Positions 1 to 64,000 of a stretch of DNA of 64,000 bases are shown here, piece after piece. Origin of the DNA: Candidatus Saccharimonadales bacterium. Lineage in GTDB: Bacteria > Patescibacteriota > Saccharimonadia > Saccharimonadales > EFPC-124. Below the pieces are notes generated by a model. It worked only from the letters and a program-made list of their open reading frames with translations. It made no database searches and had not been told where the DNA came from. Made by a program: the position numbers and the translations under genes. The first letter of the stretch is position 1, and every line of letters starts with the position of its first letter. Where the stretch lies: NCBI GenBank assembly GCA_050730875.1, contig JBOHNX010000001.1, positions 141,827 to 205,826 of the forward strand, given 5' to 3'.

Positions 1-578
1 GCTACGATTCGGTTCATATCCCAATTCCACCGTACGACATTGGCATTGGCTGGCTGATACTCCCGTTATTTATCTTTATTGTGGTTGCAACCAGCAATGC
101 GGTAAACATTAGCGATGGCCTGGATGGCTTAGCTGGCGGTTTATCAGCAATGGCATTTGGTTTCTTCGGTGTTATTGCTTTGCTGCAGGGGAATGTTGGC
201 ATCGCTGGTTTCTGCTTTACGGTAGTGGGTGCGCTCTTGGCGTATCTCTGGTTTAACATCTTCCCAGCACGTTTCTTTATGGGCGATGTGGGCTCGTTTG
301 CCCTAGGCACGGCACTGGGCGTCGTGGCCATGCTGACAGACACGGTGTTGCTTTTGCCGGTCATCGGCCTGTTGTTTGTTGTAGAAGCCGGTTCGAGTCT
401 TATCCAAATTGCCAGTAAAAAGATTTTTAAACGTAAGATATTTCTTTCGGCACCGATTCATCACCACCTAGAGGCCATTGGATGGCCCGAAACCAAGGTA
501 ACCATGCGTTTTTGGGTGATTGGGCAAGTATGTGGCGCAATTGGCCTTATTTTAGCGCTCATAGGGGGCTACATTTAG
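1..578 (+). CDS. mraY: phospho-N-acetylmuramoyl-pentapeptide transferase MraY, C-terminal part (5' end outside window)
   Basis: The frame of ORF 81..578 stays open back to the window edge. It carries MraY signatures NAVNISDGLDGLAGG and FMGDVGSFALG. It is followed by ftsW-murG-ftsQ. Confidence 0.9.
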   Translation, partial: YDSVHIPIPPYDIGIGWLILPLFIFIVVATSNAVNISDGLDGLAGGLSAMAFGFFGVIALLQGNVGIAGFCFTVVGALLAYLWFNIFPARFFMGDVGSFALGTALGVVAMLTDTVLLLPVIGLLFVVEAGSSLIQIASKKIFKRKIFLSAPIHHHLEAIGWPETKVTMRFWVIGQVCGAIGLILALIGGYI

Positions 579-579
579 C

Positions 580-1842
580 ATGCGCGAAGCTGGCTCGTTA
601 GCACATGGGGTCCGACGACATCGTCCAGATGTGCTGATGCTGCTGTTTATGGCCATTTTGCTACTGCTTGGCCTGATTGTTATCTACGCGATTAGCCCAG
701 CGCTTACAGCGCGTATTAACGCCGCAGGTAACACCTTAGACCAAAACCACTTTATGTATCGCCAACTCATGTACTTGGCTGCCGGCGTATTGGCTTTTGC
801 CGTAACTGCACTGACGCCCCTTGGATTTTGGCGAAAAATACAGGGGAAGTTGCTGATAGGTGGCATTATTCTTGGCAGCTTGCCGTTTTTATTACAACAA
901 ACGCCTTTAGCGCTGTGTGCGAACGGTGCCTGCCGTTGGATTAACTTAGGCTTTGTTACGTTTCAGCCGGCCGAAGTTATAAAATTTGCGTTGGTTATTT
1001 TTTTGGCAAGCTTTTTAGCGGCGCGTATCCAGCAGGGGAAGCTGAATAATCTCAATCACACCTTAATCCCTGTAGGGCTTATTTTGCTCGCTGTGGCGGT
1101 GATTGTGATTGGGCTGCAAAAAGACCTTGGGACTGGCATTACTATTTTTTCCGTTGTTATGACGATGTTATTTGTTGGCGGGCTCGAGAGGCGATACCTC
1201 ACTCTAGCCGTTGGGGCGAGCTTATTGCTCGGCGTGGTGTTTACTGTTATTGCGCCGCATCGTGTTGAGCGCATTATGACGTTCTTTAACCACCAAAATG
1301 TTACCGATGATGGCATGGGGTACCATATTAACCAAGCGTTAATTGCTATCGGGAGCGGTGGCTTAACAGGGAAGGGCTTGGGGCAGAGTGTGCAGGCCTT
1401 TGGTTATTTGCCAGAAGCCGCGAACGACTCGATTTTTGCAATCCTGGCCGAGAAGTTTGGCTTTTTAGGGACGGTGGCGGTGCTTGCGTTGTTTGCGGCA
1501 CTGTTCTTACGAATCTTGCGTACTATGGATCACACGCCGAGCCCATACTTTAAGCTCATAGTCGCAGGGGTGTTTGGGTGGGTTGTATCGCACACTATTG
1601 TGAATGTTGGCGCTATGCTCGGTATTTTCCCGCTGACCGGTATTACGTTGCCGTTTGTGAGCTTTGGCGGCACAAGTCTTTTATTTATGTTGAGCGCTTT
1701 AGGTCTCGTTTTCCATATTTCCAGGTATACTAGTCATCGTACTGATATCGCTGAAACAGAAGGAGGGAGCGTTTATGACTATCGTGTGCGCGGGCGGCGG
1801 CTCGGGCGGGCACGTGACGCCGGTATTGGCCGTCCTGCATGA
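580..1842 (+). CDS. ftsW: SEDS-family cell-division protein FtsW/RodA
   Basis: 420-aa polytopic membrane ORF with FtsW/RodA motifs (FQPAEVIKF, NDSIFAILAEKFG, GITLPFVSFGGTS). It sits in the dcw position. It overlaps the murG start by 68 nt. Confidence 0.9.
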   Translation: MREAGSLAHGVRRHRPDVLMLLFMAILLLLGLIVIYAISPALTARINAAGNTLDQNHFMYRQLMYLAAGVLAFAVTALTPLGFWRKIQGKLLIGGIILGSLPFLLQQTPLALCANGACRWINLGFVTFQPAEVIKFALVIFLASFLAARIQQGKLNNLNHTLIPVGLILLAVAVIVIGLQKDLGTGITIFSVVMTMLFVGGLERRYLTLAVGASLLLGVVFTVIAPHRVERIMTFFNHQNVTDDGMGYHINQALIAIGSGGLTGKGLGQSVQAFGYLPEAANDSIFAILAEKFGFLGTVAVLALFAALFLRILRTMDHTPSPYFKLIVAGVFGWVVSHTIVNVGAMLGIFPLTGITLPFVSFGGTSLLFMLSALGLVFHISRYTSHRTDIAETEGGSVYDYRVRGRRLGRARDAGIGRPA

Positions 1843-2944
1843 ACTAAAACGCCATGACCCAGATCTAAAATCGTATTTCATAACCGACCGCAAATTTGGT
1901 CCGCAGGCTCATGAAATTATGGCCAAGGCACCATTCGAAGTCGAGCTGAAGCGGATTTACGCTGGTAAACTGCGTCGATACCACCGAGTTGCGTTGTGGC
2001 GGCAGCTTATAGATGTCCGCACAATGGCAAAAAACTTTGGCGATCTATTTCTAGTAGGTCTCGGTATTATGCAGAGCATAAAATTCATTATAAAGGTGAA
2101 GCCGGATGCGGTGTTTACCAAGGGTGGCTTTGTGTGTTTGCCGGTTGGCTTAGCCGCAAGATTATTGGGTATTCCTCTTGTTATTCATGACTCCGATTCG
2201 CACCCTGGCCTGACAAACCGTATTTTAGCCAAGCACGCTAAAGTCATAGGCACTGGTGCGCCGGTTGAACACTACCCGTATCCTAAGGGTCGCACGCATT
2301 ATGTTGGTATTCCGGTTGATCGAGCATTTCGTCCAGCTGACAGCAAAAAACAGCAGCAACTTAAGGCTGAGCTTGGTTTACACGATACAACTAAGCCGCT
2401 TCTTGTGGTTACCGGCGGCGGGCAGGGCGCACGCAACTTAAATCGAGCAGTAGTAAATGTAGCCAGTCAGCTGGTGAACAAACTCGCCATTTTGCACGTT
2501 ACTGGTCAAGGCAACTACAATGAGGTGCTGAAAGCAGCGCCCGAGCATGTCGACTACATTGTGAAGCCGTTTGTACCTGGGCTAGCAACGGCGTTTCGGG
2601 CGGCAGACATGGTTATTACGCGCGCTGGCGCTACTACTATGGTCGAGCTGGCTGCTGCCGCCAAACCTGTCATCATTGTGCCGCACCCTAACCTGGCTGG
2701 CGGCCATCAGCTAAAGAACGCGGCAGTATTTAAGCAAGCTGGTGCGGCAGTGGTGCTTGACGAAGACGAGCTTATTTTGCACCCGCTTCGCCTTAAAAAA
2801 GCAGTGGTAGAGCTCCTGGAGAAGCCAGCAGTGCGCGCAAAGTTGGGTAAGGCGTTGCACCGCTTCGCAAAGCCTTACGCAGCGCTTGACATGGCAGCGT
2901 TGATTGTCGAGGCTGCTTGTGTAAACAAAAAACAACGTGGTTAA
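1775..2944 (+). CDS. murG: UDP-GlcNAc:lipid I N-acetylglucosaminyltransferase MurG
   Basis: N-terminal GGGSGGHVTP loop and C-terminal RAGATTMVELAAAAKPVIIVP...GHQLKNA, both typical of MurG. dcw order supports the call. Confidence 0.93.
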   Translation: MTIVCAGGGSGGHVTPVLAVLHELKRHDPDLKSYFITDRKFGPQAHEIMAKAPFEVELKRIYAGKLRRYHRVALWRQLIDVRTMAKNFGDLFLVGLGIMQSIKFIIKVKPDAVFTKGGFVCLPVGLAARLLGIPLVIHDSDSHPGLTNRILAKHAKVIGTGAPVEHYPYPKGRTHYVGIPVDRAFRPADSKKQQQLKAELGLHDTTKPLLVVTGGGQGARNLNRAVVNVASQLVNKLAILHVTGQGNYNEVLKAAPEHVDYIVKPFVPGLATAFRAADMVITRAGATTMVELAAAAKPVIIVPHPNLAGGHQLKNAAVFKQAGAAVVLDEDELILHPLRLKKAVVELLEKPAVRAKLGKALHRFAKPYAALDMAALIVEAACVNKKQRG

Positions 2945-2958
2945 GCTACACTAGTACT

Positions 2959-3873
2959 ATGTTCTGGCGAAAACAAAAAGAACCCGTTCGACAGCCACGG
3001 CTTATGGCCGGGCAAGATGATTACGTGTTTCGACGGAGCCGGACGCTAACGGGCAGCGTGTCGTCGCAGGTTACTGCAACGGCAGAAAAGCGCGGGCAAC
3101 TGAAGACCGACCGGTTAAAGTTGCACGAGCTAAAGGCGCATCGCCGGCATGTGCTGCGGCTGCTCGGCGTGGTTTTGCTGGCCTTGGGCGTGATGGTGTT
3201 TTTGCTTGCGAATTTTATTGTTTCACCACAGATTGCCAGTGCAGAACCAGGCGTTCGCCAGGCTGATGCTTCGAAGTACCACCAAGCTATTTACACGTAT
3301 TTTGGTGATCATCCGCTGGAGCGTTTTGGGTTTGCACTGAATGCCGAAGAGTTTCAGGAGCATCTTAAGCAGTCGCACGATGAGGTGCGTAGCGTAACGG
3401 TTGAGCGTGATTGGTATGGTGGTGACGTGCGTTTTATTTTGTATTTTCGGCAGCCGCTTTTGGTGTGGCGGAGTGCGGGCCAGCAGTTTTATGTAGATAA
3501 TCAGGGTGTTGCGTTTGACTACAATCATTTTGTTGAGCCGACGGTGGCGGTGGAGGACCAGTCCGGTATTACACCGGATCAAGCTTCGGGGGCAGTGGCG
3601 TCTACCCGATTCCTTGGTTTTTTGGGGCGTACGGTGGGTGCGATTAACTCCTATAACAAGGGTAAGGTCGTTGCGGTTATTATTCCGCGGTCGACTCGGC
3701 AAATTGATATTAAACTGGAGGGTCGCGATTATATTATTAAGACGCATATCGACCGCGATCCCCTGCAACAGGCTGAAGATATTGCTAATGCACTCAAGTA
3801 CTTCGATGTGCATGGTATTAAGCCGCAGTATGTTGATGTGCGGGTGGCGCACAAGGCGTTTTATAAGAATTAA
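2959..3873 (+). CDS. ftsQ: FtsQ/DivIB-like cell-division protein (single TM + POTRA-like domain)
   Basis: ORF 2917..3873; the Met at 2959 (MFWRKQ) is the more likely start. It has a TM helix (LLGVVLLALGVMVFLLANF) followed by a POTRA-like segment (VRSVTVERDWYGGDVRFILYFRQPLLVW...YVDNQGVAF). It lies after murG. Confidence 0.7.
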   Translation: MFWRKQKEPVRQPRLMAGQDDYVFRRSRTLTGSVSSQVTATAEKRGQLKTDRLKLHELKAHRRHVLRLLGVVLLALGVMVFLLANFIVSPQIASAEPGVRQADASKYHQAIYTYFGDHPLERFGFALNAEEFQEHLKQSHDEVRSVTVERDWYGGDVRFILYFRQPLLVWRSAGQQFYVDNQGVAFDYNHFVEPTVAVEDQSGITPDQASGAVASTRFLGFLGRTVGAINSYNKGKVVAVIIPRSTRQIDIKLEGRDYIIKTHIDRDPLQQAEDIANALKYFDVHGIKPQYVDVRVAHKAFYKN

Positions 3874-3888
3874 GCGGATGACCCGACC

Positions 3889-4023
3889 GCTGCTTTTCGT
3901 ACTATTCCTTCACAGAGCAAATGTGCCCGCTCTTCCTTAACCAACTGAAAGCCCTGAACTACAGGGTTTCAGTTGGTTACTCCAGAGCTACGATCCTCTG
4001 TGAAGGAATAGTACGAGCGCAGC
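3889..4023. repeat. 135-nt nested inverted repeat (rod-like hairpin)
   Basis: 3898-3917 is perfectly complementary to 3996-4015 (20 bp). The helix is extended by 3889-3893/4019-4023. An inner helix pairs 3929-3933 with 3984-3988. The innermost helix pairs 3938-3956 with 3962-3979 (18 bp, one bulge, 5-nt loop). Confidence 0.85.
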
Positions 4024-4305
4024 ATATCCTGGGGTATGCGGAAGAGGGTAGGGCGGAGGAGCTTTACTTACTAGGAGTCGCAAAGCTAAAAAGCCTACGG
4101 CATCACCCGCTCGATGGATAACTTATTGCTTGTGTTGATTAGCGGCAGAAGCAGACTACTCCGCTGCTCTCTTTTATGTTCTAATTTTGTTCTTGCTTTA
4201 AGTTATAGACCCACTCCAATATCGAAAAAACTATATAAAAATATTAAATTCAAAAAAAGCAAATAGTGTAGGGCGGAGGGTGGTAGGGAGTCGTGAAAAA
4301 ATATT

Positions 4306-4527
4306 ATGAAAATACAAAAAAGCAAATTTGCAAATGCGACTGTGGAAAAGTCAAATTACGACATGGCACGTTTTATGGGGTGCTGCCAGTCGGCTGGCGA
4401 CCTAAGCCGGTCGACAGTACAATACAAGTTTAAATGTAGCGGTGCGCGTAGTGTAATTACAGCCACATTAACGCCAAACTCCCGGAAAACTCCCCTAGTA
4501 AGACGATGTACCAATCATCTTCAGTAA
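4306..4527 (+). CDS. hypothetical small protein (very uncertain; alternative 46-codon GTG frame at 4293..4433)
   Basis: This is the only ORF of at least 60 aa in the 955-bp gap. GGAGG/GGGAG motifs lie upstream (4276-4290). A perfect 11-bp hairpin (4532-4542/4559-4569) follows the stop. No recognisable family. Confidence 0.2.
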   Translation: MKIQKSKFANATVEKSNYDMARFMGCCQSAGDLSRSTVQYKFKCSGARSVITATLTPNSRKTPLVRRCTNHLQ

Positions 4528-4828
4528 AATAATGTAATGTCGTAAAAGATATATTGTGCGACATTACATCTATATTAAACTATGTACACTTTCATCCATC
4601 TTCAGCCACCAATTTTCTTGTGTTTCGTCTATGATTTTTATGGCTCCTCATTCTTCTACTCGCCCGGGCTGCGTTCTCGCTTTAAACGAGTCATTATGGT
4701 TGTTTGATTACTTTATGTAGATTCATTTTGACTGCTAAACCAATTAACAGGGGTCGACCTCTATTATCGAGTATTCGATAGATTGTGTTCGTATTTTGTT
4801 CGTTTTATTTCTGTATGATTATTACTCC

Positions 4829-7525
4829 CTAGCGTAAGCGAAGTACAAAGTCGTTGTCTTGTTGCTCTTGTTGGGGCTGCGGCTGTTGCTGTTGTGGAGT
4901 GGGGTTTTGAGTCTTAGAACCGCCTCGTTTGCGTCCGCGCGAACGGGAACGCTTGCCGCTACCTGGCGTTGCTTGCTGGCCTGATTGTTGCTGTGGAGCG
5001 GCTGGTGCGGGCTGTGGGGGCTTTTGCGTTTGAGCGGCGGGCGCTGTTGTGGGTTGTTTTGATGGTGGCTGTGTCTGTGGGGCAGTAAATCGACCAGACG
5101 CGGCGGGGATGAGAGTTTGTTTAATCACCTTCTGAATTTCGGCCTCAACTTCTGCCCGAGGTCGCGAGTAATGGCGACGTGTGTTTTCGATAATCTGCGG
5201 CGAGTAGTCATTTTGCGCGGCTGGGAGGGTTAGGGTGGTTGCAGAGAACGCCGGTGCCTTCTCTCCCCTAATGACCATGCTAATGACAAAATGTCGGTTG
5301 TGCATTTGCATGAGGTCAGCGGCTTCAAACTGCGGTTCGAACTGCTTAGAAAGCAGTGGCGCATCGTCGGGGCTGACCCGGAAGGAAATGACAGTACCAA
5401 CGTTCCCGAATACGGCATCGCGTACGGTATCGTTCATCTGTGAAATATATTGGTTGGCTACAGTTAGGTTAAGGCCGTATTTACGTGCCTCACTTAAGAT
5501 AGTTGCAAACGAATCGGTCGCGAAGTTTTGGAATTCGTCCACGTACAGGTAGAACGGCTTGCGATCTTCGATGTGCGGAATATCAGAACGGCTCATGGCG
5601 GCCAGCTGGATTTTGGTTACTAGGAACGAGCCCAGCACGGCGGCGTTGTCTTCCCCTACTAACCCTTTGCTCAGGTTCACGATCAAAATTTTGCCTTCGT
5701 CCATGATTTTACGGATGTTAAAAGTGCTTTTTGGCTGGCCAATGATGTTACGGATGATTGGATTAGCAGTAAAGGCACCCACCTTGTTAAGCACTGGGGC
5801 AATGGCTTCGGCAGCGAATTTATCGTTCCAGCTCGCAAATTCTACCGTCCAGAACTGGCGCACTACGGCGTCATCGACATATGTTAGGACCTCGTTGCGG
5901 AACTTTTTATCGGTGAGCATGCGGGTGATATCGAGTAGTGTTGTGTTTGGATAATCCAAAAGCGCTAAGATTGTGTAGCGCAAGATGTATTCCAAACGTG
6001 GCCCCCAACTTTCGCCGAACATGCGTTTTAGGACACCAATAATTTCAGAACTAATATTGTTCTTCATGGCTGGATTGATGACTTCCATCGGGTTGAAGCC
6101 AATCGGGTATGCTGTGTCTGCTGGGTTAAAGTAGATCACATCCTTGGCGCGCGACTGAGGGATAAACCGCAGGTTGTTAATGGCAAAGTCGCCATGTGGA
6201 TCGATAATGGCGAAACCGTGGTTATGGAAGACGTCGCTGAGTGCAAACAGCTCCAACAGACCAGATTTACCAGTACCGGTTTGGCCAATGATATACACGT
6301 GACGGCCGCGGTCTGAACGGTACAGGCCAAATTGCTGGTTAATCCCGCGGAAGTTCGTTAGACCGAACGCACTTATTTCGGCATCGGCCTCGACACCGAT
6401 GACAACTGGCAGTTTTGCAGGTGGTTCGGCTGTTTTTGAGCTTGCCCAGACGATGTTCGGTGTCTCCACGTTGGTGTGTGGTAAGTGGAAGACACTGGCG
6501 AGCTCTTCGATATTTAAAATGTAGCCGCGATCAATAAAGAACCGCGCACGATATTGCGCCAGGCCGTCGGGCGAGAACGAAGAGTTCTTCATCTGGAAGC
6601 CATTCAGGTTCGTACTGTTGAACTGTTTGAACGTACCAACAATCGCTTGCATGCGCAGTCGGGCGGTTTGTTGGCTGTTACCCAAATACGTCAGCCGTAT
6701 TTTTACTTGGTAGCCTAATTTAATGCTCTTCTTCTCTACTTCGGTGATCCGGCCTTTTTCGCGTTCGCTAATTTCTGCCGGGCCACTGCTGCCTTGATTT
6801 TCTGGTGGTTTCCAGAGAGCTTCAAGCGCACGCAGCAAATAATAGCCAAGACCACCGCCGAGGGCAGCACTACTGCTCCCTCCCCCACTCTTCGCACGGG
6901 CTGTGTAGCGACTGGCTTTGCGGTGCCAGTCATCCGAAATTGGGCGCGCCAATACCTGAATCCACATTTCTTCGCCGGTTTCTTCGAGTTTGGCTAGTGT
7001 AGCGGTCACGGCTGCTAAGGGGTCAACCTCGAAGCTCTGGAATGTTTTAATCGGTAGCACTTCGTTATCGATTAATGAAAGTTCAGCGGTATGCACAACC
7101 TGCTGTTTGATATCGCGAGCTGCGTAATCTTCTTCTGCAACATGAATCTGCACAGTTGGATATTGCGCGTAAATTTGGCCTTCAACAAAGTTTTGCAGGT
7201 ATGTCGGCACCCATACGTAAAAGCGTATGCGTTTGTCGATGGCGGCGATTTCAAAGCTGATGTGTTCCTGCAAGCCGCCCTGCGTGGCAAGCTCACGCTT
7301 CGAGCGCAAAATACCGTGCAAACTGGCGAACATTTGCTCGGCTGCCAGTTCTTGCTTCTCGTTTGTACGAGGGATCTCGAGGATTAATAGGGTGTGGTCA
7401 AGATCACGAACCACCTTAGCTCGACGGTTGTTCCGAAGGGCTAAGTAACCAAGGACTGCGGCGATTGGCAGCCAGATGTACCACTTGCTCAGCAAGCCGA
7501 AAATCAACGAGAGCACCACGTCCAT
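4829..7525 (-). CDS. membrane-anchored VirD4/TraG/TraD-like (FtsK-HerA superfamily) ATPase with P/Q-rich C-terminal tail
   Basis: 898 aa. N-terminal TM helix. Walker A YIIGQTGTGKSG. Walker B-like FYLYVDEFQNF. Coupling-protein-like LNLTVANQYISQ. The last ~110 aa are low-complexity P/Q/G/R. Confidence 0.75.
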   Translation of the reverse strand: MDVVLSLIFGLLSKWYIWLPIAAVLGYLALRNNRRAKVVRDLDHTLLILEIPRTNEKQELAAEQMFASLHGILRSKRELATQGGLQEHISFEIAAIDKRIRFYVWVPTYLQNFVEGQIYAQYPTVQIHVAEEDYAARDIKQQVVHTAELSLIDNEVLPIKTFQSFEVDPLAAVTATLAKLEETGEEMWIQVLARPISDDWHRKASRYTARAKSGGGSSSAALGGGLGYYLLRALEALWKPPENQGSSGPAEISEREKGRITEVEKKSIKLGYQVKIRLTYLGNSQQTARLRMQAIVGTFKQFNSTNLNGFQMKNSSFSPDGLAQYRARFFIDRGYILNIEELASVFHLPHTNVETPNIVWASSKTAEPPAKLPVVIGVEADAEISAFGLTNFRGINQQFGLYRSDRGRHVYIIGQTGTGKSGLLELFALSDVFHNHGFAIIDPHGDFAINNLRFIPQSRAKDVIYFNPADTAYPIGFNPMEVINPAMKNNISSEIIGVLKRMFGESWGPRLEYILRYTILALLDYPNTTLLDITRMLTDKKFRNEVLTYVDDAVVRQFWTVEFASWNDKFAAEAIAPVLNKVGAFTANPIIRNIIGQPKSTFNIRKIMDEGKILIVNLSKGLVGEDNAAVLGSFLVTKIQLAAMSRSDIPHIEDRKPFYLYVDEFQNFATDSFATILSEARKYGLNLTVANQYISQMNDTVRDAVFGNVGTVISFRVSPDDAPLLSKQFEPQFEAADLMQMHNRHFVISMVIRGEKAPAFSATTLTLPAAQNDYSPQIIENTRRHYSRPRAEVEAEIQKVIKQTLIPAASGRFTAPQTQPPSKQPTTAPAAQTQKPPQPAPAAPQQQSGQQATPGSGKRSRSRGRKRGGSKTQNPTPQQQQPQPQQEQQDNDFVLRLR

Positions 7526-7597
7526 ATTGCTTATCCCTTATTGTCGCATGGGAACGGCACCCAGCGCAAACAACTCTTTTGCGATAAGGCGCTCGGG

Positions 7598-8647
7598 CTA
7601 TTCTTTGTCTTCTTCTGCCAGTGCATATGTCGCCTTAGCCACCCGCTTAAAGCGCTGTTTGCCCTGGAGGTTGAGCAAGATAGTCGTTTCTTTCACCTGA
7701 CGGTGCTTGAGGACTCGACGAACAATTTCATCACGGTGCAATGGACCACCCTCTTTTTTGAGGATGTCGGTAATGATGTCGGCAACGGTACCCTTCTTAA
7801 AGCCCCAATCCTTGAGTGCGTAAATACCACGGCCAATCAACACAAAACGGCTGTCTTTAATGAGCTCGTTGTGAATAGCCTGGGTTGTAACATCTTTACG
7901 GCGGAAATCAGACTCTTTAATTGACTTCGCGATGTCGCTAAAGTGCATTGGTTTACCGTTTTCTTGTAGGACAACAAAAATTTTGTCGCGGATGTTTTTA
8001 GGGTTAACGGTTGGCCATTTAGTCAGACCCCAGTGGTCCTTAAGGTTGGCAAGCTCTTTGCTAACCTGTGCGAGCGCGCGGACGTGCGACGGGTGGTCGT
8101 GGTCAAGTTTTTGGTGCAGCTGCTCGATTGTCAGCGGTTCACCTTCTTTTTTGATGGTGCCGACAATGCTATCGACGTGCTTCTTGATTTGTGGTTCGTC
8201 GTGATATTCCTTAATGCCTACCGAGTGGTGGTAGCGGTCGCTTTCCTCGACGACAGTTAGGCGCGGTGCTAGTTCGGCAACAAATGCCACGTGAGCACGG
8301 TCGCGCTCGCTTGGCGCTTTGGCGATACGGGCTGCAAGGTCAGATACTTTGGCAACACGGCCAAGGTCATGCAAGTGACGGATAAGGTGTTTTTCGAGAG
8401 TGGTAATGTGTGGCAAGCTCTCTTCCGCGGCCAGTTTTAGGCGGATCATAATTGCCTTTTCCAGCTGGCGCACACGTTCGCGAGTAATACCAAGAAGCTC
8501 ACCAATTTGCTCGAGTGTTTCTTTGCGGTCGTACAAACCAAAACGACGCGCAATGATTTCGCGCTCTCGCTCTCGTTCTACTGTAATAAGGATATCCTTA
8601 ACAGCTGACTGTAAATCCACCGTCGCCGCTTCAGCGGTATCGCTCAT
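7598..8647 (-). CDS. sigma-70 region-4-like HTH protein fused to two HARE-HTH-like domains
   Basis: The segment REIIARRFGLYDRKETLEQIGELLGITRERVRQLEKAIMIRLK resembles sigma70 region 4. Two C-terminal modules end in DSRFVLIGRGIYALKDWG and QRFKRVAKATYALAEE, like the RpoE-delta HARE-HTH. The Met at 8647 has a GGAAAGG RBS (the ORF track starts at 8689). Confidence 0.6.
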   Translation of the reverse strand: MSDTAEAATVDLQSAVKDILITVEREREREIIARRFGLYDRKETLEQIGELLGITRERVRQLEKAIMIRLKLAAEESLPHITTLEKHLIRHLHDLGRVAKVSDLAARIAKAPSERDRAHVAFVAELAPRLTVVEESDRYHHSVGIKEYHDEPQIKKHVDSIVGTIKKEGEPLTIEQLHQKLDHDHPSHVRALAQVSKELANLKDHWGLTKWPTVNPKNIRDKIFVVLQENGKPMHFSDIAKSIKESDFRRKDVTTQAIHNELIKDSRFVLIGRGIYALKDWGFKKGTVADIITDILKKEGGPLHRDEIVRRVLKHRQVKETTILLNLQGKQRFKRVAKATYALAEEDKE

Positions 8648-8841
8648 ATAACTAACCTTTCCGGGGTTATTTTTTGCCTCAATGTTCATATTACTCTAAC
8701 ACAAATTACTATTGGTGTCAAATAACGAGGGTATAAGTTAATTATAGCATCAACTCGACGTTTTAGGTAGTCTCTGATGTGACAGTTTATAACTGTGGAT
8801 AAATAGTATAAGCGTAAGAGGTATGTAGGAAAATTATATAG

Positions 8842-9253
8842 AAAACGGGCTCTCGCGGTTGCAAGAGCCCTTATGGAGGGATGGCACCGGCCTAGGAAAC
8901 GCAGGCGGGCTCGGTCTCCCGAGGTGCGTACATCTAGGCCGGTGCCTGGCGTCGGCTGCAGTCTCCCTCAAGCCTGCCGACGCCGCGGTTCTCGTCGTCC
9001 CAATGGGCCCGAACATGACGAGAACCAGTGAGGCTGCCCATGAGTCCCCCCAGGCCCCAAGACAACCTCACGAAAGGACCACGCCGCAACGCTCGGGGGT
9101 GCAGCTGCGGCGTGGTCCAGCCTTTAGCCCACCGTAGCGCGCCGCGTCCCTGGGGAGGCCGTGCCTTCCGGATGAAGGTACGTCGCGTACGCTACGGTGG
9201 GGGCTTGTATCATTCGGCTGATTGCAGCCGAACAAGTTCACTATTAAGGTGTA
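8842..9253. ncRNA. unassigned GC-rich highly structured element (candidate ncRNA, strand unresolved)
   Basis: Seven or more long helices: 8883-8895/8934-8946, 8948-8956/8976-8984, 8987-8998/9015-9026, 9028-9033/9066-9071, 9076-9087/9107-9118, 9128-9139/9190-9201 and 9161-9168/9174-9181. A possible pseudoknot pairs 9048-9054 with 9149-9155. Two G.U pairs favour the + strand. A promoter (TTGATG-17-TATTAT, 9260-9288) and a terminator hairpin with U run (8847-8870) favour the - strand. No credible ORF. Confidence 0.55.
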
Positions 9254-9301
9254 CTATAAATAATAACTTAGTTTAGTAATTTCATCAACAGACCACCTCT
9301 G

Positions 9302-11602
9302 TTATTTGCGGGTGCGACGAGAACGAGCACTCTTGGCTGGCGCTTTGGCGAGGAGTTCTTTGCATTGCGCTAATGTGAGTTGCGCTGGTTCGATGTCTTT
9401 TGGCACTTTGACATTCTTTTTGCCATCGGTGATGTAAGGACCAAAGCGGCCGTTGAGGACTCTAATCCCCTCTTCACTGAAGTCGTGGATGGTCATTTTG
9501 GCACGTTTTTCGGCGTCTTCGGCTAAGAGCTGTTTAGCGGTTGCAAGGTCTATGGTCAGAGGGTCGTGCCCCTTAATTGAGACGTAACGTTTAGCGACGC
9601 GAACGTATGGTCCGAAACGACCAATGTTAGCCTCGATTTCTTCGTTGTTGTCGGTCAGGCCAACGACTCGGGGCAATTTAAGCAATTCGAGTGCTTGTTC
9701 GAGCGTAATTGTGTCGAGTGAGATTTCGGGCGGAATGGTAGCGAAGGTTGGTTTTTCTTCCTCCTCAGCTTCCCCTACCTGTACCATGGGGCCGTAGCGG
9801 CCAAAGCGGGCAGATACTTTACGACCGGTTTTGGGATCGGTACCAAGGGTTCGAGATTGCATAGCCTCGGCACGACTGACGCCTTCAGACTTTTCGACTG
9901 TTTTATGGAATGGGTCGTAGAATTCTTTAAGCATTTGCTGCCACGCTAGTTTGCCATCGGCGATGCCATCGAACTCTTCTTCGACTGTTGCGGTGAAGTC
10001 GTAGTCGATGATGTGTGGGAAGTGCAGTACCAAGAAGTCGGTTACGACTTTGCCGATGTCGGTGGGTACTAACTTGCCCTTATCGGTAGGAATTGGCTCC
10101 ATGGCCTGCTTGCGCTCAACTGCGCTAGCAGCTAGTGACAGGCGCACCACTTCCCGCTCGCCGCCAACGACGTCGGCTTTTTCAACATAGCCGCGATCTT
10201 GGATGGTGCTGATAGTTGGCGCGTAGGTACTTGGACGTCCAATGCCGAGTTCTTCGAGTTTGCGTACCAGGCTAGCTTCGGTGTAACGTGCGGGTGCCCT
10301 GGCGTAGGTCTGTTCGGCTTCGGCACTAACCAAATTGAGTTTGTCGCCGGTTTTTACCTCTGGCAATAAGCCTTCTTCTTTGGCTTCTTTACCTTCGGCA
10401 TAGACTTTTAAGAAACCGGGGAATTCGACAATCTCGCCCTTGGCTTCCAGCACGTCTTTGCTTTCGCTTAGGCCAATGGTGATAGTAGTTTTTTCGATCT
10501 TGGCTGGCGCCATTTGCGATGCGACGCTGCGCTTCCAAATAAGTTCGTAGAGTTTTTGTTGCTGGGCGTCATCGCCGGCTTGGCGGACGCTGGCGTTAGT
10601 GGGGCGAATAGCTTCGTGAGCTTCTTGGGCGCCGGCACTTTTGGTCGTGAATTTTCGGGTTTGCAGGTAGTTTTCGCCATACTCTTTTTTAATGAGCTCG
10701 GCCATAGCGCCAATTGCCAGGCTGCTGAGGTTAACCGAGTCGGTACGCATGTAGGTGATGTGACCATTTTCGTACAAGCGCTGTGCGAGCATCATAGTTT
10801 GCTTTGGTGAAAAACCAAGTCGGCGCGATGCTTCTTGTTGCAGTGTGCTGGTGGTAAACGGTGCGCTTGGGCTGCGCGTACCAGGCGTTTTTTCAACGTT
10901 GGCGATGCTGCATTCGCTCTTAACAAGTGCTTCGAGGAATGCCTGAGCTTCTGCCTCGCTTTCGTATTTAACCGGTGCCTCTGCTTTCAATTCCGTGCCG
11001 TCTTCAAGTGTCAGAAGTGCATTTACTTTAAAGCTGGTCTTGGCTTCGAAACCTTCAATCTCGCGTTCGCGCTCAACAATTAAACGCACTGCCACAGATT
11101 GCACACGGCCAGCGCTTAAACCTGTGCGGACTTTTTTCCAGAGGACCGGGCTCAGTTCGTACCCCACAATGCGGTCTAAAATACGACGCGCTTGTTGCGC
11201 GTCTACTAATTTAAGGTCAATGCTGCGAGGATTCTTTACCGCCGCTTCGATTGCCGGTTTGGTAATTTCATGAAAGACAATGCGCTTTGTGTTTTCGGGT
11301 TTGAGCTTCAGCGCTTCGCTTAAATGCCAAGCAATTGCTTCCCCTTCGCGGTCTTCATCGCTTGCGAGCCAGATGATATCGGCAGTTTTAGCTGCAGCGC
11401 GCAGTTCGGCAACCGTTTTCTTTTTATCTGGGCTTACTTCGTACTTTGGTTCGAAATTATTGGCGATATCAACGCTCATCCCCTTTTTAGGAAGGTCGCG
11501 GATGTGCCCAAAGCTGCTTTTAACGACAAAATCCTTGCCTAAATACTTGGCAATGGTTTTGGCTTTGGCCGGTGACTCTACAATGACTAGGTTCTTGCTC
11601 AT
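9302..11602 (-). CDS. topA: DNA topoisomerase I
   Basis: Toprim start MSKNLVIVESPAKAKTI...GHIRDLP. Also has SDEDREGEAI, a catalytic-region YITYMRTDS motif, and a C-terminal repeated RFGPY module. The likely start is 11602 (the ORF track starts at 11656). Confidence 0.95.
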   Translation of the reverse strand: MSKNLVIVESPAKAKTIAKYLGKDFVVKSSFGHIRDLPKKGMSVDIANNFEPKYEVSPDKKKTVAELRAAAKTADIIWLASDEDREGEAIAWHLSEALKLKPENTKRIVFHEITKPAIEAAVKNPRSIDLKLVDAQQARRILDRIVGYELSPVLWKKVRTGLSAGRVQSVAVRLIVEREREIEGFEAKTSFKVNALLTLEDGTELKAEAPVKYESEAEAQAFLEALVKSECSIANVEKTPGTRSPSAPFTTSTLQQEASRRLGFSPKQTMMLAQRLYENGHITYMRTDSVNLSSLAIGAMAELIKKEYGENYLQTRKFTTKSAGAQEAHEAIRPTNASVRQAGDDAQQQKLYELIWKRSVASQMAPAKIEKTTITIGLSESKDVLEAKGEIVEFPGFLKVYAEGKEAKEEGLLPEVKTGDKLNLVSAEAEQTYARAPARYTEASLVRKLEELGIGRPSTYAPTISTIQDRGYVEKADVVGGEREVVRLSLAASAVERKQAMEPIPTDKGKLVPTDIGKVVTDFLVLHFPHIIDYDFTATVEEEFDGIADGKLAWQQMLKEFYDPFHKTVEKSEGVSRAEAMQSRTLGTDPKTGRKVSARFGRYGPMVQVGEAEEEEKPTFATIPPEISLDTITLEQALELLKLPRVVGLTDNNEEIEANIGRFGPYVRVAKRYVSIKGHDPLTIDLATAKQLLAEDAEKRAKMTIHDFSEEGIRVLNGRFGPYITDGKKNVKVPKDIEPAQLTLAQCKELLAKAPAKSARSRRTRK

Positions 11603-11698
11603 GCTTGTTCGTTGGTTTCGATGCCTTATGGTACTGACTGTTCTATAAGAATGCAAGTAAGTTTTTATGAAAACTGTAAGATATTAGCGACATAGGTC

Positions 11699-11727
11699 TT
11701 GACAGCTTATGGTTAAAAGAGTATAAA
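11699..11727 (+). promoter_or_regulatory. near-consensus sigma70 promoter (TTGACA-17 nt-TATAAA)
   Basis: The -35 TTGACA is at 11699-11704 and the -10 TATAAA is at 11722-11727, with a 17-nt spacer. Confidence 0.6.
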
Positions 11728-11733
11728 ACTAAG

Positions 11734-12066
11734 ACAGCCGGAGTATATGTAGGACCTACATACACTCCGCGAACCTCTCGTTTGCGCTCTCCCTCGCGCA
11801 GGCGAAAACAAACATCCTCTCTATGGAAGAAGGCGGTCATGGACCCGGGTTTGGAGGGTTTCCTCCGACAAACAATGAATGGTAGTTGGCTTTTCAACAA
11901 ACCGACTACGCCTTCCCCTACTACTCCCACCGACGAGCCACCCACTCGCCAGCCCACTCGTCCTCAGGATGGGGTTCGGGCGGGCGGCCCACGTCGACTC
12001 ATCGCGTGGTGAGGAGCCCGGTTGGGGTGGAGTTCTTCATTGGACTCCACCCTGCCGGGTTTTTTA
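11734..12066 (+). ncRNA. orphan ~330-nt transcription unit: structured RNA or mRNA for a 57-aa P/T-rich peptide
   Basis: Promoter at 11699-11727. Strong intrinsic terminator at 12017-12059 followed by T6. Hairpins at 11740-11753/11755-11768 and 11882-11889/11902-11909 (the latter has a U.G pair valid only on +). C-rich tract at 11910-11965. A possible ORF at 11839..12012 has a weak AAGG RBS. Confidence 0.5.
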
Positions 12067-12148
12067 TTTGCAAGGATAAGCATTTATTGACACCTTGGCC
12101 AACCAGGAGTAAACCATAGATACTACAGCAGCGACCAGGAGTATACAC

Positions 12149-12415
12149 GTGGAAGAAGACGGCTATAACGGCAACCCAGTTTGGACAGAAGCAACTATTG
12201 AGCCCCCGAAAGGACAAGCGATGTACGATATGGTGGCAGATGCATGCCACGGAAACCGACGCAGCAATGGTGAGGTACGGTTTGACATTTTCGATGAAAA
12301 AGGGTGTGAAGTGAGAGGCTTTTGTTTAAGGGCACTTAAGTCAGCGGCACGATTTATAGATGAGAAACCTAAGGCTCATTCGGAGATTCTCCGGCGAGAG
12401 CATCGCAGATACTAA
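12149..12415 (+). CDS. hypothetical protein (88 aa, GTG start)
   Basis: An AGGAG RBS lies 7 nt upstream of the GTG. No recognisable domain. Its 3' end overlaps the dprA stop by 4 nt (convergent). Confidence 0.4.
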   Translation: MEEDGYNGNPVWTEATIEPPKGQAMYDMVADACHGNRRSNGEVRFDIFDEKGCEVRGFCLRALKSAARFIDEKPKAHSEILRREHRRY

Positions 12416-13272
12416 CGCAGCGTCCACTGGTTGCCACCCAACGCGCGGATTTTGCCAGTTACCTCTAGCATAGTGAGTGTTTGACTGAATGCTGCTGGCG
12501 TGAGTTTGCTTTGCACCTGTAGCTCTATTCCGTCACGTGTGCCGCTGGCAATCAAGGTAAGAATTGCTTGTTCTTCGGCGGTATTGCCTATTGGTAGTGT
12601 CGCCTGATTTTTTGGTTCGGTTAAACCAAGCTCGTGCAAGATGTCGCTGACGTCGGTTATTGGCCGGGCGCCCATTTTTATCAGGTTATTACAGCCTTCG
12701 CTCATGGGATTGGTAATGTTGCCGGGCACGGCCATGACCGGCTTACCCTGTTCTAGTGCAAACCCGGCAGTGTGCATGGTGCCGCTTTTGGCGGCAGCCT
12801 CTACGACAAGTAAACCATCGCTAATGCCAGATACAATGCGATTACGGGCTATGAAGTTAGCAGGATAAGTCGTGGTGCCTGGCTCGTATTCGCTTAAAAG
12901 CGCGCCGCCGCTTTCCATGATGCGCTGAGCCAACTTGCGATGAGATGCGGGGTAAATTTCGGTTACACTGCTTGGTAAAACCGCTATTGTTGTACCGCCG
13001 GCATCGAGCGCTGCTTGGTGGGCAATGGCATCGATACCGAGGGCTAACCCACTGACAACTACGACTCCCCTGCTCGCTAGCTCATACGCTAGCCGGTAGC
13101 CAATCTCTTTGCCGTACGGACTTGGTCTGCGGGTGCCAACAATTGCAATGGTTGGAATTCGGGTTTGAGGTAATTTTCCCAACAACCATAATCTTTTTGG
13201 ATAATTTGCAATATTTTTTGTAATCTGGAGAAATTCACTCTCATCTGGCGTTGTTTTATTGATTTTATGCAT
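12412..13272 (-). CDS. dprA: DNA processing protein DprA (Smf)
   Basis: DprA Rossmann-like core: VVSGLALGIDAIAHQAALDAGGTTIAVLPSS...SGGALLSEY...FIARNRIVSG. Confidence 0.9.
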   Translation of the reverse strand: MHKINKTTPDESEFLQITKNIANYPKRLWLLGKLPQTRIPTIAIVGTRRPSPYGKEIGYRLAYELASRGVVVVSGLALGIDAIAHQAALDAGGTTIAVLPSSVTEIYPASHRKLAQRIMESGGALLSEYEPGTTTYPANFIARNRIVSGISDGLLVVEAAAKSGTMHTAGFALEQGKPVMAVPGNITNPMSEGCNNLIKMGARPITDVSDILHELGLTEPKNQATLPIGNTAEEQAILTLIASGTRDGIELQVQSKLTPAAFSQTLTMLEVTGKIRALGGNQWTLR

Positions 13273-13290
13273 TTTTTATGTAGAAAAGTA

Positions 13291-13319
13291 TTGACACAAA
13301 CGAGCAGAAATGTTAAATT
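13291..13319 (+). promoter_or_regulatory. sigma70-type promoter (TTGACA-17 nt-TAAATT with TGT extended -10)
   Basis: TTGACA at 13291-13296 and TAAATT at 13314-13319. It is divergent from dprA. Confidence 0.55.
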
Positions 13320-13325
13320 ATCGCA

Positions 13326-13618
13326 TGGTGAACCTTTAAGAGGTTTCATCGCACCTTATACCCCCAAATTCTAACATTTACTACTTCGGTAGTGAATAGA
13401 GTTAGATTGCATGCAACGTGCGTCTTAAAGTTTCTACCCTCCACTTTAATCGCATCTTGATCTGAAATAAGATCATCAACATGCGTTGCGTGCAAACTAA
13501 TCCCTTTAACCGGCGGACCTCTTGTATTTTGTGAGGTGGGTCACGCTAATGCCCGAACGGGTGGGTTGAAGGGTAAAACGGCGCCAGGTGATGCCCACCC
13601 TTACCTGGCGCCTTTTTA
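13326..13618 (+). ncRNA. orphan ~290-nt structured RNA, unassigned
   Basis: Bounded by a promoter at 13291-13319 and a terminator at 13580-13589/13603-13612 plus T5. A 13-14 bp helix (13408-13421/13483-13496) has three U.G/G.U pairs that are valid only on +. It encloses two hairpins, giving a 3-way junction. A UUCG-capped hairpin lies at about 13366-13406. No ORF. Confidence 0.6.
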
Positions 13619-13634
13619 TTTGGACTAGTCTTAG

Positions 13635-13663
13635 TTGACAAAAGTGCAATTAATTGATATAGT
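13635..13663 (+). promoter_or_regulatory. consensus-like sigma70 promoter (TTGACA-17 nt-TATAGT)
   Basis: TTGACA at 13635-13640 and TATAGT at 13658-13663. It lies upstream of CDS 13758. Confidence 0.6.
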
Positions 13664-13757
13664 ATTGCTATGTTCTCTTGCAGTTGTTACAAGAAATTGC
13701 ACCATACATCGTCGCCTCGAGCAACCGCTCGGCGACATCGAGACAGAGGAGAATTAG

Positions 13758-14060
13758 ATGTCTGTCCAACTCCAGAAGCTTGCATTCAAGCTGGCCATCG
13801 GTTTTAGCCTGATGGTTTCGATGGCGATCTTCCTGCTGGTCTTCTCCCGCCTTCTGCACTGGAGCGTTGTGTGGGTGATCACTATCTTTGTGACCGTGCT
13901 TTTCGTCGGCGCCTATATTTTCTTCGCCGCCGTGGTGGAGGTTGCAGCTCGCCTGCGCTTCAATCCGGAGATGTTCGAAAAGAGGTCAAAAACTGATCTA
14001 TGCACCGGGTACGGCGGGCGCAGAGCTCATCTCCTCTGTCTCCCGCAACTAGAATTCTGA
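13758..14060 (+). CDS. small membrane protein (2 predicted TM helices)
   Basis: 100-aa ORF with a GAGGAG RBS 7 nt upstream. Two long hydrophobic segments. It has its own promoter. Confidence 0.6.
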   Translation: MSVQLQKLAFKLAIGFSLMVSMAIFLLVFSRLLHWSVVWVITIFVTVLFVGAYIFFAAVVEVAARLRFNPEMFEKRSKTDLCTGYGGRRAHLLCLPQLEF

Positions 14061-14084
14061 AATCTTCAGGCTTGTAGTTGCGGT

Positions 14085-14639
14085 CTAAACTTTATGCGTG
14101 TCGTGCGGGAAATCGCCAGCGGCGAATTTGTGCACGAGCTCGGCTACCTTTGGTGCCAGATCTTTTTGAAGTGTTTCGGATTCTTCTTTGCCTAGTCTAC
14201 TCAACACAAAATCTGCAGCGTCATTTCTAGGTGTGTGTTCGTTTGCAATGCCTATGCGGATGCGCGCGTACTCGCTGCCAATGTGCTGGCTGATGCTTTT
14301 TATGCCGTTGTTACCGGCGTCGCTGCCCCCTACTCGGGTGCGAACGGTGCCAAATGACAGGGCTAGCTCGTCGTGAATAACCAGGACGTCAGCGGCGCTT
14401 AGTTTGTAAAAATCCATGACTGCGCGCACGGTTTCGCCCGAAAGGTTATAGTAGGTTGTTGGTTTTACGAGCAGAATTTTATCGGATTTGAGTTCGGCGA
14501 TGTGCGCCTTAAATTTGTCCTTTTTAGTCCACTCTGCACCATGCACTGTGGCGATGATATCGCACATGGCAAAGCCGACGTTGTGGCGCGTGCCGTCAAA
14601 ATGGGCGCCTAAGTTACCGAGGCCGACGATTAGCTTCAT
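14085..14639 (-). CDS. pth: peptidyl-tRNA hydrolase
   Basis: [11 protein letters not shown]...TRHNVGF...GGSDAGNNGIKSI are typical Pth motifs. Confidence 0.92.
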   Translation of the reverse strand: MKLIVGLGNLGAHFDGTRHNVGFAMCDIIATVHGAEWTKKDKFKAHIAELKSDKILLVKPTTYYNLSGETVRAVMDFYKLSAADVLVIHDELALSFGTVRTRVGGSDAGNNGIKSISQHIGSEYARIRIGIANEHTPRNDAADFVLSRLGKEESETLQKDLAPKVAELVHKFAAGDFPHDTHKV

Positions 14640-15960
14640 CTCGCCTTCCCTTCTCTTCGCGGAAACTGAACTTTATTGTTGTGCCAGTGTAATCGAACCG
14701 TTCGCGCATGGCGCGTTCTAAGTAGCGTTTGTAAGACCAGTGCAAATAGCGCAGGTTGCTGCCAAATACTACAAACCACGGTGGATTTGTGTCGGTTTGC
14801 ACCATGTAACGCAGCTTGGGGTGCGTATTTTTGAGGCCAGCTGGTGGATGGCTGTGGACGCACTGTTGCAGGATTTTGTTGAGCTCGGCAGTTTTGAGTT
14901 CTTGGCGGCGGCGTTCGTCAATTTCGGATGCAAGGTCGAAAATTTTAGCGACGTTTTGTCCGGTCACGGCGCTGGTGAAAATAAGTGGCGCCCATGGCAC
15001 ATGCTGGAAGTCAAAATGCAGTTTCTTGGCGATTTCATCGCGCGAGTACGGCGTTTTGTCGTCGAGTGTGTCCCATTTGCTTATAACGATCACGATACCT
15101 TTGCCGGCTTCTTTAATAATGCCGGCGATTTTTTGGTCGAGGGCGGTGCTGAGCTCGTTCACGTCCATCAAAAGTAAACAAATGTCAGCTTGCTCGATGG
15201 CTTGCAGGCTACGCAGGACGCTGAATTTTTCGATGCCGACTTCAATTTTGCCGCTACGGCGGATACCGGCAGTGTCGAGCAGTTCTACATCGCGTTGATG
15301 GTAGCGCACACGCACGCGGTTTACATCGCGCGTGGTGCCCGCAACATCGGCCACAATTGCTTGCTGCTTGCCAGCCAAAGTGTTAAATAAGTACGATTTA
15401 CCGACGTTTGGGCGGCCGATCAGCGCAATGCGTAGAACATTGTCGTCCGGGATATCTTTTTTAGATGGAACGTCGGCTGCGATAGCTTCTAACAGTTCAT
15501 CTACGCCAGTGCTGTGCTCGGCTGAGGTACGGTAAATGTGCTTAATGCCGAGTTTCAAAAAGTCTTCGGTTGGCAGCGCGTCGGCTTTGTCGGTTTTGTT
15601 AAGCACCAGCTTAACCACCTTTTTAGATTTGAGCGCTTTTTTAGCAACGGTGCGGTCTTGGTCGGTCACCATGGTGGTGGCATCGACCACAACTAAAATA
15701 AGGTCAGCGGCGGCGCTGGCCTCTTCAATCTGTTCTTGAATGGTTGCTTCAAACTGGTCTTCGGGGTCCTTTAGACCCGCGGTGTCGACCAGCCAGAAGT
15801 TACGATCTTTAAAACCAACTTTACCAACCACCGGGTCGCGGGTAGTACCAGCTTCACGCGCAACAATCGCCTGCTGGTAGCCAACAAGGCGGTTAAACAA
15901 GCTAGATTTGCCAACGTTGGTCTGGCCAACAATAGCGACGGTCGGAAGTCGTTTACTCAT
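14614..15960 (-). CDS. der: ribosome-associated GTPase Der/EngA (two GTPase domains + KH-like)
   Basis: Two G-domains: [16 protein letters not shown]...DTAG, and [15 protein letters not shown]...DTAG...SKWD. Confidence 0.95.
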
Positions 15961-16195
15961 TAGGGTACATTATATCAGTTAAACGAGGTGCGAGCGGTTA
16001 GCCCGCACCTCGTTTCTGGTTGAAGGGTAACGAACCGGCTAATTATACCGCAGAAACATAATAAATAAAATAGTAGGCTAGTTAGTCAACTATATTTTGT
16101 AATAAGCAAAATTTGAGATGATCCTCCGGGCGACGCTATGCCGCCCGGAGGATCAAGTCACTCAGGTGGGAGTTGGTACGGGCGCCGGTTGCGAG

Positions 16196-16306
16196 CTACA
16201 CGGTGTCGTCGTCGACCAGAAGGTGCTGGTACGACGGGTGTCGTAGCTTTCGGATGACCGCAACCACTATGAGAGCGGCCACAATACCCGCGACGATCTT
16301 ACCCAT
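16196..16306 (-). CDS. 36-aa single-TM peptide
   Basis: Sequence MGKIVAGIVAALIVVAVIRKLRHPSYQHLLVDDDTV. A GGGAGGTG RBS lies 8 nt upstream. Own promoter (TTGCTA-17-TACAAT, about 16340-16368). A 13-bp hairpin terminator lies at about 16122-16160. GC-rich codons. Confidence 0.5.
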   Translation of the reverse strand: MGKIVAGIVAALIVVAVIRKLRHPSYQHLLVDDDTV

Positions 16307-16383
16307 TTTCTTACACCTCCCTTCAAGGAGATAGTTCCGAGCGAACGGGTGAATTGTACGATGAAATTTGCTTTTTAGCAATC

Positions 16384-17082
16384 TTATGGATTGCTGATTT
16401 CTTTGATTGAGCCCGGCTTCATGTTCTGGATGTGGTAATTGCCAAACTGGATACGGTGTAAACGTGTAACCTCGTAACCGAGTGCGCGGAAGGTGCGGCG
16501 GATTTGGCGGTTGCGGCCCTCACTCATAGTGACGAGCCACTTGGTATCGTCGCCTTCGCGTTGGCGGTCTAACTGCAGCCTACTAGGGCCGTCGTCTAGC
16601 TGCACGCCCATCTCACCTATCATTTGCCGGTGCAGGGGCTGTAGCGGCGCATCCAAGCTAACCTCGTACTTTTTGACCTTTTTAAATTTCGGATGCGTTA
16701 GTTGGTAGGCCAGGTCACCGTCGTTGGTGAGCAACATAATACCCGACGTATCTTTATCGAGCCGGCCAACGGGCTTGAGGTGGTGGTATTTTTCTGATAA
16801 CAAGCTGTAAATTGTCGGTGTGTCACCTTGTTGCCGCCGGCTAGAGACATAACCGGTTGGTTTATGAAAAAGCACATATAAAAACTGGGGTGCCTCAGCG
16901 CTATTTAAGACTTTGCCCTTTACGGCAACTTCGTCGCCGGGCCAAACGCGCGCGCCAAGTTCGGGCTTTTCGCCATTAACGCTGACTTTGCCTTTTTCAA
17001 TAAGCTCATCTGCCGCTCGGCGACCGATGCTTAAACGTTGCGCTAAAAATTTATTCAACCGTACAGGTTCGGGTGTTGTCAT
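16384..17082 (-). CDS. pseudouridine synthase, RsuA/RluB family (S4 + catalytic domain)
   Basis: N-terminal S4-like RLNKFLAQRLSIGRRAADELI. Catalytic GRLDKDTSGIMLLTNDG. Confidence 0.88.
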   Translation of the reverse strand: MTTPEPVRLNKFLAQRLSIGRRAADELIEKGKVSVNGEKPELGARVWPGDEVAVKGKVLNSAEAPQFLYVLFHKPTGYVSSRRQQGDTPTIYSLLSEKYHHLKPVGRLDKDTSGIMLLTNDGDLAYQLTHPKFKKVKKYEVSLDAPLQPLHRQMIGEMGVQLDDGPSRLQLDRQREGDDTKWLVTMSEGRNRQIRRTFRALGYEVTRLHRIQFGNYHIQNMKPGSIKEISNP

Positions 17083-17098
17083 TGAGTACTAGTATACG

Positions 17099-18043
17099 CT
17101 AGCTTGCCGGTGCGGGCGGAGTTGGGCTTGGTCCAGTTGGCGGTGTTGGCGGCACTGGGCGCGGTGGGACTGGCGGGAGAGGCCGAGGCGCAGGTGGTGG
17201 TGCCGGACTTTGTTGTGCTTGCGGTGGCGCACCTGGCGGCGTTGATGGTTTACTTACATTACCCTGCTGATCAATGGCAATGGTTGGTGCCGGACCACCT
17301 TGCTTAAGGGTATCCAGCTGGTTTTGCACGGCTGCCTTTTCCTCTGCAGTTGTAGCAACTTGTGGTTTTGGCGCGTTAGGGTCGTTACCTCCCTCTTTTG
17401 CCATTTCGCGGTCGAGCAGTTCGTTAATGTCTACTTGCTTAGTTGGGTCGCTAATAGGTTGAATGACGCGTTGCCGTGTTGACGGTGCAGCGGGTGCGCT
17501 AGAACGCACAGGAGGCATGCCGTGTGCGGGCATTGCCGGTTGTTGTGGCGCAGTTGCAGCGCTTGCCGGCGGCGGTTGCGGTCGAGGTGGCGCGTTTGGT
17601 GCTGGCGGAGGTGGAGGTGGAGACATGGGTGGCGCTTGTGCTGGTGGCGCGCTTGGGCTAGCTTTGACACCTGGCGAGTCCCCTAGCACTTCGTGCACGA
17701 CACGCACAACATCTTCAATGCCAACCTGTGATTTAACTAAGTAACGGTCGGCTCCCATTTGTTCGCCGCGCATGCGCTGATCTTCTGAACTGAGAGCGGT
17801 CATAACTATGACCTTTATAGTCCTAGTCTCGGTAGTCGAACGCAAGATATCTAACATGTCAAAACCACTGATCTTTGGCATCATAACATCAGTAATAATA
17901 AGCGCCGGGCGCTCTTTAATGGCGATTGCGAGCGCTTCTTCGCCATCACCTGCCGATACGATGTCGTACCCTTCGGCTAAAAGCCGTACGCCGTAAATTT
18001 CGCGTAGGCTCTTGTCATCTTCAACAAGCATTATCTTGGTCAT
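17099..18043 (-). CDS. response regulator: receiver domain + ~190-aa proline-rich tail, no recognisable output domain
   Basis: Receiver sequence MTKIMLVEDDKSL...IITDVMMPKISGFD...VMTAL. An AGGAGG RBS precedes the ATG at 18043. The remainder is P/A/Q-rich low complexity. Confidence 0.8.
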   Translation of the reverse strand: MTKIMLVEDDKSLREIYGVRLLAEGYDIVSAGDGEEALAIAIKERPALIITDVMMPKISGFDMLDILRSTTETRTIKVIVMTALSSEDQRMRGEQMGADRYLVKSQVGIEDVVRVVHEVLGDSPGVKASPSAPPAQAPPMSPPPPPPAPNAPPRPQPPPASAATAPQQPAMPAHGMPPVRSSAPAAPSTRQRVIQPISDPTKQVDINELLDREMAKEGGNDPNAPKPQVATTAEEKAAVQNQLDTLKQGGPAPTIAIDQQGNVSKPSTPPGAPPQAQQSPAPPPAPRPLPPVPPRPVPPTPPTGPSPTPPAPAS

Positions 18044-18079
18044 ATTGCCTCCTATTGTACGGGGTGTGGTCAAAAAAAT

Positions 18080-19705
18080 CTATAGCGCTTGTGGTTGAGT
18101 GGGATTACTAGTATTTTGAAGTGTCGTGGCTTGTTCGTTCGTGATGCGTGGTAGCTGCACCATAAAGGTGCTGCCCTTGCCATAGGTGCTCTTTACGGCA
18201 ATGCGGCCGTTGTTGGCTTCGACAAGGCGACGGCATATGTAAAGCCCTAAGCCGGTACCGCCAATTTCGCGCGTGTCAGTGTTGTCAACGCGATAGAATT
18301 TCTGGAATAAGTGCGGTACGTCTTCGGGCGGGATGCCGAAGCCGGTGTCGGTAACGCTGAGCGTAATGGTGGTGCTATCGCCGGTCACATCGACGGTAAC
18401 TGTTCCTTGCTTCGTGTATTTAATGGCGTTATCGATAAGGTTGTTCATAACCTCGCGTAGGTGGTCTTGGTCGACATTGGCGTAGTACACGGGCATAATT
18501 TGCCGCGGTCCATCGCGCTGTTCGCCGCCGGGCTTAAAGTGGAGGAAGATGTTCTTTTCGCGGGCCTTTGGCTGCAAGCTCTCGGTGAGGTTACGCATGA
18601 AACCAACTACATCTACCGGACCCGGATGGGCAATTAAGCGGGAATCCTCTGCTTTCGATACGGTAAGGAGATCCTGGAAGAGCCGCCCCAAGTGCTGGGT
18701 TGATTCGTGGGCCTTGTGTAAATATGCTTGGGCTTTCTCGTCGATGGTTGCTGTTTGCGGGTTCATGGCGAGCGCCAAGTAACCCTCGATTGCGGCTACT
18801 GGCGTGCGCATTTCGTGGCTGGCGGTGCTAATGAATTCGGCTTTTTGGCGCTCCTCTTGCTTTTCGGCGGTAATATCGCGGAAGACAGCAATGGCGCCTT
18901 TTGCCGGCACCGTATTGCCGACTGGCGAGACAACGAGCGATATATCTATTCTTTTACCACTTTTGGTGGTGAGCGAAAGATCGTTGGTAACGAGCGGCTT
19001 ATTACTTAAAAGTACTTGGCGGACTGGCGAAAAGTCGTCTTCGACCGGCTTGGCGTTTTGGTCGCTCAGCTTAAAAATCGAACGGTAGTCTAGGTTAACA
19101 GCGTCTTGCCTGGGCCAACCAAGCAACGTTTCGGCGGCCGGGTTTACAAGCTGAATGACGCCATTGCCGTCCACCACTAGTACGCCCTCGGCGATAGAAT
19201 TCACCACTATGTCAGACTTGCTGGCAACCTGCGAGAGCTGTTGCTCTAGCGCTGTGACCGCCTTCTGTTCTTTGGCGTCTTCTTGTTTCGACTTTTTATG
19301 CCAAATAAGGTAGCTCACCAAAATAGGCGCTTCGGTTATGAGTGTCATCTCAATAATCTGGTCAGCGCCAAACACCTTGCCGGACAAAAACAGCTCATAA
19401 AGTAAGTGGATGTTTGCAATGCTCAATAGCGCCAGCCATACGCCCCAGCCAAAAATGCCGGCAAACACACCAATGAGCAGCCACAAGGCGATGAACGGTG
19501 AACGCAAGCTGCCAGTTAGTAGAATGAGCAGTCCGGCAGTACTCGACGTCAATAAGTATGCCAGCAGACCAACGGTGTACGATGCGCTGCCTCGGGCAAA
19601 AATGTACGCTATAAGGCTAAAAATGCCGGTGATACCAGCGCCAATGGCCGCAGGCAGCGGCACGAACAGCGCGTAATCGCTTCGGCCAACTATCCAGACA
19701 CTCAC
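18080..19705 (-). CDS. sensor histidine kinase (multi-TM N-terminus, PAS, HisKA, HATPase_c)
   Basis: H-box FISTASHEMRTPVAAI, N-box NLIDNAIKYT and G-boxes DTGFGI...GGTGLGL. It forms an operon with the response regulator at 17099. Confidence 0.88.
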   Translation of the reverse strand: MSVWIVGRSDYALFVPLPAAIGAGITGIFSLIAYIFARGSASYTVGLLAYLLTSSTAGLLILLTGSLRSPFIALWLLIGVFAGIFGWGVWLALLSIANIHLLYELFLSGKVFGADQIIEMTLITEAPILVSYLIWHKKSKQEDAKEQKAVTALEQQLSQVASKSDIVVNSIAEGVLVVDGNGVIQLVNPAAETLLGWPRQDAVNLDYRSIFKLSDQNAKPVEDDFSPVRQVLLSNKPLVTNDLSLTTKSGKRIDISLVVSPVGNTVPAKGAIAVFRDITAEKQEERQKAEFISTASHEMRTPVAAIEGYLALAMNPQTATIDEKAQAYLHKAHESTQHLGRLFQDLLTVSKAEDSRLIAHPGPVDVVGFMRNLTESLQPKAREKNIFLHFKPGGEQRDGPRQIMPVYYANVDQDHLREVMNNLIDNAIKYTKQGTVTVDVTGDSTTITLSVTDTGFGIPPEDVPHLFQKFYRVDNTDTREIGGTGLGLYICRRLVEANNGRIAVKSTYGKGSTFMVQLPRITNEQATTLQNTSNPTQPQAL

Positions 19706-19874
19706 AAAATAAAGCGCAACTACAACAAAAGAGATTAGTAGCGTAATCTCACAAATGCGTCTGTACCAAAACGGCGAAATCGATCTGACCGGAGTTATAG
19801 TGCCCCCCTTACTAACGTTGTTCTAATTATGGCGTTACATAAGGATAAGCGTCAAGCTAGGTTTACAGATGTTA

Positions 19875-19948
19875 CAAATAAAAAAGCCTCCGTGCAGGAG
19901 GAAGATGTGCAGCACCCTTGGGGAGCCCGAAGGCTCGACCCAAGGGTG
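19875..19948 (-). terminator. tandem-hairpin intrinsic terminator
   Basis: Helices 19913-19921/19940-19948 and 19887-19891/19897-19901, followed on the - strand by a U6 run. It lies directly after the stop of the 19956 gene. Confidence 0.55.
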
Positions 19949-19955
19949 TCTTTTG

Positions 19956-20495
19956 TTACTGCTGCGCGGTGTTGTTCTGCTCCCATGGCGGGATCCATGC
20001 GTGCAGACGGAACCAGAACCGTGGCACGTTCTGCAGGTAGAGGGTGTACCGGTCAGGGAACTTCTCTCGAAGCTCAGGTTCCTCCTGGGTGAGGATGAGC
20101 CAGAGCTGGAAGATGATGAAGGCGATCAGCTCAAACACGACCCACAACGAGCCGGTCCAGAGTATCCACCCCAGCAGAATCAGGGCAACACCCGTGATCA
20201 TGGGGTTGCGCGAGTAGCGGTACAACCCCTCACAAACGAACTCTGTGATTGCATCCCACGGACCGAGTGACTCGCCTCGCCTGGTGAACGAAGCGATCGT
20301 CGTGATGAGCAGGAAGATCCCCATGATGAAGCTTGCCACTGTCACGATGCTGAGTACAACCCAGACAAGGCCAGTGGTGCCCCAAAGCCATCCCCACCAC
20401 CCGGCCGTCAGCATGCTTCCCCATGCAAGTAGTGGCGGTACTACACCAGCCACCATGATCGGCAATAGCAGTGCCCGTCTTTGCTTGCTGTTCAT
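19956..20495 (-). CDS. ICMT/PEMT-like membrane methyltransferase family protein
   Basis: C-terminal EGLYRYSRNPMITGVALILLGW matches the isoprenylcysteine/phospholipid methyltransferase fold. A GGAGGG RBS precedes the Met at 20495. Codons are visibly GC3-rich. Confidence 0.6.
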   Translation of the reverse strand: MNSKQRRALLLPIMVAGVVPPLLAWGSMLTAGWWGWLWGTTGLVWVVLSIVTVASFIMGIFLLITTIASFTRRGESLGPWDAITEFVCEGLYRYSRNPMITGVALILLGWILWTGSLWVVFELIAFIIFQLWLILTQEEPELREKFPDRYTLYLQNVPRFWFRLHAWIPPWEQNNTAQQ

Positions 20496-20635
20496 AGCTA
20501 CCCTCCGCAATCGAAAGTTTTGGGCATTGCTAATTATAGCAAAAGGTGTTGAAAATATCCCCCTTGCCACAAAAGAGAAGATTGTTGGCAAGATGTAACA
20601 TTAAAAGATAAATAATTGCAAGTTCGAGCGGCCTA

Positions 20636-21433
20636 CTACTTGCGCCTACCGACGATAGCGCCCATGCCTTCGTAACCGAACTCATCACCATCGGGCCGAG
20701 CCTCGTTTGACGCTGTGACGGAAAACGTTTGGATACTGCTAAGCTCGTATTTTGCTACTCGGAACACGTCTTCTTCGCGGATTGCGACAGCTGGGTAGCG
20801 TTCCCCCGCTGAGCCCCAGCCAGGATTCTGCTTTTTGTCTCTCATGTAAAGCATTGCTACCAAGCCGTTTCTAGCGATGGATTGGAAGAATGTTAAGCTT
20901 GCCTGCTCCCATTCTTGTTCATTACCTGTGAGCGACTCCGGACCGAAGCATGTGATTCCTATATCGTATGCCTTTTTTGGCAGATCGAAAATGCTTTGCT
21001 CGACGACTTCGCCAATCTTGCATGCCTTTAATGATCCGCCCGACCACTCTGGCCTGCATTTGCCGAGGTGCGTCTGGTGCGCTGCCCAGCCGCCCAGGTT
21101 ACCTTTTTTGCCCGCATTAATGACTTCTTGTGCATTTTGTACCTGTGGTTTGCCGTAATCTGACCAGTAGATCACGCTCTCGGCAGCATCGCGCATAAAA
21201 GGGGCTATTAGCGAAGGACCACGCACAACTCCGCCATTGCATGCGTCGATGCCCGTTTGTAACGACTCCAACTTAATGCCAGATTCGTCCCCCAGCTCCA
21301 AAAGAGCACCAATTGTAAAGCGCCCCAGGCAGCGATCTTCCCAGATAACTTTGCCCAGATATTGCTCGTAATATTGCGGGCCGAATTTATTCCAATTGAA
21401 TTGTTCGTTCCTTGTGCCAATAAGTGTGTGCAT
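20636..21433 (-). CDS. hypothetical protein, NNMT/PNMT/TEMT-like methyltransferase fold with degenerate SAM motif (tentative)
   Basis: Collinear by eye with NNMT-type proteins. FNWNKFGPQYYEQYL parallels FNPRDYLEKYY. IDACNGG sits where DIGSGP is expected. GITCFGPESL...LVAMLY parallels LSTLCLDAA...FLVI. Confidence 0.35.
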   Translation of the reverse strand: MHTLIGTRNEQFNWNKFGPQYYEQYLGKVIWEDRCLGRFTIGALLELGDESGIKLESLQTGIDACNGGVVRGPSLIAPFMRDAAESVIYWSDYGKPQVQNAQEVINAGKKGNLGGWAAHQTHLGKCRPEWSGGSLKACKIGEVVEQSIFDLPKKAYDIGITCFGPESLTGNEQEWEQASLTFFQSIARNGLVAMLYMRDKKQNPGWGSAGERYPAVAIREEDVFRVAKYELSSIQTFSVTASNEARPDGDEFGYEGMGAIVGRRK

Positions 21434-21483
21434 TGCTCAACAAATAGTAGGCAAGATCAAGCAAATAGCGTAAACTGTTCACC

Positions 21484-22278
21484 ATGTCGGACAGCACGAA
21501 CGGATTAATCCAGCAGTTGCAGTCACTGGGTTTGGAACCGGACGAAGTCAAAATATATCTAGAACTTTTAAGCGAGCCCAGCACGCATTTGCAGCTGAGC
21601 CGCTCGACTGGAATTAACCGCACCAAGGTGTATCGCGTTGTTGAAGAGCTCGAAAAACAGAGCTTAGTAACTCGCCGTACGGATGATAGGGGGACTTTTT
21701 TAGTGGCGTCGGACCCCGCAACGCTTGAAGTATCACTCGTCACAAAAGAGGAGGAGCTAAAACGCCAGCACGAGTTGCTCCACAGCCTAATCCCCACTCT
21801 GTCGCATTTGCAAAATAAAGATTCACGGGCATTTGTAGTGCGAACTTACGAAGGTCGTGCGGGTCTAAAGCAAATGTGCTGGCACGAACTAAAAGCTAAG
21901 GGCGAAGTTGTGGCGCTGGGGAATGGTACGATCGAACAAATTACTTCTGACGAGCGTTGGGCGCTGAAGCATCGAGAATACCAGATAGCTGCTGGTTATA
22001 AAACCCGTGACCTCGTAAACTTCGACTACACAAAAAATGAATTACCTGAACTCGCCAGCAAACAATTGCTTGCATCCGGTTTGTATAGTTATCGCATATT
22101 GCCAAAAGAAATTCTTACGTTCGATAATCAAACTATCGTCTATAACGACACCGTGGCTATTTACCACTGGAAACATGACCAAAGGGTTGGTGTCGAAATT
22201 ATCAGCCATACTTACGCCCAAATGATGCGCCAAGTGTTTGAGTACTATTGGGCGCTTGGTACAGACGGGCAGCTCTAG
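21484..22278 (+). CDS. TrmB-family transcriptional regulator
   Basis: N-terminal winged HTH: LGLEPDEVKIYLELLSEPSTHLQLSRSTGINRTKVYRVVEELEKQSLV. Confidence 0.7.
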   Translation: MSDSTNGLIQQLQSLGLEPDEVKIYLELLSEPSTHLQLSRSTGINRTKVYRVVEELEKQSLVTRRTDDRGTFLVASDPATLEVSLVTKEEELKRQHELLHSLIPTLSHLQNKDSRAFVVRTYEGRAGLKQMCWHELKAKGEVVALGNGTIEQITSDERWALKHREYQIAAGYKTRDLVNFDYTKNELPELASKQLLASGLYSYRILPKEILTFDNQTIVYNDTVAIYHWKHDQRVGVEIISHTYAQMMRQVFEYYWALGTDGQL

Positions 22279-22394
22279 TCTAGTTGCCAACCGGCAAAAA
22301 TGTTTTGAGGTCGGCGTTGAATTTTATCGAGGGCCACGGTTCGCATCCTTAGTAGCTTATAATGAAGAGTAGCTACATTAACTAGGAGAAAACC

Positions 22395-22808
22395 ATGCAA
22401 ACTCGGCTCAACCCGTACCTTAGTTTTCGCGATAACACTCGCGAGGCGATGGAATTTTATAAGACTGTGTTTGGCGGCGAGCTCACACTGAGCCCATATA
22501 AGGAATTCAACGCGTCGCAGGATCCAAGCGAGGATGACAAAATTATGCACGCTATGTTGGAAGCCAAAAACGGTATTACTTTTATGGCGGCGGACACGCC
22601 AAACGCCATGCAGTACACTCCTGGCACCAACATGAGCATGTCGCTCAGCGGCGACAACGAAGAAGAGCTCCGCGGCTATTGGGACAAGCTTTCCGAAGGT
22701 GCCACTATTACCATGCCGCTCGAAAAAGCTCCTTGGGGCGACACGTTTGGTATGCTAACCGACAAATTCGGTATTCAGTGGATGGTAGACATCGCGCCAA
22801 AAGCTTAG
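22395..22808 (+). CDS. VOC/PhnB-like (glyoxalase-fold) protein
   Basis: The N-terminus LNPYLSFRDNTREAMEFYKTVFGG and the C-terminus WGDTFGMLTDKFGIQWMV are typical of the PhnB/YjdN family. Confidence 0.7.
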   Translation: MQTRLNPYLSFRDNTREAMEFYKTVFGGELTLSPYKEFNASQDPSEDDKIMHAMLEAKNGITFMAADTPNAMQYTPGTNMSMSLSGDNEEELRGYWDKLSEGATITMPLEKAPWGDTFGMLTDKFGIQWMVDIAPKA

Positions 22809-22825
22809 GCACGTATAATTGAGAT

Positions 22826-23407
22826 ATGGCTCAGCCATACCGGCCGATGCAGCCAACCAAAACCGAGAGTCTGCCAGCTGGCAGTGAGTGGGTTTATGAG
22901 CCAAAACTTGATGGATACCGAATGCTCGCCTACACGTCGCTGCGCCGCATAGTACTGAGGACCCGATACGGCAACAACTTCACCGACCGCTATCCGCTAG
23001 TCGTCCAGCAATTGCCAGCTGCGCTGGGTGGACGCGAAGCTGTGTTAGATGGCGAAATGGTCGGATTTGACGAATCTGGCCAGCACAACATCCGGATTTT
23101 ACAGAGAAAAACCGCTCGGGTTGTGTACTTTGTCTTCGATCTTCTAGCGATTGATGACGTACCAGTAATTAATAGGAGATGGGAAGACAGGCATGGTTTG
23201 CTGGAAGAAATGTTTAAACGTCAGCCAAACGTAGATCTTTGCCCATATTTTGACGACCGCGACGCCGTGCTGCAAGCCACCGAGAAGCTAAATATGGAAG
23301 GCGTTGTCGCTAAGAAAACTCAGTCAATTTACAAACCAGGCAAACGTTCAAAAGACTGGCTGAAGTTTAAATTCCAGCCGCACCAAGGCAGAGCCTGGCG
23401 ACGGTAG
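22826..23407 (+). CDS. ATP-dependent DNA ligase adenylation (NTase) domain only, OB-fold domain absent
   Basis: Motif I YEPKLDGYR, motif III FVFDLL, motif IV EGVVAK and motif V DWLKFK are present. The ORF ends about 10 aa after motif V. Confidence 0.65.
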   Translation: MAQPYRPMQPTKTESLPAGSEWVYEPKLDGYRMLAYTSLRRIVLRTRYGNNFTDRYPLVVQQLPAALGGREAVLDGEMVGFDESGQHNIRILQRKTARVVYFVFDLLAIDDVPVINRRWEDRHGLLEEMFKRQPNVDLCPYFDDRDAVLQATEKLNMEGVVAKKTQSIYKPGKRSKDWLKFKFQPHQGRAWRR

Positions 23408-23770
23408 CTATCTTCCTAAGCGTTCCTTTAGCAAAAGCTTGACGACCTTTTCGATTAAATCGTACGGAATTGGTTTATCCAACGGGAACTGCAACGTCCC
23501 CTTCCCTTTTCGATACGGCGCGATCTCTTTTTGAAACACCTCGTCGCCAGCCGGCACCGGATACACGCTTACATGTTTTTCGTACCCCGCAAAATACGCC
23601 ACAGGCTTACCCTTTAGCTTAAACGTTGGAATGCCGTAGCTAATTACCTCCTCCGCCTCTGGTACAACACCGTGCATAACTCGTCGGATTTTTTGGAGAA
23701 TCTCCTGCGTGCTCGGCGGAAAGTTTTGTATGTATTCGTCGATGTTTTTGTATGGTTTCATTTCCACCAT
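23408..23770 (-). CDS. DUF1801 (YdhG-like) protein
   Basis: IDEYIQNFPPSTQEILQKIRRVM...ISYGIPTFKLKGKPVAYFAGYEKHVSVYP is the typical DUF1801 pattern. Confidence 0.7.
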   Translation of the reverse strand: MVEMKPYKNIDEYIQNFPPSTQEILQKIRRVMHGVVPEAEEVISYGIPTFKLKGKPVAYFAGYEKHVSVYPVPAGDEVFQKEIAPYRKGKGTLQFPLDKPIPYDLIEKVVKLLLKERLGR

Positions 23771-23794
23771 GAGTTTTATTGTAGCTAAGATGTG

Positions 23795-24274
23795 CTATCT
23801 TTTCTGTTTTTTGTCTTCGGGGTGAATGTCAACAGCTATCATTTCTACAATATGTGCGCTTCTGTCAATAAAAAAGAAGCCGCGATATGAACCTGCGTCA
23901 AATTCACTTAATTCAGCGTCGGGTGTTAGGCCGGAGGCGTATTTTTTATAGTGATTAGCCACTTTTACTTTTTTAACATCAAACGGAAGGTTGTACACAT
24001 CTTGTTCAGAAGAGCAGCGGCACATATTCTTATAGGCTTCAATCACTTTTCTTAGAGGAGCAGTCTTGGGTATTGTCTTACCTTGGCATAAATCATCTCT
24101 ATAAAATCTATGACCGATAGTAAAATTTTTCTCACCCTCGTCTTGGATGCTGTTTGACTGTGCGACGCTAGCGGGTAGCCTGACTGATGGGTCAGTCGCT
24201 TTGCGAGCGACTTCTTTGATTTCTTTTTGTAGTTTTCTACGTTCAGGCTTTGACAGTTTTGAGTAATCGGGCAT
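23795..24274 (-). CDS. putative toxin partner of Panacea antitoxin; C-terminus RelE/ParE-like
   Basis: It overlaps the upstream DUF4065 gene by 32 nt. The C-terminal GSYRGFFFIDRSAHIVEMIAVDIHPE resembles the RelE/ParE 'GDYRIIY..D....V.I..IGHR' strand pattern. Confidence 0.45.
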   Translation of the reverse strand: MPDYSKLSKPERRKLQKEIKEVARKATDPSVRLPASVAQSNSIQDEGEKNFTIGHRFYRDDLCQGKTIPKTAPLRKVIEAYKNMCRCSSEQDVYNLPFDVKKVKVANHYKKYASGLTPDAELSEFDAGSYRGFFFIDRSAHIVEMIAVDIHPEDKKQKR

Positions 24275-24713
24275 AGAAGCTCTTCATCAGATCAGGGTCA
24301 ATGGTGATACTGGTGCGCTCGTCTGTTTCGGCGTTTCCTCTAGCGGCTAGCCAGGGCTCTTCGTTGTGGGTCAAGGCTTCTAGATAGTCGGCATCAAACT
24401 TCCCATAAATTGCCCAGATATCTTCTAAGACAGCTTGTTCCTTAGCAGCTAGCTTGCCGACTTGCGGCTCTTCTGCGATGGTGTTGTAGCTATATTTTTT
24501 GTATTTGCTATAGAGAGTTCTTATGGCCGGTCCATGTATCCAAGCCTCTATAGGGTCAGTAAACAGGGGGTTGTCGTTAAATACTAAGTTCCACGCTTGG
24601 GCGTAGTAAACGAGTTTCTGTAGCTTTTTATTAGTTATCACCTTGTCTGCATCGTGAGAGGTTGCAATAAAATAATTAGCCACCCTCTGTAATTTTTCGC
24701 TTGGCTCATTCAT
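24243..24713 (-). CDS. DUF4065 / Panacea-domain (SocA/GepA-like) antitoxin
   Basis: ITNKKLQKLVYYAQAWNLVFNDNPLFTDPIEAWIHGPAIRTLYSKYKKY is the hallmark DUF4065 core. Confidence 0.75.
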   Translation of the reverse strand: MNEPSEKLQRVANYFIATSHDADKVITNKKLQKLVYYAQAWNLVFNDNPLFTDPIEAWIHGPAIRTLYSKYKKYSYNTIAEEPQVGKLAAKEQAVLEDIWAIYGKFDADYLEALTHNEEPWLAARGNAETDERTSITIDPDLMKSFYARLLKTVKA

Positions 24714-24886
24714 AGTAATTCAGTGAACTCCACCCTGCCTCCATTTGCAAGCTTAATTACTTTTATTGTACGTTTTACATACCTCTTCGTAAAGCTTATG
24801 CTACGGGCTAGTCCCGCGCTTTTCTTTTATCCTCTATAAGCTCCCGCAGTCGTATTTTGGAAACTGCTCTCGGTATTGTTCCGCTG

Positions 24887-24910
24887 TGGTGACCCATGGG
24901 GGCTCGAACC
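24887..24910 (-). other. degenerate copy of the tRNA-Glu 3' end (att-like remnant)
   Basis: tggtgaccc-atgggggctcgaacc aligns with tRNA-Glu 27561-27585 tggtgaccctatggggaatcgaacc. That is 22/25 matches in the same orientation. No 5' half of a tRNA is present. Confidence 0.6.
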
Positions 24911-24936
24911 GATTATGCGTGGTATAGTTATATTCA

Positions 24937-25260
24937 ATGAACAAAAAATCTTCGCTTATTATTCAACGCATTCTTCAGGTGATTGTCATCATCGCTTCTG
25001 TGGCGATGTTTCTAGCGGTTCTTTCGCCTTTGCTTGCATTTTTTGCCGCTTCCAGCGCAATGGGAGGTCATCCCCCGGGATATCTTAAGCCGCTGGTCTA
25101 CTTAGTGCCTATAACTCCTTATATTCTCCTAGCGGGCGCAGTAGCGTCGATTGTTTTGACTCTCATAAGACCAAAAGATGAGCTCACTACTCCTTTGCGT
25201 ATTTGGGGAGTTGTCATGTGTTTGCTAGCCTTTGGGCTGTTTACTTACTTTAAGTTCTAG
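24937..25260 (+). CDS. small membrane protein (3 predicted TM helices)
   Basis: 107-aa hydrophobic ORF. It is followed by the bidirectional terminator at 25270-25301. Confidence 0.5.
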   Translation: MNKKSSLIIQRILQVIVIIASVAMFLAVLSPLLAFFAASSAMGGHPPGYLKPLVYLVPITPYILLAGAVASIVLTLIRPKDELTTPLRIWGVVMCLLAFGLFTYFKF

Positions 25261-25269
25261 TTGAAGGAT

Positions 25270-25301
25270 CCCCAGGGAGCACATGCTCCCTGGGGATTTT
25301 T
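25270..25301. terminator. bidirectional intrinsic terminator
   Basis: Perfect 11-bp stem 25270-25280/25285-25295, with a T5 run on + and an A/T-rich flank on -. It lies between convergent genes. Confidence 0.7.
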
Positions 25302-25321
25302 GGGTTCTTCGGATCAATCAA

Positions 25322-27382
25322 TTACTGAACGGTCAGCAACCAGTCGGCCGCATGTTTTGTCCAAATGGACGCATACTGATAATGCGCACAGTTAGATCCA
25401 TCCGACAAGAAACATTGCTCGAAACCATCCCACGACGTAAAGTTACATATCGGGTCATTGGCTAGACAGTAGCTGGCTGTTTTTCCTGTCAGAGAGGGAG
25501 GCAGTTCGCGTGGGGGCAACCCCCCTGGCCCGGCCGGAGACGACCAAATACCATACAAGCTGGTATCGTATGTTCCTCGATTGAACGTGGATTGCGGGTT
25601 GAATCGAGGATCACCGAAAAGGACTATTCCGTGTATCTGAGCCTGGATCTCTGTAGGGAGCGCAGACGCTACATCTGCAGCGACGTGAGCTCCCTGACTG
25701 TAGCCGGCCAGAATCACATCCGTGGCTGGGCAGTCTTTGTGCAACTGCGTCAGATAACCCGTCAAGGCGTCCACGCCCGCTTTCACGCTTTCGCTGTAAT
25801 CAGCGGGGTAGCTCCTCTGGTAGGGATCAACTGGAACCGCCGGGTATGCCACTGCAGCAACCTGAAGCCCGCTGAGGCCGCCGGCAACCAGCTGATTCTT
25901 GAGATCCTGGATGGTTCTGCCGACTCCCTCGTATTCGAACGGGTTTTCCCCCGAACCACGCACTCCAACGAGCTGAGTGGTCGGGCATGTTACGGGGGTT
26001 GGCCCTATGCCCAGGGTAGCGCTTCTTGGGTAATCCAACCCCAGTCGTTGCAGCGGCACTGCGTACAAACTCTGAGTGCGACCCTGACAGCTAGAAGTGT
26101 CGGCGTTGGTGCAATATCCGATCGACAAGTACAACTTGTCCTGGGACAGAGCCCAGCTTGCGCCTCGGGCAAACCTCGTCGTCTGTTGAAAGTCGAACCA
26201 GTTCGTGTCGAACTGAGCAACCCTGCTCAAGTCTGGCCGTTGCAGTGTGAATTGCCAGCCACGCAGGATCTTGCTACCGCTCCTCCAGTTGTACTGCCTT
26301 GTGAGCAAGATGTTTCCATTTCCATCCGCTCTCACGATTGCCGGCAGAAAACTATTGGAGGTAGAGCCCAGATCGGTGAAGGTCCGATAATCCTCAGTAG
26401 TGCTCAGCGTCGAGCTGCGAACAGTGTAGCTGCTGTCGTTTGGCGTGTAAGAGAGAAGGACCGGTTGACCCGCGTCGTTGTACGCTACAACTGTTGCTCC
26501 ACCATTCGTGGTTGCAGTGGTGCTCGCGATGTTCCAGCACGACGACCAACTGAACTTGAAGATCCTGCCTGTTGTGGGAGTGTACTCTTGGAAGTTGATC
26601 GTTTTGTATCGGTTGACGCATGTGCCGCTAGAGCTCTGGAAGTCTTCCTGGAACACACGCCCATCGATATTCGCTGCACGAATCCAACCGCCCGAGCCCG
26701 CCTGTGAGAGATTGGTTGGCATGTAGTCGGATCCGTCATGCTTGATGTACCGAATGGTGCGGAGTGTGTTCTGCAGAATGACACCATACTGGTAAGCGCT
26801 GAACCATGTAACAGTTGCCTTGCCGAGGTTTTTCTCGAACAAAATACGACCAGTTGATGGGTCGATTTTGTTGAGGAAGTTGCCCGTCTGGCATTTGTTG
26901 TCGACAGAAACTGCGTACAGGTATCCGTCGACACCAACTGTCATCGATTTGAGTGCGCGGTCGACAAGCCCGTATGTGCTGCAGTACGATCGAAGGCTAA
27001 TCTCCCACGTCAACGTGGTGCCACGATATGCAACTACGGTATAACGCCCGCTCCTGTTGTCGGTATAACCGAATACCGTCCCATCTTTTGCGACGGCGCC
27101 CTGCGACCAGCACACGTATGTGTACTTTCCGGTGACCTGGGGCACAGTTGCGCTGATCGTGCCGTCTGGTGCGAAAGTCTTGAAGGCGGTGGAACCGGAG
27201 CTGGCGCAGTTGGCAGCGACAACGCTACCGTTTGCAGTCGACATGACGTAGTCGCTCTGCAAGTCGCTGGTGTCCTGTGGCCACGCGGGACTTACGGCTT
27301 CCGCAGGACTAATAGCCCAAAACGATTGCAGGAGCATGACGAGCACCGGGATGAGCAATTTGCGGCTTAACCCTTGCATCAC
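25322..27382 (-). CDS. secreted two-domain protein: ~430-aa unknown (beta-rich) N-domain + C-terminal cutinase-family serine esterase
   Basis: Signal peptide MMQGLSRKLLIPVLVMLLQSFWAISPAEA. The cutinase domain spans aa ~466-675 (LVGVRGSGE). The nucleophile elbow is GYSQGA (Ser codon at 25697-25699). Also has NDPIC and CAHYQY. A GGAAGGTGA RBS is present. GC-richer than its neighbours. Confidence 0.75.
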   Translation of the reverse strand: MMQGLSRKLLIPVLVMLLQSFWAISPAEAVSPAWPQDTSDLQSDYVMSTANGSVVAANCASSGSTAFKTFAPDGTISATVPQVTGKYTYVCWSQGAVAKDGTVFGYTDNRSGRYTVVAYRGTTLTWEISLRSYCSTYGLVDRALKSMTVGVDGYLYAVSVDNKCQTGNFLNKIDPSTGRILFEKNLGKATVTWFSAYQYGVILQNTLRTIRYIKHDGSDYMPTNLSQAGSGGWIRAANIDGRVFQEDFQSSSGTCVNRYKTINFQEYTPTTGRIFKFSWSSCWNIASTTATTNGGATVVAYNDAGQPVLLSYTPNDSSYTVRSSTLSTTEDYRTFTDLGSTSNSFLPAIVRADGNGNILLTRQYNWRSGSKILRGWQFTLQRPDLSRVAQFDTNWFDFQQTTRFARGASWALSQDKLYLSIGYCTNADTSSCQGRTQSLYAVPLQRLGLDYPRSATLGIGPTPVTCPTTQLVGVRGSGENPFEYEGVGRTIQDLKNQLVAGGLSGLQVAAVAYPAVPVDPYQRSYPADYSESVKAGVDALTGYLTQLHKDCPATDVILAGYSQGAHVAADVASALPTEIQAQIHGIVLFGDPRFNPQSTFNRGTYDTSLYGIWSSPAGPGGLPPRELPPSLTGKTASYCLANDPICNFTSWDGFEQCFLSDGSNCAHYQYASIWTKHAADWLLTVQ

Positions 27383-27560
27383 TTCACCTTCCGAAGGCTA
27401 GGGGGATGTTAAAGAACGAGCTGTTGTTACAGCCCCTTGCAGATCCGAAGAACCGAGTTAATTATACGTAACTTTGGGTAATGAGCAACAGAGATTAATT
27501 GATCACGTGGCTATTTGCTAGAAATCAAAACCACCCACGAGGGGTGGCTTGGATGTTCTA

Positions 27561-27635
27561 TGGTGACCCTATGGGGAATCGAACCCCAGTTACCAGGATG
27601 AGAACCTGGCGTCCTAACCGCTAGACGATAGGGCC
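27561..27635 (-). tRNA. tRNA-Glu (anticodon CUC), CCA encoded
   Basis: 75-nt cloverleaf GGCCCUA/UAGGGUC. Anticodon loop UUCUCAU. T-arm UGGGGUUCGAUUCCCCA. A terminator hairpin lies at about 27528-27545 on the - strand. Confidence 0.92.
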
Positions 27636-27684
27636 GGATTTAACTCGGGATATCGTACCACAACAGGGGCGGTGTGTCTACGCC

Positions 27685-28140
27685 CTATGCGGAGTATGCG
27701 ATGCCGTCGCGCTCGTAAGCTTCGCGTATTGCTTGGCGGATTTCATCTATTTTGTATTTTGCGAATTGAACACTTGGAGATTCAGTTTGTGGTTCGGGGC
27801 GGTGTACGTTGGTGTATTCTGCCGAGTGTCTTGGTTCGTAGTCGGAATTTGTGAAATAACCTTCTTGGCGCAGGGCAAGTGAACCAAACGAGCGAATATG
27901 GCGGCTAACTTCACCAACCAGTGCTTCACCGAGGTCGTAGCGATGATGTCTGCCTTGTTCTGCAACAACGTGAATACCTCGCAATGCAAGCATTGCAGTA
28001 TCGCGATACTCTTGATCGCGCAACGTTTCTGAAGGTGGATTAATTTCGCCCGCAACTACAGCTGGCTGCAAGCCCTGGACGTGTTCGGGTAGGGCGAACG
28101 GTGAAGATGAACGATAGTTGGCGCTATTTGTTCGGTTCAT
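27685..28140 (-). CDS. hypothetical protein
   Basis: 151-aa ORF with no recognisable motif. Confidence 0.4.
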   Translation of the reverse strand: MNRTNSANYRSSSPFALPEHVQGLQPAVVAGEINPPSETLRDQEYRDTAMLALRGIHVVAEQGRHHRYDLGEALVGEVSRHIRSFGSLALRQEGYFTNSDYEPRHSAEYTNVHRPEPQTESPSVQFAKYKIDEIRQAIREAYERDGIAYSA

Positions 28141-28180
28141 GTTGTGTTTTATTTTAACACAAAACAGTTAATATGACAAA

Positions 28181-28564
28181 CTACTCAGCTTTTTGGAGAG
28201 AGCCGATGATGTCGAGTAGTTTGCTGGGGGTTATATCGGCTTTAATAAGATAGCCGTCGGCTTTACTTTCCATTGCCATGCGCGATTCTTCGTCTTGGCT
28301 GAAGTTGGTTAGTACTAAGATGCGTGAATGCGGCACGAGGTCTTTATCGCCACGCAAGGCTTTTAGGATGTCGCTGCCGTGCTTTTCGGGCAACAAAATG
28401 TCGAGCAAAATTAGGTCGTACTGCTTTTCTAGTGCGGCTTTGAGGCCGGCTTCGCCATTTGTAACTAGATCTACCTGGTACCCAGCGTTGCGCAGGCTCC
28501 GGGCGTACATTTCGCCGATAAATAGGTCGTCTTCGATACAGAGAATTGTTGAAATTTGTGCCAT
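28181..28564 (-). CDS. single-domain (CheY-like) response regulator
   Basis: ILCIEDDLFI...LILLDILLPEKHG...LTNF...KADGYLIK are receiver motifs. Confidence 0.85.
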   Translation of the reverse strand: MAQISTILCIEDDLFIGEMYARSLRNAGYQVDLVTNGEAGLKAALEKQYDLILLDILLPEKHGSDILKALRGDKDLVPHSRILVLTNFSQDEESRMAMESKADGYLIKADITPSKLLDIIGSLQKAE

Positions 28565-28568
28565 AAAT

Positions 28569-30107
28569 CTACCTGCTAATCATCGCGTGGTTTTTAATCC
28601 ACCCTTCCGTGCGCTGGGTAATATCTTTTTCCTCATTATTACCGCTTTTTAGTTTGTCTGCAACGCTTGCGTAGGTTGGAACGGTAAAGCCAAAGGTCGA
28701 GCCCTCCCCTTCCTTAGAGCGTACCCAAATGGTGCCGCCATGGGATTCAACTATGGTTTTACAGATGTAGAGTCCTAGCCCAGTGCCCGAAACGGTCTGT
28801 TTAGAGCGGTGCGAACGGTAAAAACGATTAAACAGATTACTAACGACTGAGGCGGGCATGCCGATGCCGCTATCTTGCACAGTAACTTCGACAAATTTTT
28901 CCTTTGGCGTGGCACTAATGACCACTTCCCCGCCCTCGTGGCTATATTTAATGGCGTTGTCGATAAGGTTAGTCAGCACTTCGCTTAAGCTGCTGCGGTC
29001 GGCTGCAATGGTTGGGATTTCGGGCGGAATGTGGAAGCTGAGGCGGCGGTTTTGGGTTTTGGCGCGTAGGGCGAGGTCTGGGACCAGGGTTTCAATAACA
29101 TCGAGTATCTTTTCTTCGTGCAGGTGCACCTTAAGCGTGTGGCGGTCGTAGCGCGAGACGTTAAGGATGTTGTTAACGTAGCCAGAAAGTCGCTCGGCCG
29201 ATACTTGCAATCGATCGATGAGCGCTTGCTGATCGTCGGTAAGTTGGCTCCCTAACTCCTGCTTGAGCACCTCTAAATAGCCGCGAATGACGGTAATTGG
29301 GCCGCGCAACTCGTGCGCTGCCAGAGCGATAAAGTCCATGTCTTCTTGATCGTCGGCGTACTGCGCGGTGCGGTCGAACGCTACAAGTACGGCTTCGACG
29401 CCGGCGTTGTCATTCTTTTGGTAGTAGCCGGCGACGTCGAAGATGCGGCGACCTTCTTCGCCAGGTACTTTATCGGCCACGCGAATCCATACGTGACTAT
29501 CGCGTACTTTGTTGGCTTGGCAGTCGGCCAGCCATTTGGCGACGTCGTCGTTTTGTTCGAATATAAGGTCGAGCGCGTAGGTGCCATCTGGCGTGGCGCT
29601 GGCTGGTGCGGTTGAGTTAGCGTAGACTACCTTGCCGTCTTGGCCAATGGCTATCACACCGGCTGGGATGCTATCCACAATGTGCCGAAAGAAATCTGTT
29701 TGTGGAGATGTTTTAGCCGGCTGTTTGCCGTCTTCCGGGTATGATGCCACGGCAAGTTCATACACCGTTTGTACCATCTCTTTCAGGCCGGAAGCCGTAA
29801 AACGTTTGGCTCTAATGTCTGGCGGTGGCGTGACCACCGGGTCTTTCGATACATGCGCGATTGCTTGCGACAGCACTTTAAGCGGTTCGCTGGCGCGCTT
29901 AAATAGCATCGGCGCCACAATAGCGTTAATAATTACCAAGGCGCTGAGGCCTAGCGCGAAGGCAAGCAGCGGCTCGAGCCTCAGGACATCCCAGAATACC
30001 CAGGCGACGGTGCCCGCAGCAATTGCGCTTAAAATTTGCACCAGCATAAAAAACGGGAGCGTCGCATGGCGATATCGCTCAAAATACTCGTGGATTTTTA
30101 CTGCCAC
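28569..30107 (-). CDS. sensor histidine kinase
   Basis: H-box FIALAAHELRGPITVI, N-box NLIDNAIKYS and G-boxes DSGIGM...GTGLGLYICK. Confidence 0.88.
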   Translation of the reverse strand: MAVKIHEYFERYRHATLPFFMLVQILSAIAAGTVAWVFWDVLRLEPLLAFALGLSALVIINAIVAPMLFKRASEPLKVLSQAIAHVSKDPVVTPPPDIRAKRFTASGLKEMVQTVYELAVASYPEDGKQPAKTSPQTDFFRHIVDSIPAGVIAIGQDGKVVYANSTAPASATPDGTYALDLIFEQNDDVAKWLADCQANKVRDSHVWIRVADKVPGEEGRRIFDVAGYYQKNDNAGVEAVLVAFDRTAQYADDQEDMDFIALAAHELRGPITVIRGYLEVLKQELGSQLTDDQQALIDRLQVSAERLSGYVNNILNVSRYDRHTLKVHLHEEKILDVIETLVPDLALRAKTQNRRLSFHIPPEIPTIAADRSSLSEVLTNLIDNAIKYSHEGGEVVISATPKEKFVEVTVQDSGIGMPASVVSNLFNRFYRSHRSKQTVSGTGLGLYICKTIVESHGGTIWVRSKEGEGSTFGFTVPTYASVADKLKSGNNEEKDITQRTEGWIKNHAMISR

Positions 30108-31180
30108 TTTACGCTCCTTTCGGGAGTGTTGACGGTAATCCAGGTTTGGCCAGGGTTCAGCGCAACCGGCTTGCCGGATTTGTCATAAAATTGGATTTGG
30201 TCTTTGCGGTCCGTTTTGCGCCAAAAACCTTCGGTTACTGTGCCGTCCTGGAAAATGTAGACTTGGTTGTGGCCAATGGTGGTCATTTGTTCGCGGTAGC
30301 CATCTTCGAAACCGCGGTGCATCGGGACTTTCATGGCGATGACGACCTTCGGCATAACCTGCCCGCCCTCGCGGTCTTTATGCGGTGCGCCGCCAAGGTG
30401 GCGAACGTAGCTGTTAGTGGCTGCATCGTAGTTGTAGCGCACGTTATAGGTGGCGGATGAGACAGTAATGTCGACTGCAGTCGCGTTTGGTGGATTGACT
30501 GCGCCGTCTAACTTGCGTGGAAAGCCCGTGAATTTACTGCTGGTAAAACCTTTGGACTGATTAAGCGCGTCTAGTTTGTCGAAGTTGGTGTACACGTTGT
30601 GTGGTGCCGCGCGGTCGGTGGCACGCCAGTAGTAGCGGCCATTAAAGAACTGGTCGATATCTTTGTAAGTGCCGTTGCGGATTTCATTCAGGGCGTTTTT
30701 GCTGCCGCCGACGTGCGCTACTGCCGCGTCGAACGGCGCCAGCCAGTCAACGTAGTATGGGCGCAAGCTGCGCACTGGGCCGATTAATCCAGGGCGATCT
30801 TCTTGGTATAAGCAGAGCAAACGTGTAATGCCGCCTTCGGCAATGGCTTCGAACACGATGCCGGCGTTTTTGATGCCCGATTGTGGCCGAGCTGATGGGC
30901 TGTTTTCGATCATAATGGCCGTGACCTGGCGCTTGGTGGCGCCCTCGTCGGGCACTTCTACTCCAGTAAGTGGCGAGTAAAATTTTTGGGCAACGGCTAC
31001 CTGCTGTTTTGGCGGCAGTGGCACGCCATTTTCATCGCGCTCGACAGGTGGGAATAACATCGTGGCCGCAAGCAAGCCGCCAGCTACGATAATTAAAAAG
31101 CCGTTGATTGCAATTGCCGTAGTGTGGTGTCGGGCGGTCCAGCCGGTAAATCGTTGCCAGACCCGTTTAATACGTTCCAT
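30098..31180 (-). CDS. DUF3048 (YerB-like) membrane-anchored protein
   Basis: PLTG...VTAIMIENSPSARPQSGIKNAGIVFEAIAEGGITRLLCLY is typical of DUF3048. It overlaps the start of the histidine kinase gene. Confidence 0.7.
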   Translation of the reverse strand: MERIKRVWQRFTGWTARHHTTAIAINGFLIIVAGGLLAATMLFPPVERDENGVPLPPKQQVAVAQKFYSPLTGVEVPDEGATKRQVTAIMIENSPSARPQSGIKNAGIVFEAIAEGGITRLLCLYQEDRPGLIGPVRSLRPYYVDWLAPFDAAVAHVGGSKNALNEIRNGTYKDIDQFFNGRYYWRATDRAAPHNVYTNFDKLDALNQSKGFTSSKFTGFPRKLDGAVNPPNATAVDITVSSATYNVRYNYDAATNSYVRHLGGAPHKDREGGQVMPKVVIAMKVPMHRGFEDGYREQMTTIGHNQVYIFQDGTVTEGFWRKTDRKDQIQFYDKSGKPVALNPGQTWITVNTPERSVKWQ

Positions 31181-31308
31181 TGAGCTCGATTATAGCAAAA
31201 GCGTTATGAATAGATAGCCGTAAACGGTATTGACATAAGCATAATAATGTAGTATTTTGTATCGATTGAGTTAGCACAGTGTTAGCTCAACGGACGAAGG
31301 GTATTTCG

Positions 31309-31455
31309 ATGCTGAAGAAACTTCAGGAGATCATGACGGCTGCGATGGCCGTGTTGCTGACGGAGCCGAAGGTTGCCTATGCGACCACCACAACCGACCA
31401 GCGTCCGCGACGCTACAGTGGCAACCACCGCGCTGGCCGCCAGCTACGGATCTGA
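31309..31455 (+). CDS. hypothetical 48-aa peptide (uncertain)
   Basis: Promoter TTGACA-17-TATTTT at 31230-31258. Weak AAGGG RBS. A perfect 12-bp hairpin (31470-31481/31498-31509) follows the stop. GC-rich. Confidence 0.3.
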   Translation: MLKKLQEIMTAAMAVLLTEPKVAYATTTTDQRPRRYSGNHRAGRQLRI

Positions 31456-31517
31456 CGACACCTCGTCTCGCCGGCTTCCTCTGGGCTTCATGCTCACGAG
31501 GAAGCCGGCTCTTCAAT

Positions 31518-32936
31518 TTAGAGAACTTTTTTAATACGCTGCAGGGTTTTTTCTTTGCCGAGTACGTGCATGGTTTCGAACAGGCCTGGCGCGACATTGC
31601 TGCCGGTTATGACGGCGCGAATTAAGCCGAATAACAAGCCGGTTTTGGTGTCTAATTTTTCTACCAAACCGCGCATGCGCTTTTCGAGGTCGGCTTCGCT
31701 AAAATCGCTGTGCTCTAGCTCGGCAAGAGTAGTTTCTAGCATCTCGCGGCTTTCGACGCTCGAGAGTTTTTTAAGCTGTTTGTTGCTGGCGAATAACTCG
31801 TCGGTTACATCTGGTTCTTCGAAGAAAAAGTTTGTCAGTTGTAGCAATTCTGCCAGGAATTTTAGGCGTTCGTGCACTAGGCGCAGGACGTCTTTTTTGT
31901 AGGTGTCGTCAAATTTAGTCGCGCTTTCTGGCCAAAAGTCTTTGCTGCGCTCAAATAATTCGTCTAGGCTGAGCCGACGAATGTGTGCACCGTTTAGCCA
32001 CGTGAGGCGCTGCTCGTCTAGAATTGCACCACTTTTTTGTACGCGCTCCAGGCTGAATTTCTTGATGAGTTCATCAACTGTATACACTTCTTGCTCGGTG
32101 CCATCGTTCCAGCCGAGTGTGGCGATAAAGTTAATGAGCGCTTCTGGCAAGTAGCCTTCGTCGCGATATTGCAGAATGCTTTTAGCGCCGTGGCGCTTGC
32201 TGAGTTTACGCTTGCCGGTGGTGTCGAGCACGGGTGGCATGGTGGCGTTTATTGGCGCTTTCCAACCGAGCGCTTCGTGCACGGCAATGAATTTAGGGAT
32301 GCTACTGAGGAATTCTTGACTGCGGATGACGTGGGTGATTTCCATCAGATGATCATCGACAATGTGGGCGAAGTTGTAGGTTGCAAAACCATCGCTCTTT
32401 AAAATGATGAAGTCGTCGATCATCTCGGGGCCCATGGTTATCTTGCCCATTACGGCATCGTCCCAAGCATAGGTTTTGGGCTCTAACTTGATGCGCAGTG
32501 GCTGCGTGCCATCCCATTTTGGTGGGTTGGCTGGTCGGTGGTCGCGATACAAGAATGGTCGTTTTTCGGCCTGAGCTTTTTCGCGCAGCGCCTGGAGTTC
32601 GTGTGGGCTGTATGGGTCGGCGTAGGCTAAGCCTTTGTCGTAGAGCTCCTTGGCAAATTTTTTGTAGATGTCGAGGCGCTTGGATTGAACGTATGGTTCG
32701 TGCGGGCCGCCAACATCGGGGCCTTCGTCCCATGTGAGACTGAGCCACTGCAGGCTTTCTTTAATGTTTTGGGTGCCGCCTTCTACCTCGCGGGCTTGGT
32801 CGGTGTCTTCAATGCGCAGCAAAAATTGGCCTTTGCTTTGGCGTGCAAGCAGCCACGCAAATAAAGCGGTGCGCACTGCCCCGCCGTGCAATGCGCCGGT
32901 TGGGCTTGGAGCAAAACGTGTTCGAACGGTTTTCAT
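31518..32936 (-). CDS. gltX: glutamyl-tRNA synthetase
   Basis: The start MKTVRTRFAPSPTGALHGG carries the HIGH-type motif. The KMSKS-type motif is KLSKRHG. The ORF track extends to 33062 through the leader. Confidence 0.93.
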   Translation of the reverse strand: MKTVRTRFAPSPTGALHGGAVRTALFAWLLARQSKGQFLLRIEDTDQAREVEGGTQNIKESLQWLSLTWDEGPDVGGPHEPYVQSKRLDIYKKFAKELYDKGLAYADPYSPHELQALREKAQAEKRPFLYRDHRPANPPKWDGTQPLRIKLEPKTYAWDDAVMGKITMGPEMIDDFIILKSDGFATYNFAHIVDDHLMEITHVIRSQEFLSSIPKFIAVHEALGWKAPINATMPPVLDTTGKRKLSKRHGAKSILQYRDEGYLPEALINFIATLGWNDGTEQEVYTVDELIKKFSLERVQKSGAILDEQRLTWLNGAHIRRLSLDELFERSKDFWPESATKFDDTYKKDVLRLVHERLKFLAELLQLTNFFFEEPDVTDELFASNKQLKKLSSVESREMLETTLAELEHSDFSEADLEKRMRGLVEKLDTKTGLLFGLIRAVITGSNVAPGLFETMHVLGKEKTLQRIKKVL

Positions 32937-33095
32937 TACTGAATTAGTATGCCTAGGTTTTACTGTTCTGGCAAGGAAGGGACCCGCGAGCCTCGTCACC
33001 CGGTATCCCACCATGCTCAGACATCGCTTCGCGAACTCGCGCGGGAGCCCTCCGGGTGCCACTCGCGGCTGACGTAGGCTGGATATTCCGCCGAG
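32937..33095 (-). promoter_or_regulatory. GC-rich structured 5' leader of gltX (possible T-box-like element)
   Basis: 159 nt between the upstream stop and the gltX ATG. It contains AUGGUGGGAUACCGGG, which resembles the T-box core GGGUGGUACCGCG including a UGGU. Alternative pairings are possible (CCCGCGCGAG / CUCGCGGG). Confidence 0.35.
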
Positions 33096-34199
33096 CTACA
33101 AGCTTGTGGCGAGGCGTAGGATTTGGTCGGAGCTGAGGCCAGCTTTGCCCTCGACGGTATAGAGTAAGCCGCCGTTGGTCCAGGCCGCCTTGTTGTCGAA
33201 GGTGTAAACGGTGAGGCCGCGCTCTTGGAATGTCAGGTAGGTGTCGGTTTGCTTCATGACGTAGTTGTCGAGCAGAGCTTGGCTGTCCCACTTGCTGGCT
33301 TTTTGGGTCAGTTTAAAGCCTTCGGTGTTGCTGTTGGACTTGTACGCAACGGTAACTTCACCTGGTGCGTAGGTTATTGGGCCGTTTAGGCTGTAGCCGT
33401 CGGGCTTATAGCTTGGGAAGCTGGCAGCGATGCCGGCGCGTGATGCTGCAACTTTCATAGAGATATTTGGCAGGTTCATGTAGGTGATGTAGCCGCCCAA
33501 AACCAGCAGCGCGAGCGAGCTAGCTAAAATAGTGCCCAGGCGTGGCCGGCGAGCAAAAAAGCCTTTTTTCGCGTCCTTTGGTTCGTCGACTTCGGCTAGG
33601 CGCTCTTTAATAAGCATTTCTTTCAGTTCTTTGCTACTGTGCGCTTTTGGCTGCTCTGCCTGGCGCTTTGCGGCTTGCTTTTGCAGTACTTTGGCTACGG
33701 CAGGATGCAACTGTGTAGCTTTTTCGGCTGGCTCAACGACCTCTGGTTTGGCCGTAGTGGCCATGTCTGCCGCTAAGCGAGCTGGCTTGTTGAATGGCCC
33801 AAACCGACTAATAAGTGGGCTGCGTGCAGAACTCGCAGGTGCGGCTTCTGCTTCTGGCTTTTTGAGCGCTTTGCGGTATAACGTTTGTGATTTTTGTGGC
33901 TGCTGATGAATCGCCCGCGCGACGGCGTGGGATGGGCGCTCTAATGTTGCGGTAGCTGTTTTTGCAACTGGCGCAGCTGCCTGCGCGGTAGTTTTTACGG
34001 GAGGTCGCGTTGGAGTAACTGCACGGCTTGGACCGATATCGCTGAAAGCCTTCACAGGAGGCCGTTTTTGCACGACGGTTGCCTGTGCGGTTTGAGTGCT
34101 TGCTTTGACAATAGGTTTCTGAGCGGACTGCGATACCGGCATGCCAGTACTAGCATCATATAACCGCCCATTGATAGTAATAGTTGTCGCTTTTGTCAT
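33096..34199 (-). CDS. single-pass membrane protein, A/P/K-rich N-terminal region, extracytoplasmic C-domain
   Basis: 367-aa ORF. TM helix LGTILASSLALLVLGGYITYM. No firm family assignment. Confidence 0.5.
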   Translation of the reverse strand: MTKATTITINGRLYDASTGMPVSQSAQKPIVKASTQTAQATVVQKRPPVKAFSDIGPSRAVTPTRPPVKTTAQAAAPVAKTATATLERPSHAVARAIHQQPQKSQTLYRKALKKPEAEAAPASSARSPLISRFGPFNKPARLAADMATTAKPEVVEPAEKATQLHPAVAKVLQKQAAKRQAEQPKAHSSKELKEMLIKERLAEVDEPKDAKKGFFARRPRLGTILASSLALLVLGGYITYMNLPNISMKVAASRAGIAASFPSYKPDGYSLNGPITYAPGEVTVAYKSNSNTEGFKLTQKASKWDSQALLDNYVMKQTDTYLTFQERGLTVYTFDNKAAWTNGGLLYTVEGKAGLSSDQILRLATSL

Positions 34200-34371
34200 A
34201 CCCCTAAAGACGATCCCTCCGCCGCACTGTTTGTTTTGGTGCCCTCGTGTGCGTTGATCTAATTAATAATAGTAAAAGCATTAGGGCATCTAGGCAAGCA
34301 CTTTTCCACTATGTTTTGTTGCCTATTATCGTCAGAATGGTGACTGTGCTATATACTGATCATTAGATTTT

Positions 34372-35838
34372 ATGATCCACATCGATCTTTCTTCAAAACG
34401 CGCCAGGATGGCTCTTCGCTTCTTTACTTATGGCGTTATGACATTTGCCACTGTAACGCTTACCTCGCTCGCGATTCTATTTGCAATGGGTTACCGGTTT
34501 AACCAAGATAGCTTGGCCTTTGAACAAGGCGGTTTGATGCAATTCCGCTCAACGCCCGAAGGCGCGACTATTACGCTCGATGGCAAGGCCCAACGTTTTA
34601 AAACGCCAGGCCGCGCTAATGTACCAGCCGGTACGCATACGGTTGGCATGAGCCTGAATGGCTATCATGCCTGGAATAAAACTGTCTCGTTGCAACCTGG
34701 GCAGTTGCTGTGGCTTAACTATGTTCGATTTATTCCAACTTCGGTTACGACATCGCCCATTCGGTCGTTCGAGGCAATGGCGGGTGCGATGGCTTCGCCG
34801 GACCGCCGCTGGCTCCTGTTGCACGAGAAAGTCGAGCAACCTACATTTGCAATTGTCGATGTTGCCGACGAAAAAAATCCGCAATTTACCAACATCACTA
34901 TCCCCGATTCTCAACTAACTAAAAAAGATGACAAATTTGGTCAGTTCTCAATTGTTGAATGGGACTTGGGGTCGCGCTACATGCTTATCAAGCACCAGAA
35001 TGGAGACGTGACTGAATTTATCCGGATTGATCGCACGCGACCACAAGAAGCAACGAATATTAGCCAGCTTTTCCAGCTAAATATTATTGAGGCGCATTTT
35101 GCGGGTAGCACGCCGAACGTTATATACGCGAAAACAAGTGATGTGCTCCGCCGGCTCGATATTTCGGCAAGCAGTGCATCGGCAGCGCTTGTGACCAACT
35201 TACGCCAATTTGTTGTGTATGGTGACGACACCGTTGCGTTTGTAGCAGAGCAGGAAGAAACTGCAGGCAACCCTGCAAGCAAGCAGCAAGTAGTTGGCAT
35301 CTATGAGCGTGACGAAGCAAAGATTGCGCGTACATTCCCGCTCGATAATCCAATTCGAATTGCGTACGCCGAGTACTTCCAGCACACCTATTTGGCGGTG
35401 AGCGATGAAGCAGGCGTGACGCAACTTATCCGCGACCCTCAAACAAGCTCGAGCAAGCAAGTTACAAAGCTGGAGCTTGGCAAGCGTGCTGACTGGCTAA
35501 AATTCAGTAATAACGGCCGCATGCTTGTCAGCGGTAGTGGCAACTCGCTTTTGACCTACGACCTCGAGCTAAACGAAACCTACACAAAAACCCTCGACTT
35601 TGGTGTGCCAATTACCCAGCCACTTAATTGGCTCGACGATTACTACTTGTGGACTGATGCAGGTGGCCGCTTGCGCGTTGTAGAATTCGACGGCACAAAC
35701 GACCACGAAATTACTACTGTTGCGCCAGGCTACATCGTTAACCTAAGCCAAAACGGCCGTGCGCTGTTTAGTATCGACAAAAATACGGTCACAAACACGT
35801 TTGTGTTGCAGTCATCGAAGCTATTTATCGAAGACTAG
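34372..35838 (+). CDS. PEGA-domain membrane-anchored surface protein
   Basis: An N-terminal TM helix is followed by a PEGA-like segment (PEGATITLDGKAQRFKTPGRANVPAGTHTVGMSLNGYHAW). Confidence 0.65.
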   Translation: MIHIDLSSKRARMALRFFTYGVMTFATVTLTSLAILFAMGYRFNQDSLAFEQGGLMQFRSTPEGATITLDGKAQRFKTPGRANVPAGTHTVGMSLNGYHAWNKTVSLQPGQLLWLNYVRFIPTSVTTSPIRSFEAMAGAMASPDRRWLLLHEKVEQPTFAIVDVADEKNPQFTNITIPDSQLTKKDDKFGQFSIVEWDLGSRYMLIKHQNGDVTEFIRIDRTRPQEATNISQLFQLNIIEAHFAGSTPNVIYAKTSDVLRRLDISASSASAALVTNLRQFVVYGDDTVAFVAEQEETAGNPASKQQVVGIYERDEAKIARTFPLDNPIRIAYAEYFQHTYLAVSDEAGVTQLIRDPQTSSSKQVTKLELGKRADWLKFSNNGRMLVSGSGNSLLTYDLELNETYTKTLDFGVPITQPLNWLDDYYLWTDAGGRLRVVEFDGTNDHEITTVAPGYIVNLSQNGRALFSIDKNTVTNTFVLQSSKLFIED

Positions 35839-35841
35839 AAG

Positions 35842-37038
35842 CTAAAAGAAGAATTGCCACACTTGCTCGAAGAATGATTTACCGTCGCCGGGCAACTGAA
35901 CCTCTTGCTGGCTTGGCTCGCTAGGCTCGGTGGGTTTGCTCGCACCTGCAGGATCCGGGCTAATTTGCTCGGCAAAGACCAAAAGGCGTTTTAGCGCGGT
36001 TCCTGGCGGCGTACAAGTTATCAAGGTGACCATTGGCTTTTCTGCGCCAATTTGCAGGGCGTTAATTTCGTCTGGGTTGATGATTTTCTCTTCTGTTACG
36101 CGGTAAATGTAACGCTTGCCTTCGTAGTGCATGTAAAAGATGTCGCCTGGCTCCAGGCGGTCCAGCAGCACGAACACGAATTTGTATGCACCTTGGTTGA
36201 AAATATCGTTACTCGAGTGCCCAAGCAGCACTGTGTTACCAAACTGGCCAGGGACGGCGTTGGCGCCGGGCAATTTGTAGTGCACTGCCCCATCGCGCAA
36301 GGCAATTTGGATGGTTGCATCGTCGAGGGCGGTTTCGTTGTAGTTAACGGGCAAGTCGACGTTGATTTTAGGGATGATCAGGCGCGGCTCTGGCCCAACC
36401 GCAACGTTAGCGGTCGGGTCAACTAGTACGGCATCACTGCTAATGGCACCAGGGCTTAAGTAGGCCTTTACCTGGGCAACGAGCGTGCCGTTAAATTGCA
36501 AGAAGAGGAAACCTAAGCCGACTACCACGGCGCTCATAATTGGCACAAAGTGGTGGCTTTTACGTAACTGCTGGGCGCGTTGTTCTACTTTATTGCGCAG
36601 GTCGTCCTTCAGCCACTTAATATGCTTGGTTCGGCTCTCTGGCGTTTCCTCACCGCCGGTAATAATGCCATTGGTCTTTTCTTCTATTGGCGCTGCTGCT
36701 TCGGCAGCCTGGGTGTGATGGCTGGTTATTTTTTGACGCTCGGCGTGCAGCTGTTGCCAGTAGTATCGTTGATAATACTGTTGATAGTATTGCTGCCAGG
36801 CTGAATGGTAGTTGCGCCAGTCAAAGTTTTCTTGATGAGTGCGTTGGTAGGGGTTGGTGTGCGCTGCTTCACCCTCTTTTTTCAACTGATTTGGCGGATT
36901 CTGCTCGTAAATATGTTCGACTTGAGCACGCGCAAGCTCAGCGGCCCGCTGCTCTGGGTCGTTTGACGCTGTGTGCCGCTCGGGCACCTGTAAGTGCCTG
37001 TCGTCGGACGGCTGCTGTGCTGGAGTGTCTGTGCTCAT
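35842..37038 (-). CDS. sortase-family transpeptidase with Q/Y-rich N-terminal region
   Basis: Active-site His LLGHSS, catalytic Cys TLITCTP and one TM helix. Confidence 0.8.
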   Translation of the reverse strand: MSTDTPAQQPSDDRHLQVPERHTASNDPEQRAAELARAQVEHIYEQNPPNQLKKEGEAAHTNPYQRTHQENFDWRNYHSAWQQYYQQYYQRYYWQQLHAERQKITSHHTQAAEAAAPIEEKTNGIITGGEETPESRTKHIKWLKDDLRNKVEQRAQQLRKSHHFVPIMSAVVVGLGFLFLQFNGTLVAQVKAYLSPGAISSDAVLVDPTANVAVGPEPRLIIPKINVDLPVNYNETALDDATIQIALRDGAVHYKLPGANAVPGQFGNTVLLGHSSNDIFNQGAYKFVFVLLDRLEPGDIFYMHYEGKRYIYRVTEEKIINPDEINALQIGAEKPMVTLITCTPPGTALKRLLVFAEQISPDPAGASKPTEPSEPSQQEVQLPGDGKSFFEQVWQFFF

Positions 37039-37118
37039 AATTTATAGGTGATTCTACCTTAGAAATAGTATATAATACTCACGTACAATTCGAGCGGTTG
37101 CTCTTTCGTGCAAAATAT

Positions 37119-37205
37119 GCCGCGGTGGCGGAATTGGTAGACGCGCTAGACTCAAAATCTGGTGAGCATCTGCTCGTGCCGGTTCAAGTCCGGCCCGCGG
37201 TACCA
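37119..37205 (+). tRNA. tRNA-Leu (anticodon CAA), long variable arm, CCA encoded
   Basis: GCCGCGGUGGCGGAAUUGGUAGACGC D-arm. Anticodon loop CUCAAAA. T-arm CCGGUUCAAGUCCGG. Confidence 0.92.
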
Positions 37206-37210
37206 CAATA

Positions 37211-37240
37211 AAAAGCCTTACGTTTTTCGTAAGGCTTTTT
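37211..37240. terminator. bidirectional intrinsic terminator
   Basis: AAAAGCCTTACG/CGTAAGGCTTTT stem flanked by A and T runs. Confidence 0.75.
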
Positions 37241-37245
37241 ATTTT

Positions 37246-38148
37246 TTATGCCGCCTCTTCCTTGGGTAGGAGCAGTTGCACGACGAGGCCGCTCGCTGCA
37301 TTCAATACTGCCGTTTCTGCTGGGAGCAGCTGATTGTCGCGTGCTTCGTGGACCATGAGCGGTAGCAGCGCTGCATAGTCCTCTATTGTGATGTCTTGGA
37401 TATCGGGTTGTTTGTAACGCAGCCTTTGCTGGCGCCGCCTTATGTGTGTGACAAGGTCGTGTGCGTAAATGACCTTGATTGGCGGTTCATATTCCTTATT
37501 GGTAGGTGCAGTTTTGACTTCTCTGGGTATTTTGATATCTGGACCTATGGCGTACAGATCGTGATTCTTGGGTTGGATGTGCGACGCTTCCCAGCTGGGT
37601 GATGAGGGATACAACAGATATTTAGATTGCCGCGTGCGGGCCGAAAGTCCCATAAAAGCTATCTCTGCATACTGCGATGGAGGACAGAGCGCATCTGGCC
37701 TGTTGTCACGCTGGCTATATTCAATAACAGCGCCGAGTGTTGTGTATAAATTATCGAGATCCTCGGGGATTATCTCTTCCCTATGCGCTCGTTTTTTAAA
37801 CACTGGCAAATATGCGCACAGGATTGTGGCACCGAGGCGTATTGCCGGAGAAACCTCCCCTGCCCTTGCCTGCATGGGTAGCTGTAATAGCCGCGCCGCA
37901 TCTTCTAGGTGCAAGTCGCGAATTTCGTCAGAAACTCCGTTAGTCTGGCATAGCGCATAATCTACCTGCGCCCAGGCTGAAAGGTATCTGCCGGACGCAT
38001 TGGTGCGAAATTTGTACCGATCCATCGCCTCTAAACAAAAAGCGGCTGGCAAGTGTTCTGCCAGCCGCTGCATTTCGGGCCGAGTCGCGTGCGGGCCCGG
38101 CACTTCACATCCTTTGAATTTGCCGAGTTCTGCTGTCGCGGTAACCAT
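37246..38148 (-). CDS. hypothetical protein, PD-(D/E)xK-like motif, paralog A
   Basis: 300 aa. The core AEIAFM...SSPSWE...NHDLY-x13-REVK...KVIY aligns without gaps to the neighbouring paralog. Confidence 0.5.
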   Translation of the reverse strand: MVTATAELGKFKGCEVPGPHATRPEMQRLAEHLPAAFCLEAMDRYKFRTNASGRYLSAWAQVDYALCQTNGVSDEIRDLHLEDAARLLQLPMQARAGEVSPAIRLGATILCAYLPVFKKRAHREEIIPEDLDNLYTTLGAVIEYSQRDNRPDALCPPSQYAEIAFMGLSARTRQSKYLLYPSSPSWEASHIQPKNHDLYAIGPDIKIPREVKTAPTNKEYEPPIKVIYAHDLVTHIRRRQQRLRYKQPDIQDITIEDYAALLPLMVHEARDNQLLPAETAVLNAASGLVVQLLLPKEEAA

Positions 38149-38177
38149 TAGCGTTATAGTAGAGCATCATCTGGGGT

Positions 38178-39062
38178 CTAGGCAAGGGCTTTGTCTCGTT
38201 TTTGCTGAGTTTCGATCATGACAATAAGCTCGCGACTGGCAAGTGTGAGGATGTTCTGTTTTTTTCGGCTGCCTCTTTCTGAGAGCTCGTTTCGGATGAG
38301 TTTTGGCAAAAAGTCACCGTCACTAGCAGTTTGAGCACCAACGCGACTGCGTACTCTTGCGAGTAGTTCTTGGTAGTATATGACGACAACCGACTTTGCG
38401 TACCTGCGAGTGTTGGGGTGTCGATTGAATTTTACTTGTATGGGCACTTTGTCCATATCTTGAAGTAGATATAAGTCGTGGTTTAGTCGAACTATGCTGC
38501 TCTTCTCTTCCCGAGGAGAGGCTATCCATGGTATGTAGTTAGGGTCGCCGGTTCTAAGCAGGAGATACATTACTTCCAGCTCGGTCCTCTTGCCCTTAAT
38601 ATCTGATTTTTTCTGTGTTTTTTGTGGATCCAGCGCTAAGATTAGTTCGCCTAGGTCTCGAGATATTTCCAGTATATTTCCAGGAGTGATCGGTTCGCGA
38701 CTACAGCGAGCTCTAAAAAGCGGCTCAAAACACTTGATGGTGGCTGCTTCGGTTACGGGGAGTTCATCGAAGGTGTCTTTCGCCCTAAGTACTTCATCAA
38801 CAACCGCAAACGCTTCGTTCATCTGTTTTTCGACGAACCGGCTGTAAAATTCCTGTTCGTTTGCAGACAGCGCAAGGTCCAAGCATGCAAGCGCGTAACG
38901 AGTGCTTTGGTCACGACTGTTTTCGCGCGACTTATCGGCGTATTTACTAAGGCCGAGTACACAAAGTTGTTCAGAGATTCCGAGGGGGCCTAGGTAAGTT
39001 TTCTTATCGGGGCACGCGGCGCCCTGAAGGTCGGCCATGCATACGCCGCAATCACTACGCAC
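38178..39062 (-). CDS. hypothetical protein, PD-(D/E)xK-like motif, paralog B
   Basis: 294 aa with a GTG start and a GGAGGGG RBS. The core is TELEVM...ASPREE...NHDLY-x13-IQVK...VVIY. Confidence 0.5.
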   Translation of the reverse strand: MRSDCGVCMADLQGAACPDKKTYLGPLGISEQLCVLGLSKYADKSRENSRDQSTRYALACLDLALSANEQEFYSRFVEKQMNEAFAVVDEVLRAKDTFDELPVTEAATIKCFEPLFRARCSREPITPGNILEISRDLGELILALDPQKTQKKSDIKGKRTELEVMYLLLRTGDPNYIPWIASPREEKSSIVRLNHDLYLLQDMDKVPIQVKFNRHPNTRRYAKSVVVIYYQELLARVRSRVGAQTASDGDFLPKLIRNELSERGSRKKQNILTLASRELIVMIETQQKRDKALA

Positions 39063-39138
39063 GTCGTTCTACCCCTCCTGCCATTTGGACGAAGTGTAGC
39101 AGACGGAATATTCGTACGGCAAGCTCGGTTTACGAGGT

Positions 39139-39927
39139 TTATAAAAGGCTGGTCGTGAGAGCTTCGAACAATTTTTGCTGGTGCTGCGTGGCATAGACAC
39201 TGGCTTTGGCGGCGACGCTACCGCGCCAGATGAGCATTGGCTCGTCCCACGGCGTGCTACTTACCTCTCCATCTTTGGCGATGAGCAGCTGGTTTTGATG
39301 GAAAACCACCAGCGTACTTTGGTATGTCAGCGTGAATTTGTGCAGCGCCTCTACAAGGTGCAGCAGTTGCATGCTAAAGAGGACGGTTTTGGGATAATAA
39401 ACACTTTGAAAGAGTTTTTGCAGTTGTGCCAGTGTGACGATAAATATCGTTTTTTCATGATGCAGCAACGCAGGCCAAGCGGCTTTAATAAGATCTACTG
39501 CGTCGCGGGTAAAGATTGTGAGTTTATCGGGGAAATCACCAAGTAGCTGCTCGTAAACGATGGCGGTTTCGCTATTGCGGCCAGCATCGCCAATGAATAG
39601 TAACCCGTCCGCCCAAGCCGCGGCAGCTTTGAGTTGCGGCAGGGCGTCTTTGGTAATGCCGCCAGATGCGTTTGTGGGCACAAAGACGCAATCAAGTACA
39701 GTTGGGTCAATAGCTTTTTTGAGCGCGTCCGGCAACACGACGCGACACTCCCCTATGCCGGCTTTGGCGGCATCTTGGTAGGCCTGCGCAACCGCTGCAA
39801 AACCGTGGGCGTTGCCGCCGATGATCAGCAATTTTCCAGCTAGGGCTTTTTGCTCGGGCTTTTGCCACTCAATATCCGGGAAGAGTGGTTTGCCAGGTTC
39901 TTGCCGGTGCCAGTATTCGTGCATCAT
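39139..39927 (-). CDS. YjeF-C/carbohydrate-kinase-like protein (NAD(P)HX dehydratase-like, divergent)
   Basis: GKLLIIGGNAHGFAAVAQAYQDAAKAGIG...VLPDAL resembles the YjeF_C N-terminal pattern. The C-terminal motifs are degenerate. Confidence 0.4.
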   Translation of the reverse strand: MMHEYWHRQEPGKPLFPDIEWQKPEQKALAGKLLIIGGNAHGFAAVAQAYQDAAKAGIGECRVVLPDALKKAIDPTVLDCVFVPTNASGGITKDALPQLKAAAAWADGLLFIGDAGRNSETAIVYEQLLGDFPDKLTIFTRDAVDLIKAAWPALLHHEKTIFIVTLAQLQKLFQSVYYPKTVLFSMQLLHLVEALHKFTLTYQSTLVVFHQNQLLIAKDGEVSSTPWDEPMLIWRGSVAAKASVYATQHQQKLFEALTTSLL

Positions 39928-39929
39928 GG

Positions 39930-40727
39930 CTAAATATCGAGCGTTATGCTCACTGGGCAGTGGTCCGAGCCCATAACATCGGCATGGATTTCGGCTGCTT
40001 TTACTTTATCTTTCAGTGCGTTCGAGACTAAAAAGTAGTCGATGCGCCAACCAACGTTGCGGGCGCGGGCGTTGGCCCAATGGGTCCACCAGCTGTAATG
40101 GCCGTTGCCCTCGGTAAAGATACGGAAGGTGTCAGCGAAGCCGGCGTCAATAAAGTTCTGGAAGCCCTCGCGTTCTTCCTTGGTGTAGCCTTTTTTGCCT
40201 TCGTTCGGCTTTGGTCGAGCGAGGTCATCTGGCGTGTGGGCAACGTTGAGGTCGCCACAAAAAACAACCGGCTTTTTCTTTTCTAGCTGCTTGCAATAGG
40301 CCAAAAAGGCTGGATCCCAATGCTTGTGACGCAGTGGAATTCGGCTAAGGTCGTCCTTAGCGTTCGGCGTGTAAACTGTCACCAAATAAAATTTCTCATA
40401 CTCAGCAGTAATAACGCGGCCTTCTTTGGCGGAATCACGCGTTTGTTCATCTACAAATTTGTATTTTTTTGCGAAATCTTCTGGAAAGCCATTAATAATG
40501 GCCAGCGGTTTGATTTTGGTAAAAATCGCGGTGCCGCTGTAGCCCTTCTTTTCGGCCGAATTCCAATATTCCTCGTAATCAGGCACGTCAATTTCCGCCT
40601 GACCTTTTTCGGCTTTGGTTTCTTGCAGGCATAGAATATCTGGCTTATGTTCTTTTATAAATGGCAAAAAAGTTTCTTTTTTAACGACAGCTCGAATACC
40701 GTTTACATTCCACGAGTAAATCTTCAT
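39930..40727 (-). CDS. xth: exodeoxyribonuclease III
   Basis: MKIYSWNVNGIRA...LCLQETK...GDLNVAH...SDHCPV. Confidence 0.93.
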   Translation of the reverse strand: MKIYSWNVNGIRAVVKKETFLPFIKEHKPDILCLQETKAEKGQAEIDVPDYEEYWNSAEKKGYSGTAIFTKIKPLAIINGFPEDFAKKYKFVDEQTRDSAKEGRVITAEYEKFYLVTVYTPNAKDDLSRIPLRHKHWDPAFLAYCKQLEKKKPVVFCGDLNVAHTPDDLARPKPNEGKKGYTKEEREGFQNFIDAGFADTFRIFTEGNGHYSWWTHWANARARNVGWRIDYFLVSNALKDKVKAAEIHADVMGSDHCPVSITLDI

Positions 40728-40839
40728 GAGTTTAGTATACGATAGTATTGACTAAGCATAACTTCATTACATAATTATAGCAGTCATTTGCACCCGGCTG
40801 TTTTATTTTTAGACGCTTTAGGGTTAGACTAAGCGTGAT

Positions 40840-41553
40840 ATGAAGGTTACCTACAAACGAATTTTATTAAAGCTTTCGGGCGAGCAGTTAGCTGGCGATG
40901 GCGAAAACGGTATCGACACCACATTGGTGGAATGGATTGCACAAGAAATTAAAGAAGCTACGGCGGTTGGTGCCGAAGTTGTCGTCATGGTCGGTGGCGG
41001 TAATTATGTACGCGGCGCGCAAATTACTGGCGGCGGTATCCAGCGCGTTACGGCCGATTATATGGGCATGCTCGGTACGCTCATTAATGCGGTGGCGCTG
41101 ACTGACATCTTCAATGCGAATGATCTGCCGGCGCACGTCCTGACCAGTATTCGTGCTGACCAAGTTGCGGACGATTACACGCAGCGCCGGGCTAACCACC
41201 ACTTGCAAAAAGGTCGCGTGGTGATTATCGGCGGTGGTATTGGCCGGCCTTACCTCACTACTGACACGGCGGCTGTAAGCTTAGCGTTAGATCTTGATTG
41301 CGATGTGGTCTGCAAAATTACTAAAGTCGATGGCGTTTACGACAAAGACCCAGAAAAATTTGACGATGCTAAGCGCTACAAGCAGCTCACCTTCCAGCAA
41401 GCAGTCGAGGACAAGCATGTGCGCGTGATGGATAAAGCCGCGCTCGGTCTGGCCATGGAATATGGCAAGCACATAATTATCTGCGACCTCCACCGCGACG
41501 ATAACATCAAGCGAATCGCCCTGGGCGGATCAGTCGGTACACTTATCTCGTAA
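40840..41553 (+). CDS. pyrH: UMP kinase
   Basis: YKRILLKLSGEQL...VVMVGGGNYVRG...MGMLGTLINA...TKVDGVYDKDP. Confidence 0.93.
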   Translation: MKVTYKRILLKLSGEQLAGDGENGIDTTLVEWIAQEIKEATAVGAEVVVMVGGGNYVRGAQITGGGIQRVTADYMGMLGTLINAVALTDIFNANDLPAHVLTSIRADQVADDYTQRRANHHLQKGRVVIIGGGIGRPYLTTDTAAVSLALDLDCDVVCKITKVDGVYDKDPEKFDDAKRYKQLTFQQAVEDKHVRVMDKAALGLAMEYGKHIIICDLHRDDNIKRIALGGSVGTLIS

Positions 41554-42007
41554 GCGCTTTGCTTTCGCGCTCTTGGTCGCGGCGCTTAATTGCTTCGCGT
41601 TTGTCATAGCGCTTTTTACCTTTGGCGGTAGCGATTTTGAGCTTTATAAAACGCGTACGAGTCGTCATGCTTAAAGGCACAATGGTTAGCCCTTGGTCTT
41701 TCGCGGCCATAATTTGGGCGATTTCTTTTTTCTTTGCCAGCAGTTTACGAGGATGCGTTTCGACAGCACGGGTTGTTTCCCCTGGCTTAGTGTGTAAAAC
41801 CGAAAAAGATGCATTGGTAAGCCACAGCTCGCCATCTTTGAGGGTCACATAGCTGCCCTTTAGGCTCACTTGCCCCGAGCGCGCAGCTTTAACCTCGCGG
41901 CCGCTCAGTACAATCCCCACGTTAAATTCATCGTGCAGTTCATAATCGTACCGCGCGCGTCTATTCAAAATTAACGAATCTGGTTGTTTCTTTGGCTTTT
42001 TTGCCAT
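41543..42007 (-). CDS. smpB: SsrA-binding protein SmpB
   Basis: NRRARYDYELHDEFNVGIVLSGREVK...LHPRKLLAKKKEI. Confidence 0.92.
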   Translation of the reverse strand: MAKKPKKQPDSLILNRRARYDYELHDEFNVGIVLSGREVKAARSGQVSLKGSYVTLKDGELWLTNASFSVLHTKPGETTRAVETHPRKLLAKKKEIAQIMAAKDQGLTIVPLSMTTRTRFIKLKIATAKGKKRYDKREAIKRRDQERESKALTR

Positions 42008-42137
42008 AATGATTCCATTGTACGCTAAAACTAACAGAGGTCATAATAATATTGACTTTATTGTAAAATAATATTATAATTAGTCGATTTCTCAGACAAA
42101 CCTGCCTGGGGAAGTTCTTCACAACCTACGAAGGGGG

Positions 42138-42806
42138 GTGGACCTCGTGTCCACCGCAGAAAAGCTGGGTGCGCTGCCGGGCTTCGGATGGATGGTCAAC
42201 CTCCATCCACTCGTGGGCATTCTGTTCATCGTGGGTCTGACCCACGGTGGCATGTGGGTGATCATGATGTTGGAGGAGGGCTTCATCGTACGCAGCGTCA
42301 TTTGGCGCTGGGCACGGGGTTATCAGGCATGGTTGTACGGCGATGTCGCACTGGCGCTGGCCTTCGGGCTCGCGTTAGTAGGCGTTCGATCGCTACCATC
42401 CTCGACCGACAGGCTGTACCAGAACGTGTGGGTCCATGTAGGAATCCTCGCGCTTTGGCTACTGGTCGGTGCGTGGCGATGGTCATTCAATGACTACAAC
42501 GCCTACACCGTGGAGCAATCCGCCAGCCCCAGCAAGTTGTACCACGACCTGCTGTTCCCGCTCATTGGGTACCTGCTGTCGGCGGCACTTGTGCCTTTGC
42601 TGGCTCCAACCAACTGGTGGAGGGGGCATGCGGTACAGGGTATCGCGACCATGCTTTGCATTGTCTTCATCGGCCTGTGGGTGTGGTTCGGCATCGGTGA
42701 CCAGAGGGACTCCTGGAAGGCGGAACACGCCCACCCCAAGGATTTCACCTGGCCAGTCAGCCGACTCGTCGGGAAGTACATCGATCCGCTGCTGCGCAAG
42801 CCGTAG
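42138..42806 (+). CDS. hypothetical polytopic membrane protein, GC3-rich
   Basis: 222-aa ORF with a GTG start and a GAAGGGGGGTGG RBS. It has 5-6 hydrophobic helices. Its codon usage is clearly GC-richer than the flanking smpB and GT genes. Confidence 0.55.
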   Translation: MDLVSTAEKLGALPGFGWMVNLHPLVGILFIVGLTHGGMWVIMMLEEGFIVRSVIWRWARGYQAWLYGDVALALAFGLALVGVRSLPSSTDRLYQNVWVHVGILALWLLVGAWRWSFNDYNAYTVEQSASPSKLYHDLLFPLIGYLLSAALVPLLAPTNWWRGHAVQGIATMLCIVFIGLWVWFGIGDQRDSWKAEHAHPKDFTWPVSRLVGKYIDPLLRKP

Positions 42807-42885
42807 GTTTGGGGTCGTCCACCAAGGTAGAAATACCTTAGGCGGGCGGCCCCTGTTTTAATTCCGTGCTACAATGTGGGTAATA

Positions 42886-43908
42886 ATGTCCAAGAGACTC
42901 AAGATCAACATGATCTCGGAGAGTGTGTTTACTGTCCAGGGTCATGGGGTGCATACAGCGTTTTTGGAGACGACTCAAGCCTTAAAGAGCAACAAGGCTG
43001 TGAGTGTCGTGGTAAATAAACTGCGCAAACCGGCGGATATTACCCATATTCAGACGGTTGGTTTTTACGCCCTGTTCCATTTGCTGTTTGGTCCTGGCAA
43101 AAAAGTAGTGTCGGCGCACGTGGTGCCGGATTCATTTGTCGGGTCATTTATTGGCGCAGAGCGCTGGTATCCGATTGCGCGGTGGTATCTGCGCTTCTTT
43201 TATAACAAGGCAGATTTACTGCTGGCTGTTTCGCACATGGTGAACGATGTGCTGCTCAATGACCTTAAAGTAAAGCCGCCAATCACGGTGGTCTACAATT
43301 CTATCGACACGAGTCACTATAAATCGACTCGAGCCCAACGTGCTGCGGTGCGTAAAAAGCTCAAAATCAAACCAGAAGACTTTGTTGTTATGGGCAGCGG
43401 CCAGATACAGCCGCGCAAGCGCTTCGGTACGTTTATTGAGACCGCCAAAAAAATGCCACAATTTAAGTTTATTTGGGTTGGCGGTATTCCGTTTAAGCAA
43501 TTGGGCGCCGACTATAAAGAACTCAGTAAACTGATCGAATGCGCACCGGAAAACGTCACAATAACAGGCGTTGTCGACCATAAAAAGATGGCGCGCTATT
43601 ATCAGGCGGCTGACGTGTTTTTCTTCCCATCGGTGCAAGAAACATTTGGGTTATCGGTTGTCGAGGCAGCTGCTAGCGGGCTGCCTATTTTAGTGCGTAA
43701 CATTTCGGATTACGATGATACATTTGGCGATTTAGTGCGCAAAGCCGACGAAGATGAGTTTGTAGCAATCCTCAAGAAGCTCCAAGCAGACAAACAGTTT
43801 TATCAAGATGCTAAGAAAGACGCCCTTAAGCTAGCGCAGCGCTACGACAGCAAAAAAGTCTGCCAGCGCCTGTGTAATTACTACGAAGAGTTGCTTAGAA
43901 AAGATTAA
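42886..43908 (+). CDS. GT4-family glycosyltransferase
   Basis: C-terminal FFFPSVQETFGLSVVEAAASGLPILV (EX7E-type GT4 motif). Confidence 0.8.
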   Translation: MSKRLKINMISESVFTVQGHGVHTAFLETTQALKSNKAVSVVVNKLRKPADITHIQTVGFYALFHLLFGPGKKVVSAHVVPDSFVGSFIGAERWYPIARWYLRFFYNKADLLLAVSHMVNDVLLNDLKVKPPITVVYNSIDTSHYKSTRAQRAAVRKKLKIKPEDFVVMGSGQIQPRKRFGTFIETAKKMPQFKFIWVGGIPFKQLGADYKELSKLIECAPENVTITGVVDHKKMARYYQAADVFFFPSVQETFGLSVVEAAASGLPILVRNISDYDDTFGDLVRKADEDEFVAILKKLQADKQFYQDAKKDALKLAQRYDSKKVCQRLCNYYEELLRKD

Positions 43909-44966
43909 CGATTTTGGTTAAGTTGGTAGCGCACGACTTCCCATATCCGGGGGTCGCCGTTTATTTTGCGCCAATACCACCATTCTGCGCCCCATAGGTC
44001 AATGCGTTGGATATCGAGCTGTCGAGCGAACTTGAAGACTCTTGGTATTTGTGTGATGCTCATCGATTTATCCTGTTCCGCAATGCTCAGCAAGCTAGTG
44101 TCGTATGGCCCCCACGGTTCCATTTGGAGTTCGTGAATCATGATTGGTCGGTTATGCATGGCTTTGATGACCGCAGCCCGCAAACGGTGGTACCAGATTG
44201 GTGTTGGGTAGGTCACGTAACCGGCGGGCGGGACTTTATCGTTCCAGATTATGCGGTACACCGAAAAACCGTATTCGTCAGGCACTGGTTTGCCGAGCGG
44301 CAGGCCGTGTTGGTCGCTGAGGCTCATGATGATCTTGTGGTTTGGATCCCACTGCTTCAGAAGAGCGAATTCTTCAATCAGTCGCTGACGGTCTGGCGGG
44401 TCGCAGGTACCAAACCAGTTGTTCATGCCCTCGTTTTCTAATTGCCAACTGTCGAGTGCCGGATGGTTTTTATATCGCTCGGCCACTATTTCCATGTAGG
44501 CATATAGCGCTTGCTTCCATTCGTGACCGCTGAGCTGATCGGCCCAGGCTGGTTGGTGGCACTCTGGCCAGCGTGGTTGGCGTAGACCCATACCGAGACT
44601 TACTTTTGCGCCGCGCTTGGCGGCTTCGTCCATCTGCCAGTCTAAGCTTTCAAAGTCGAACTCCCCTCGCTCCATTTCGTGCAGGTCCCAGTAACTCATA
44701 AGGCGAAATCGGCGTAGCTGTAAATCGTCGAGCAGCGCTTGAAAGTTTGCCTTCCAATCGATGCCTAATTCCTGGGCGCGTTTTTGTGAAAAGCTTGCGC
44801 CATAATCAGGGTTTTTGATAGGTGTAAACACAAAGGCGTTAAGAAGCGCAATAATCACCAATAGGGCCGCCAGCGTACCACCTGTAAAGATGAGAACACG
44901 GAACCACAGCTGCGACCACAGCGTAGTCAAAAAAGGGGTCTTGAGGTTTTTTGTGTTTTTTGCCAT
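43905..44966 (-). CDS. membrane-anchored clan GH-A (TIM-barrel) glycoside-hydrolase-like protein
   Basis: N-terminal TM helix. WQLENEG is acid/base-type NE. IHELQMEPWG is a candidate nucleophile Glu. Confidence 0.5.
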   Translation of the reverse strand: MAKNTKNLKTPFLTTLWSQLWFRVLIFTGGTLAALLVIIALLNAFVFTPIKNPDYGASFSQKRAQELGIDWKANFQALLDDLQLRRFRLMSYWDLHEMERGEFDFESLDWQMDEAAKRGAKVSLGMGLRQPRWPECHQPAWADQLSGHEWKQALYAYMEIVAERYKNHPALDSWQLENEGMNNWFGTCDPPDRQRLIEEFALLKQWDPNHKIIMSLSDQHGLPLGKPVPDEYGFSVYRIIWNDKVPPAGYVTYPTPIWYHRLRAAVIKAMHNRPIMIHELQMEPWGPYDTSLLSIAEQDKSMSITQIPRVFKFARQLDIQRIDLWGAEWWYWRKINGDPRIWEVVRYQLNQNR

Positions 44967-45046
44967 TTTGCCTTAGTCTACCGTAAGCACTATCAAAACG
45001 CTAGATAGCAGCGTGAAAAGCGTATCTCTGTTATACTCAAAGTAAT

Positions 45047-46333
45047 ATGAAAATTGGCATTTTTACAGATACATATCGGCCGTCAGTCAATGGCGTCGTC
45101 TACGTCACAGAGATCCTGCGGCGTAACTTTGAGGCGCTGGGACACGAAGTATATATTTTTGCGCCCGCCGCAACATTAAGCAGCAAGAGCGACGATGACC
45201 ACATTATTCGCTTCCCCGCCATTTCTGGTGTCGTGTATGAAGAAAGCAATCTCTCGCTCTTCTTTCCGCCAATTGTCCTCAAACGGATTAAAGAGCTGGA
45301 TTTAGATGTCTTTCATTTTATGGTACCAGGCCCAGTTGGTCTAATGGCAATTTACGCCGCGCACAAGCTTAACAAGCCGGTCGTTGCCGAATACTGCACT
45401 GATTACTTTGAATATGTCGAACATTACCCAAGTGCTATCCCAGGTATTATCGCTCTTGGGCTGACGCTTCCCTTCACATTCAAGGTGTCGCCAAGCGAGC
45501 TGCTGAGCATGCTAAAAGCTGGCCGGCCACGTATTGGCCTGGGCAAATGGAGCCAGGGGCTGGTTAAAAACCTGCTGACAGTTATTCATAGCCACTGCGA
45601 CGCCGTTATTGCACATTCGCGTAAAAGCGCCCATCAGTTAGAAAGCTGGCAGAGCGAAAATGATCGTTATCCTATTCATATCATTCCAACCGGCGTCGAT
45701 CCTTTACCGCAACCCAACAAGGCTGAGCTTCTTGCATTTAAACAGCAATGGGGTATCGGGCCGCAAGATGAAGTGGTGGTGTCGATTAGCCGCCTGAGCT
45801 CCGAGAAAAATCTTGATATGTTGATCGATATGATCGCCGAATTGGTGAAAGAGCGCCCCAATGCCAAGCTGATGTACGTGGGCGACTTTGACTACCGCCG
45901 GGTTTTGGAAGAAAAGGCGCAAAAATCGCCTGTAGCTGATCGCATTATCTTTACCGGAAAACTACCGCGCGAAACGCTTGGTGTTGTCCACGCGAGTGCT
46001 AAGGTACTGGCGTTCCCATCTTTAACAGATACCCAGGGGCTGGTTCTACACGAAGCGGCACAATCGGGCTTGCCAATTGTGATGATTGACCAAGAAGTGA
46101 CCGAAGTTGTGCACAATGGCGAAAACGGCTACTTCTGCCAAAACGATCCGGCCGATATGGCTGCAAAAGTCGCGGCAGTTCTAGCCGACGGCGAAAAGTA
46201 CGAGCGCATGAGCAAAGCTAGCCGCAAAATTGCCAAAGAATTCTCAGAACAGAAACAATGTGAAGAAATAATAGAAATTTATGAACGAATTAGCGCCAAA
46301 ACTACATCTGAAGCGGCACAGCTTTCAGTATAA
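45047..46333 (+). CDS. GT4-family glycosyltransferase
   Basis: MKIGIFTDTYRPSVNGV N-terminus. C-terminal FPSLTDTQGLVLHEAAQSGLPIV. Confidence 0.8.
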   Translation: MKIGIFTDTYRPSVNGVVYVTEILRRNFEALGHEVYIFAPAATLSSKSDDDHIIRFPAISGVVYEESNLSLFFPPIVLKRIKELDLDVFHFMVPGPVGLMAIYAAHKLNKPVVAEYCTDYFEYVEHYPSAIPGIIALGLTLPFTFKVSPSELLSMLKAGRPRIGLGKWSQGLVKNLLTVIHSHCDAVIAHSRKSAHQLESWQSENDRYPIHIIPTGVDPLPQPNKAELLAFKQQWGIGPQDEVVVSISRLSSEKNLDMLIDMIAELVKERPNAKLMYVGDFDYRRVLEEKAQKSPVADRIIFTGKLPRETLGVVHASAKVLAFPSLTDTQGLVLHEAAQSGLPIVMIDQEVTEVVHNGENGYFCQNDPADMAAKVAAVLADGEKYERMSKASRKIAKEFSEQKQCEEIIEIYERISAKTTSEAAQLSV

Positions 46334-47153
46334 CGGTTTCACAACTGTTTATTGGCGCGCCGAAAACGGTGCGCCCCCGCTCATTTTGTTGCATGGTCTT
46401 ACGGGTAATCACCTAGGACTTTTGTGGTTGGCGCAGCAGCTCCCACAATATGATGTGATTGTGCCTGACATCCCCGGGCATGGCGAATCACCAGTGCCGG
46501 ACCAGTCAGCTACGATAGACGACTTAGCCGATTGGCTTAAAGTTTTTGTGCAGCAATGGCCAGATGCTGTTATCGTTACTCATTCTTTTAGCGGTGCAAT
46601 TGCGTTGCGGGCGCTGAAGGATAATCCGGATTTGGCTTCACGCTGCGTGCTGCTGAACCCAGTTCCCCAGGTCAGCTTGCTGTCGCGTGCCTACCGCTGG
46701 ATGTTGCAACACTCCCCTGCGTGGGCTAGCCTTCGCATCGAAGCGAGCCCGCTGGTGCAGTTCATAAAGCAGCGCTATATTGTTTTGCGCCGCACGCCGG
46801 AAAACATGGCTATTTACGACTATCTTAAATCTAATGGTACGAATGACGACGAGCATGTTGGCTATTATTTGGCGCTCGGTGCGCACCTGGAAGATCCGAT
46901 ATTTCGCGAACCGCTTGGCGCGTGTGCTTCTAAAGTTTGGTGTGTTGTCGGAAGTAGCGATGCAGCAGTGAGCCGTTCGGGTATTGAGTTACTACGGAGT
47001 ACTTTTGGCGAGAACCATGTGCTCACTTGCCTACAAACCGGCCACCTTATGCCAATCGAGGCGCCAGCTGATACGGCCGGACTTATTGTGCAGGCATTAG
47101 ACGCGTCGACCGAAGAAGCATCCGAACCCGCTACAGAGCATGCTGCGGTTTAA
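46281..47153 (+). CDS. alpha/beta-fold hydrolase
   Basis: PLILLHGLTGNH oxyanion region, HSFSG nucleophile elbow and C-terminal GHLMPIE. Confidence 0.75.
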   Translation: MNELAPKLHLKRHSFQYNGFTTVYWRAENGAPPLILLHGLTGNHLGLLWLAQQLPQYDVIVPDIPGHGESPVPDQSATIDDLADWLKVFVQQWPDAVIVTHSFSGAIALRALKDNPDLASRCVLLNPVPQVSLLSRAYRWMLQHSPAWASLRIEASPLVQFIKQRYIVLRRTPENMAIYDYLKSNGTNDDEHVGYYLALGAHLEDPIFREPLGACASKVWCVVGSSDAAVSRSGIELLRSTFGENHVLTCLQTGHLMPIEAPADTAGLIVQALDASTEEASEPATEHAAV

Positions 47154-47713
47154 AGATCGTTGCTTCGCCAACGCCCATCGTTTAGTTTAGGCTGACATAC
47201 AGCCCAGAGGCCGCGTTTGGCATCCTGCGCATCTGCCTGCGAGGCCGCAAAGTCGGCTTGTTTTTGGAACTGGAATGATAAGTAAGCAAAACCGTAACCT
47301 TCGGTAATTAGCTTTTGGTTCAGAAGCGTACCGTCCGTTAAATAAACATAGCGTAATAACCGGTTGTAGCGGTCGCGGTTGTTGCCGATTGGGTCGGCCT
47401 CCAGCCGCACAGGCTTACCTTCTACCGTGCGTTTTGTGAATTCGCTGGCCTCTGGGCCAAAGCACTGTACGGGCGAACTCGGATGGTGGGTTTCAGGCGT
47501 ATCGACGCCGATAAGGCGGATTCGCTCACTCGCGCCGTTCATATCAACAGTAAACGTGTCGCCATCCGCAACTTCGGTCACGCGGTAGTAACCAGGCTGC
47601 ACCGGTGACTCGGGGATAGGAGGATTCGTGATGGCCTGGTAGCCAAAAACAATGAGCAAAATGATAATGCTGATAAGCGCGCTAACAAGTTTGGTCGCCT
47701 GCCGTTTGGTCAT
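47150..47713 (-). CDS. membrane-anchored thermonuclease (SNase family)
   Basis: VADGDTFTV...RLIGVDTPETHHP...DRYNRLLRYVY. Confidence 0.85.
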   Translation of the reverse strand: MTKRQATKLVSALISIIILLIVFGYQAITNPPIPESPVQPGYYRVTEVADGDTFTVDMNGASERIRLIGVDTPETHHPSSPVQCFGPEASEFTKRTVEGKPVRLEADPIGNNRDRYNRLLRYVYLTDGTLLNQKLITEGYGFAYLSFQFQKQADFAASQADAQDAKRGLWAVCQPKLNDGRWRSNDL

Positions 47714-47756
47714 GTATCTATGGTAACTAAAAAATGCTCCGGGTGGAGCCTTTTTG

Positions 47757-48125
47757 TTAAGACGATGCTGCTAGTCTTTCGGGATCGAATGCAATGCCAC
47801 CGAGCGCGCTGAGCGTTTCAGGTTGTGGTGTACCGTTAGGCTTTTCCGTGCCGTTTAGTTTGAGGACCTCCGAGCCTAGTTTGTGAATTTTACCATTATG
47901 GCCATTTGATTTGGCAAGTTCTGGTACACGATCAGGTATTTTGCTTACGACAAATGCCCCATTCTCCCAGCCGTATGTCACTCGGGGCGCAGTCTTTGTT
48001 TCAGAGCCGGTTACAATGCTTTGGTAGTCAGTAATGACGGATTTGATAGTTTGGCCGTTATACTCGCATTCTGGAAGCCACCCGTATGGCGAATCAGGAT
48101 GCGCAACCCTGCTTGGAAATGCCAT
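47757..48125 (-). CDS. hypothetical protein
   Basis: 122-aa ORF with no recognisable motif. Confidence 0.4.
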   Translation of the reverse strand: MAFPSRVAHPDSPYGWLPECEYNGQTIKSVITDYQSIVTGSETKTAPRVTYGWENGAFVVSKIPDRVPELAKSNGHNGKIHKLGSEVLKLNGTEKPNGTPQPETLSALGGIAFDPERLAASS

Positions 48126-48287
48126 GACAAATAAATGCCCTTTCGTTTATTAGCCCGTCGTGAAAAAGCGCGGCGAGATTTTTATGAAACTGGAGCCTAT
48201 TTTACTCCTCTCGTTTGGACTGTCAACTATAATTATGTTGTAATAATAAAAAAGAGACACATCACAGGTGTCTCTTTGCATAGCAAT

Positions 48288-48857
48288 TTAGTAATCGATG
48301 CCTTCGTTGGCGAGGAATTTTTCGTCGTAGTGGTGTTTTATTTTGGTCATGTTGGTGGCGATATCGACTTTGGGTAGTAAGCTTTGCGGGAAGTGGCGGC
48401 CGGTGAGACAGAGGCTGGTTTTGGGATGACGTTTTGTGAGGAGGTCGTCTAATTCTGGTTCGTCCAGTAGGCCGTCGCGCGCTGCATTGTTGATTTCGTC
48501 GCAAATTACGAGGTCGTAGTCGCCGCTCGTGGCAGCTTCCAGCGCGAATTCGTATGTCTTTTGAGCAGCGTTTTTATGTTCTTCTTCACTAACCTCTTTA
48601 GCGCTGAGCTCGCCAGCGTTAAAGAAACCTTTGCCGCCCTTGTAGAATGTCAGTTTATTTTTAAATACTGGTTCGATCTTGTGGATGAAAGTGTGTTCGC
48701 CGACTTCCCAGTCTTTTATGAATTGTACGTAGGCGACCTTCCAGCCGCGACCTAATGCGCGGCACATCAGGCCGATTGAGGCACTGGTTTTGCCTTTGCT
48801 GTCGCCGGTGTAAACGACAACGACGCTGTCTTTGGTTTTATAATCTTCAAATGCCAT
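48288..48857 (-). CDS. cobA: cob(I)yrinic acid a,c-diamide adenosyltransferase (CobA/BtuR/CobO family)
   Basis: VVVYTGDSKGKTSASIGLMCRALGRGWKVAYVQFIK...DLVICDEIN...LCLTGR...KHHYD. Confidence 0.85.
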   Translation of the reverse strand: MAFEDYKTKDSVVVVYTGDSKGKTSASIGLMCRALGRGWKVAYVQFIKDWEVGEHTFIHKIEPVFKNKLTFYKGGKGFFNAGELSAKEVSEEEHKNAAQKTYEFALEAATSGDYDLVICDEINNAARDGLLDEPELDDLLTKRHPKTSLCLTGRHFPQSLLPKVDIATNMTKIKHHYDEKFLANEGIDY

Positions 48858-48869
48858 GTAACTCTTAGC

Positions 48870-49592
48870 CTAGCGCGGCAGCAGTGATTGTTCAAATTGC
48901 GAAATCGGGTCGTAGATGCCTTGCTCTACCAAATAAGCCTGCACTTGTTTGTCGAGACCGGTGGCTACAAAGATGCCGACTGCGATAAAAATGATACCAA
49001 GCGCGCGGCGGAACCAACCCTTTGGATTGGCGGCCCACTGAAGCTTAGTAACTAATTGTTGCCCTAGGATCGCAATAAGCAGGAGTACGAGCGATAAACC
49101 TATCGCATATGCTGCAAGGTAGCCTAGCCCGACTGCGAACGATGCTGGCAGAATGCTTGCCACCACAAAGGCATAGGTCGGACTGCAGCTACTGAACACT
49201 GGCCCTAACGCAGCACCGGTTAAGATTTCGCCGCCTAAGCCCTTTTTGCGTCCGGCCTGGCCAAGTAATTTGCTTGAGGTGAGGTTAAGCCTGGCGCCAA
49301 TTCTCTCCCATATGCCCGGGATTAAAAATGCTAAACCAAGTAGGACGATGATAACGCCAGATACGATCTGCCACACGTAAGCTGGGATACCAAGTAACGC
49401 AGTACTAGCTTTGAGTAGCAGTGTAAAAGCAACCACTGATACCGCAAGGCTGCCGGTGATAACAAATGGTTTGCGCCAGTTTCGTTCTTCGCTGACAGCC
49501 GCCCCACCAACGACAATTGGTAGCAGGGGCAGAATACACGGTGCTAAAACTGTCAGTGCACCGGCCAAGAACGAAAAGATGAGTAGCTCCAT
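48870..49592 (-). CDS. ccdA: cytochrome-c-biogenesis/thiol-disulfide transporter CcdA (DsbD family)
   Basis: FLAGALTVLAPCILPLLP, a second Cys in FSSCSPTY, and 6 TM helices. Confidence 0.85.
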   Translation of the reverse strand: MELLIFSFLAGALTVLAPCILPLLPIVVGGAAVSEERNWRKPFVITGSLAVSVVAFTLLLKASTALLGIPAYVWQIVSGVIIVLLGLAFLIPGIWERIGARLNLTSSKLLGQAGRKKGLGGEILTGAALGPVFSSCSPTYAFVVASILPASFAVGLGYLAAYAIGLSLVLLLIAILGQQLVTKLQWAANPKGWFRRALGIIFIAVGIFVATGLDKQVQAYLVEQGIYDPISQFEQSLLPR

Positions 49593-50056
49593 TACCTACC
49601 TAGTGCGTCCAGTACGGTATTTAATGAGGGGTCATCGTAGGCAACAAATTTCTTTACTAGGTTACCCTGCGCGTCGACTTCCACAACTGTGGTTTGCAGC
49701 GTGACACCGTATTTCTGTTTGAGTTCGTTCGAGCTGTCGTAGTCTACTTTGAATATTGTCATGCCTGAGGGCACGCCTTGTTGCTCGATGCTCTGTTCAA
49801 GCTGGCGACACTGTGGGCACCAGGCAGCATGGAAGAATAGAATACGGCGTCCTTCGGTTTTTGAAAAATCGGCTTCCGAATAAGTTTTGTAGGCTCCGGC
49901 TTGCTGCGCAGGCTGCTGAGGGTCAGGCGTCGACGTTTCTTGCTTTTGTGGTGTCTGTGGTTGCTGATTTTGCTGGCTGGCAACGAGCGCGTACGCCACG
50001 GCGGCAGCAATTAGGAGAACTATAGCTACTACGACTACCCAAACACGTTTATTCAT
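49592..50056 (-). CDS. membrane-anchored thioredoxin-like protein
   Basis: FHAAWCPQCRQLE (CxxC motif) with an N-terminal TM helix. Confidence 0.8.
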   Translation of the reverse strand: MNKRVWVVVVAIVLLIAAAVAYALVASQQNQQPQTPQKQETSTPDPQQPAQQAGAYKTYSEADFSKTEGRRILFFHAAWCPQCRQLEQSIEQQGVPSGMTIFKVDYDSSNELKQKYGVTLQTTVVEVDAQGNLVKKFVAYDDPSLNTVLDALGR

Positions 50057-50089
50057 ATAAGCATCCTTTTACTGCATTTATTGTAGCAG

Positions 50090-50641
50090 CTACTCAGCGT
50101 TCCGCCTTTCTTTCCAGACGTAGAGCATGGCGCTAAGGGTAAGACCCACTTCCTGCATTTGTGCCCCATTTGCCGATTGGAGCGCTGCCGCCACCGCGCG
50201 GGCAAGGTCGGCACGTTGTTCTTCATAATCATCGAGGAGGAAGAATAATTCGCGCCGTAGCTCTTTGGTTTCTGGATCTATCTGGTCATTCGAGCCCAGG
50301 AGGTTCTGCTTTACCCAATCCTCGCCAGCCGCTTTCAAAGTTTCTAGTGCCAGAAGACGCTTTTTGCGCGCTTTTGCACCTACGACACTTGCTTCGAATG
50401 CCGTCTGCAGTAAGTCGCCTCCGCTAGGTTTTGATTCGAGACCTTGGAGCTTAGCCTTTATGTAGTTATCAATTGCTTCATCACTAAGTTTTGTATCGAA
50501 TAGCGCAGCTTCCCCATGTGTCCTGAGAGCTTGCTCTGCTTTTTCTGTAATCGAAATAACCTCTGCGCCTTTTGGCGGCTCTGGAGCATTAGCAAACTCT
50601 CCCACCCTGTTTTCGTTTTGGTGGTTATGCGGCTGGCTCAT
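50090..50641 (-). CDS. hypothetical protein
   Basis: 183-aa helical ORF with no recognisable motif. Confidence 0.45.
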   Translation of the reverse strand: MSQPHNHQNENRVGEFANAPEPPKGAEVISITEKAEQALRTHGEAALFDTKLSDEAIDNYIKAKLQGLESKPSGGDLLQTAFEASVVGAKARKKRLLALETLKAAGEDWVKQNLLGSNDQIDPETKELRRELFFLLDDYEEQRADLARAVAAALQSANGAQMQEVGLTLSAMLYVWKERRNAE

Positions 50642-50650
50642 GGTTCCCTC

Positions 50651-50935
50651 CTATTGCGCCGTAACTTTGTCGGCTAATGCTTCGTCGATTTTTTGCCTAT
50701 CAAAACCGACAATTACTTTATCGCCAATCGTAATAATAGGTGTTACCGCTTGACCAACGGTGTTCACAATGTACATGAGTGCTTCTTGGTCGACGCTCAC
50801 GTCGCGGTCGGTGTAGCTAATGCCTTTTTGGTCGAAATATTCTTTGGCCATGTGACAAAACGCGCAGGTAGGGCTGGAATAAATAACTACTGCGTGGCCT
50901 GCATTTGCTGGTGATGCTTGTTGTGAGTTCGTCAT
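50651..50935 (-). CDS. glutaredoxin/NrdH-like redoxin
   Basis: VVIYSSPTCAFCHMAKEYFDQKGISY...VTPIITIGDKVIVGF. Confidence 0.85.
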   Translation of the reverse strand: MTNSQQASPANAGHAVVIYSSPTCAFCHMAKEYFDQKGISYTDRDVSVDQEALMYIVNTVGQAVTPIITIGDKVIVGFDRQKIDEALADKVTAQ

Positions 50936-50971
50936 AAAATAACCCTTTATTTAGGTCTTATTAAAAGTATA

Positions 50972-51178
50972 TCAGGTTTGGCGGGTAAGATGCCAGCCGC
51001 GACAGCCCGCCTGACAGCGGTAGACGCGCAGCTCTACTCCTGGGCTTAATAATTCTTGCTCGGTTTTAACAGCTTCGGCTTCAGTTTTTGAATTGTAACG
51101 CCGTTTGCCACCGCACATGCGGGCAGGTTCGGGCATAGTGATATGACGGCGACGGGTCATGATTTTAGTATAGCCCAA
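50972..51178 (-). CDS. small Cys-containing (zinc-finger-like) protein
   Basis: MCGGKRRYNSKTEAEAV...RVYRCQAGCRGWHLT. The start is ambiguous: TTG at 51178 with a GGGGAG RBS, or ATG at 51160. Confidence 0.45.
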   Translation of the reverse strand: MGYTKIMTRRRHITMPEPARMCGGKRRYNSKTEAEAVKTEQELLSPGVELRVYRCQAGCRGWHLTRQT

Positions 51179-51277
51179 ACAGTTGCACTCCCCTAAAGAG
51201 TTGGTATACTAGCTAAAAGAAGATGAAACAGCGTCAGTCACGGCCGGTTATTGTTCAATATGCGTCGGAGGTATCCG

Positions 51278-52138
51278 ATGTTTAATTTTTTTGCGTCCGC
51301 TGAAGGTCCTGGCGTTCCCCTTGCTGCAGAGCCTGTAGTCCATCTTGGCCCGTTAGCTATCACGAATTCAATGTTGTTCGGTATGATTACTGCCGTTGCG
51401 GTACTGGTGTTATTTGCGATGGCCGCTCGCCGTACTAGCCTACGACCGAAGTCTAAATTTGCTTTTACAATCGAAACGGTTGTTGAGTTTCTACTTAATA
51501 TCGCGCAGGAAAACTTTGGTGGCGACCGTAAAAAAGCCCTCAAGCATCTACCACTTCTTTTGACCCTCTTTACCTTTATTTTGATTAGCAACCTCTCGGG
51601 CTTGCTCCCCGGTGTTGGTACGGTTATGACTCAAACACCCGAGGGCGAAGTGCCGCTGCTGCGTGCCTTCACGACTGACCTTAATGCGACGTTGGCGCTT
51701 GCGGTCCTTAGTATTGGCTTGGTGCAGTTCTATGCTATTAAAGAGCTTGGTATCCTCGGCCACCTCAAGCACTACTTTACCGACAAGCCATGGAACCCAA
51801 TGAACCTGTTTATTGGCCTGATTGAGGTTATGGGCGAGTTCATTCGCATCCTAACACTCAGCATGCGGTTGTTTGGTGTTATTTACGCTGGTGAGGTGCT
51901 GCTGCACGTCATTGGCGAGCTGGCCGGCAACTTTGGTTGGGCGGCTACCATTCCTGTATACCTGATGGAGATTTTCTTTAGTGCCATCCAGGCTTACCTA
52001 TTTGTGATGCTCACTACCGTATACCTCAGTATTGCCACGTCGCATACCGACGAGGCGCATCCGGTTGGTGAGGATGAAGCAGAACATTCGCGCGCCCGAG
52101 AACCTAAACTGGCGGCCGCGGATGCTAGCGTTAAGTAA
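51278..52138 (+). CDS. atpB: F0F1 ATP synthase subunit a
   Basis: A GGAGG RBS lies 6 nt before the ATG at 51278. Has the conserved LSMRLFGVIYAGE motif. First gene of the atp operon. Confidence 0.9.
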   Translation: MFNFFASAEGPGVPLAAEPVVHLGPLAITNSMLFGMITAVAVLVLFAMAARRTSLRPKSKFAFTIETVVEFLLNIAQENFGGDRKKALKHLPLLLTLFTFILISNLSGLLPGVGTVMTQTPEGEVPLLRAFTTDLNATLALAVLSIGLVQFYAIKELGILGHLKHYFTDKPWNPMNLFIGLIEVMGEFIRILTLSMRLFGVIYAGEVLLHVIGELAGNFGWAATIPVYLMEIFFSAIQAYLFVMLTTVYLSIATSHTDEAHPVGEDEAEHSRAREPKLAAADASVK

Positions 52139-52158
52139 AAAATAAGGAGTTACATTAA

Positions 52159-52377
52159 ATGCAAGAAATCGATCCGAATCTGATCAAAGGTCTGACCATC
52201 GCCGTTGGTGCTATCGGCCCAGCAATTGGTGTTGGTCTTATCGGTTCTTCGGCTGTGAAGTCGATTGGCCGCAACCCAGAAGTACAAGGTAAGGTGCTCT
52301 CAGCTGCCTTCATTATGGCTGGTTTGGTCGACGCCGTACTCGCCTTCGTGCTATTGATTGTCTTCACCACAAGCTAA
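52159..52377 (+). CDS. atpE: F0F1 ATP synthase subunit c
   Basis: 72-aa hairpin proteolipid: GAIGPAIGVGLIGSSAV...RNPE...MAGLVDAV. Confidence 0.9.
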   Translation: MQEIDPNLIKGLTIAVGAIGPAIGVGLIGSSAVKSIGRNPEVQGKVLSAAFIMAGLVDAVLAFVLLIVFTTS

Positions 52378-52394
52378 GTTTAGGTTTTTAGGAA

Positions 52395-52937
52395 GTGCAA
52401 AACATTCTAGGACAATTTGCAGAAGCTGAAGCCTCTGGCGGTATTGCCGCCTTGGGGCTTAACTGGCAGTCGTTTCTGTTCCAGCTGATCACTTTTGTGA
52501 TTGTACTGTTGATTCTGCGTCAGTTTGTCTTTAAAAAGCTGGTTACCACGCTTGAAGACCGTCGCTTGACGGTCGAAAAAAGCATCGAACACGCCGCCGA
52601 GACCGAAGCAAAGCTGAAGCAGGCCGAAGAGAAAATCGCCAAGATGCTCGCTAGAGCCCGCGACCAGGCCGACGAAGTTGTTGGCGCAAGCCACAAAGAA
52701 GCTGCTGGCATCGTTGAAGCTGCGGAAAGCAAGGCTGTAAAACGTGCCGAGCACATCGTAAAAGAAGCAAAAAGTCAGATGGACGTCGAGATTACCAAAG
52801 CTCGTGCTGCTCTGAAGGCCGAGACAGCTCAACTTGTCATGGTGGCGACCGAGCGCATTATTAAAGAGAAGCTCGATGCCAAAAAAGATGCTGCGTTAAT
52901 TGATGATGCACTCAAGGGTGCAAAGGAGCGCGCGTAA
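52395..52937 (+). CDS. atpF: F0F1 ATP synthase subunit b
   Basis: One N-terminal TM helix followed by a long charged helix. Operon position supports the call. Confidence 0.85.
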   Translation: MQNILGQFAEAEASGGIAALGLNWQSFLFQLITFVIVLLILRQFVFKKLVTTLEDRRLTVEKSIEHAAETEAKLKQAEEKIAKMLARARDQADEVVGASHKEAAGIVEAAESKAVKRAEHIVKEAKSQMDVEITKARAALKAETAQLVMVATERIIKEKLDAKKDAALIDDALKGAKERA

Positions 52938-52940
52938 ACT

Positions 52941-53339
52941 ATGGCTAAAATTTCGCGTCGTCGACTCGCCCGAGAACTCGTCCGTGTACTGAAAGAACAG
53001 CCCGAGCGTCGGCGTGATATTGTGCGCCAAACAGCTGCGTATCTTATCGATACAAAGCAATCTGGTCAAGCGCACTTGTTGGTGAACGACATTGCTGACG
53101 AGTTGATGCAAACAGATGCGCACTTGGCAGCCGAAATCCGTTCGGCCTTCCCGCTTACCCAAAACGCTCGTCAGAACATTACCGCTACCCTGAAGCAGCA
53201 GACTGGAGCTAAAACAGTCGAACTGAGCGAAGAAATAATGCCAGAACTCTTGGGCGGCGTGGTGGTGCGCGCACCAGGATATGAACTCGATGCCAGCGTG
53301 CGTCGTCAGCTTAAGCAAATTACCGGAGGAACAGCATGA
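52941..53339 (+). CDS. atpH: F0F1 ATP synthase subunit delta (short form)
   Basis: The call rests on operon position and the C-terminal [22 protein letters not shown] (OSCP-like). At 132 aa it is shorter than usual. Confidence 0.75.
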
Positions 53340-54859
53340 TATCAGTAAAAGAATTGTCTGCAGAGCTGCAAACAGCCATTGAGCAGCTGCAGGCCGAGCA
53401 AGGTCTCGAAGAAGTCGGCATTATTACCCGCGTTGGCGATGGTGTGGCTTGGGTGTATGGCCTGAAAAATTGTGGCTTTAACGAAGTCCTAGAAATCGAA
53501 GGCTTGAACGGCCAAACCGTTCGTGCGTTCGCATTGAACTTGATGGAAGACGAAATCGGCGCCGTACTCCTTGGCGACGACAGTCTTGTGCAAGCTGGTG
53601 CGCGCGTTCGCTTGAGCGGTTCGGTTCTTAAAGTGCCAGTCGGCCCAGAACTCCTTGGCCGCGTGGTTGACCCGCTTGGTCGTCCGCTCGATGGTGCTGG
53701 TCCGATCAAGGCTAAGGCTGAGGGTGCTGTTGAGCGCTCTGCACCAGGTGTTATGGACCGCAAAAGCGTGCACGAACCACTGATGACCGGTTTAATGGCT
53801 ATCGACACCATGATTCCAGTTGGTCGTGGCCAACGTGAGCTTATTATTGGTGACCGCCAAACTGGTAAGACTGCCATTACTATCGACACCATGATCAACC
53901 AGGCGCGTGGGAAGTCTGGCGTTATCAACGTCTACGTTGCCGTTGGCCAAAAGCTGAGTAAAGTCAGCCGTATTGTTGAGCGCCTCAAGGCAGAAGGCGT
54001 GATGGACCAAACTATTGTGGTTGCTACCAGTCCAGCTGACCCAGCATCACTTCTCTATCTCGCACCATACGCTGGTACTGCTATGGGTGAATACTTCCGC
54101 GACAACAAACAGCATGCTTTGGTGATTTACGACGACCTTACCAAGCACGCTGCGGCGTATCGCCAGATGTCACTCTTGCTTCGCCGCCCACCAGGACGCG
54201 AGGCGTACCCTGGTGATGTTTTCTACCTCCACTCTCGCCTGCTCGAGCGCGCAGCTAAGCTTAGCGACAATCTTGGTGCTGGTAGTCTTACGGCCTTACC
54301 GATCATCGAAACCCAAGCCGGTGACATTTCGGCATACATTCCGACTAACGTGATCTCGATTACCGATGGTCAGATCTTCCTCGAAACCAATCTGTTCTAC
54401 CAGGGTATTCGCCCAGCTATTTCGGTTGGTCTATCGGTTTCTCGTGTGGGTGGTGCCGCCCAAACCAAGGCCGTTAAAAGCGTGAGCGGTAGCTTGCGCC
54501 TTGACCTTGCCCAGTTCCGCGAGCTTGCAGCGTTTACCCAGTTCTCAACCGACCTTGATGCCGAAACCAAGAAGCGCATTAATCGTGGTCAACGCCTGAC
54601 TGAGCTGCTCAAGCAGCCACAATACAGTCCAATGAGCGTTTGGGAACAAGTTGCTGTGCTATTGCCGGCGACCGAAGGTGTGTTCGACACTGTACCAGTA
54701 GAAAAATTGCACGATGTTACCCGTGCCTTGCTTGCTGAATTGTGGGCCGACCACAAGGACGCGATGAAAGAGCTCAGTAAGGGCGACAAGCCAAGTGACG
54801 ACGTTAAGAAACTCGTCCTGGATGCCGCTAAGAAGATTGCAAAGGGGTACGAGAGCTAG
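53336..54859 (+). CDS. atpA: F0F1 ATP synthase subunit alpha
   Basis: [17 protein letters not shown] Walker A. Typical alpha motifs throughout. Confidence 0.96.
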
Positions 54860-54862
54860 CGT

Positions 54863-55725
54863 ATGGCTAATACAACCGCGATTAAGCGCCGCATTGGTTC
54901 GGTTAAGAACACTCGCCAGATTACCAAGGCTATGGAGCTGGTGGCGGCTTCGCGTATGCGCAAAGCGCAGGAAGCAACCCTGAAGAGTCGCTTATTTAGC
55001 CAAATGGCGCGTGAGCTGTTGACTCGTCTAAGCCAGCTGACCGACATCAAGCAGTACGAACTGTTTGCCGAACGACCCGTAAAAGCCCGGCTTATCGTAG
55101 TTATTACAAGTGACCGTGGTTTGGCTGGTGCATACAACTCGAATTCGCTTAAAAAATACTTGGGTGAGCTCAAAAAAGATGGCGACGAAAAGGTAAAAAA
55201 CTACACTATTTGCGTTGGCCAAAAGGCGGCACACCTAGTTGCAAAGCTCAAAGACACCGAGGTCGTTGGCGTGTACCGCGACTTTCCAGATGAGCCGAGC
55301 GCAAATGACCTGCAGCCTATTGTTGGCACCGCGCTCGAAATGTTTATAGACGGCCGTGTGGATGCTGTGGACGTTATCTACACCCACTACTTCTCGAGCA
55401 TTCGCCAAGAGCCAACTGTGCAGCGTTTGCTGCCAGCCGGTTTTAGCGAAGCGCCCGTCAGCCCAGAGCTGCGTCTGGCAACGTTCGAACCATCTGCCGA
55501 AGCGGTGCTAGAAAACGCAACTCGCCGCCTAATTGAAGTGCAATTGCTCCAGGCGTTACTGGAGTCAATCGCCTCAGAGCACTCTATGCGCATGCTCGCC
55601 ATGAAGAATGCCACCGACAACGCGAACGAGCTTGTTGATGACCTAACGCTCGAATATAACAACGCCCGCCAAGCAAGCATCACCCAAGAATTAGCCGAAA
55701 TTACCGGCGGCGCGGAGGCACTGAA

Positions 55726-55729
<4 letters not shown>
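54863..55729 (+). CDS. atpG: F0F1 ATP synthase subunit gamma
   Basis: IKRRIGSVKNTRQITKAMELVAASRMRKAQ N-terminus. C-terminal NARQASITQELAEI. Confidence 0.93.
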
Positions 55730-57346
<1,617 letters not shown>

Positions 57347-57474
57347 GGATGGAAATGGGCGCTCGTATAATTCTTTGGAGGCACCTCGGAAGCACAAAAT
57401 GTGCTATTCAAGCACATTTTGTGACCCGCACGTGCCGAGAAAGAAGTTATACGAAAAGCCCCAACAAATAAACC

Positions 57475-57921
57475 ATGCTAAATCTAGAATTAGTAACACT
57501 ACACGGGCCAAAGTTCCAAGAGGAAGTCTACGAAGTTATTTTGCCGACGGCCGATGGAATGATCGCGGTGTACCCGCACCACATGCCACTAGTTTCGCAG
57601 TTGGTGTCGGGTGTGATAAGTGTGCGCCGCAAAAAGTCCGACGTCAACGAGCAGGTTGAATACTTCGCTACCAACGGCGGTGTCGCCGAGATTGGCAGCG
57701 AAACCGTTCGCGTGCTGGTTGACGAAGCCGACCACGCCGAAGAACTGGTTGAGCAAGAAGAGCAAGCCGCACTCGAGCGTGCCAAGCAGCTCAAGGCTGA
57801 AGCCAAGGACGAAGTCGAGCTGGAACACGCGACGACACTTGTCGACCGCCAGGCAGTCCGCCTAAAAGTTGCTCAACTCCGCCGTCATCGCGGGCAAAAA
57901 CATATTCCATCTTCGCAATAG
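57475..57921 (+). CDS. atpC: F0F1 ATP synthase subunit epsilon
   Basis: The N-terminal beta-sandwich pattern LELVTLHGPKFQEEVYEVILPTADGMIAVYPHHMPL is followed by a helical tail. Confidence 0.88.
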   Translation: MLNLELVTLHGPKFQEEVYEVILPTADGMIAVYPHHMPLVSQLVSGVISVRRKKSDVNEQVEYFATNGGVAEIGSETVRVLVDEADHAEELVEQEEQAALERAKQLKAEAKDEVELEHATTLVDRQAVRLKVAQLRRHRGQKHIPSSQ

Positions 57922-57930
57922 GTCAGGTGG

Positions 57931-58887
57931 CTAACCCGCCAAAATTGCTGCTGGTTGTAAGAGCCGACGTGCTTCGTCGATAGACTTCGTGTCCATTAGC
58001 TCGGCACGGAGTTCGTGCGCGCCTGGGAAGTCGCGGATGTAGATTTTAAAGAAGCGCTTCAGTGGCGCGTACGGACGCGAATCGTCCCAGGTCTTCTCCC
58101 ATAAATCTAAGTGGAAATTGAGCAGCTCGAGCAGTTCTTCCCTGCTGTGCGCTCTCGGTTCTTTTTCGAAACAAAATGGATTATGGAAGATACCGCGGCC
58201 GATCATAATGCCATCGACGCCGGTTTCTTTAGTTTTTTGCAGGCCATCTTGGCGGTCTACGACATCGCCGTTGCCAATGATTAGAGTCTGCGGTGCAATC
58301 TCGTCGCGCAGTTTTACGGCTTTGGCAACCTCTTCCCAGCGGGCTGGTACTTTGCTCATTTCTTTTGCGGTGCGTGCATGAACAGTCAGGGCTACAATAT
58401 CCTGTTTTAGTAAGAAACTAATCCATTCTTCGGTTTTTTGGTATTTAAAACCAACGCGAGTCTTAACGCTAACCGGTAAACCACCTTCTTTGGCAGCGGC
58501 AATTAGCTCAGCTGCGAGTGGTGGGTTTTCAATCAACGCTGCGCAACTACCCTTTTTAGTAATTTGCTTGTCCGGGCAGCCCATGTTGATGTCGATACCG
58601 GCAAAGCCCATTTCTTTCAGACCTTTGGCCATTTGGGCAAAGTTTTCGGGGTTAGTGCCCCAAATTTGTGCCACCATTGGCTGCTCGTCCGGCGTAAATA
58701 GCAGGCGCCCACGTGTACTGTGCTCACCCTTGGGGCTACAATAGCTAGCCGCATTGGTAAATTCAGTAAAAAACACGTCAGGACGAGCTGCATTTGCCAC
58801 GACATGACGAAACACCGTGTCGGTCACGGCTTCCATTGGGGCAAGCACAAAAAATGGTTTGGGCAGATCCTGCCAGAATGATTTCAT
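57931..58887 (-). CDS. dus: tRNA-dihydrouridine synthase
   Basis: FVLAPMEAVTD...GIDINMGCP...VSVKTR...LTVHARTAKE. The likely start is 58887 (MKSFWQ); the ORF track starts at 58926. Confidence 0.88.
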   Translation of the reverse strand: MKSFWQDLPKPFFVLAPMEAVTDTVFRHVVANAARPDVFFTEFTNAASYCSPKGEHSTRGRLLFTPDEQPMVAQIWGTNPENFAQMAKGLKEMGFAGIDINMGCPDKQITKKGSCAALIENPPLAAELIAAAKEGGLPVSVKTRVGFKYQKTEEWISFLLKQDIVALTVHARTAKEMSKVPARWEEVAKAVKLRDEIAPQTLIIGNGDVVDRQDGLQKTKETGVDGIMIGRGIFHNPFCFEKEPRAHSREELLELLNFHLDLWEKTWDDSRPYAPLKRFFKIYIRDFPGAHELRAELMDTKSIDEARRLLQPAAILAG

Positions 58888-58964
58888 CTTATCCTTATTA
58901 TAGAGAAACCCCGCCCGGTTGCACATCGTTGTACAAACCGAGCGGGTGCTTAGTCCCCGAGGGG

Positions 58965-59102
58965 CTAGTTCGTGTTGTTGTTCTGGTTCGTTTCAGTCGA
59001 CGGTTTCTGACCCTGCATTAAATCGCGGGCTCGTGTGGCGGCTTGGGCTTCTTGGGTTGCTACCCTTTTGTCGGGTTTCCCCTGCCCGGTCGACTTTGCC
59101 AT
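58965..59102 (-). CDS. hypothetical hydrophilic 45-aa protein
   Basis: MAKSTGQGKPDKRVATQEAQAATRARDLMQGQKPSTETNQNNNTN. A GGAGGGGTGG RBS lies 5 nt upstream. Promoter-like TTGACT-17-TAACAT at about 59176-59204. Confidence 0.45.
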   Translation of the reverse strand: MAKSTGQGKPDKRVATQEAQAATRARDLMQGQKPSTETNQNNNTN

Positions 59103-59318
59103 TTTTCCACCCCTCCGGTAGGTTTGGGGACAGTGTTTTCTGCCGCGTTCGGTAGTGAACACGACAATTAACCATGTTACACATTATGTATGTATAAGTC
59201 AACCCTCCAACAGATATAAAGCGTCTTCCACAACATACGAATCTCGTACATTCTGAAAGACGGACAGGCGTGAACTGTAGTGCGAGGGGGGAAGCCAACG
59301 ACTTCCCCCCTCGCATCG

Positions 59319-59471
59319 CTACTCGTGCACCTTGCCGCAAGCATGACACTGCCACGGATCGGTGAGCTTGCCTCCGGTGAGGTAGTTGGTTGTACCGCAC
59401 TTGGAGCAAGTTGTCTTGATGGGATTGGTAGATCCCGTTGCTCTGTCCTTGCCGTAACGGCGATTCGTCAT
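59319..59471 (-). CDS. 50-aa zinc-ribbon protein (CxxC...CxxC)
   Basis: MTNRRYGKDRATGSTNPIKTTCSKCGTTNYLTGGKLTDPWQCHACGKVHE. Has a GGGGTGAG RBS. Begins 41 nt after tRNA-Pro. The stop is followed by a 13-bp G/C hairpin (59284-59296/59304-59316). Confidence 0.5.
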   Translation of the reverse strand: MTNRRYGKDRATGSTNPIKTTCSKCGTTNYLTGGKLTDPWQCHACGKVHE

Positions 59472-59512
59472 CGCCAAGTTACTCACCCCTTCGATCGAAT
59501 CTGACGACAACG

Positions 59513-59584
59513 TCGGGCTGGCCGGATTTGAACCGACACCCTTCCCATCCCAAACGGGAGGCTCCACCGTTGAGCTACAGCCCG
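59513..59584 (-). tRNA. tRNA-Pro (anticodon UGG), CCA not encoded
   Basis: CGGGCUG acceptor stem, GCUCAACGGUGGAGC D-arm, anticodon loop UUUGGGA and T-arm GUCGGUUCAAAUCCGGC. Confidence 0.9.
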
Positions 59585-59805
59585 GGTGAGGAGTTGGCGG
59601 ATGATCCTTTGGCGGGGCTCTCGGATGGGCCACCATTTAACGCCGCGGAATTGGTCACGTAAGCGCAGGACATCCTTTAGCGTTAAGGGTTCCGCGTAGC
59701 CAACTCCTCCAGTTACGGGTCGGCTGTGTTAGGCCGAGTACCGTAACTTCCAAAAAAGCTTGTTCACGCCTGTCAATGTGCGGACCTTCTTTGGAGAAAG
59801 CCAGC
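59585..59805 (-). ncRNA. ~220-nt structured leader co-transcribed with tRNA-Pro, unassigned
   Basis: Promoter TTGACA-16-TACAAT (59812-59839, - strand). An 11-bp long-range helix (59588-59598/59700-59710) abuts the tRNA 5' end. Further helices carry G.U pairs that are valid only on the - strand (CCAAAGAAG/CUUUUUUGG, UGGUGG/CCGCCA). Confidence 0.45.
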
Positions 59806-59895
59806 TCATTTATTGTACAACTATTAGCAAAGGTGTCAAGATTTGGCACCCCTGAACAAGCGTCATTGGTTGTTCAGGGGTGGAAGCATTATTGA

Positions 59896-60048
59896 TTACC
59901 CGTTCTTGTCGTGCTGTTTCTTGAGCCTGTCTCTCTTAGCTCTGAGCCTATCGGCCTCCTTTTTGGCGGCCTTGGGGTTCTTGGCTGCCGGACTTTCCAG
60001 GATTTTGATTTGCTGGTCAAGCGCAAAGAGCTTACGCAAAAAACCCAC
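59896..60048 (-). CDS. 50-aa basic helical protein (GTG start)
   Basis: A GAGAGGAG RBS lies 8 nt before the GTG. Sequence MGFLRKLFALDQQIKILESPAAKNPKAAKKEADRLRAKRDRLKKQHDKNG. A hairpin at 59847-59882 follows the stop. Confidence 0.45.
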   Translation of the reverse strand: MGFLRKLFALDQQIKILESPAAKNPKAAKKEADRLRAKRDRLKKQHDKNG

Positions 60049-60115
60049 AGCAAATACTCCTCTCGGACGAGTGAGCACGGATGTCGCTTTGCTTCATTCC
60101 TATGCTAAAAAGCGC

Positions 60116-63100
60116 TTATGCTTTTGTCAATTCCAAAAGTAAGTCTTTTTCGAATTGCTGGATGCCTTTAGAGTTGGGGTCGTACTGACTGGTGTCGGGG
60201 AAACTAAGCTGCTGGATGTGACGCCATACTGCTGTGAGTAGTTGCTTAAATTCGACTAACTCCTCGTCGGTAAATGTTAATTCGAGCTGATGCAGCTGCC
60301 CATCTGGGTCGGCTTCGATAAACTCCAGTACGCCACGCGTGACGGTGTAATTGCTAAAGTCGCGCGAGTTTTCGACCAACAGTTTATAAAGCATGAGCTG
60401 CTGTTTGTATTTGTGCAGTTTAATTTTTTCGAAGTCGGTGCCGGCGCGCCAACTGTTGAAGGCTTTGCCGGTTTTATAGTCGACTACTGTGATGGTTTTA
60501 TTGGTTTCGTCAATTTCCATTACGTCGATGGCACCGGTTAAGCGAACGCCATCGATAACCACGTTTTGGGCAGCAAAACTGCGCTCGGCTTTGTGCTCTG
60601 GCTTAAAGCGGTCGTAGCGGGCACCTAAGTATGTTTGCAAGACGTCGCTTCCTTTTTCGAACAAATACATGAAATCGCGTTCGCTTAGGCGAGCTTGCTG
60701 TAGCTGGACGTCGTAATCGTGTAAGACGTCTTCCATTGGGCGGCGTTCGCCCGTGGCACTTAAGTGCGTTTGTGCGCGGTGCAGCACGGCGTGGATGGCA
60801 TGGCCAAATACCTGATGCGGCGTCATGGCCTGTGGGAAGCGCAGCAGATTTTGCAGTAGGAAGGCTTGTGGCCCGCCGCGAGAAACATCGAGGAAGTTAT
60901 TTAAGTGTGTGGCGCTGAGGCAGTATTTTTCGAGTACTGGTTTTAGGAGGACTTCTTGTTTGACTTTCGGCAGGCTTAAGTGACGTTGCTGCCAGCCGGG
61001 CGTTAAATGCTCGATGTTTGCTGTGCCGTTTTGCTCGTGCAAGCTAGGCTGCAGGCCATGCAAAAATTCGGCCAGGATGCTTTCTTTGCCGTTTGAATCG
61101 TGCGTGTACGCGGTGAGGAGCAGATGGTGCTTGGCGCGCGTCATGGCTACAAAGAACAAGCGTAGGCTGTCATCGAAGCGCTGGCCGGCTGGTTCGATTG
61201 GCATGTTGTATGGGAAGCTCAGCTGCGAGCCTGGCTTGCGGGCGCGCCGTCCCCAAATTTCGTCCTGACAACTCAGTACAAATACGGTGTCGAATTCTAG
61301 TCCCTTGGCTTTGTGGGCGGTCATGAGCTCTACCCCGCTCACATCGTCTACATGCTGGGCGGTGTCAACGATTGGCGTGTTGGTCCGTTTGTGGAGTTCG
61401 ACAAAATCTACAAAGTCGCGTAGGTGCAGTGTTTCGCCCGGGTGGTAATCGGCCAGTGCTTGGCGGATGGTGCGCAGGTTGCTGAGTAGCGTGAGGTACT
61501 CGTTGGGGTTATCCTGCAAGCGCTTGCCGTTAAAGTAATGGGCTCGGTATGGCGAAATGAATTCTTCGGCCGGGCCGTGCTCGCGCGGGGGTTCGGCATC
61601 GACATCGGTTTCGTTGGGTAATTGCGATTCGTTGCTGCCGATCAAAATGTCCAACATGGTTTCCAGTGGTTCGTGCAGTGCCTGGTGAGAGGCTACAATT
61701 AGTAGCTCGGCAATTTGCCGCAATTTGCCGTCGGATTCAATCATGACCTCGAGCCACATGCGTCGCTGCTTGTAGGAGTCAATTGAAAGTTGCCAGAGGT
61801 CCGAAGTTTTGAGATTCCAGAATTCGTAGCTCAAAAGCTCTGGTAGTAATGCTTCTACTAGGTCGTAGCGTTGTTCACTCAGAAATACTATAACGCCCGC
61901 GAGCGTTATGAGTTCGCGGATATGGGGGCTTTCCAAGACGTTGCTGCGGCGTTCGTAATTAACTTTTAGGTTGGCGGCATGTAGGTAAGGCAGCAGCTCA
62001 ACCAGTTGTCTGTGGTGGCGAGCCAAGACTGCGATTTCGTTTGGTAGCGTGCCGGCTTTGATGCGCTCGGCAATTTGCGTGGCAATCCATTCGTATTGGG
62101 CTTCGGGGTCGGCAAATTGGTGGAGTTCTGGGTGACGGTCTACGAGCGTGTTGTGGGCGGTTAGCTCTTTGCTAATGTGCCCAAGTGTGGTTTCTAGCCG
62201 CTGCTCACCCTGCGTAATCACCTCACGGGCTCTTGAAAGAATTGGCTTGGTCGAGCGGTAATTGTCGGTCAGTGTGACAATGGTGGTGCCGCTGTAACGC
62301 ATGGTGAAGTCGAGGATGTTACTGAGCTCTGCACCTTGGAACGCGTAGATTGCTTGGTCGTCATCTCCCACTGCCAGTACATTTGGTCGGCCTTCGTTCA
62401 CCGGATTTTCGGCGAGCGCACTCAACAAGCGCAGCTGGGCGCCGTTGGTGTCTTGAAATTCGTCGACCATGAGGTACAGGTATTGTTCTTGCAGGTTAAA
62501 GCGAAGTTCGGGCGTGGTTTCGAGCGTATGGGCGACCATGCTGACCATGTCGTCGAAATCAAATAATTCGTGCTCGATCAATTTCTCGCGGTAGAGTTTG
62601 TAGATTTTAGCAAGCGCGCGCAGTTTTTTGGCGCGCGTACGGTCTTTAAAAACAAACTCGCCGGCGCGGTTTTTCTCTAACCAGCGATTGCGCCAGGTGG
62701 TTAGCGGTGTGGTTTTGCCTGAGGCCTCGGCGTCGCCTACTGCTTTGGTAAATTCGTGGCTGCAGAGTTCGCCCAATGGTTTTACAAACTCAAGTTCGAG
62801 TGGTTCCGACTTAAACTTTGCAAGCTGCTCGGCGATGCCGCTAAAGCGTGGGAAGTCTTTTTTGCTGAAGCGAGCAGCGAAGGCTTCGGCCAAGTGCGGT
62901 TCGGCGAAATCGCAAAATGCTTGGTTGTGCTCGATGACGGCCAGGAGTTCATCTGGCAGTAAACCGGCACGCTTGAGGTGAGAAATTGCCCTTTGAGTGT
63001 CTTTGAGGGCCGTGAATTCATCGTTCATGGTCTTGGCGAGTGGGTTGTTGTGCGGCAATGTGCGGAAGATTTCGCGCAAAATCTCGTAACTAGCTAGTTC

Positions 63101-63445
63101 GTCGGCTGGCGAAAATCGCGCACCATTATAAAAGTATTCGGGGTAATGATTAATAATTTCGGCGCCAAAACTGTGGAAGGTGTGCACGGCCACCTTGTTG
63201 CCATCTGGACCCATGAGGCTAATCAACCGTTTGCGCATTGCCTGGGCGGCCGATTCGGTAAACGTCAGACACAAAATGTTATTAGGTGCGGTGTCGGTTT
63301 TTTGGACGATGTTAGCCGCACGCATGCTCAGTAGCTGCGTTTTACCGGTACCGGGGCCCGCCACAACGAGCACTGGGCCCTCGATTGTATCGACAGCCTG
63401 ACGCTGTGCAGCGTTTAACTGTTTGTACCCCTCCTTAAAACTCAT
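60116..63445 (-). CDS. UvrD/PcrA-type SF1 helicase fused to C-terminal RecB-like PD-(D/E)xK nuclease
   Basis: Walker A VVAGPGTGKTQLL, motif II MVDEFQDTN, and a C-terminal GAIDVMEID...VVDYKTGK nuclease motif. Confidence 0.88.
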   Translation of the reverse strand: MSFKEGYKQLNAAQRQAVDTIEGPVLVVAGPGTGKTQLLSMRAANIVQKTDTAPNNILCLTFTESAAQAMRKRLISLMGPDGNKVAVHTFHSFGAEIINHYPEYFYNGARFSPADELASYEILREIFRTLPHNNPLAKTMNDEFTALKDTQRAISHLKRAGLLPDELLAVIEHNQAFCDFAEPHLAEAFAARFSKKDFPRFSGIAEQLAKFKSEPLELEFVKPLGELCSHEFTKAVGDAEASGKTTPLTTWRNRWLEKNRAGEFVFKDRTRAKKLRALAKIYKLYREKLIEHELFDFDDMVSMVAHTLETTPELRFNLQEQYLYLMVDEFQDTNGAQLRLLSALAENPVNEGRPNVLAVGDDDQAIYAFQGAELSNILDFTMRYSGTTIVTLTDNYRSTKPILSRAREVITQGEQRLETTLGHISKELTAHNTLVDRHPELHQFADPEAQYEWIATQIAERIKAGTLPNEIAVLARHHRQLVELLPYLHAANLKVNYERRSNVLESPHIRELITLAGVIVFLSEQRYDLVEALLPELLSYEFWNLKTSDLWQLSIDSYKQRRMWLEVMIESDGKLRQIAELLIVASHQALHEPLETMLDILIGSNESQLPNETDVDAEPPREHGPAEEFISPYRAHYFNGKRLQDNPNEYLTLLSNLRTIRQALADYHPGETLHLRDFVDFVELHKRTNTPIVDTAQHVDDVSGVELMTAHKAKGLEFDTVFVLSCQDEIWGRRARKPGSQLSFPYNMPIEPAGQRFDDSLRLFFVAMTRAKHHLLLTAYTHDSNGKESILAEFLHGLQPSLHEQNGTANIEHLTPGWQQRHLSLPKVKQEVLLKPVLEKYCLSATHLNNFLDVSRGGPQAFLLQNLLRFPQAMTPHQVFGHAIHAVLHRAQTHLSATGERRPMEDVLHDYDVQLQQARLSERDFMYLFEKGSDVLQTYLGARYDRFKPEHKAERSFAAQNVVIDGVRLTGAIDVMEIDETNKTITVVDYKTGKAFNSWRAGTDFEKIKLHKYKQQLMLYKLLVENSRDFSNYTVTRGVLEFIEADPDGQLHQLELTFTDEELVEFKQLLTAVWRHIQQLSFPDTSQYDPNSKGIQQFEKDLLLELTKA

Positions 63446-63573
63446 GCATTTATTCTAGCAGTCGCTTCCCATTTTTCACATCTATTTTACAGAGATGGCG
63501 ATGTAAAAAGTACTTGCCTTAGTTGTAACGAGCGCGCTATGCTTAGCTCATAAGACAATTGGAGGGAAACAAT

Positions 63574-64000
63574 ATGGCTTTGCAACAACTAGAAGAAAAA
63601 CTCAACGAGTTTTTCGTAACAAAGGCACCGTTCCAGCTACCAGAGAACGGTAAGAAAGTGCTCGTGCAGCTTTTGCCTTGGCTGACGTTAATTGGTGGTG
63701 TGCTTTCACTGTTTGCTGTTTGGGGTTTGTACCAGCTAGCAACGTGGGCAAACAGCGTTTCGATGTGGGCAAACGAACTTAACCGTGCTTACGGTACGTA
63801 CGGCTATCCAACCACAGCTGCAGCGGTTGGTCCGGTTGTATGGCTAAGCCTTGCGTTAATGTTGGTTGTAGCTGTACTGTACTTTGTTGCTTTCCCGGCG
63901 CTACGCGCCCGCAAGAAGAGCGGTTGGAACATCTTGCTCTGGGTAGCACTGCTTTATGTCGCGGTGGCTATTGTAAACTTGTTCATGGACCAACAGATTG
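63574..64000 (+). CDS. hypothetical membrane protein, 3' end outside window
   Basis: A GGAGGG RBS lies 7 nt before the ATG at 63574. The frame is open to the window end. It has several hydrophobic helices. It is absent from the ORF track because no stop lies within the window. Confidence 0.55.
   Translation, partial: MALQQLEEKLNEFFVTKAPFQLPENGKKVLVQLLPWLTLIGGVLSLFAVWGLYQLATWANSVSMWANELNRAYGTYGYPTTAAAVGPVVWLSLALMLVVAVLYFVAFPALRARKKSGWNILLWVALLYVAVAIVNLFMDQQI

Follow-up and report, generated by a model that had tools for sequence, protein, structure and literature searches.

A predicted secreted cutinase-fold esterase joined to an undescribed beta-propeller in Candidatus Saccharimonadales

Here we describe a predicted secreted, two-domain esterase encoded in a 64,000-nucleotide stretch (hereafter the window) of the genome of a very small, parasitic soil bacterium, Candidatus Saccharimonadales. 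As judged from its sequence, the C-terminal domain is a cutinase-fold esterase with apparently intact catalytic residues. The N-terminal domain is modelled with high confidence as a roughly eight-bladed beta-propeller and belongs to an undescribed domain family that has no Pfam or NCBIfam model. The larger family to which the protein belongs mostly joins the propeller to an SGNH hydrolase, and the window protein is a domain-swapped form of it. We tentatively favour a role as a propeller-targeted lipolytic esterase that is secreted and acts on the envelope of an actinobacterial host. The domain identities, catalytic residues, propeller fold, family architecture and distribution, and a conserved neighbouring gene are observed in sequences and models, whereas secretion, binding by the propeller, the substrate class and the function of the neighbour are inferred. 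The gene and its immediate surroundings contain the following features, with coordinates given in the window.

25322..27382, minus strand: propeller-cutinase reading frame, 686 aa from a GTG, stop included in the span
27296..27382, minus strand: putative Sec-type signal peptide, aa 1-29, identified by eye, with cleavage predicted between AEA and VSP
26003..27295, minus strand: beta-propeller module of about 8 blades, each with four strands, aa 30-460
26024..26035, minus strand: DYPR motif that closes the propeller, aa 450-453
25334..25987, minus strand: cutinase-fold serine esterase domain (PF01083, CE5-like), aa 466-683
25952..25954, minus strand: oxyanion-hole Ser477 in GVRGSGE, from alignments
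25697..25699, minus strand: nucleophile Ser562 in GYSQG (AGYSQGAH), followed by Gln563 as second oxyanion residue
25454..25456, minus strand: catalytic Asp643 in LANDPICNF, between Cys639 and Cys646, from alignments
25382..25384, minus strand: catalytic His667 in CAH (NCAHYQY), from alignments
27461..27466, minus strand: exact TATAAT hexamer, 75 nt ahead of the reading frame
27483..27488, minus strand: weak -35 element, TTGCTC, with a 16-nt spacer to the TATAAT
27528..27550: terminator-like hairpin of a tRNA-Glu, ahead of the TATAAT in the reading direction of the esterase gene
24937..25260, plus strand: small membrane protein of 107 aa with three hydrophobic segments, convergent with and just downstream of the esterase gene

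An earlier, sequence-only reading had called this reading frame a cutinase on the strength of GYSQG, NDPIC, CAHYQY and paired cysteines, and all of these were present when the coordinates were checked. An ATG at 27379, one codon past the GTG and preceded by GGAAGGTGA, is probably the true start. The resulting 685-aa version is protein P0001, deposited at NCBI as 'cutinase family protein [Ca. Saccharimonadales]'; the cutinase identity is already in the NCBI naming, and the N-terminal 430 aa are the new part. The protein begins with MQGLSRK, which leads into a hydrophobic core and the AEA/VSP site, and a PAxA motif is aligned in every sequence in an alignment of 8 full-length orthologues. By inspection, secretion would proceed through this Sec signal peptide. 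The gene could possibly have its own promoter at 27461..27466, where the promoter scan made no call.

The earlier reading named a missing PF01083 hit as grounds for its refutation, yet the C-terminal domain matches this family strongly: the score is 93.6 bits (E=1.7e-26), where the cutoff is 25.9, and the match covers aa 466-683 and HMM positions 2-170 of 173. Profile matches to CE5/cutinase structures and Rv3802c have E values of 1e-24 to 1e-21, and Foldseek gave target-normalised TM scores of 0.62-0.77 to acetylxylan esterases (AXEs), cutinases and Rv3802c, a likeness at the level of the whole fold. In the full-length model the domain is of moderate confidence (pLDDT 50-87). The putative triad lines up with the CE5/cutinase structures in sequence and fold: Ser and Asp align with their counterparts in 4psc, 1qoz and 1bs9, while His667 lies just past the aligned stretch and was assigned from its position and conservation. 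Both triad (Ser562, Asp643 and His667) and cysteines are invariant in the 8 full-length orthologues (45-51% identity) and likewise among more distant actinobacterial cutinases. Within the oxyanion motif GSGE, Gly476 and Glu479 are invariant and Ser477 nearly so, and Gln563 is invariant; we take Ser477 and Gln563 to be the equivalents of cutinase Ser42 and Gln121. The predicted cysteine pairs of the domain are C466/C551, C639/C646 and C657/C665, with the invariant C466, C551, C639 and C646 aligned to cysteines of AXEs and cutinases in the sequence alignment only. A conserved insertion of about 45 aa (aa ~594-639) follows the pattern FNP...GT...G.W...L..R. Among named proteins, those closest to the domain are actinobacterial (Svornostia, Streptomyces and Mycobacterium), in keeping with the earlier expectation as to the phylum and not as to its restriction to mycolate-bearing members.

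The 430 or so residues before this domain, rich in Thr, Ser, Gly and Tyr, had been described as lacking a recognised motif, and indeed neither Pfam nor NCBIfam matched them at E<=1. The guess that they form a beta-propeller is borne out by an AF2 model (pLDDT 94, pTM 0.92) with ~32 strands grouped in fours. Foldseek with this model retrieved propeller folds only, and these matches are generic (TM 0.35-0.53, with 10-13% identity to lectins); the neighbours include BamB, the Photorhabdus PLL/PHL sugar-binding lectins, CylK and strictosidine synthase. Membership in the PQQ/BamB-like, WD40, NHL, PD40, FG-GAP and SSL repeat families was rejected, none of them matching the propeller at E<=1; across 16 family members the best Pfam repeat match was SSL_N, seen in 2 members at E=0.012. 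Pfam likewise showed no CBM or lectin signature in the protein.

Conservation was assessed in two alignments, of 82 and 16 sequences. Eight cysteines are conserved in the propeller (C59, C91, C134, C164, C255, C282, C424 and C432). Among the motifs of the module, DYPR is the best conserved; its Pro452 is invariant in 82/82 aligned sequences, and the motif is retained even in proteins with no catalytic domain after the propeller. Conserved positions across the 82 sequences are mainly Gly, Cys or aromatic residues, and few are polar (D353, Y418, Y451 and R453). Since so few polar residues are conserved, the propeller would serve as a scaffold or in binding rather than in catalysis, most likely as a targeting or binding module. 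A catalytic propeller resembling CylK or strictosidine synthase was judged unlikely for the same reason.

We defined the family as a signal peptide and a propeller of ~420 aa ending in (M/L)DYPR(G/S), joined directly to a serine esterase, and the window protein has all of these parts. A profile search recovered 162 propeller relatives at E<=1e-3, with 83 at E<=1e-10, nearly all of one architecture; a word-indexed search with a broad profile of the N-terminal domain added just P0159-P0163. Among 155 classified propeller proteins, 123 have an SGNH domain after the propeller and 15 have a cutinase as partner, two of these in reversed order, with the cutinase N-terminal to the propeller. Some members are the propeller alone. 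The propeller-SGNH sister form is common in Saccharibacteria metagenome-assembled genomes (MAGs). Against structures, its SGNH domain matched a phospholipase A1 from Streptomyces albidoflavus (4hyq, E=4e-29), a lipase from S. rimosus (5mal, E=4.5e-24) and, weakly, the S. scabies esterase 1esc; no carbohydrate-esterase SGNH structures were among its matches at E<0.01. Because two unrelated esterase folds sit on one scaffold, the propeller may recognise an ester substrate shared by both.

The propeller-cutinase architecture forms about 11 clusters at 90% identity, the only named copy being that of the window (Ca. Saccharimonadales). The earlier statement that cutinases are not characteristic of reduced-genome bacteria was therefore too strong, this family being small yet real. 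Two peptide patterns found no cutinase-fused form in 185,579 GTDB species genomes, and the 64-kb window holds no paralogue. Our literature search found no description of a Saccharibacteria cutinase or of a propeller-cutinase or propeller-SGNH family. Named propeller carriers are Saccharibacteria MAGs, Amycolatopsis, Streptomyces, Kribbella and Lentzea, along with two otherwise-named MAGs, and actinobacterial members occur at no fewer than three places (at least 3) in the propeller tree. One name seen among the members of the family clusters is a 'Ca. Acidoferrum' MAG. Judging by record names, soil MAG projects and soil actinomycete isolates are the origin of many relatives. The family is also found in free-living Actinobacteria and is not an epibiont device per se.

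A membrane protein of ~100 aa is kept at the convergent downstream position in 6/6 cutinase-type loci examined. An HMM built from the other 5 loci had a sole match among the 422 reading frames of the window, the frame at 24937..25260 (E=7.8e-13), and Pfam placed the 107-aa product in no family above cutoff. It could be a partner or an immunity protein. Directly after SGNH-type genes, three further kinds of small membrane protein recur in both phyla. In the loci examined, the esterase gene has no operon partners besides this convergent neighbour. Upstream of the esterase gene, the window and the locus of the closest orthologue (L086) each have a receiver-domain gene, which in L086 is the directly adjacent one; it is absent from the other loci. 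In Streptomyces, the gene belongs to a low-GC element that also encodes a serine recombinase, a Replic_Relax protein and a type IV coupling protein, the last resembling a window reading frame; this Streptomyces/Amycolatopsis element is a hint that genes may have passed between Saccharibacteria and Actinobacteria. The window gene itself is set among housekeeping genes with no obvious island. Recent transfer into this genome was rejected, as composition deviates only mildly (GC 55% vs 51% for the window; GC3 63.5% vs 51-61% in other genes).

Under the lipolytic reading, the signal peptide would be cleaved and a disulfide-stabilised propeller of ~8 blades (aa 30-460) would target or bind the substrate. 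The cutinase-fold domain (aa 466-683) would then cleave an ester through Ser562-Asp643-His667, with Ser477 and Gln563 forming the oxyanion hole. The enzyme may be a (phospho)lipase or acyl-esterase directed at the envelope of the actinobacterial host, with its lipids or lipoglycans as substrate. Cleavage could supply an epibiont unable to make lipids with fatty acids or lysolipids, weaken the host surface, or both, and the adjacent small membrane protein could act as an anchor or self-protection factor. We lean towards lipids because the SGNH partner resembles phospholipase A1 and lipase and because the nearest named cutinases are actinobacterial, including mycobacterial cutinase-like proteins. 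The link to a host is drawn from the named propeller carriers, which are Saccharibacteria and Actinobacteria genera, plus the two otherwise-named MAGs. To our knowledge, Actinobacteria is the phylum of all cultured Saccharibacteria hosts. A rhizosphere Saccharibacterium is unable to make fatty acids (PMC6031116), and a 2024 PNAS perspective describes Patescibacteria as having no lipid synthesis and states that no mechanism by which they take up or break down lipids has been identified (PMC11665869).

Against the lipolytic reading, the best fold matches are CE5 acetylxylan esterases, and the lectin neighbours of the propeller fit glycan binding equally well. The protein may instead be a CE5-like deacetylase whose lectin-type propeller binds a glycan from which the enzyme removes O-acetyl groups, the leading alternative, though one we regard as somewhat unlikely; its proposed targets are O-acetylated peptidoglycan, cell wall or exopolysaccharide of the host, and plant hemicellulose in soil. 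The top structural matches of the C-terminal domain are the acetylxylan esterases 1bs9, 1qoz and 2axe (target-normalised TM 0.68-0.77), acetylxylan esterase profiles match at E values of 3e-22 and 2e-20, the long insertion that follows the GDP motif is present in these enzymes too, and JGI labels orthologue P0008 'acetylxylan esterase'. The Photorhabdus PLL/PHL lectins among the fold neighbours of the propeller would suit a sugar ligand, though lectin matches of this kind are generic (TM 0.4-0.5, 10-13% identity) and the protein lacks a CBM or lectin Pfam signature. Modular architectures are common among carbohydrate esterases, and xylan is deacetylated by both cutinase-fold (CE5) and SGNH (CE2/3/12) enzymes, so that the domain swap fits deacetylation too. 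What speaks against it is that the SGNH domain in the propeller-SGNH sister form resembles phospholipase A1 and lipase, not carbohydrate esterases, and that no glycoside hydrolase or sugar-uptake genes adjoin the gene in the window or the orthologue loci examined. Lipid-acting and acetyl-glycan-acting cutinase-fold enzymes are not separable by sequence or fold comparison.

The conserved small membrane protein raises a further possibility, that of an interbacterial toxin damaging the membrane or wall of competitors or hosts, with the membrane protein as cognate immunity and the pair mobile between Actinobacteria and Saccharibacteria. This we consider quite unlikely, and it overlaps with the lipolytic host-envelope reading rather than excluding it. 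The constant neighbour in all six cutinase-type loci, the three further kinds after SGNH-type genes in both phyla, the Streptomyces element with its recombinase, coupling and Replic_Relax proteins, and the scatter of Actinobacteria over the propeller tree are all consistent with such a pair. However, beyond the Sec signal the protein has no secretion-system marker or toxin-delivery domain, the small proteins carry no known immunity-family signature, the convergent orientation means that the small protein is not co-transcribed with the esterase, and the window gene has housekeeping genes around it rather than an obvious island. An enzyme for plant polyester (cutin or suberin), or a general short-chain esterase, would scavenge carbon in soil or rhizosphere with no host bacterium involved. 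Membership of PF01083, the soil origin of many relatives (by record names) and the weak match of the SGNH partner to 1esc, an esterase linked to suberin, would agree with this. It nevertheless seems very unlikely: true fungal cutinases are more distant from the domain than are AXEs and the cutinase-like proteins of Actinobacteria, and neither the exclusive pairing of propeller and esterase nor the conserved membrane partner is explained. Saccharibacteria also have minimal catabolism and no known route for cutin monomers (see also PMC11665869).

The lipolytic host-envelope reading can be extended to a dedicated effector system, in which the propeller would dock on an actinobacterial surface lipid or glycolipid, a swappable SGNH or cutinase head would free acyl chains for the lipid auxotroph, the membrane protein would protect or anchor, and the cassette would be exchanged with hosts on conjugation-type elements. 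Taken as a whole, we think this unlikely; if true, it would be the first lipid-acquisition machinery identified in Patescibacteria, together with a traceable gene flow between parasite and host. The esterase family, with >100 relatives, is a testable candidate for lipid acquisition in Patescibacteria, and the exchange of two unrelated esterase folds on one scaffold is useful for substrate inference and enzyme engineering. If the protein is an ordinary acetyl esterase, the finding shrinks to a new accessory module on a known enzyme class.

Among known systems, phage lysin B (mycolylarabinogalactan esterase) offers an analogy, being a cutinase-like esterase with which a parasite of Actinobacteria cuts an envelope ester, as the window protein might; unlike the window protein, it has no propeller, and nothing observed here points to a host that bears mycolates. 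A specific relationship to LysB was rejected: 1 in 50,697 phage records matched, the LysB of Gordonia phage Evaa (38.7% identity over 87 aa, E=1e-4, 38% of the domain), with only the nucleophile region aligned. Prolyl-oligopeptidase/acylaminoacyl-peptidase structures (3o4h, 1ve6), retrieved by the full-length model, similarly combine an N-terminal propeller with a C-terminal alpha/beta-hydrolase. They differ in belonging to another alpha/beta-hydrolase family, at a TM of about 0.3, an rmsd of 18-20 Å and no sequence similarity, and propellers of this type have 7 blades and gate the peptidase site. The likeness is one of modelled architecture, an analogy and not membership.

The catalytic domain can be compared with the Penicillium purpurogenum AXE II (1bs9/1g66/2axe), the Trichoderma reesei AXE (1qoz) and the cutinases of T. 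reesei (4psc) and Fusarium solani (1cex). It shares with them the PF01083 fold, the GYSQG elbow, an Asp in D-P-x-C flanked by two cysteines that would form a clamp, a late His, an oxyanion Ser in G-S/T-x-E, and an N-terminal Cys that would pair with the Cys before the elbow. Identity is 19-25%, however, and the window protein is bacterial, with an extra conserved pair of cysteines (C657/C665) and the 430-aa propeller; fungal cutinases and AXEs stand alone or carry a CBM1. The mycobacterial cutinase-like proteins (Culps), which are lipases, phospholipases or thioesterases, have the cutinase fold and the insertion after the GDP motif as well (Rv3802c/Culp6, 5w95, E=2.6e-21; MSMEG_6394, 3aja, E=7e-19; target-normalised TM about 0.6), and cutinases from Mycobacterium and Mycolicibacterium are among the named proteins closest to the domain. 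Orthology to Culp6 was rejected, the NCBIfam equivalog NF050160 scoring 32.8 bits against a cutoff of 570 with only aa 505-575 matching; the window protein has no Culp6-type membrane anchor, and Culps have no propeller. The propeller-SGNH proteins (P0044 at locus L004; Amycolatopsis L005, L012 and L014; Streptomyces L015) carry an SGNH hydrolase in place of the cutinase, and their small neighbours are of different families, but they share with the window protein a homologous propeller (E down to 1e-47), the layout of signal peptide, propeller, DYPRG and esterase, and a small membrane protein encoded alongside.

The gene at window 25322-27382 encodes a precursor of secreted type that joins a propeller to an intact cutinase-fold domain. 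The ORF listing gives 686 aa from a GTG start. An ATG at 27379, one codon past the GTG, is preceded by GGAAGGTGA, and the 685-aa product from this ATG is identical to P0001, the window protein as deposited at NCBI under the title 'MAG: cutinase family protein [Candidatus Saccharimonadales bacterium]', on a contig of 556 kb. The N-terminus runs from MQGLSRK through a hydrophobic core to AEA/VSP, with PAxA aligned there in every orthologue, and by inspection it was read as a predicted Sec signal peptide. Both the ORF and this N-terminus bear out the sequence-only reading, which had placed a secreted-type cutinase-family protein here. The gene and its surroundings are as follows.

4829-7525, minus strand: 898-aa TrwB/TraG-type type IV coupling protein (Pfam)
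22395-22808, plus strand: glyoxalase-family protein
22826-23407, plus strand: 193-aa ATP-dependent DNA ligase adenylation-domain protein, adjoining the glyoxalase-family protein
23795-24274, minus strand: 159-aa ORF without family
24243-24713, minus strand: SocA/Panacea-domain antitoxin, overlapping the 159-aa ORF
24937-25260, plus strand: convergent membrane protein of 107 aa with three hydrophobic segments, its end 62 nt away from the stop codon of the esterase
25322-27382, minus strand: esterase
27561-27635: tRNA-Glu, upstream of the esterase gene
28181-30107, minus strand: histidine kinase and stand-alone receiver protein, upstream of the esterase

Ordinary chromosomal genes surround the esterase in the window, among them topoisomerase I, DprA, Pth, Der, and two two-component systems. 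The ligase is very short and lacks the usual OB-fold domain, and 23795-24713, two genes away from the esterase, probably holds a toxin-antitoxin pair. A terminator-like hairpin lies between the tRNA-Glu and the esterase gene. A perfect TATAAT hexamer with a weak -35 is found 75 nt 5' of the ORF, a site at which the promoter scan made no call. The tRNA-Glu and a 151-aa ORF without assigned function separate the kinase and receiver genes from the esterase. In L086, the locus of the closest orthologue, a 129-aa receiver protein (301-690) is directly upstream of the esterase, and regulation may therefore be linked.

The sequence-only reading had proposed an hmmscan with PF01083, which gave a strong match on aa 466-683 (93.6 bits vs a cutoff of 25.9, E=1.7e-26; Pfam scan). 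Single-sequence phmmer matched CE5 enzymes, cutinases, and the mycobacterial Rv3802c and MSMEG_6394 structures. A profile built from 13 sequences made these matches stronger: the T. reesei CE5 cutinase (E 8.5e-24), T. reesei acetylxylan esterase (AXE; E 3.1e-22), Rv3802c (E 2.6e-21), and AXE II (E 2.4e-20). S477 (GSGE), S562 (GYSQG), Q563, D643 (NDPIC), and H667 (CAH) are conserved in orthologues together with C466, C551, C639, and C646. The cutinase hallmarks claimed earlier are all present: GYSQG, the Cys as putative pairs, the NDPIC Asp, and a late His in CAH. The same nine positions are conserved in actinobacterial cutinases of 31-36% identity, and C657 and C665 are invariant among orthologues. 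Judged by its residues and fold, the C-terminal domain is an esterase of the cutinase fold with its active site intact. Taken alone, this domain has its nearest named relatives in Actinobacteria (Svornostia, Streptomyces, Mycolicibacterium, Mycobacterium; 28-33% identity). Orthology to Culp6 (Rv3802c) was ruled out at 32.8 bits vs a cutoff of 570, and a relationship to phage LysB was represented by one partial match (E=1e-4).

For the N-terminal 430 aa, zero Pfam or NCBIfam models matched at E<=1, in agreement with the earlier statement that no motif was recognisable. The full-length model from nine sequences was mediocre (pLDDT 72). Modelled alone from an 82-sequence alignment, the N-domain reached pLDDT 94 and pTM 0.92 and is all-beta, with ~32 strands in eight groups of four. 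Foldseek against the PDB returned propellers only (TM 0.35-0.53, identity 10-13%), including CylK, BamB, the Photorhabdus PLL/PHL lectins, strictosidine synthase, and WD40 proteins; it found no close structural relative there, though the fold class is clear. On this model the domain is a predicted beta-propeller, as had been guessed, and its family is undescribed. Positions conserved across the family are chiefly Gly, aromatics, and eight Cys (C59, C91, C134, C164, C255, C282, C424, C432), which would fit an extracellular protein; D353 and Y418 are also conserved. Since there is no conserved polar cluster, the propeller would act in binding or as a scaffold rather than in catalysis. It closes with the conserved motif (M/L)-D-Y-P-R-(G/S) at aa 449-454.

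A search of 1.84 billion representative proteins with the N-domain profile gave 162 relatives at E<=1e-3, of which 83 reach E<=1e-10. Nearly all of the 162 are 700-800 aa long with the propeller at residues ~30-460. Partner domains were classified in 155 propeller proteins by local HMMs:

SGNH domain: 123 of 155
cutinase domain: 15 of 155
propeller-only or truncated: 8 of 155
truncated or unassigned: 9 of 155

Pfam identified Lipase_GDSL_2 in 8/10 scanned relatives, and also in P0069, a long relative with several domains; it identified cutinase in P0014, P0034, P0059, and P0091. P0034 and P0091 have the reversed order, cutinase N-terminal and propeller C-terminal, and end in ...MDYPRAAALK, so the DYPR motif belongs to the propeller and not to a linker. 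In a rough neighbour-joining propeller tree (no support values), cutinase-bearing members fall in three or more places among the SGNH-bearing members, which suggests repeated domain replacement on the propeller scaffold. The SGNH partner matched phospholipase A1 (PLA1; 4hyq, E=4e-29), S. rimosus lipase (5mal, E=4.5e-24), and S. scabies esterase (1esc, E=1.6e-6), with zero carbohydrate-esterase structures at E<0.01; by these matches it is of the lipolytic Streptomyces type.

The named members of this propeller-esterase family are Saccharibacteria and filamentous Actinobacteria. Fusion to a cutinase is the rare form, with about 11 clusters at 90% identity, and two peptide patterns did not find it among 185,579 species-representative genomes. 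In those genomes the SGNH-fused form with full propeller is present in about 15 Saccharibacteria/Saccharimonadales MAGs, two copies sharing one complete 1.26-Mb chromosome, and in two MAGs carrying other labels. Among isolates it occurs in three Amycolatopsis and in Kribbella, Streptomyces, and Lentzea; Streptomyces L017, the seventh locus from Actinobacteria, was matched by tblastn and not by the propeller HMM. One Amycolatopsis protein is 40% identical to a Saccharibacteria protein across the full length, and actinobacterial members fall at three or more places in the same rough, unsupported tree.

Base composition of the genes is intermediate in both lineages. Saccharibacteria genes are consistently GC-richer than their flanks (window gene, L004, L006, L010, L011, L016; 0.58 vs 0.47 in L011, 0.55 vs 0.51 in the window), which could reflect foreign origin or a Gly/Ala/Thr/Ser-rich protein. 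In Streptomyces and Amycolatopsis (L012, L014) the gene sits in a several-kilobase stretch of 55-63% GC whose edges climb to 70-76% or 66-71%, respectively. In Streptomyces L015 (low-GC element at 1990-11326) and L017, further genes within the stretch code for a large serine recombinase, a type IV coupling protein, and proteins of the DUF3846 and Replic_Relax families; with this gene content the stretch resembles an integrative element of mobilisable or conjugative kind. The element's coupling protein is 30% identical to window ORF 4829-7525 (E=1e-50), which fits gene exchange between the two phyla in either direction. ORFs similar to the latter also occur in L028 (Saccharimonadales) and L045 (Patescibacteria). 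In L016, ORF 2416-2829 is Replic_Relax-like (43% identical to the Streptomyces protein across 95 aa) and lies directly upstream of a propeller-SGNH gene of Saccharibacteria, a hint that the gene has a mobile context in the epibiont too.

The small membrane neighbour of the esterase is conserved. Homologues of the 107-aa protein hold the same convergent position in 5/5 orthologue loci examined (L086 2883-3197, L085 6096-6440, L087 6097-6387, L084 6480-6773, L002 2833-3186), although the esterases share only 45-51% identity, and an HMM from these five loci matched only ORF 24937-25260 among 422 window ORFs (E=7.8e-13). Apart from this gene, no neighbourhood was conserved across the cutinase-type loci examined. 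Just past it in L085, downstream of the orthologue P0004, a 100-aa ORF with a PF01083 match (6545-6847) may be left over from a second copy of the cutinase. In both phyla, what follows an SGNH-type gene is a small membrane protein gene from one of three recurrent families:

type A: ~105 aa, YPxYxxxCG...FC...AGF
type B: ~170 aa, four TM segments, VHCxGxFG...SC; L004, L008, L009, L010, L011, L012, L014, L015
type C: ~215 aa; L005, L006, L013
also listed for these three families: L010 7407-7775; L018 7225-7563 and 7594-7992; L013 8126-8458; L019, L023, L027, L033

None of the small membrane proteins beside either gene type reaches the gathering cutoff of any Pfam family.

We infer that the propeller targets the enzyme, which it would bring to its substrate. 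One scaffold accepts two unrelated esterase folds, and the substrate class is therefore probably common to the SGNH and cutinase forms. Actinobacterial cutinase-like proteins are lipolytic; because of this, and because the main partner is of the PLA1/lipase type, we tentatively favour an ester of a host-envelope lipid or lipoglycan as the substrate, a reading that is plausible and well short of secure. The actinobacterial genera carrying the family are not known to have mycolic acids, and for this reason a mycolate target is not claimed. One Saccharibacterium in culture lyses Gordonia and needs the mycolic-acid layer of that host (PMC11880426). If true, action on such a lipid or lipoglycan ester would serve the known lipid auxotrophy of Patescibacteria, for which no means of acquiring lipids has been identified (PMC11665869; PMC6031116).

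The main rival, a CE5-type deacetylase with a lectin-like propeller, is possible if doubtful, and draws on the Foldseek ranking of the full-length model, where acetylxylan esterases come first (target-normalised TM 0.68-0.77), followed by Rv3802c (0.62) and then fungal cutinases. The ~100-aa convergent membrane protein may be a partner or an immunity protein; a toxin-immunity pair, which overlaps with the host-envelope reading, seems unlikely. Scavenging of plant polyesters explains the least among these readings and is improbable.

The cutinase identity is already in public annotation. In Pfam, NCBIfam, the PDB, and the literature searched, we found no description of the propeller family, of how it pairs almost exclusively with SGNH or cutinase heads, of its spread over epibiont and host phyla, of the Streptomyces mobile-element context, or of the conserved membrane neighbour. 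The propeller-cutinase would represent a modular secreted esterase carrying a new accessory module. Within its esterase domain, a conserved insertion of ~45 aa (aa 594-639, FNP...GT...G.W...L..R) lies at the same place as an insertion in AXE and Rv3802c.

Follow-up and report, generated by a model that had tools for sequence, protein, structure and literature searches.

Why should a complete tRNA gene lie between a promoter and the start codon of a very small protein-coding gene? The locus that raises this question is on the reverse strand of a 64,000-nucleotide stretch of DNA from a Candidatus Saccharimonadales bacterium (the window), where a first-pass annotation had joined a consensus promoter, a structured leader, a tRNA-Pro gene and two micro-genes into one composite unit, and had proposed that the leader might be one of the missing housekeeping RNAs or a processing or regulatory element. 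A well-formed tRNA gene in a cell seemingly unable to add CCA poses a sharp question about its role. Our preferred answer, to which we give about an even chance, is that the locus represents a single transcription unit belonging to a rare Saccharibacteria cassette, whose predicted transcript is an end-paired zinc-ribbon mRNA with a non-decoding, tRNA-shaped module in cis.

The coordinates given earlier hold with one-base offsets at most, and the features are collected in Table 1. The cassette promoter was found where it had been placed, on the reverse strand, and the G/C hairpin behind the zinc-ribbon gene is also present, lacking a U tail as described but with 14 bp rather than 13. A consensus scan of the window found no promoter-like or terminator-like sites between promoter, leader, tRNA and zinc-ribbon ORF, and the order promoter, leader, tRNA module and ORF recurs in two related loci, L082 and L093; together these parts look like a single transcription unit. 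Transcription from the sigma-70-type promoter would give an RNA of about 590 nt, running from a 5' hairpin through a long structured 5' UTR and the 50-aa ORF to a terminator-like hairpin. Its start, its 3' end and any cleavage by RNase P are predictions from sequence. The terminal hairpin and the CUUUAUAU behind it are the probable terminator and transcript end; the U tail is weak here, while the same layout in L092 ends in a U6 tail. The full 602-nt cassette RNA folds with a z score of -6.7.

Table 1. Features of the cassette and its neighbouring units, in order along the reverse strand (window positions)
Feature	Position	Strand	Evidence
Upstream unit: promoter-like TTGACA-17-TAGCAT, 50-60-aa Lys-rich ORF, 13-bp hairpin	59847..60130	-	Consensus scan, ORF
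Cassette promoter, sigma-70-type, TTGACA-16-TACAAT	59812..59839	-	11/12 consensus matches
5' stem-loop at RNA start, 5 nt ahead of long-range helix	59780..59805	-	MFE
Long-range helix, 5' strand (GACAGGCGUGAAC), containing conserved core (U)UGACAGG	59762..59774	-	Inverted-repeat search, covariation
Leader hairpin, 8 + 5 bp	59711..59748	-	MFE
122-nt leader domain with perfect 11-bp closing helix, ending 3 nt (ACC) before tRNA	59588..59709	-	MFE
Second tRNA-Pro(UGG) gene, CCA not encoded (CGUUG after A73)	59512..59584	-	ARAGORN, Rfam 60.7 bits
50-aa zinc-ribbon gene, CxxC...CxxC	59319..59471	-	ORF, homologues
14-bp G/C hairpin immediately 3' of zinc-ribbon stop codon	59281..59315	-	Inverted-repeat search, MFE
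Long-range helix, 3' strand (GUUCACGCCUGUC)	59263..59275	-	Inverted-repeat search, covariation, MFE
Terminal 9+9-bp hairpin abutting long-range helix, then CUUUAUAU	59222..59262	-	MFE
Downstream unit: promoter-like TTGACT-17-TAACAT and orphan 45-aa hydrophilic ORF	58965..59202	-	Consensus scan, ORF

Sequence conservation shows the zinc-ribbon ORF to be a genuine gene. It reads as first annotated, 50 codons with a CxxC...CxxC pattern, and begins 41 nt past the discriminator base of the tRNA (a TTG at 59477 is an alternative start). Conservation of the micro-ORFs had been named as one of the points on which the earlier interpretation would turn, and for this ORF an exhaustive phmmer search returned five small zinc-ribbon homologues with E values from 7e-9 to 7e-4. 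They share G13, T15, N16, C22, C25, W40, C42 and C45 without exception, and define an unnamed family of 45 to 54 aa with the signature G-x-T-N followed by CxxC-x14-16-W-x-CxxC. A word-indexed protein search found nothing, so that the relatives came to light only by exhaustive comparison; a scan of viral-contig proteins was likewise empty, and Pfam, NCBIfam and PHROG held no family at cut-off for this protein. An AF2 model reached a pLDDT of 78.8, and Foldseek against the PDB matched it to generic zinc ribbons (LysW, S27e), none significantly.

Five further loci were drawn from the contigs of the homologues and from two more genomes, giving six independent copies of the cassette: the window, L082, L084, L086, L092 and L093, with L086 and L087 forming a near-identical pair. 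The zinc-ribbon ORFs of the cassette are 45 to 50 aa long, and in some copies the hairpin at the end resembles a terminator. The cassette lies at two genomic addresses, behind a helicase gene or behind pheT, and its occurrence within the order is patchy (4 of 301 genomes). We did not find it in 18 genomes of the same family, nor in any of the 10 relative loci where both genes flanking the helicase-Dus gap could be placed; this gap is a small-gene hotspot of variable content. The genome has a single copy of leader and cassette, and a plasmid search found none.

Alignment of these six independent loci shows that a long-range helix between the 5' UTR and the 3' UTR has been maintained by compensatory changes. 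In the window the two 13-nt strands are 486 nt apart, 100% complementary and paired with a predicted probability of 0.998, and no further copy of the 13-mer was found in the genome. A helix of 12 to 16 bp joins the UTRs in all six loci and is part of the MFE structure in each, with pair probabilities of 0.81 to 0.998. In the six-locus alignment (A3), which spans 14 pairs, 82 of 82 cells are paired and 7 of the 14 pairs have changed on both sides. None of 500 shuffled controls reached this level, and controls with the strands slid against each other were 25 to 44% paired. According to MFE folds, a hairpin stands 3 to 6 nt ahead of the 5' strand in every locus, and in three of the six another follows the 3' strand after 0 or 1 nt. 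Since one hairpin precedes the helix and the terminal one follows it, the message would be closed end to end. Ahead of the helix, five of the six loci show a promoter-like site; among the five loci other than the window, four have it at the same relative position. We also considered CATTGACAGG as a second promoter and rejected it: the motif is the 5' strand of the long-range helix, and no consistent -10 box follows at 16 to 18 nt across loci. In L093, a 9/12 promoter-like match overlaps the 5' strand of that locus's own helix.

The same repeats could instead act in DNA, as the borders of an invertible segment that switches the zinc-ribbon gene and tRNA on and off by phase variation, or as the ends of a mobile cassette. 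With perfect inverted repeats spaced 294 to 557 bp, the segment is of a size typical for invertons. Every one of the 82 helix cells is a Watson-Crick pair and none is G.U, a pattern that is somewhat atypical of RNA helices and that inverted repeats at the DNA level would produce; the outer core, GACAGG/CCTGTC, is conserved across loci around a variable inner part; and the two addresses and patchy distribution would also suit a mobile element. We nevertheless consider action in DNA improbable. The ORF runs in the direction of the upstream gene in the window, L082, L084, L092 and L093, it agrees with the promoter-like site wherever a locus has one, the L086/L087 pair occurs in one orientation only, and no flipped copy was seen. 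The 5' hairpin (six of six loci) and the promoter-like site (five of six) stand outside the repeats, and the hairpin that directly abuts the 3' repeat in three loci makes sense for RNA only. An imperfect extension of the helix in L092 holds a G.U pair that is valid on the sense strand alone. The neighborhood examined contains no recombinase gene, and the genome has no further copy of the repeat. A transposon-like cassette in particular was rejected, with the promoter lying outside the repeats and no target-site duplications around the cassette.

Taken as RNA, the cassette is best read, by analogy, as an end-paired mRNA of the type represented by hbs of Bacillus subtilis, its UTR-to-UTR helix being supported beyond a single sequence. 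To our knowledge, end-to-end pairing has been described for very few bacterial mRNAs (hbs, icaR), mostly as single genes, and the compensatory support across six loci provides a clean comparative example from the poorly studied Saccharibacteria. [quoted passage not shown] They differ in their products, with hbs encoding HU and the cassette an unrelated zinc ribbon, and in their surroundings: in the cassette a 5' hairpin stands ahead of the helix and a terminal one behind it, and some copies have a tRNA between its strands. By analogy with hbs, closure of the ends would govern access by ribonucleases, and perhaps also access by ribosomes, since the zinc-ribbon AUG sits inside a local hairpin in the MFE structure.

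The hok family of type I toxin mRNAs, studied by the Gerdes laboratory, offers a second comparison. These RNAs of about 400 to 600 nt encode a protein of about 50 aa, fold back 5' to 3' with coupled covariations, and are translated once RNA processing has occurred. The cassette resembles them in its paired ends, its covariation and the size of its protein, but hok encodes a membrane peptide, whereas the cassette protein is hydrophilic and has four cysteines. In a consensus scan, which is weak evidence in this respect, the opposite strand showed no promoter from which an antisense RNA could start, and PADLOC, Pfam and NCBIfam gave no toxin match for the zinc-ribbon protein. A hok-like type I toxin-antitoxin system was set aside on the grounds of the hydrophilic zinc ribbon and the lack of an opposite-strand promoter-like site.

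The tRNA gene that the window copy encloses is a well-formed one. ARAGORN and Rfam both recovered it, bearing out the original call, as a flawless cloverleaf with a standard T loop. Bacterial ProRS recognizes C1:G72, A73, G35 and G36, and this tRNA combines C1:G72 and A73 with a proline anticodon. Such a cloverleaf is what one would expect of a working gene or of a very recent arrival. It is also supernumerary and divergent, as a canonical tRNA-Pro(UGG) is encoded elsewhere (C2:48105-48181). CCA is encoded in 43 of the 44 tRNA genes of the genome, and this gene is the sole exception. The first-pass annotation had mentioned neither the lack of CCA, nor the redundancy of the tRNA, nor the long-range helix between the UTRs. 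Profile searches of the assembly (6 contigs, 99% complete, with some masked stretches) found neither a CCA-adding enzyme (PF01743) nor RNase Z (TIGR02651); CCA is thus neither encoded nor, as far as these profiles reach, addable after a 3' cut, and the cell seems unable to mature this tRNA. RNase P RNA (235 bits) and RNase III are both present.

As a separate observation on the order, a CCA-adding enzyme is undetectable in most Saccharimonadales genomes searched (PF01743 had no match in 57 of 61), and in the genome studied here nearly all tRNA genes carry the CCA themselves.

One could suppose that the gene, gained by horizontal transfer, nonetheless functions as a tRNA-Pro(UGG) whose precursor has an exceptionally long leader, and that the zinc-ribbon gene is simply cotranscribed with it, like tpr with tyrT. 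The tRNA could, for instance, make up for the lack of a tRNA-Pro(CGG), which ARAGORN did not find in this genome, and both the intact cloverleaf and the strong promoter upstream would suit a functional gene. We regard this as very unlikely, given the missing CCA, the undetectable maturation enzymes and the canonical copy, and given that the homologous positions in L082 and L093 are occupied by modules that do not decode. These tRNA-like modules, also without CCA, lie at the same relative position as the window tRNA and keep the acceptor and T arms, with an anticodon loop expanded to 15 nt in L082 and no D arm in L093; both are visibly unable to decode. The other three loci (L084, L086 and L092) have no such module, which is thus not essential to the cassette. 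Transcripts that join a tRNA to a downstream protein gene are familiar from Escherichia coli, where RNase P separates the parts of tyrT-tyrV-tpr and of thrU-tyrU-glyT-thrT-tufB, and tpr itself is a micro-gene. The cassette shares with them the tRNA gene upstream of a protein-coding gene. However, the tRNAs of the E. coli operons are essential decoders, unlike a redundant, CCA-less tRNA for which maturation enzymes were not found, and unlike a position at which two sister loci hold degenerate versions.

We infer that the tRNA-Pro of the window is not a decoder. Most likely, it would serve in cis as a module with the shape of a tRNA, cleaved by RNase P on the 5' side, a step we propose because RNase P RNA is present; the zinc-ribbon mRNA would thereby be parted from the leader and from the 5' clamp strand that the leader carries. 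RNase P does cut tRNA-like structures in transcripts other than tRNAs, and MALAT1/mascRNA, MEN-beta and the t-elements of plant mitochondria use tRNA-like processing signals (PMC4919922). The cassette would parallel these in having a tRNA-shaped, non-decoding module within a longer transcript, the end made by RNase P being a prediction in our case; the known examples are eukaryotic or organellar and also use RNase Z, whereas the cassette is bacterial. We are not aware of any bacterium in which an entire tRNA gene serves as an RNase P signal inside a 5' UTR. The module may be described as a putative RNase P cleavage signal or a relic. In the stronger version, a bacterium that had lost both the CCA-adding enzyme and RNase Z would have exapted a complete tRNA gene as a cis-acting RNA part whose sole function is to be cut by RNase P, so that cleavage opens the clamp and licenses or limits zinc-ribbon synthesis; this is a tentative proposal that we think rather doubtful. 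If RNase P does use the tRNA in this way, a bacterium would have made a processing element out of a tRNA, a counterpart of MALAT1-mascRNA and the plant t-elements.

The relic is a rival reading. The end-paired mRNA could be real while the tRNA and the 122-nt domain lack a function of their own, a CCA-less tRNA having landed in a permissive 5' UTR where it is now decaying. The source could be a phage or the actinobacterial host, and the window copy would be the youngest. The graded series from intact (window) through loop expanded (L082) and lacking the D arm (L093) to absent also fits the neutral decay of a hitch-hiking tRNA, and redundancy, the lack of a usual route to maturation, a leader domain without relatives in the collections searched and a location in a variable small-gene hotspot all suit a chance arrival. 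The only phage match of the cassette is the tRNA-Pro of Streptomyces phage Alone3, at 80% identity, and many actinobacterial tRNA genes lack CCA (PMC10673834). Against mere decay, three lineages with helicases of just about 48% identity have retained a module at the same relative position, and the parts that survive in the decayed modules, the acceptor and T arms, are those recognized by RNase P. The three tRNA-like elements are also so divergent that each may have been captured separately, which would argue for selection over chance, and the leader folds far better than its shuffled versions. On balance, lack of function is a realistic possibility that we still place on the unlikely side.

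The leader in front of the tRNA is as strongly folded as the first-pass annotation had suggested. Its 228 nt reach -84.8 kcal/mol in a multi-branch structure (z score of -4.49, with 0 of 200 shuffles as good), compared with a z score of -2.95 for the opposite strand; 6 of the 69 MFE pairs are G.U, in line with the G.U pairs pointed out before, and the 122-nt domain alone has a z score of -3.64. The 11-bp helix that closes this domain next to the tRNA was found again as a perfect pairing of 59588-59598 with 59699-59709, one base from the 59700-59710 originally given.

This fold had prompted the idea of a housekeeping RNA, and the leader could in principle be an SRP RNA or 6S RNA missed by Rfam and freed by RNase P. 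Neither SRP RNA (RF00169, RF01854) nor 6S RNA (RF00013) was found in the genome, and the strongly folded leader ends at a predicted RNase P site. Nonetheless, this explanation appears extremely unlikely. The suggested cmscan check, run on 58900-60200, gave no Rfam family for the leader even at E<=10, the SRP and 6S models included, and BLAST of the leader found no match in 18 genomes of the family, 40 relatives and about 400 genomes of the phylum. SRP RNA went undetected in 41 of 41 genomes searched, so that any divergent SRP RNA must be common to all of them and its escape from Rfam says nothing about this locus, and relatives have no cassette in the syntenic gap. The multi-branch fold is unlike the rod of 6S RNA or the hairpin of SRP RNA, and the RNase P RNA and tmRNA of the genome are located elsewhere. 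We therefore rejected the leader as SRP RNA, 6S RNA or any other Rfam family. Sequence patterns gave the same picture: a 21-base pattern of the leader had no exact match, and exact and degenerate patterns of leader and tRNA gave 0 matches, in genome and viral contig collections. Among the cassette loci nothing in the leader beyond the long-range helix can be aligned, and a global alignment of the window cassette with L082 left the non-coding parts unalignable, so comparison lends no support to the 122-nt domain; the leader hairpin also lacks a counterpart in the other loci. The 122-nt domain is a lineage-specific part of the 5' UTR of the window, found only here, and not a housekeeping RNA. 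The other half of the original suggestion, a processing or regulatory element, is still a fair description of the leader.

The genome also contains a family of structured modules linked to tRNA genes, and the 122-nt domain resembles them in size (about 100 to 130 nt), in its closing stem of about 11 bp and in adjoining a tRNA gene. Those modules, however, stand behind the tRNA, are clamped by copies of its 3' end and share a GCCAGTGGC core, whereas the domain lies in front, and its clamp, GAGGAGUUGGC/GCCAACUCCUC, is unrelated to the tail of tRNA-Pro. No copy of that tail occurs within 400 nt downstream of the tRNA, and an nhmmer profile of six genomic module copies had no match at 59585-59850. 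The leader was rejected as a member of this family on the negative profile and the unrelated clamp.

The cassette is bordered on both sides by small units of the same strand. For the Lys-rich ORF upstream, relatives' loci held no homologue. Downstream, the second promoter-like site (59202-59174) and the 45-aa ORF (58965-59102), with GGAGGGGTGG upstream of it, are present as claimed. The site has 9 of 12 consensus matches, a score within the range of shuffled sequence, since 3 such sites were found in 3 kb where shuffles led us to expect 1.7. The proposed homology check on the ORF returned, from 5.8 billion clusters, the window's own copy and nothing else, and the loci of relatives held no homologue. 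The composite unit thus survives in part: promoter, leader, tRNA and zinc-ribbon ORF are arranged together in an order that recurs in two other loci, and the 45-aa ORF is a separate unit that lies beyond the terminal hairpin of the cassette.

The tRNA-Pro locus of the window, which lies in a 0.95-Mb genome that is 99% complete, belongs to a rare type of cassette that had not been named before, in which a zinc-ribbon micro-protein is encoded by an end-paired mRNA with extensive structure. Every feature listed in the first-pass annotation (promoter, tRNA, 11-bp helix, both ORFs, G/C hairpin, and second promoter-like site) was found at the locus, and its proposal that they form one composite unit held in part. 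The zinc-ribbon ORF is a real gene of the cassette, but the 45-aa ORF is a separate orphan unit, as is the Lys-rich ORF upstream, which has no homologue in the loci of relatives.

Features of the window locus (window coordinates) and long-range repeats of the six cassette loci
Feature	Position	Strand	Details
Promoter TTGACA-16-TACAAT	59839-59812	-	11/12 matches
tRNA-Pro(UGG)	59512-59584	-	
11-bp helix, perfect	59588-59598 with 59699-59709	-	
50-aa ORF, CxxC...CxxC	59319-59471	-	
G/C hairpin	59281-59315	-	14 bp
Promoter-like site, weaker	59202-59174	-	
45-aa ORF	58965-59102	-	
Lys/Arg-rich ORF, 50-60 aa	59896-60078	-	own promoter-like site 60130-60102, GAGAGGAG ribosome-binding site, 13-bp hairpin 59847-59882
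Repeat, window	59762-59774 with 59263-59275	-	13 nt, 486 nt apart
Repeat, L082			14 nt, 557 nt apart
Repeat, L092			16 nt, 81% complementary, 294 nt apart
Repeat, L093			15 nt, 511 nt apart
Repeat, L084			12 nt, 369 nt apart
Repeat, L086 (and near-twin L087)			16 nt, 94% complementary, 362 nt apart

Homology searches established the 50-aa zinc-ribbon ORF as a real but rare gene. A word-indexed protein search returned nothing, an exhaustive phmmer search of 1.84 billion representatives returned five proteins of 45 to 50 aa (E values of 7e-9 to 7e-4), and a profile search added one further homologue; residues G13, T15, N16, C22, C25, W40, C42, and C45 are invariant in the alignment. Six-frame profile searches placed the family in 4 of 301 genomes of the order, with only weak matches in the rest of the phylum. 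No family in Pfam, NCBIfam, or PHROG matched the protein at cut-off, and its AlphaFold model (pLDDT 78.8) shows a simple zinc ribbon for which the PDB has no significant neighbor. Homologues of high GC content (64 to 68%) are probably of actinobacterial origin. One of them, on ENA contig_101138 (L083; 64% GC, probably actinobacterial), has SSB, HTH_17, and small genes of unknown kind as neighbors. The setting resembles a prophage or an integrative element, and the family may therefore travel between Actinobacteria and the Saccharibacteria that live on them as epibionts.

The helix joining the 5' and 3' ends of the cassette is well supported. In the contigs of homologues, the motif (C)ATTGACAGG precedes the ORF and its complement CCTGTC follows the stop codon, and an inverted-repeat search showed that the ORF of each of six independent loci (the window and five fetched loci, L082 to L093 in the table) is bracketed by a single long-range inverted repeat. 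The inner parts of the repeats vary among loci, always on both sides. In an alignment of 14 pairs (A3), 100% of the 82 cells are paired, and in seven pairs both partners have changed; none of 500 shuffles reached the observed value, and partners slid by 1 to 3 columns were 25 to 44% paired. ViennaRNA placed the helix in the minimum free energy structure of all six putative transcripts, at pair probabilities of 0.81 to 0.998, and the window's 602-nt RNA folds with a z score of -6.7. A hairpin precedes the 5' strand of the helix by 3 to 6 nt at all six loci, and another follows the 3' strand after 0 to 1 nt in the window, L092, and L086, with a tail of U6 in L092 and a weak U-rich one in the window. 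Promoter-like sites lie upstream of the helix at five of the six loci, and at most of them the start codon sits within a small local hairpin. This bracket is absent both from the homologues of high GC content and from the copy that the family relative G001 carries. Hok-type mRNAs have end pairing with covariations in common with the cassette, whereas the type of protein differs.

Such repeats could also act at the DNA level, as the ends of an invertible or mobile segment, and the count of G.U pairs (0 of 82 cells) is what DNA-level repeats would give as well. We consider this improbable, since the repeats keep a constant placement relative to the promoter, the 5' hairpin, and the terminal hairpin, the promoter lies outside them, the ORF is co-oriented with the upstream gene at all five loci where this is readable, target-site duplications are absent, and the 13-mer is unique in the genome. 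These points favor an RNA helix.

The near-twins L086 and L087 encode identical zinc-ribbon proteins, and the apical halves of their 5' hairpins (L086:236-305, L087:71-142) are completely different; both still form a long hairpin, with A-U in one contig at a pair that is G.U in the other, a hint that this hairpin matters as RNA. The window and L082 agree at 23 of the first 26 coding bases (MTNRRYGK; window 59440-59471, L082:1795-1826), whereas the proteins are only 57 to 60% identical. A GCCG-UUA-CGGC hairpin lies within these bases, and the beginning of the ORF may thus be under constraint from RNA structure.

The 228-nt leader upstream of the tRNA folds at -84.8 kcal/mol (z of -4.49, against -2.95 for the opposite strand), and had been suggested as possibly one of the missing housekeeping RNAs. 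We reject this identification: in a cmscan of 58900-60200 at E<=10 the tRNA was the sole match, and the leader is not conserved in relatives. BLAST searches of 18 family genomes, 40 relatives, and about 400 genomes of the phylum matched only the tRNA, at <=82%, and a true housekeeping RNA would be common to relatives. RNase P RNA and tmRNA genes are located elsewhere in the genome. Small SRP RNA (RF00169), large SRP RNA (RF01854), and 6S RNA (RF00013) were undetected in it even at E<=10; RF00169 was undetected in all 41 genomes searched (this one and 40 related Saccharibacteria), a group-wide property that is uninformative about the leader locus. No other cassette locus has a counterpart of the 122-nt domain that the 11-bp clamp closes; the leaders there have their own private clamped hairpins. 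The genome's own family of tRNA-linked modules, of which the leader was considered as a member, is a different thing.

The cassette tRNA-Pro gene is redundant and apparently unable to be matured. Of the genome's 44 tRNA genes, one of which is a canonical tRNA-Pro(UGG) of quite different sequence (C2:48105-48181), 43 encode the 3' CCA; the sole exception is the cassette tRNA, in which CGUUG follows discriminator A73. Neither PF01743, the head domain of CCA-adding enzymes, nor RNase Z (TIGR02651) has a match in the genome, so the canonical maturation route for a CCA-less precursor seems to be missing. PF01743 is absent from 57 of 61 sampled genomes of the order and present in G001 (L098); RNase III is present in the window's genome. 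A literature search for CCA-adding enzymes together with Saccharibacteria or the candidate phyla radiation found nothing relevant. Outside the phylum, the closest match to the tRNA is the tRNA-Pro of Streptomyces phage Alone3 (80%), and no closer tRNA emerged when 185,000 species genomes and viral contigs were scanned with degenerate patterns. At 59585-59598, ACC separates the 3' strand of the leader clamp from tRNA base 1, so the leader would end in ...CCAACUCCUC-ACC after RNase P cleavage. This predicted end resembles an acceptor stem with a CCA end minus its last A; the tail occurs on none of the genome's tRNAs.

Transcripts that combine tRNA and protein genes are familiar from the tyrT-tpr and tRNA-tufB operons of Escherichia coli. 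L082, which lies behind the same helicase gene as the window cassette (the two helicase proteins are 48% identical), has an 82-nt tRNA (Rfam, 54.9 bits) that follows the 5' strand of the helix and precedes the ORF; this tRNA has C1:G72, A73, a 15-nt anticodon loop, and no CCA. In the same relative place, L093 has a 70-nt element that keeps the acceptor stem and GGTTCGAATCC T arm and lacks the D arm and CCA; PF01743 is absent from its genome (G491). L084, L086, and L092 have no such module. A tRNA-shaped, CCA-less module is thus found in three of the six cassettes, and on paper only the window's copy could decode. What the tRNA and the private 122-nt domain do is inferred. Judged from sequence, the chances are about even that the tRNA shape has a role in cis, most simply as an RNase P site that would separate the leader from the mRNA; RNase P cuts tRNA-like structures within non-tRNA transcripts (review, PMC4919922). 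The tRNA might instead be a hitch-hiker in neutral decay, which we think less likely and which three CCA-less modules in six cassettes fit about equally well.

The gap holding the cassette is flanked by genes for an AddA-like helicase-nuclease and a tRNA-dihydrouridine synthase (Dus). In the 10 relative loci in which both genes could be located they adjoin, across gaps of 337 to 777 nt versus 1231 nt in the window, and the assorted small ORFs in them mark a variable small-gene hotspot (58927-60115 in the window). Five relatives (L055, L034, L036, L017, and L019) have in this gap a common ORF of roughly 70 aa that begins MPEREPMNPE or MSE... and has a promoter of its own, and the gaps of L022 and L018 hold unrelated Cys-rich small ORFs. 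Among the 43 Dus loci retrieved from relatives and metagenomes (L015-L057), none has a tRNA upstream of Dus. The cassette lies directly behind pheT in three lineages (L084, L092, and L093) and behind the AddA-like helicase in the window and L082, and the bracket-less homologue of G001 lies between Dus and atpC; from these different neighbors, the zinc-ribbon gene moves among a few addresses.
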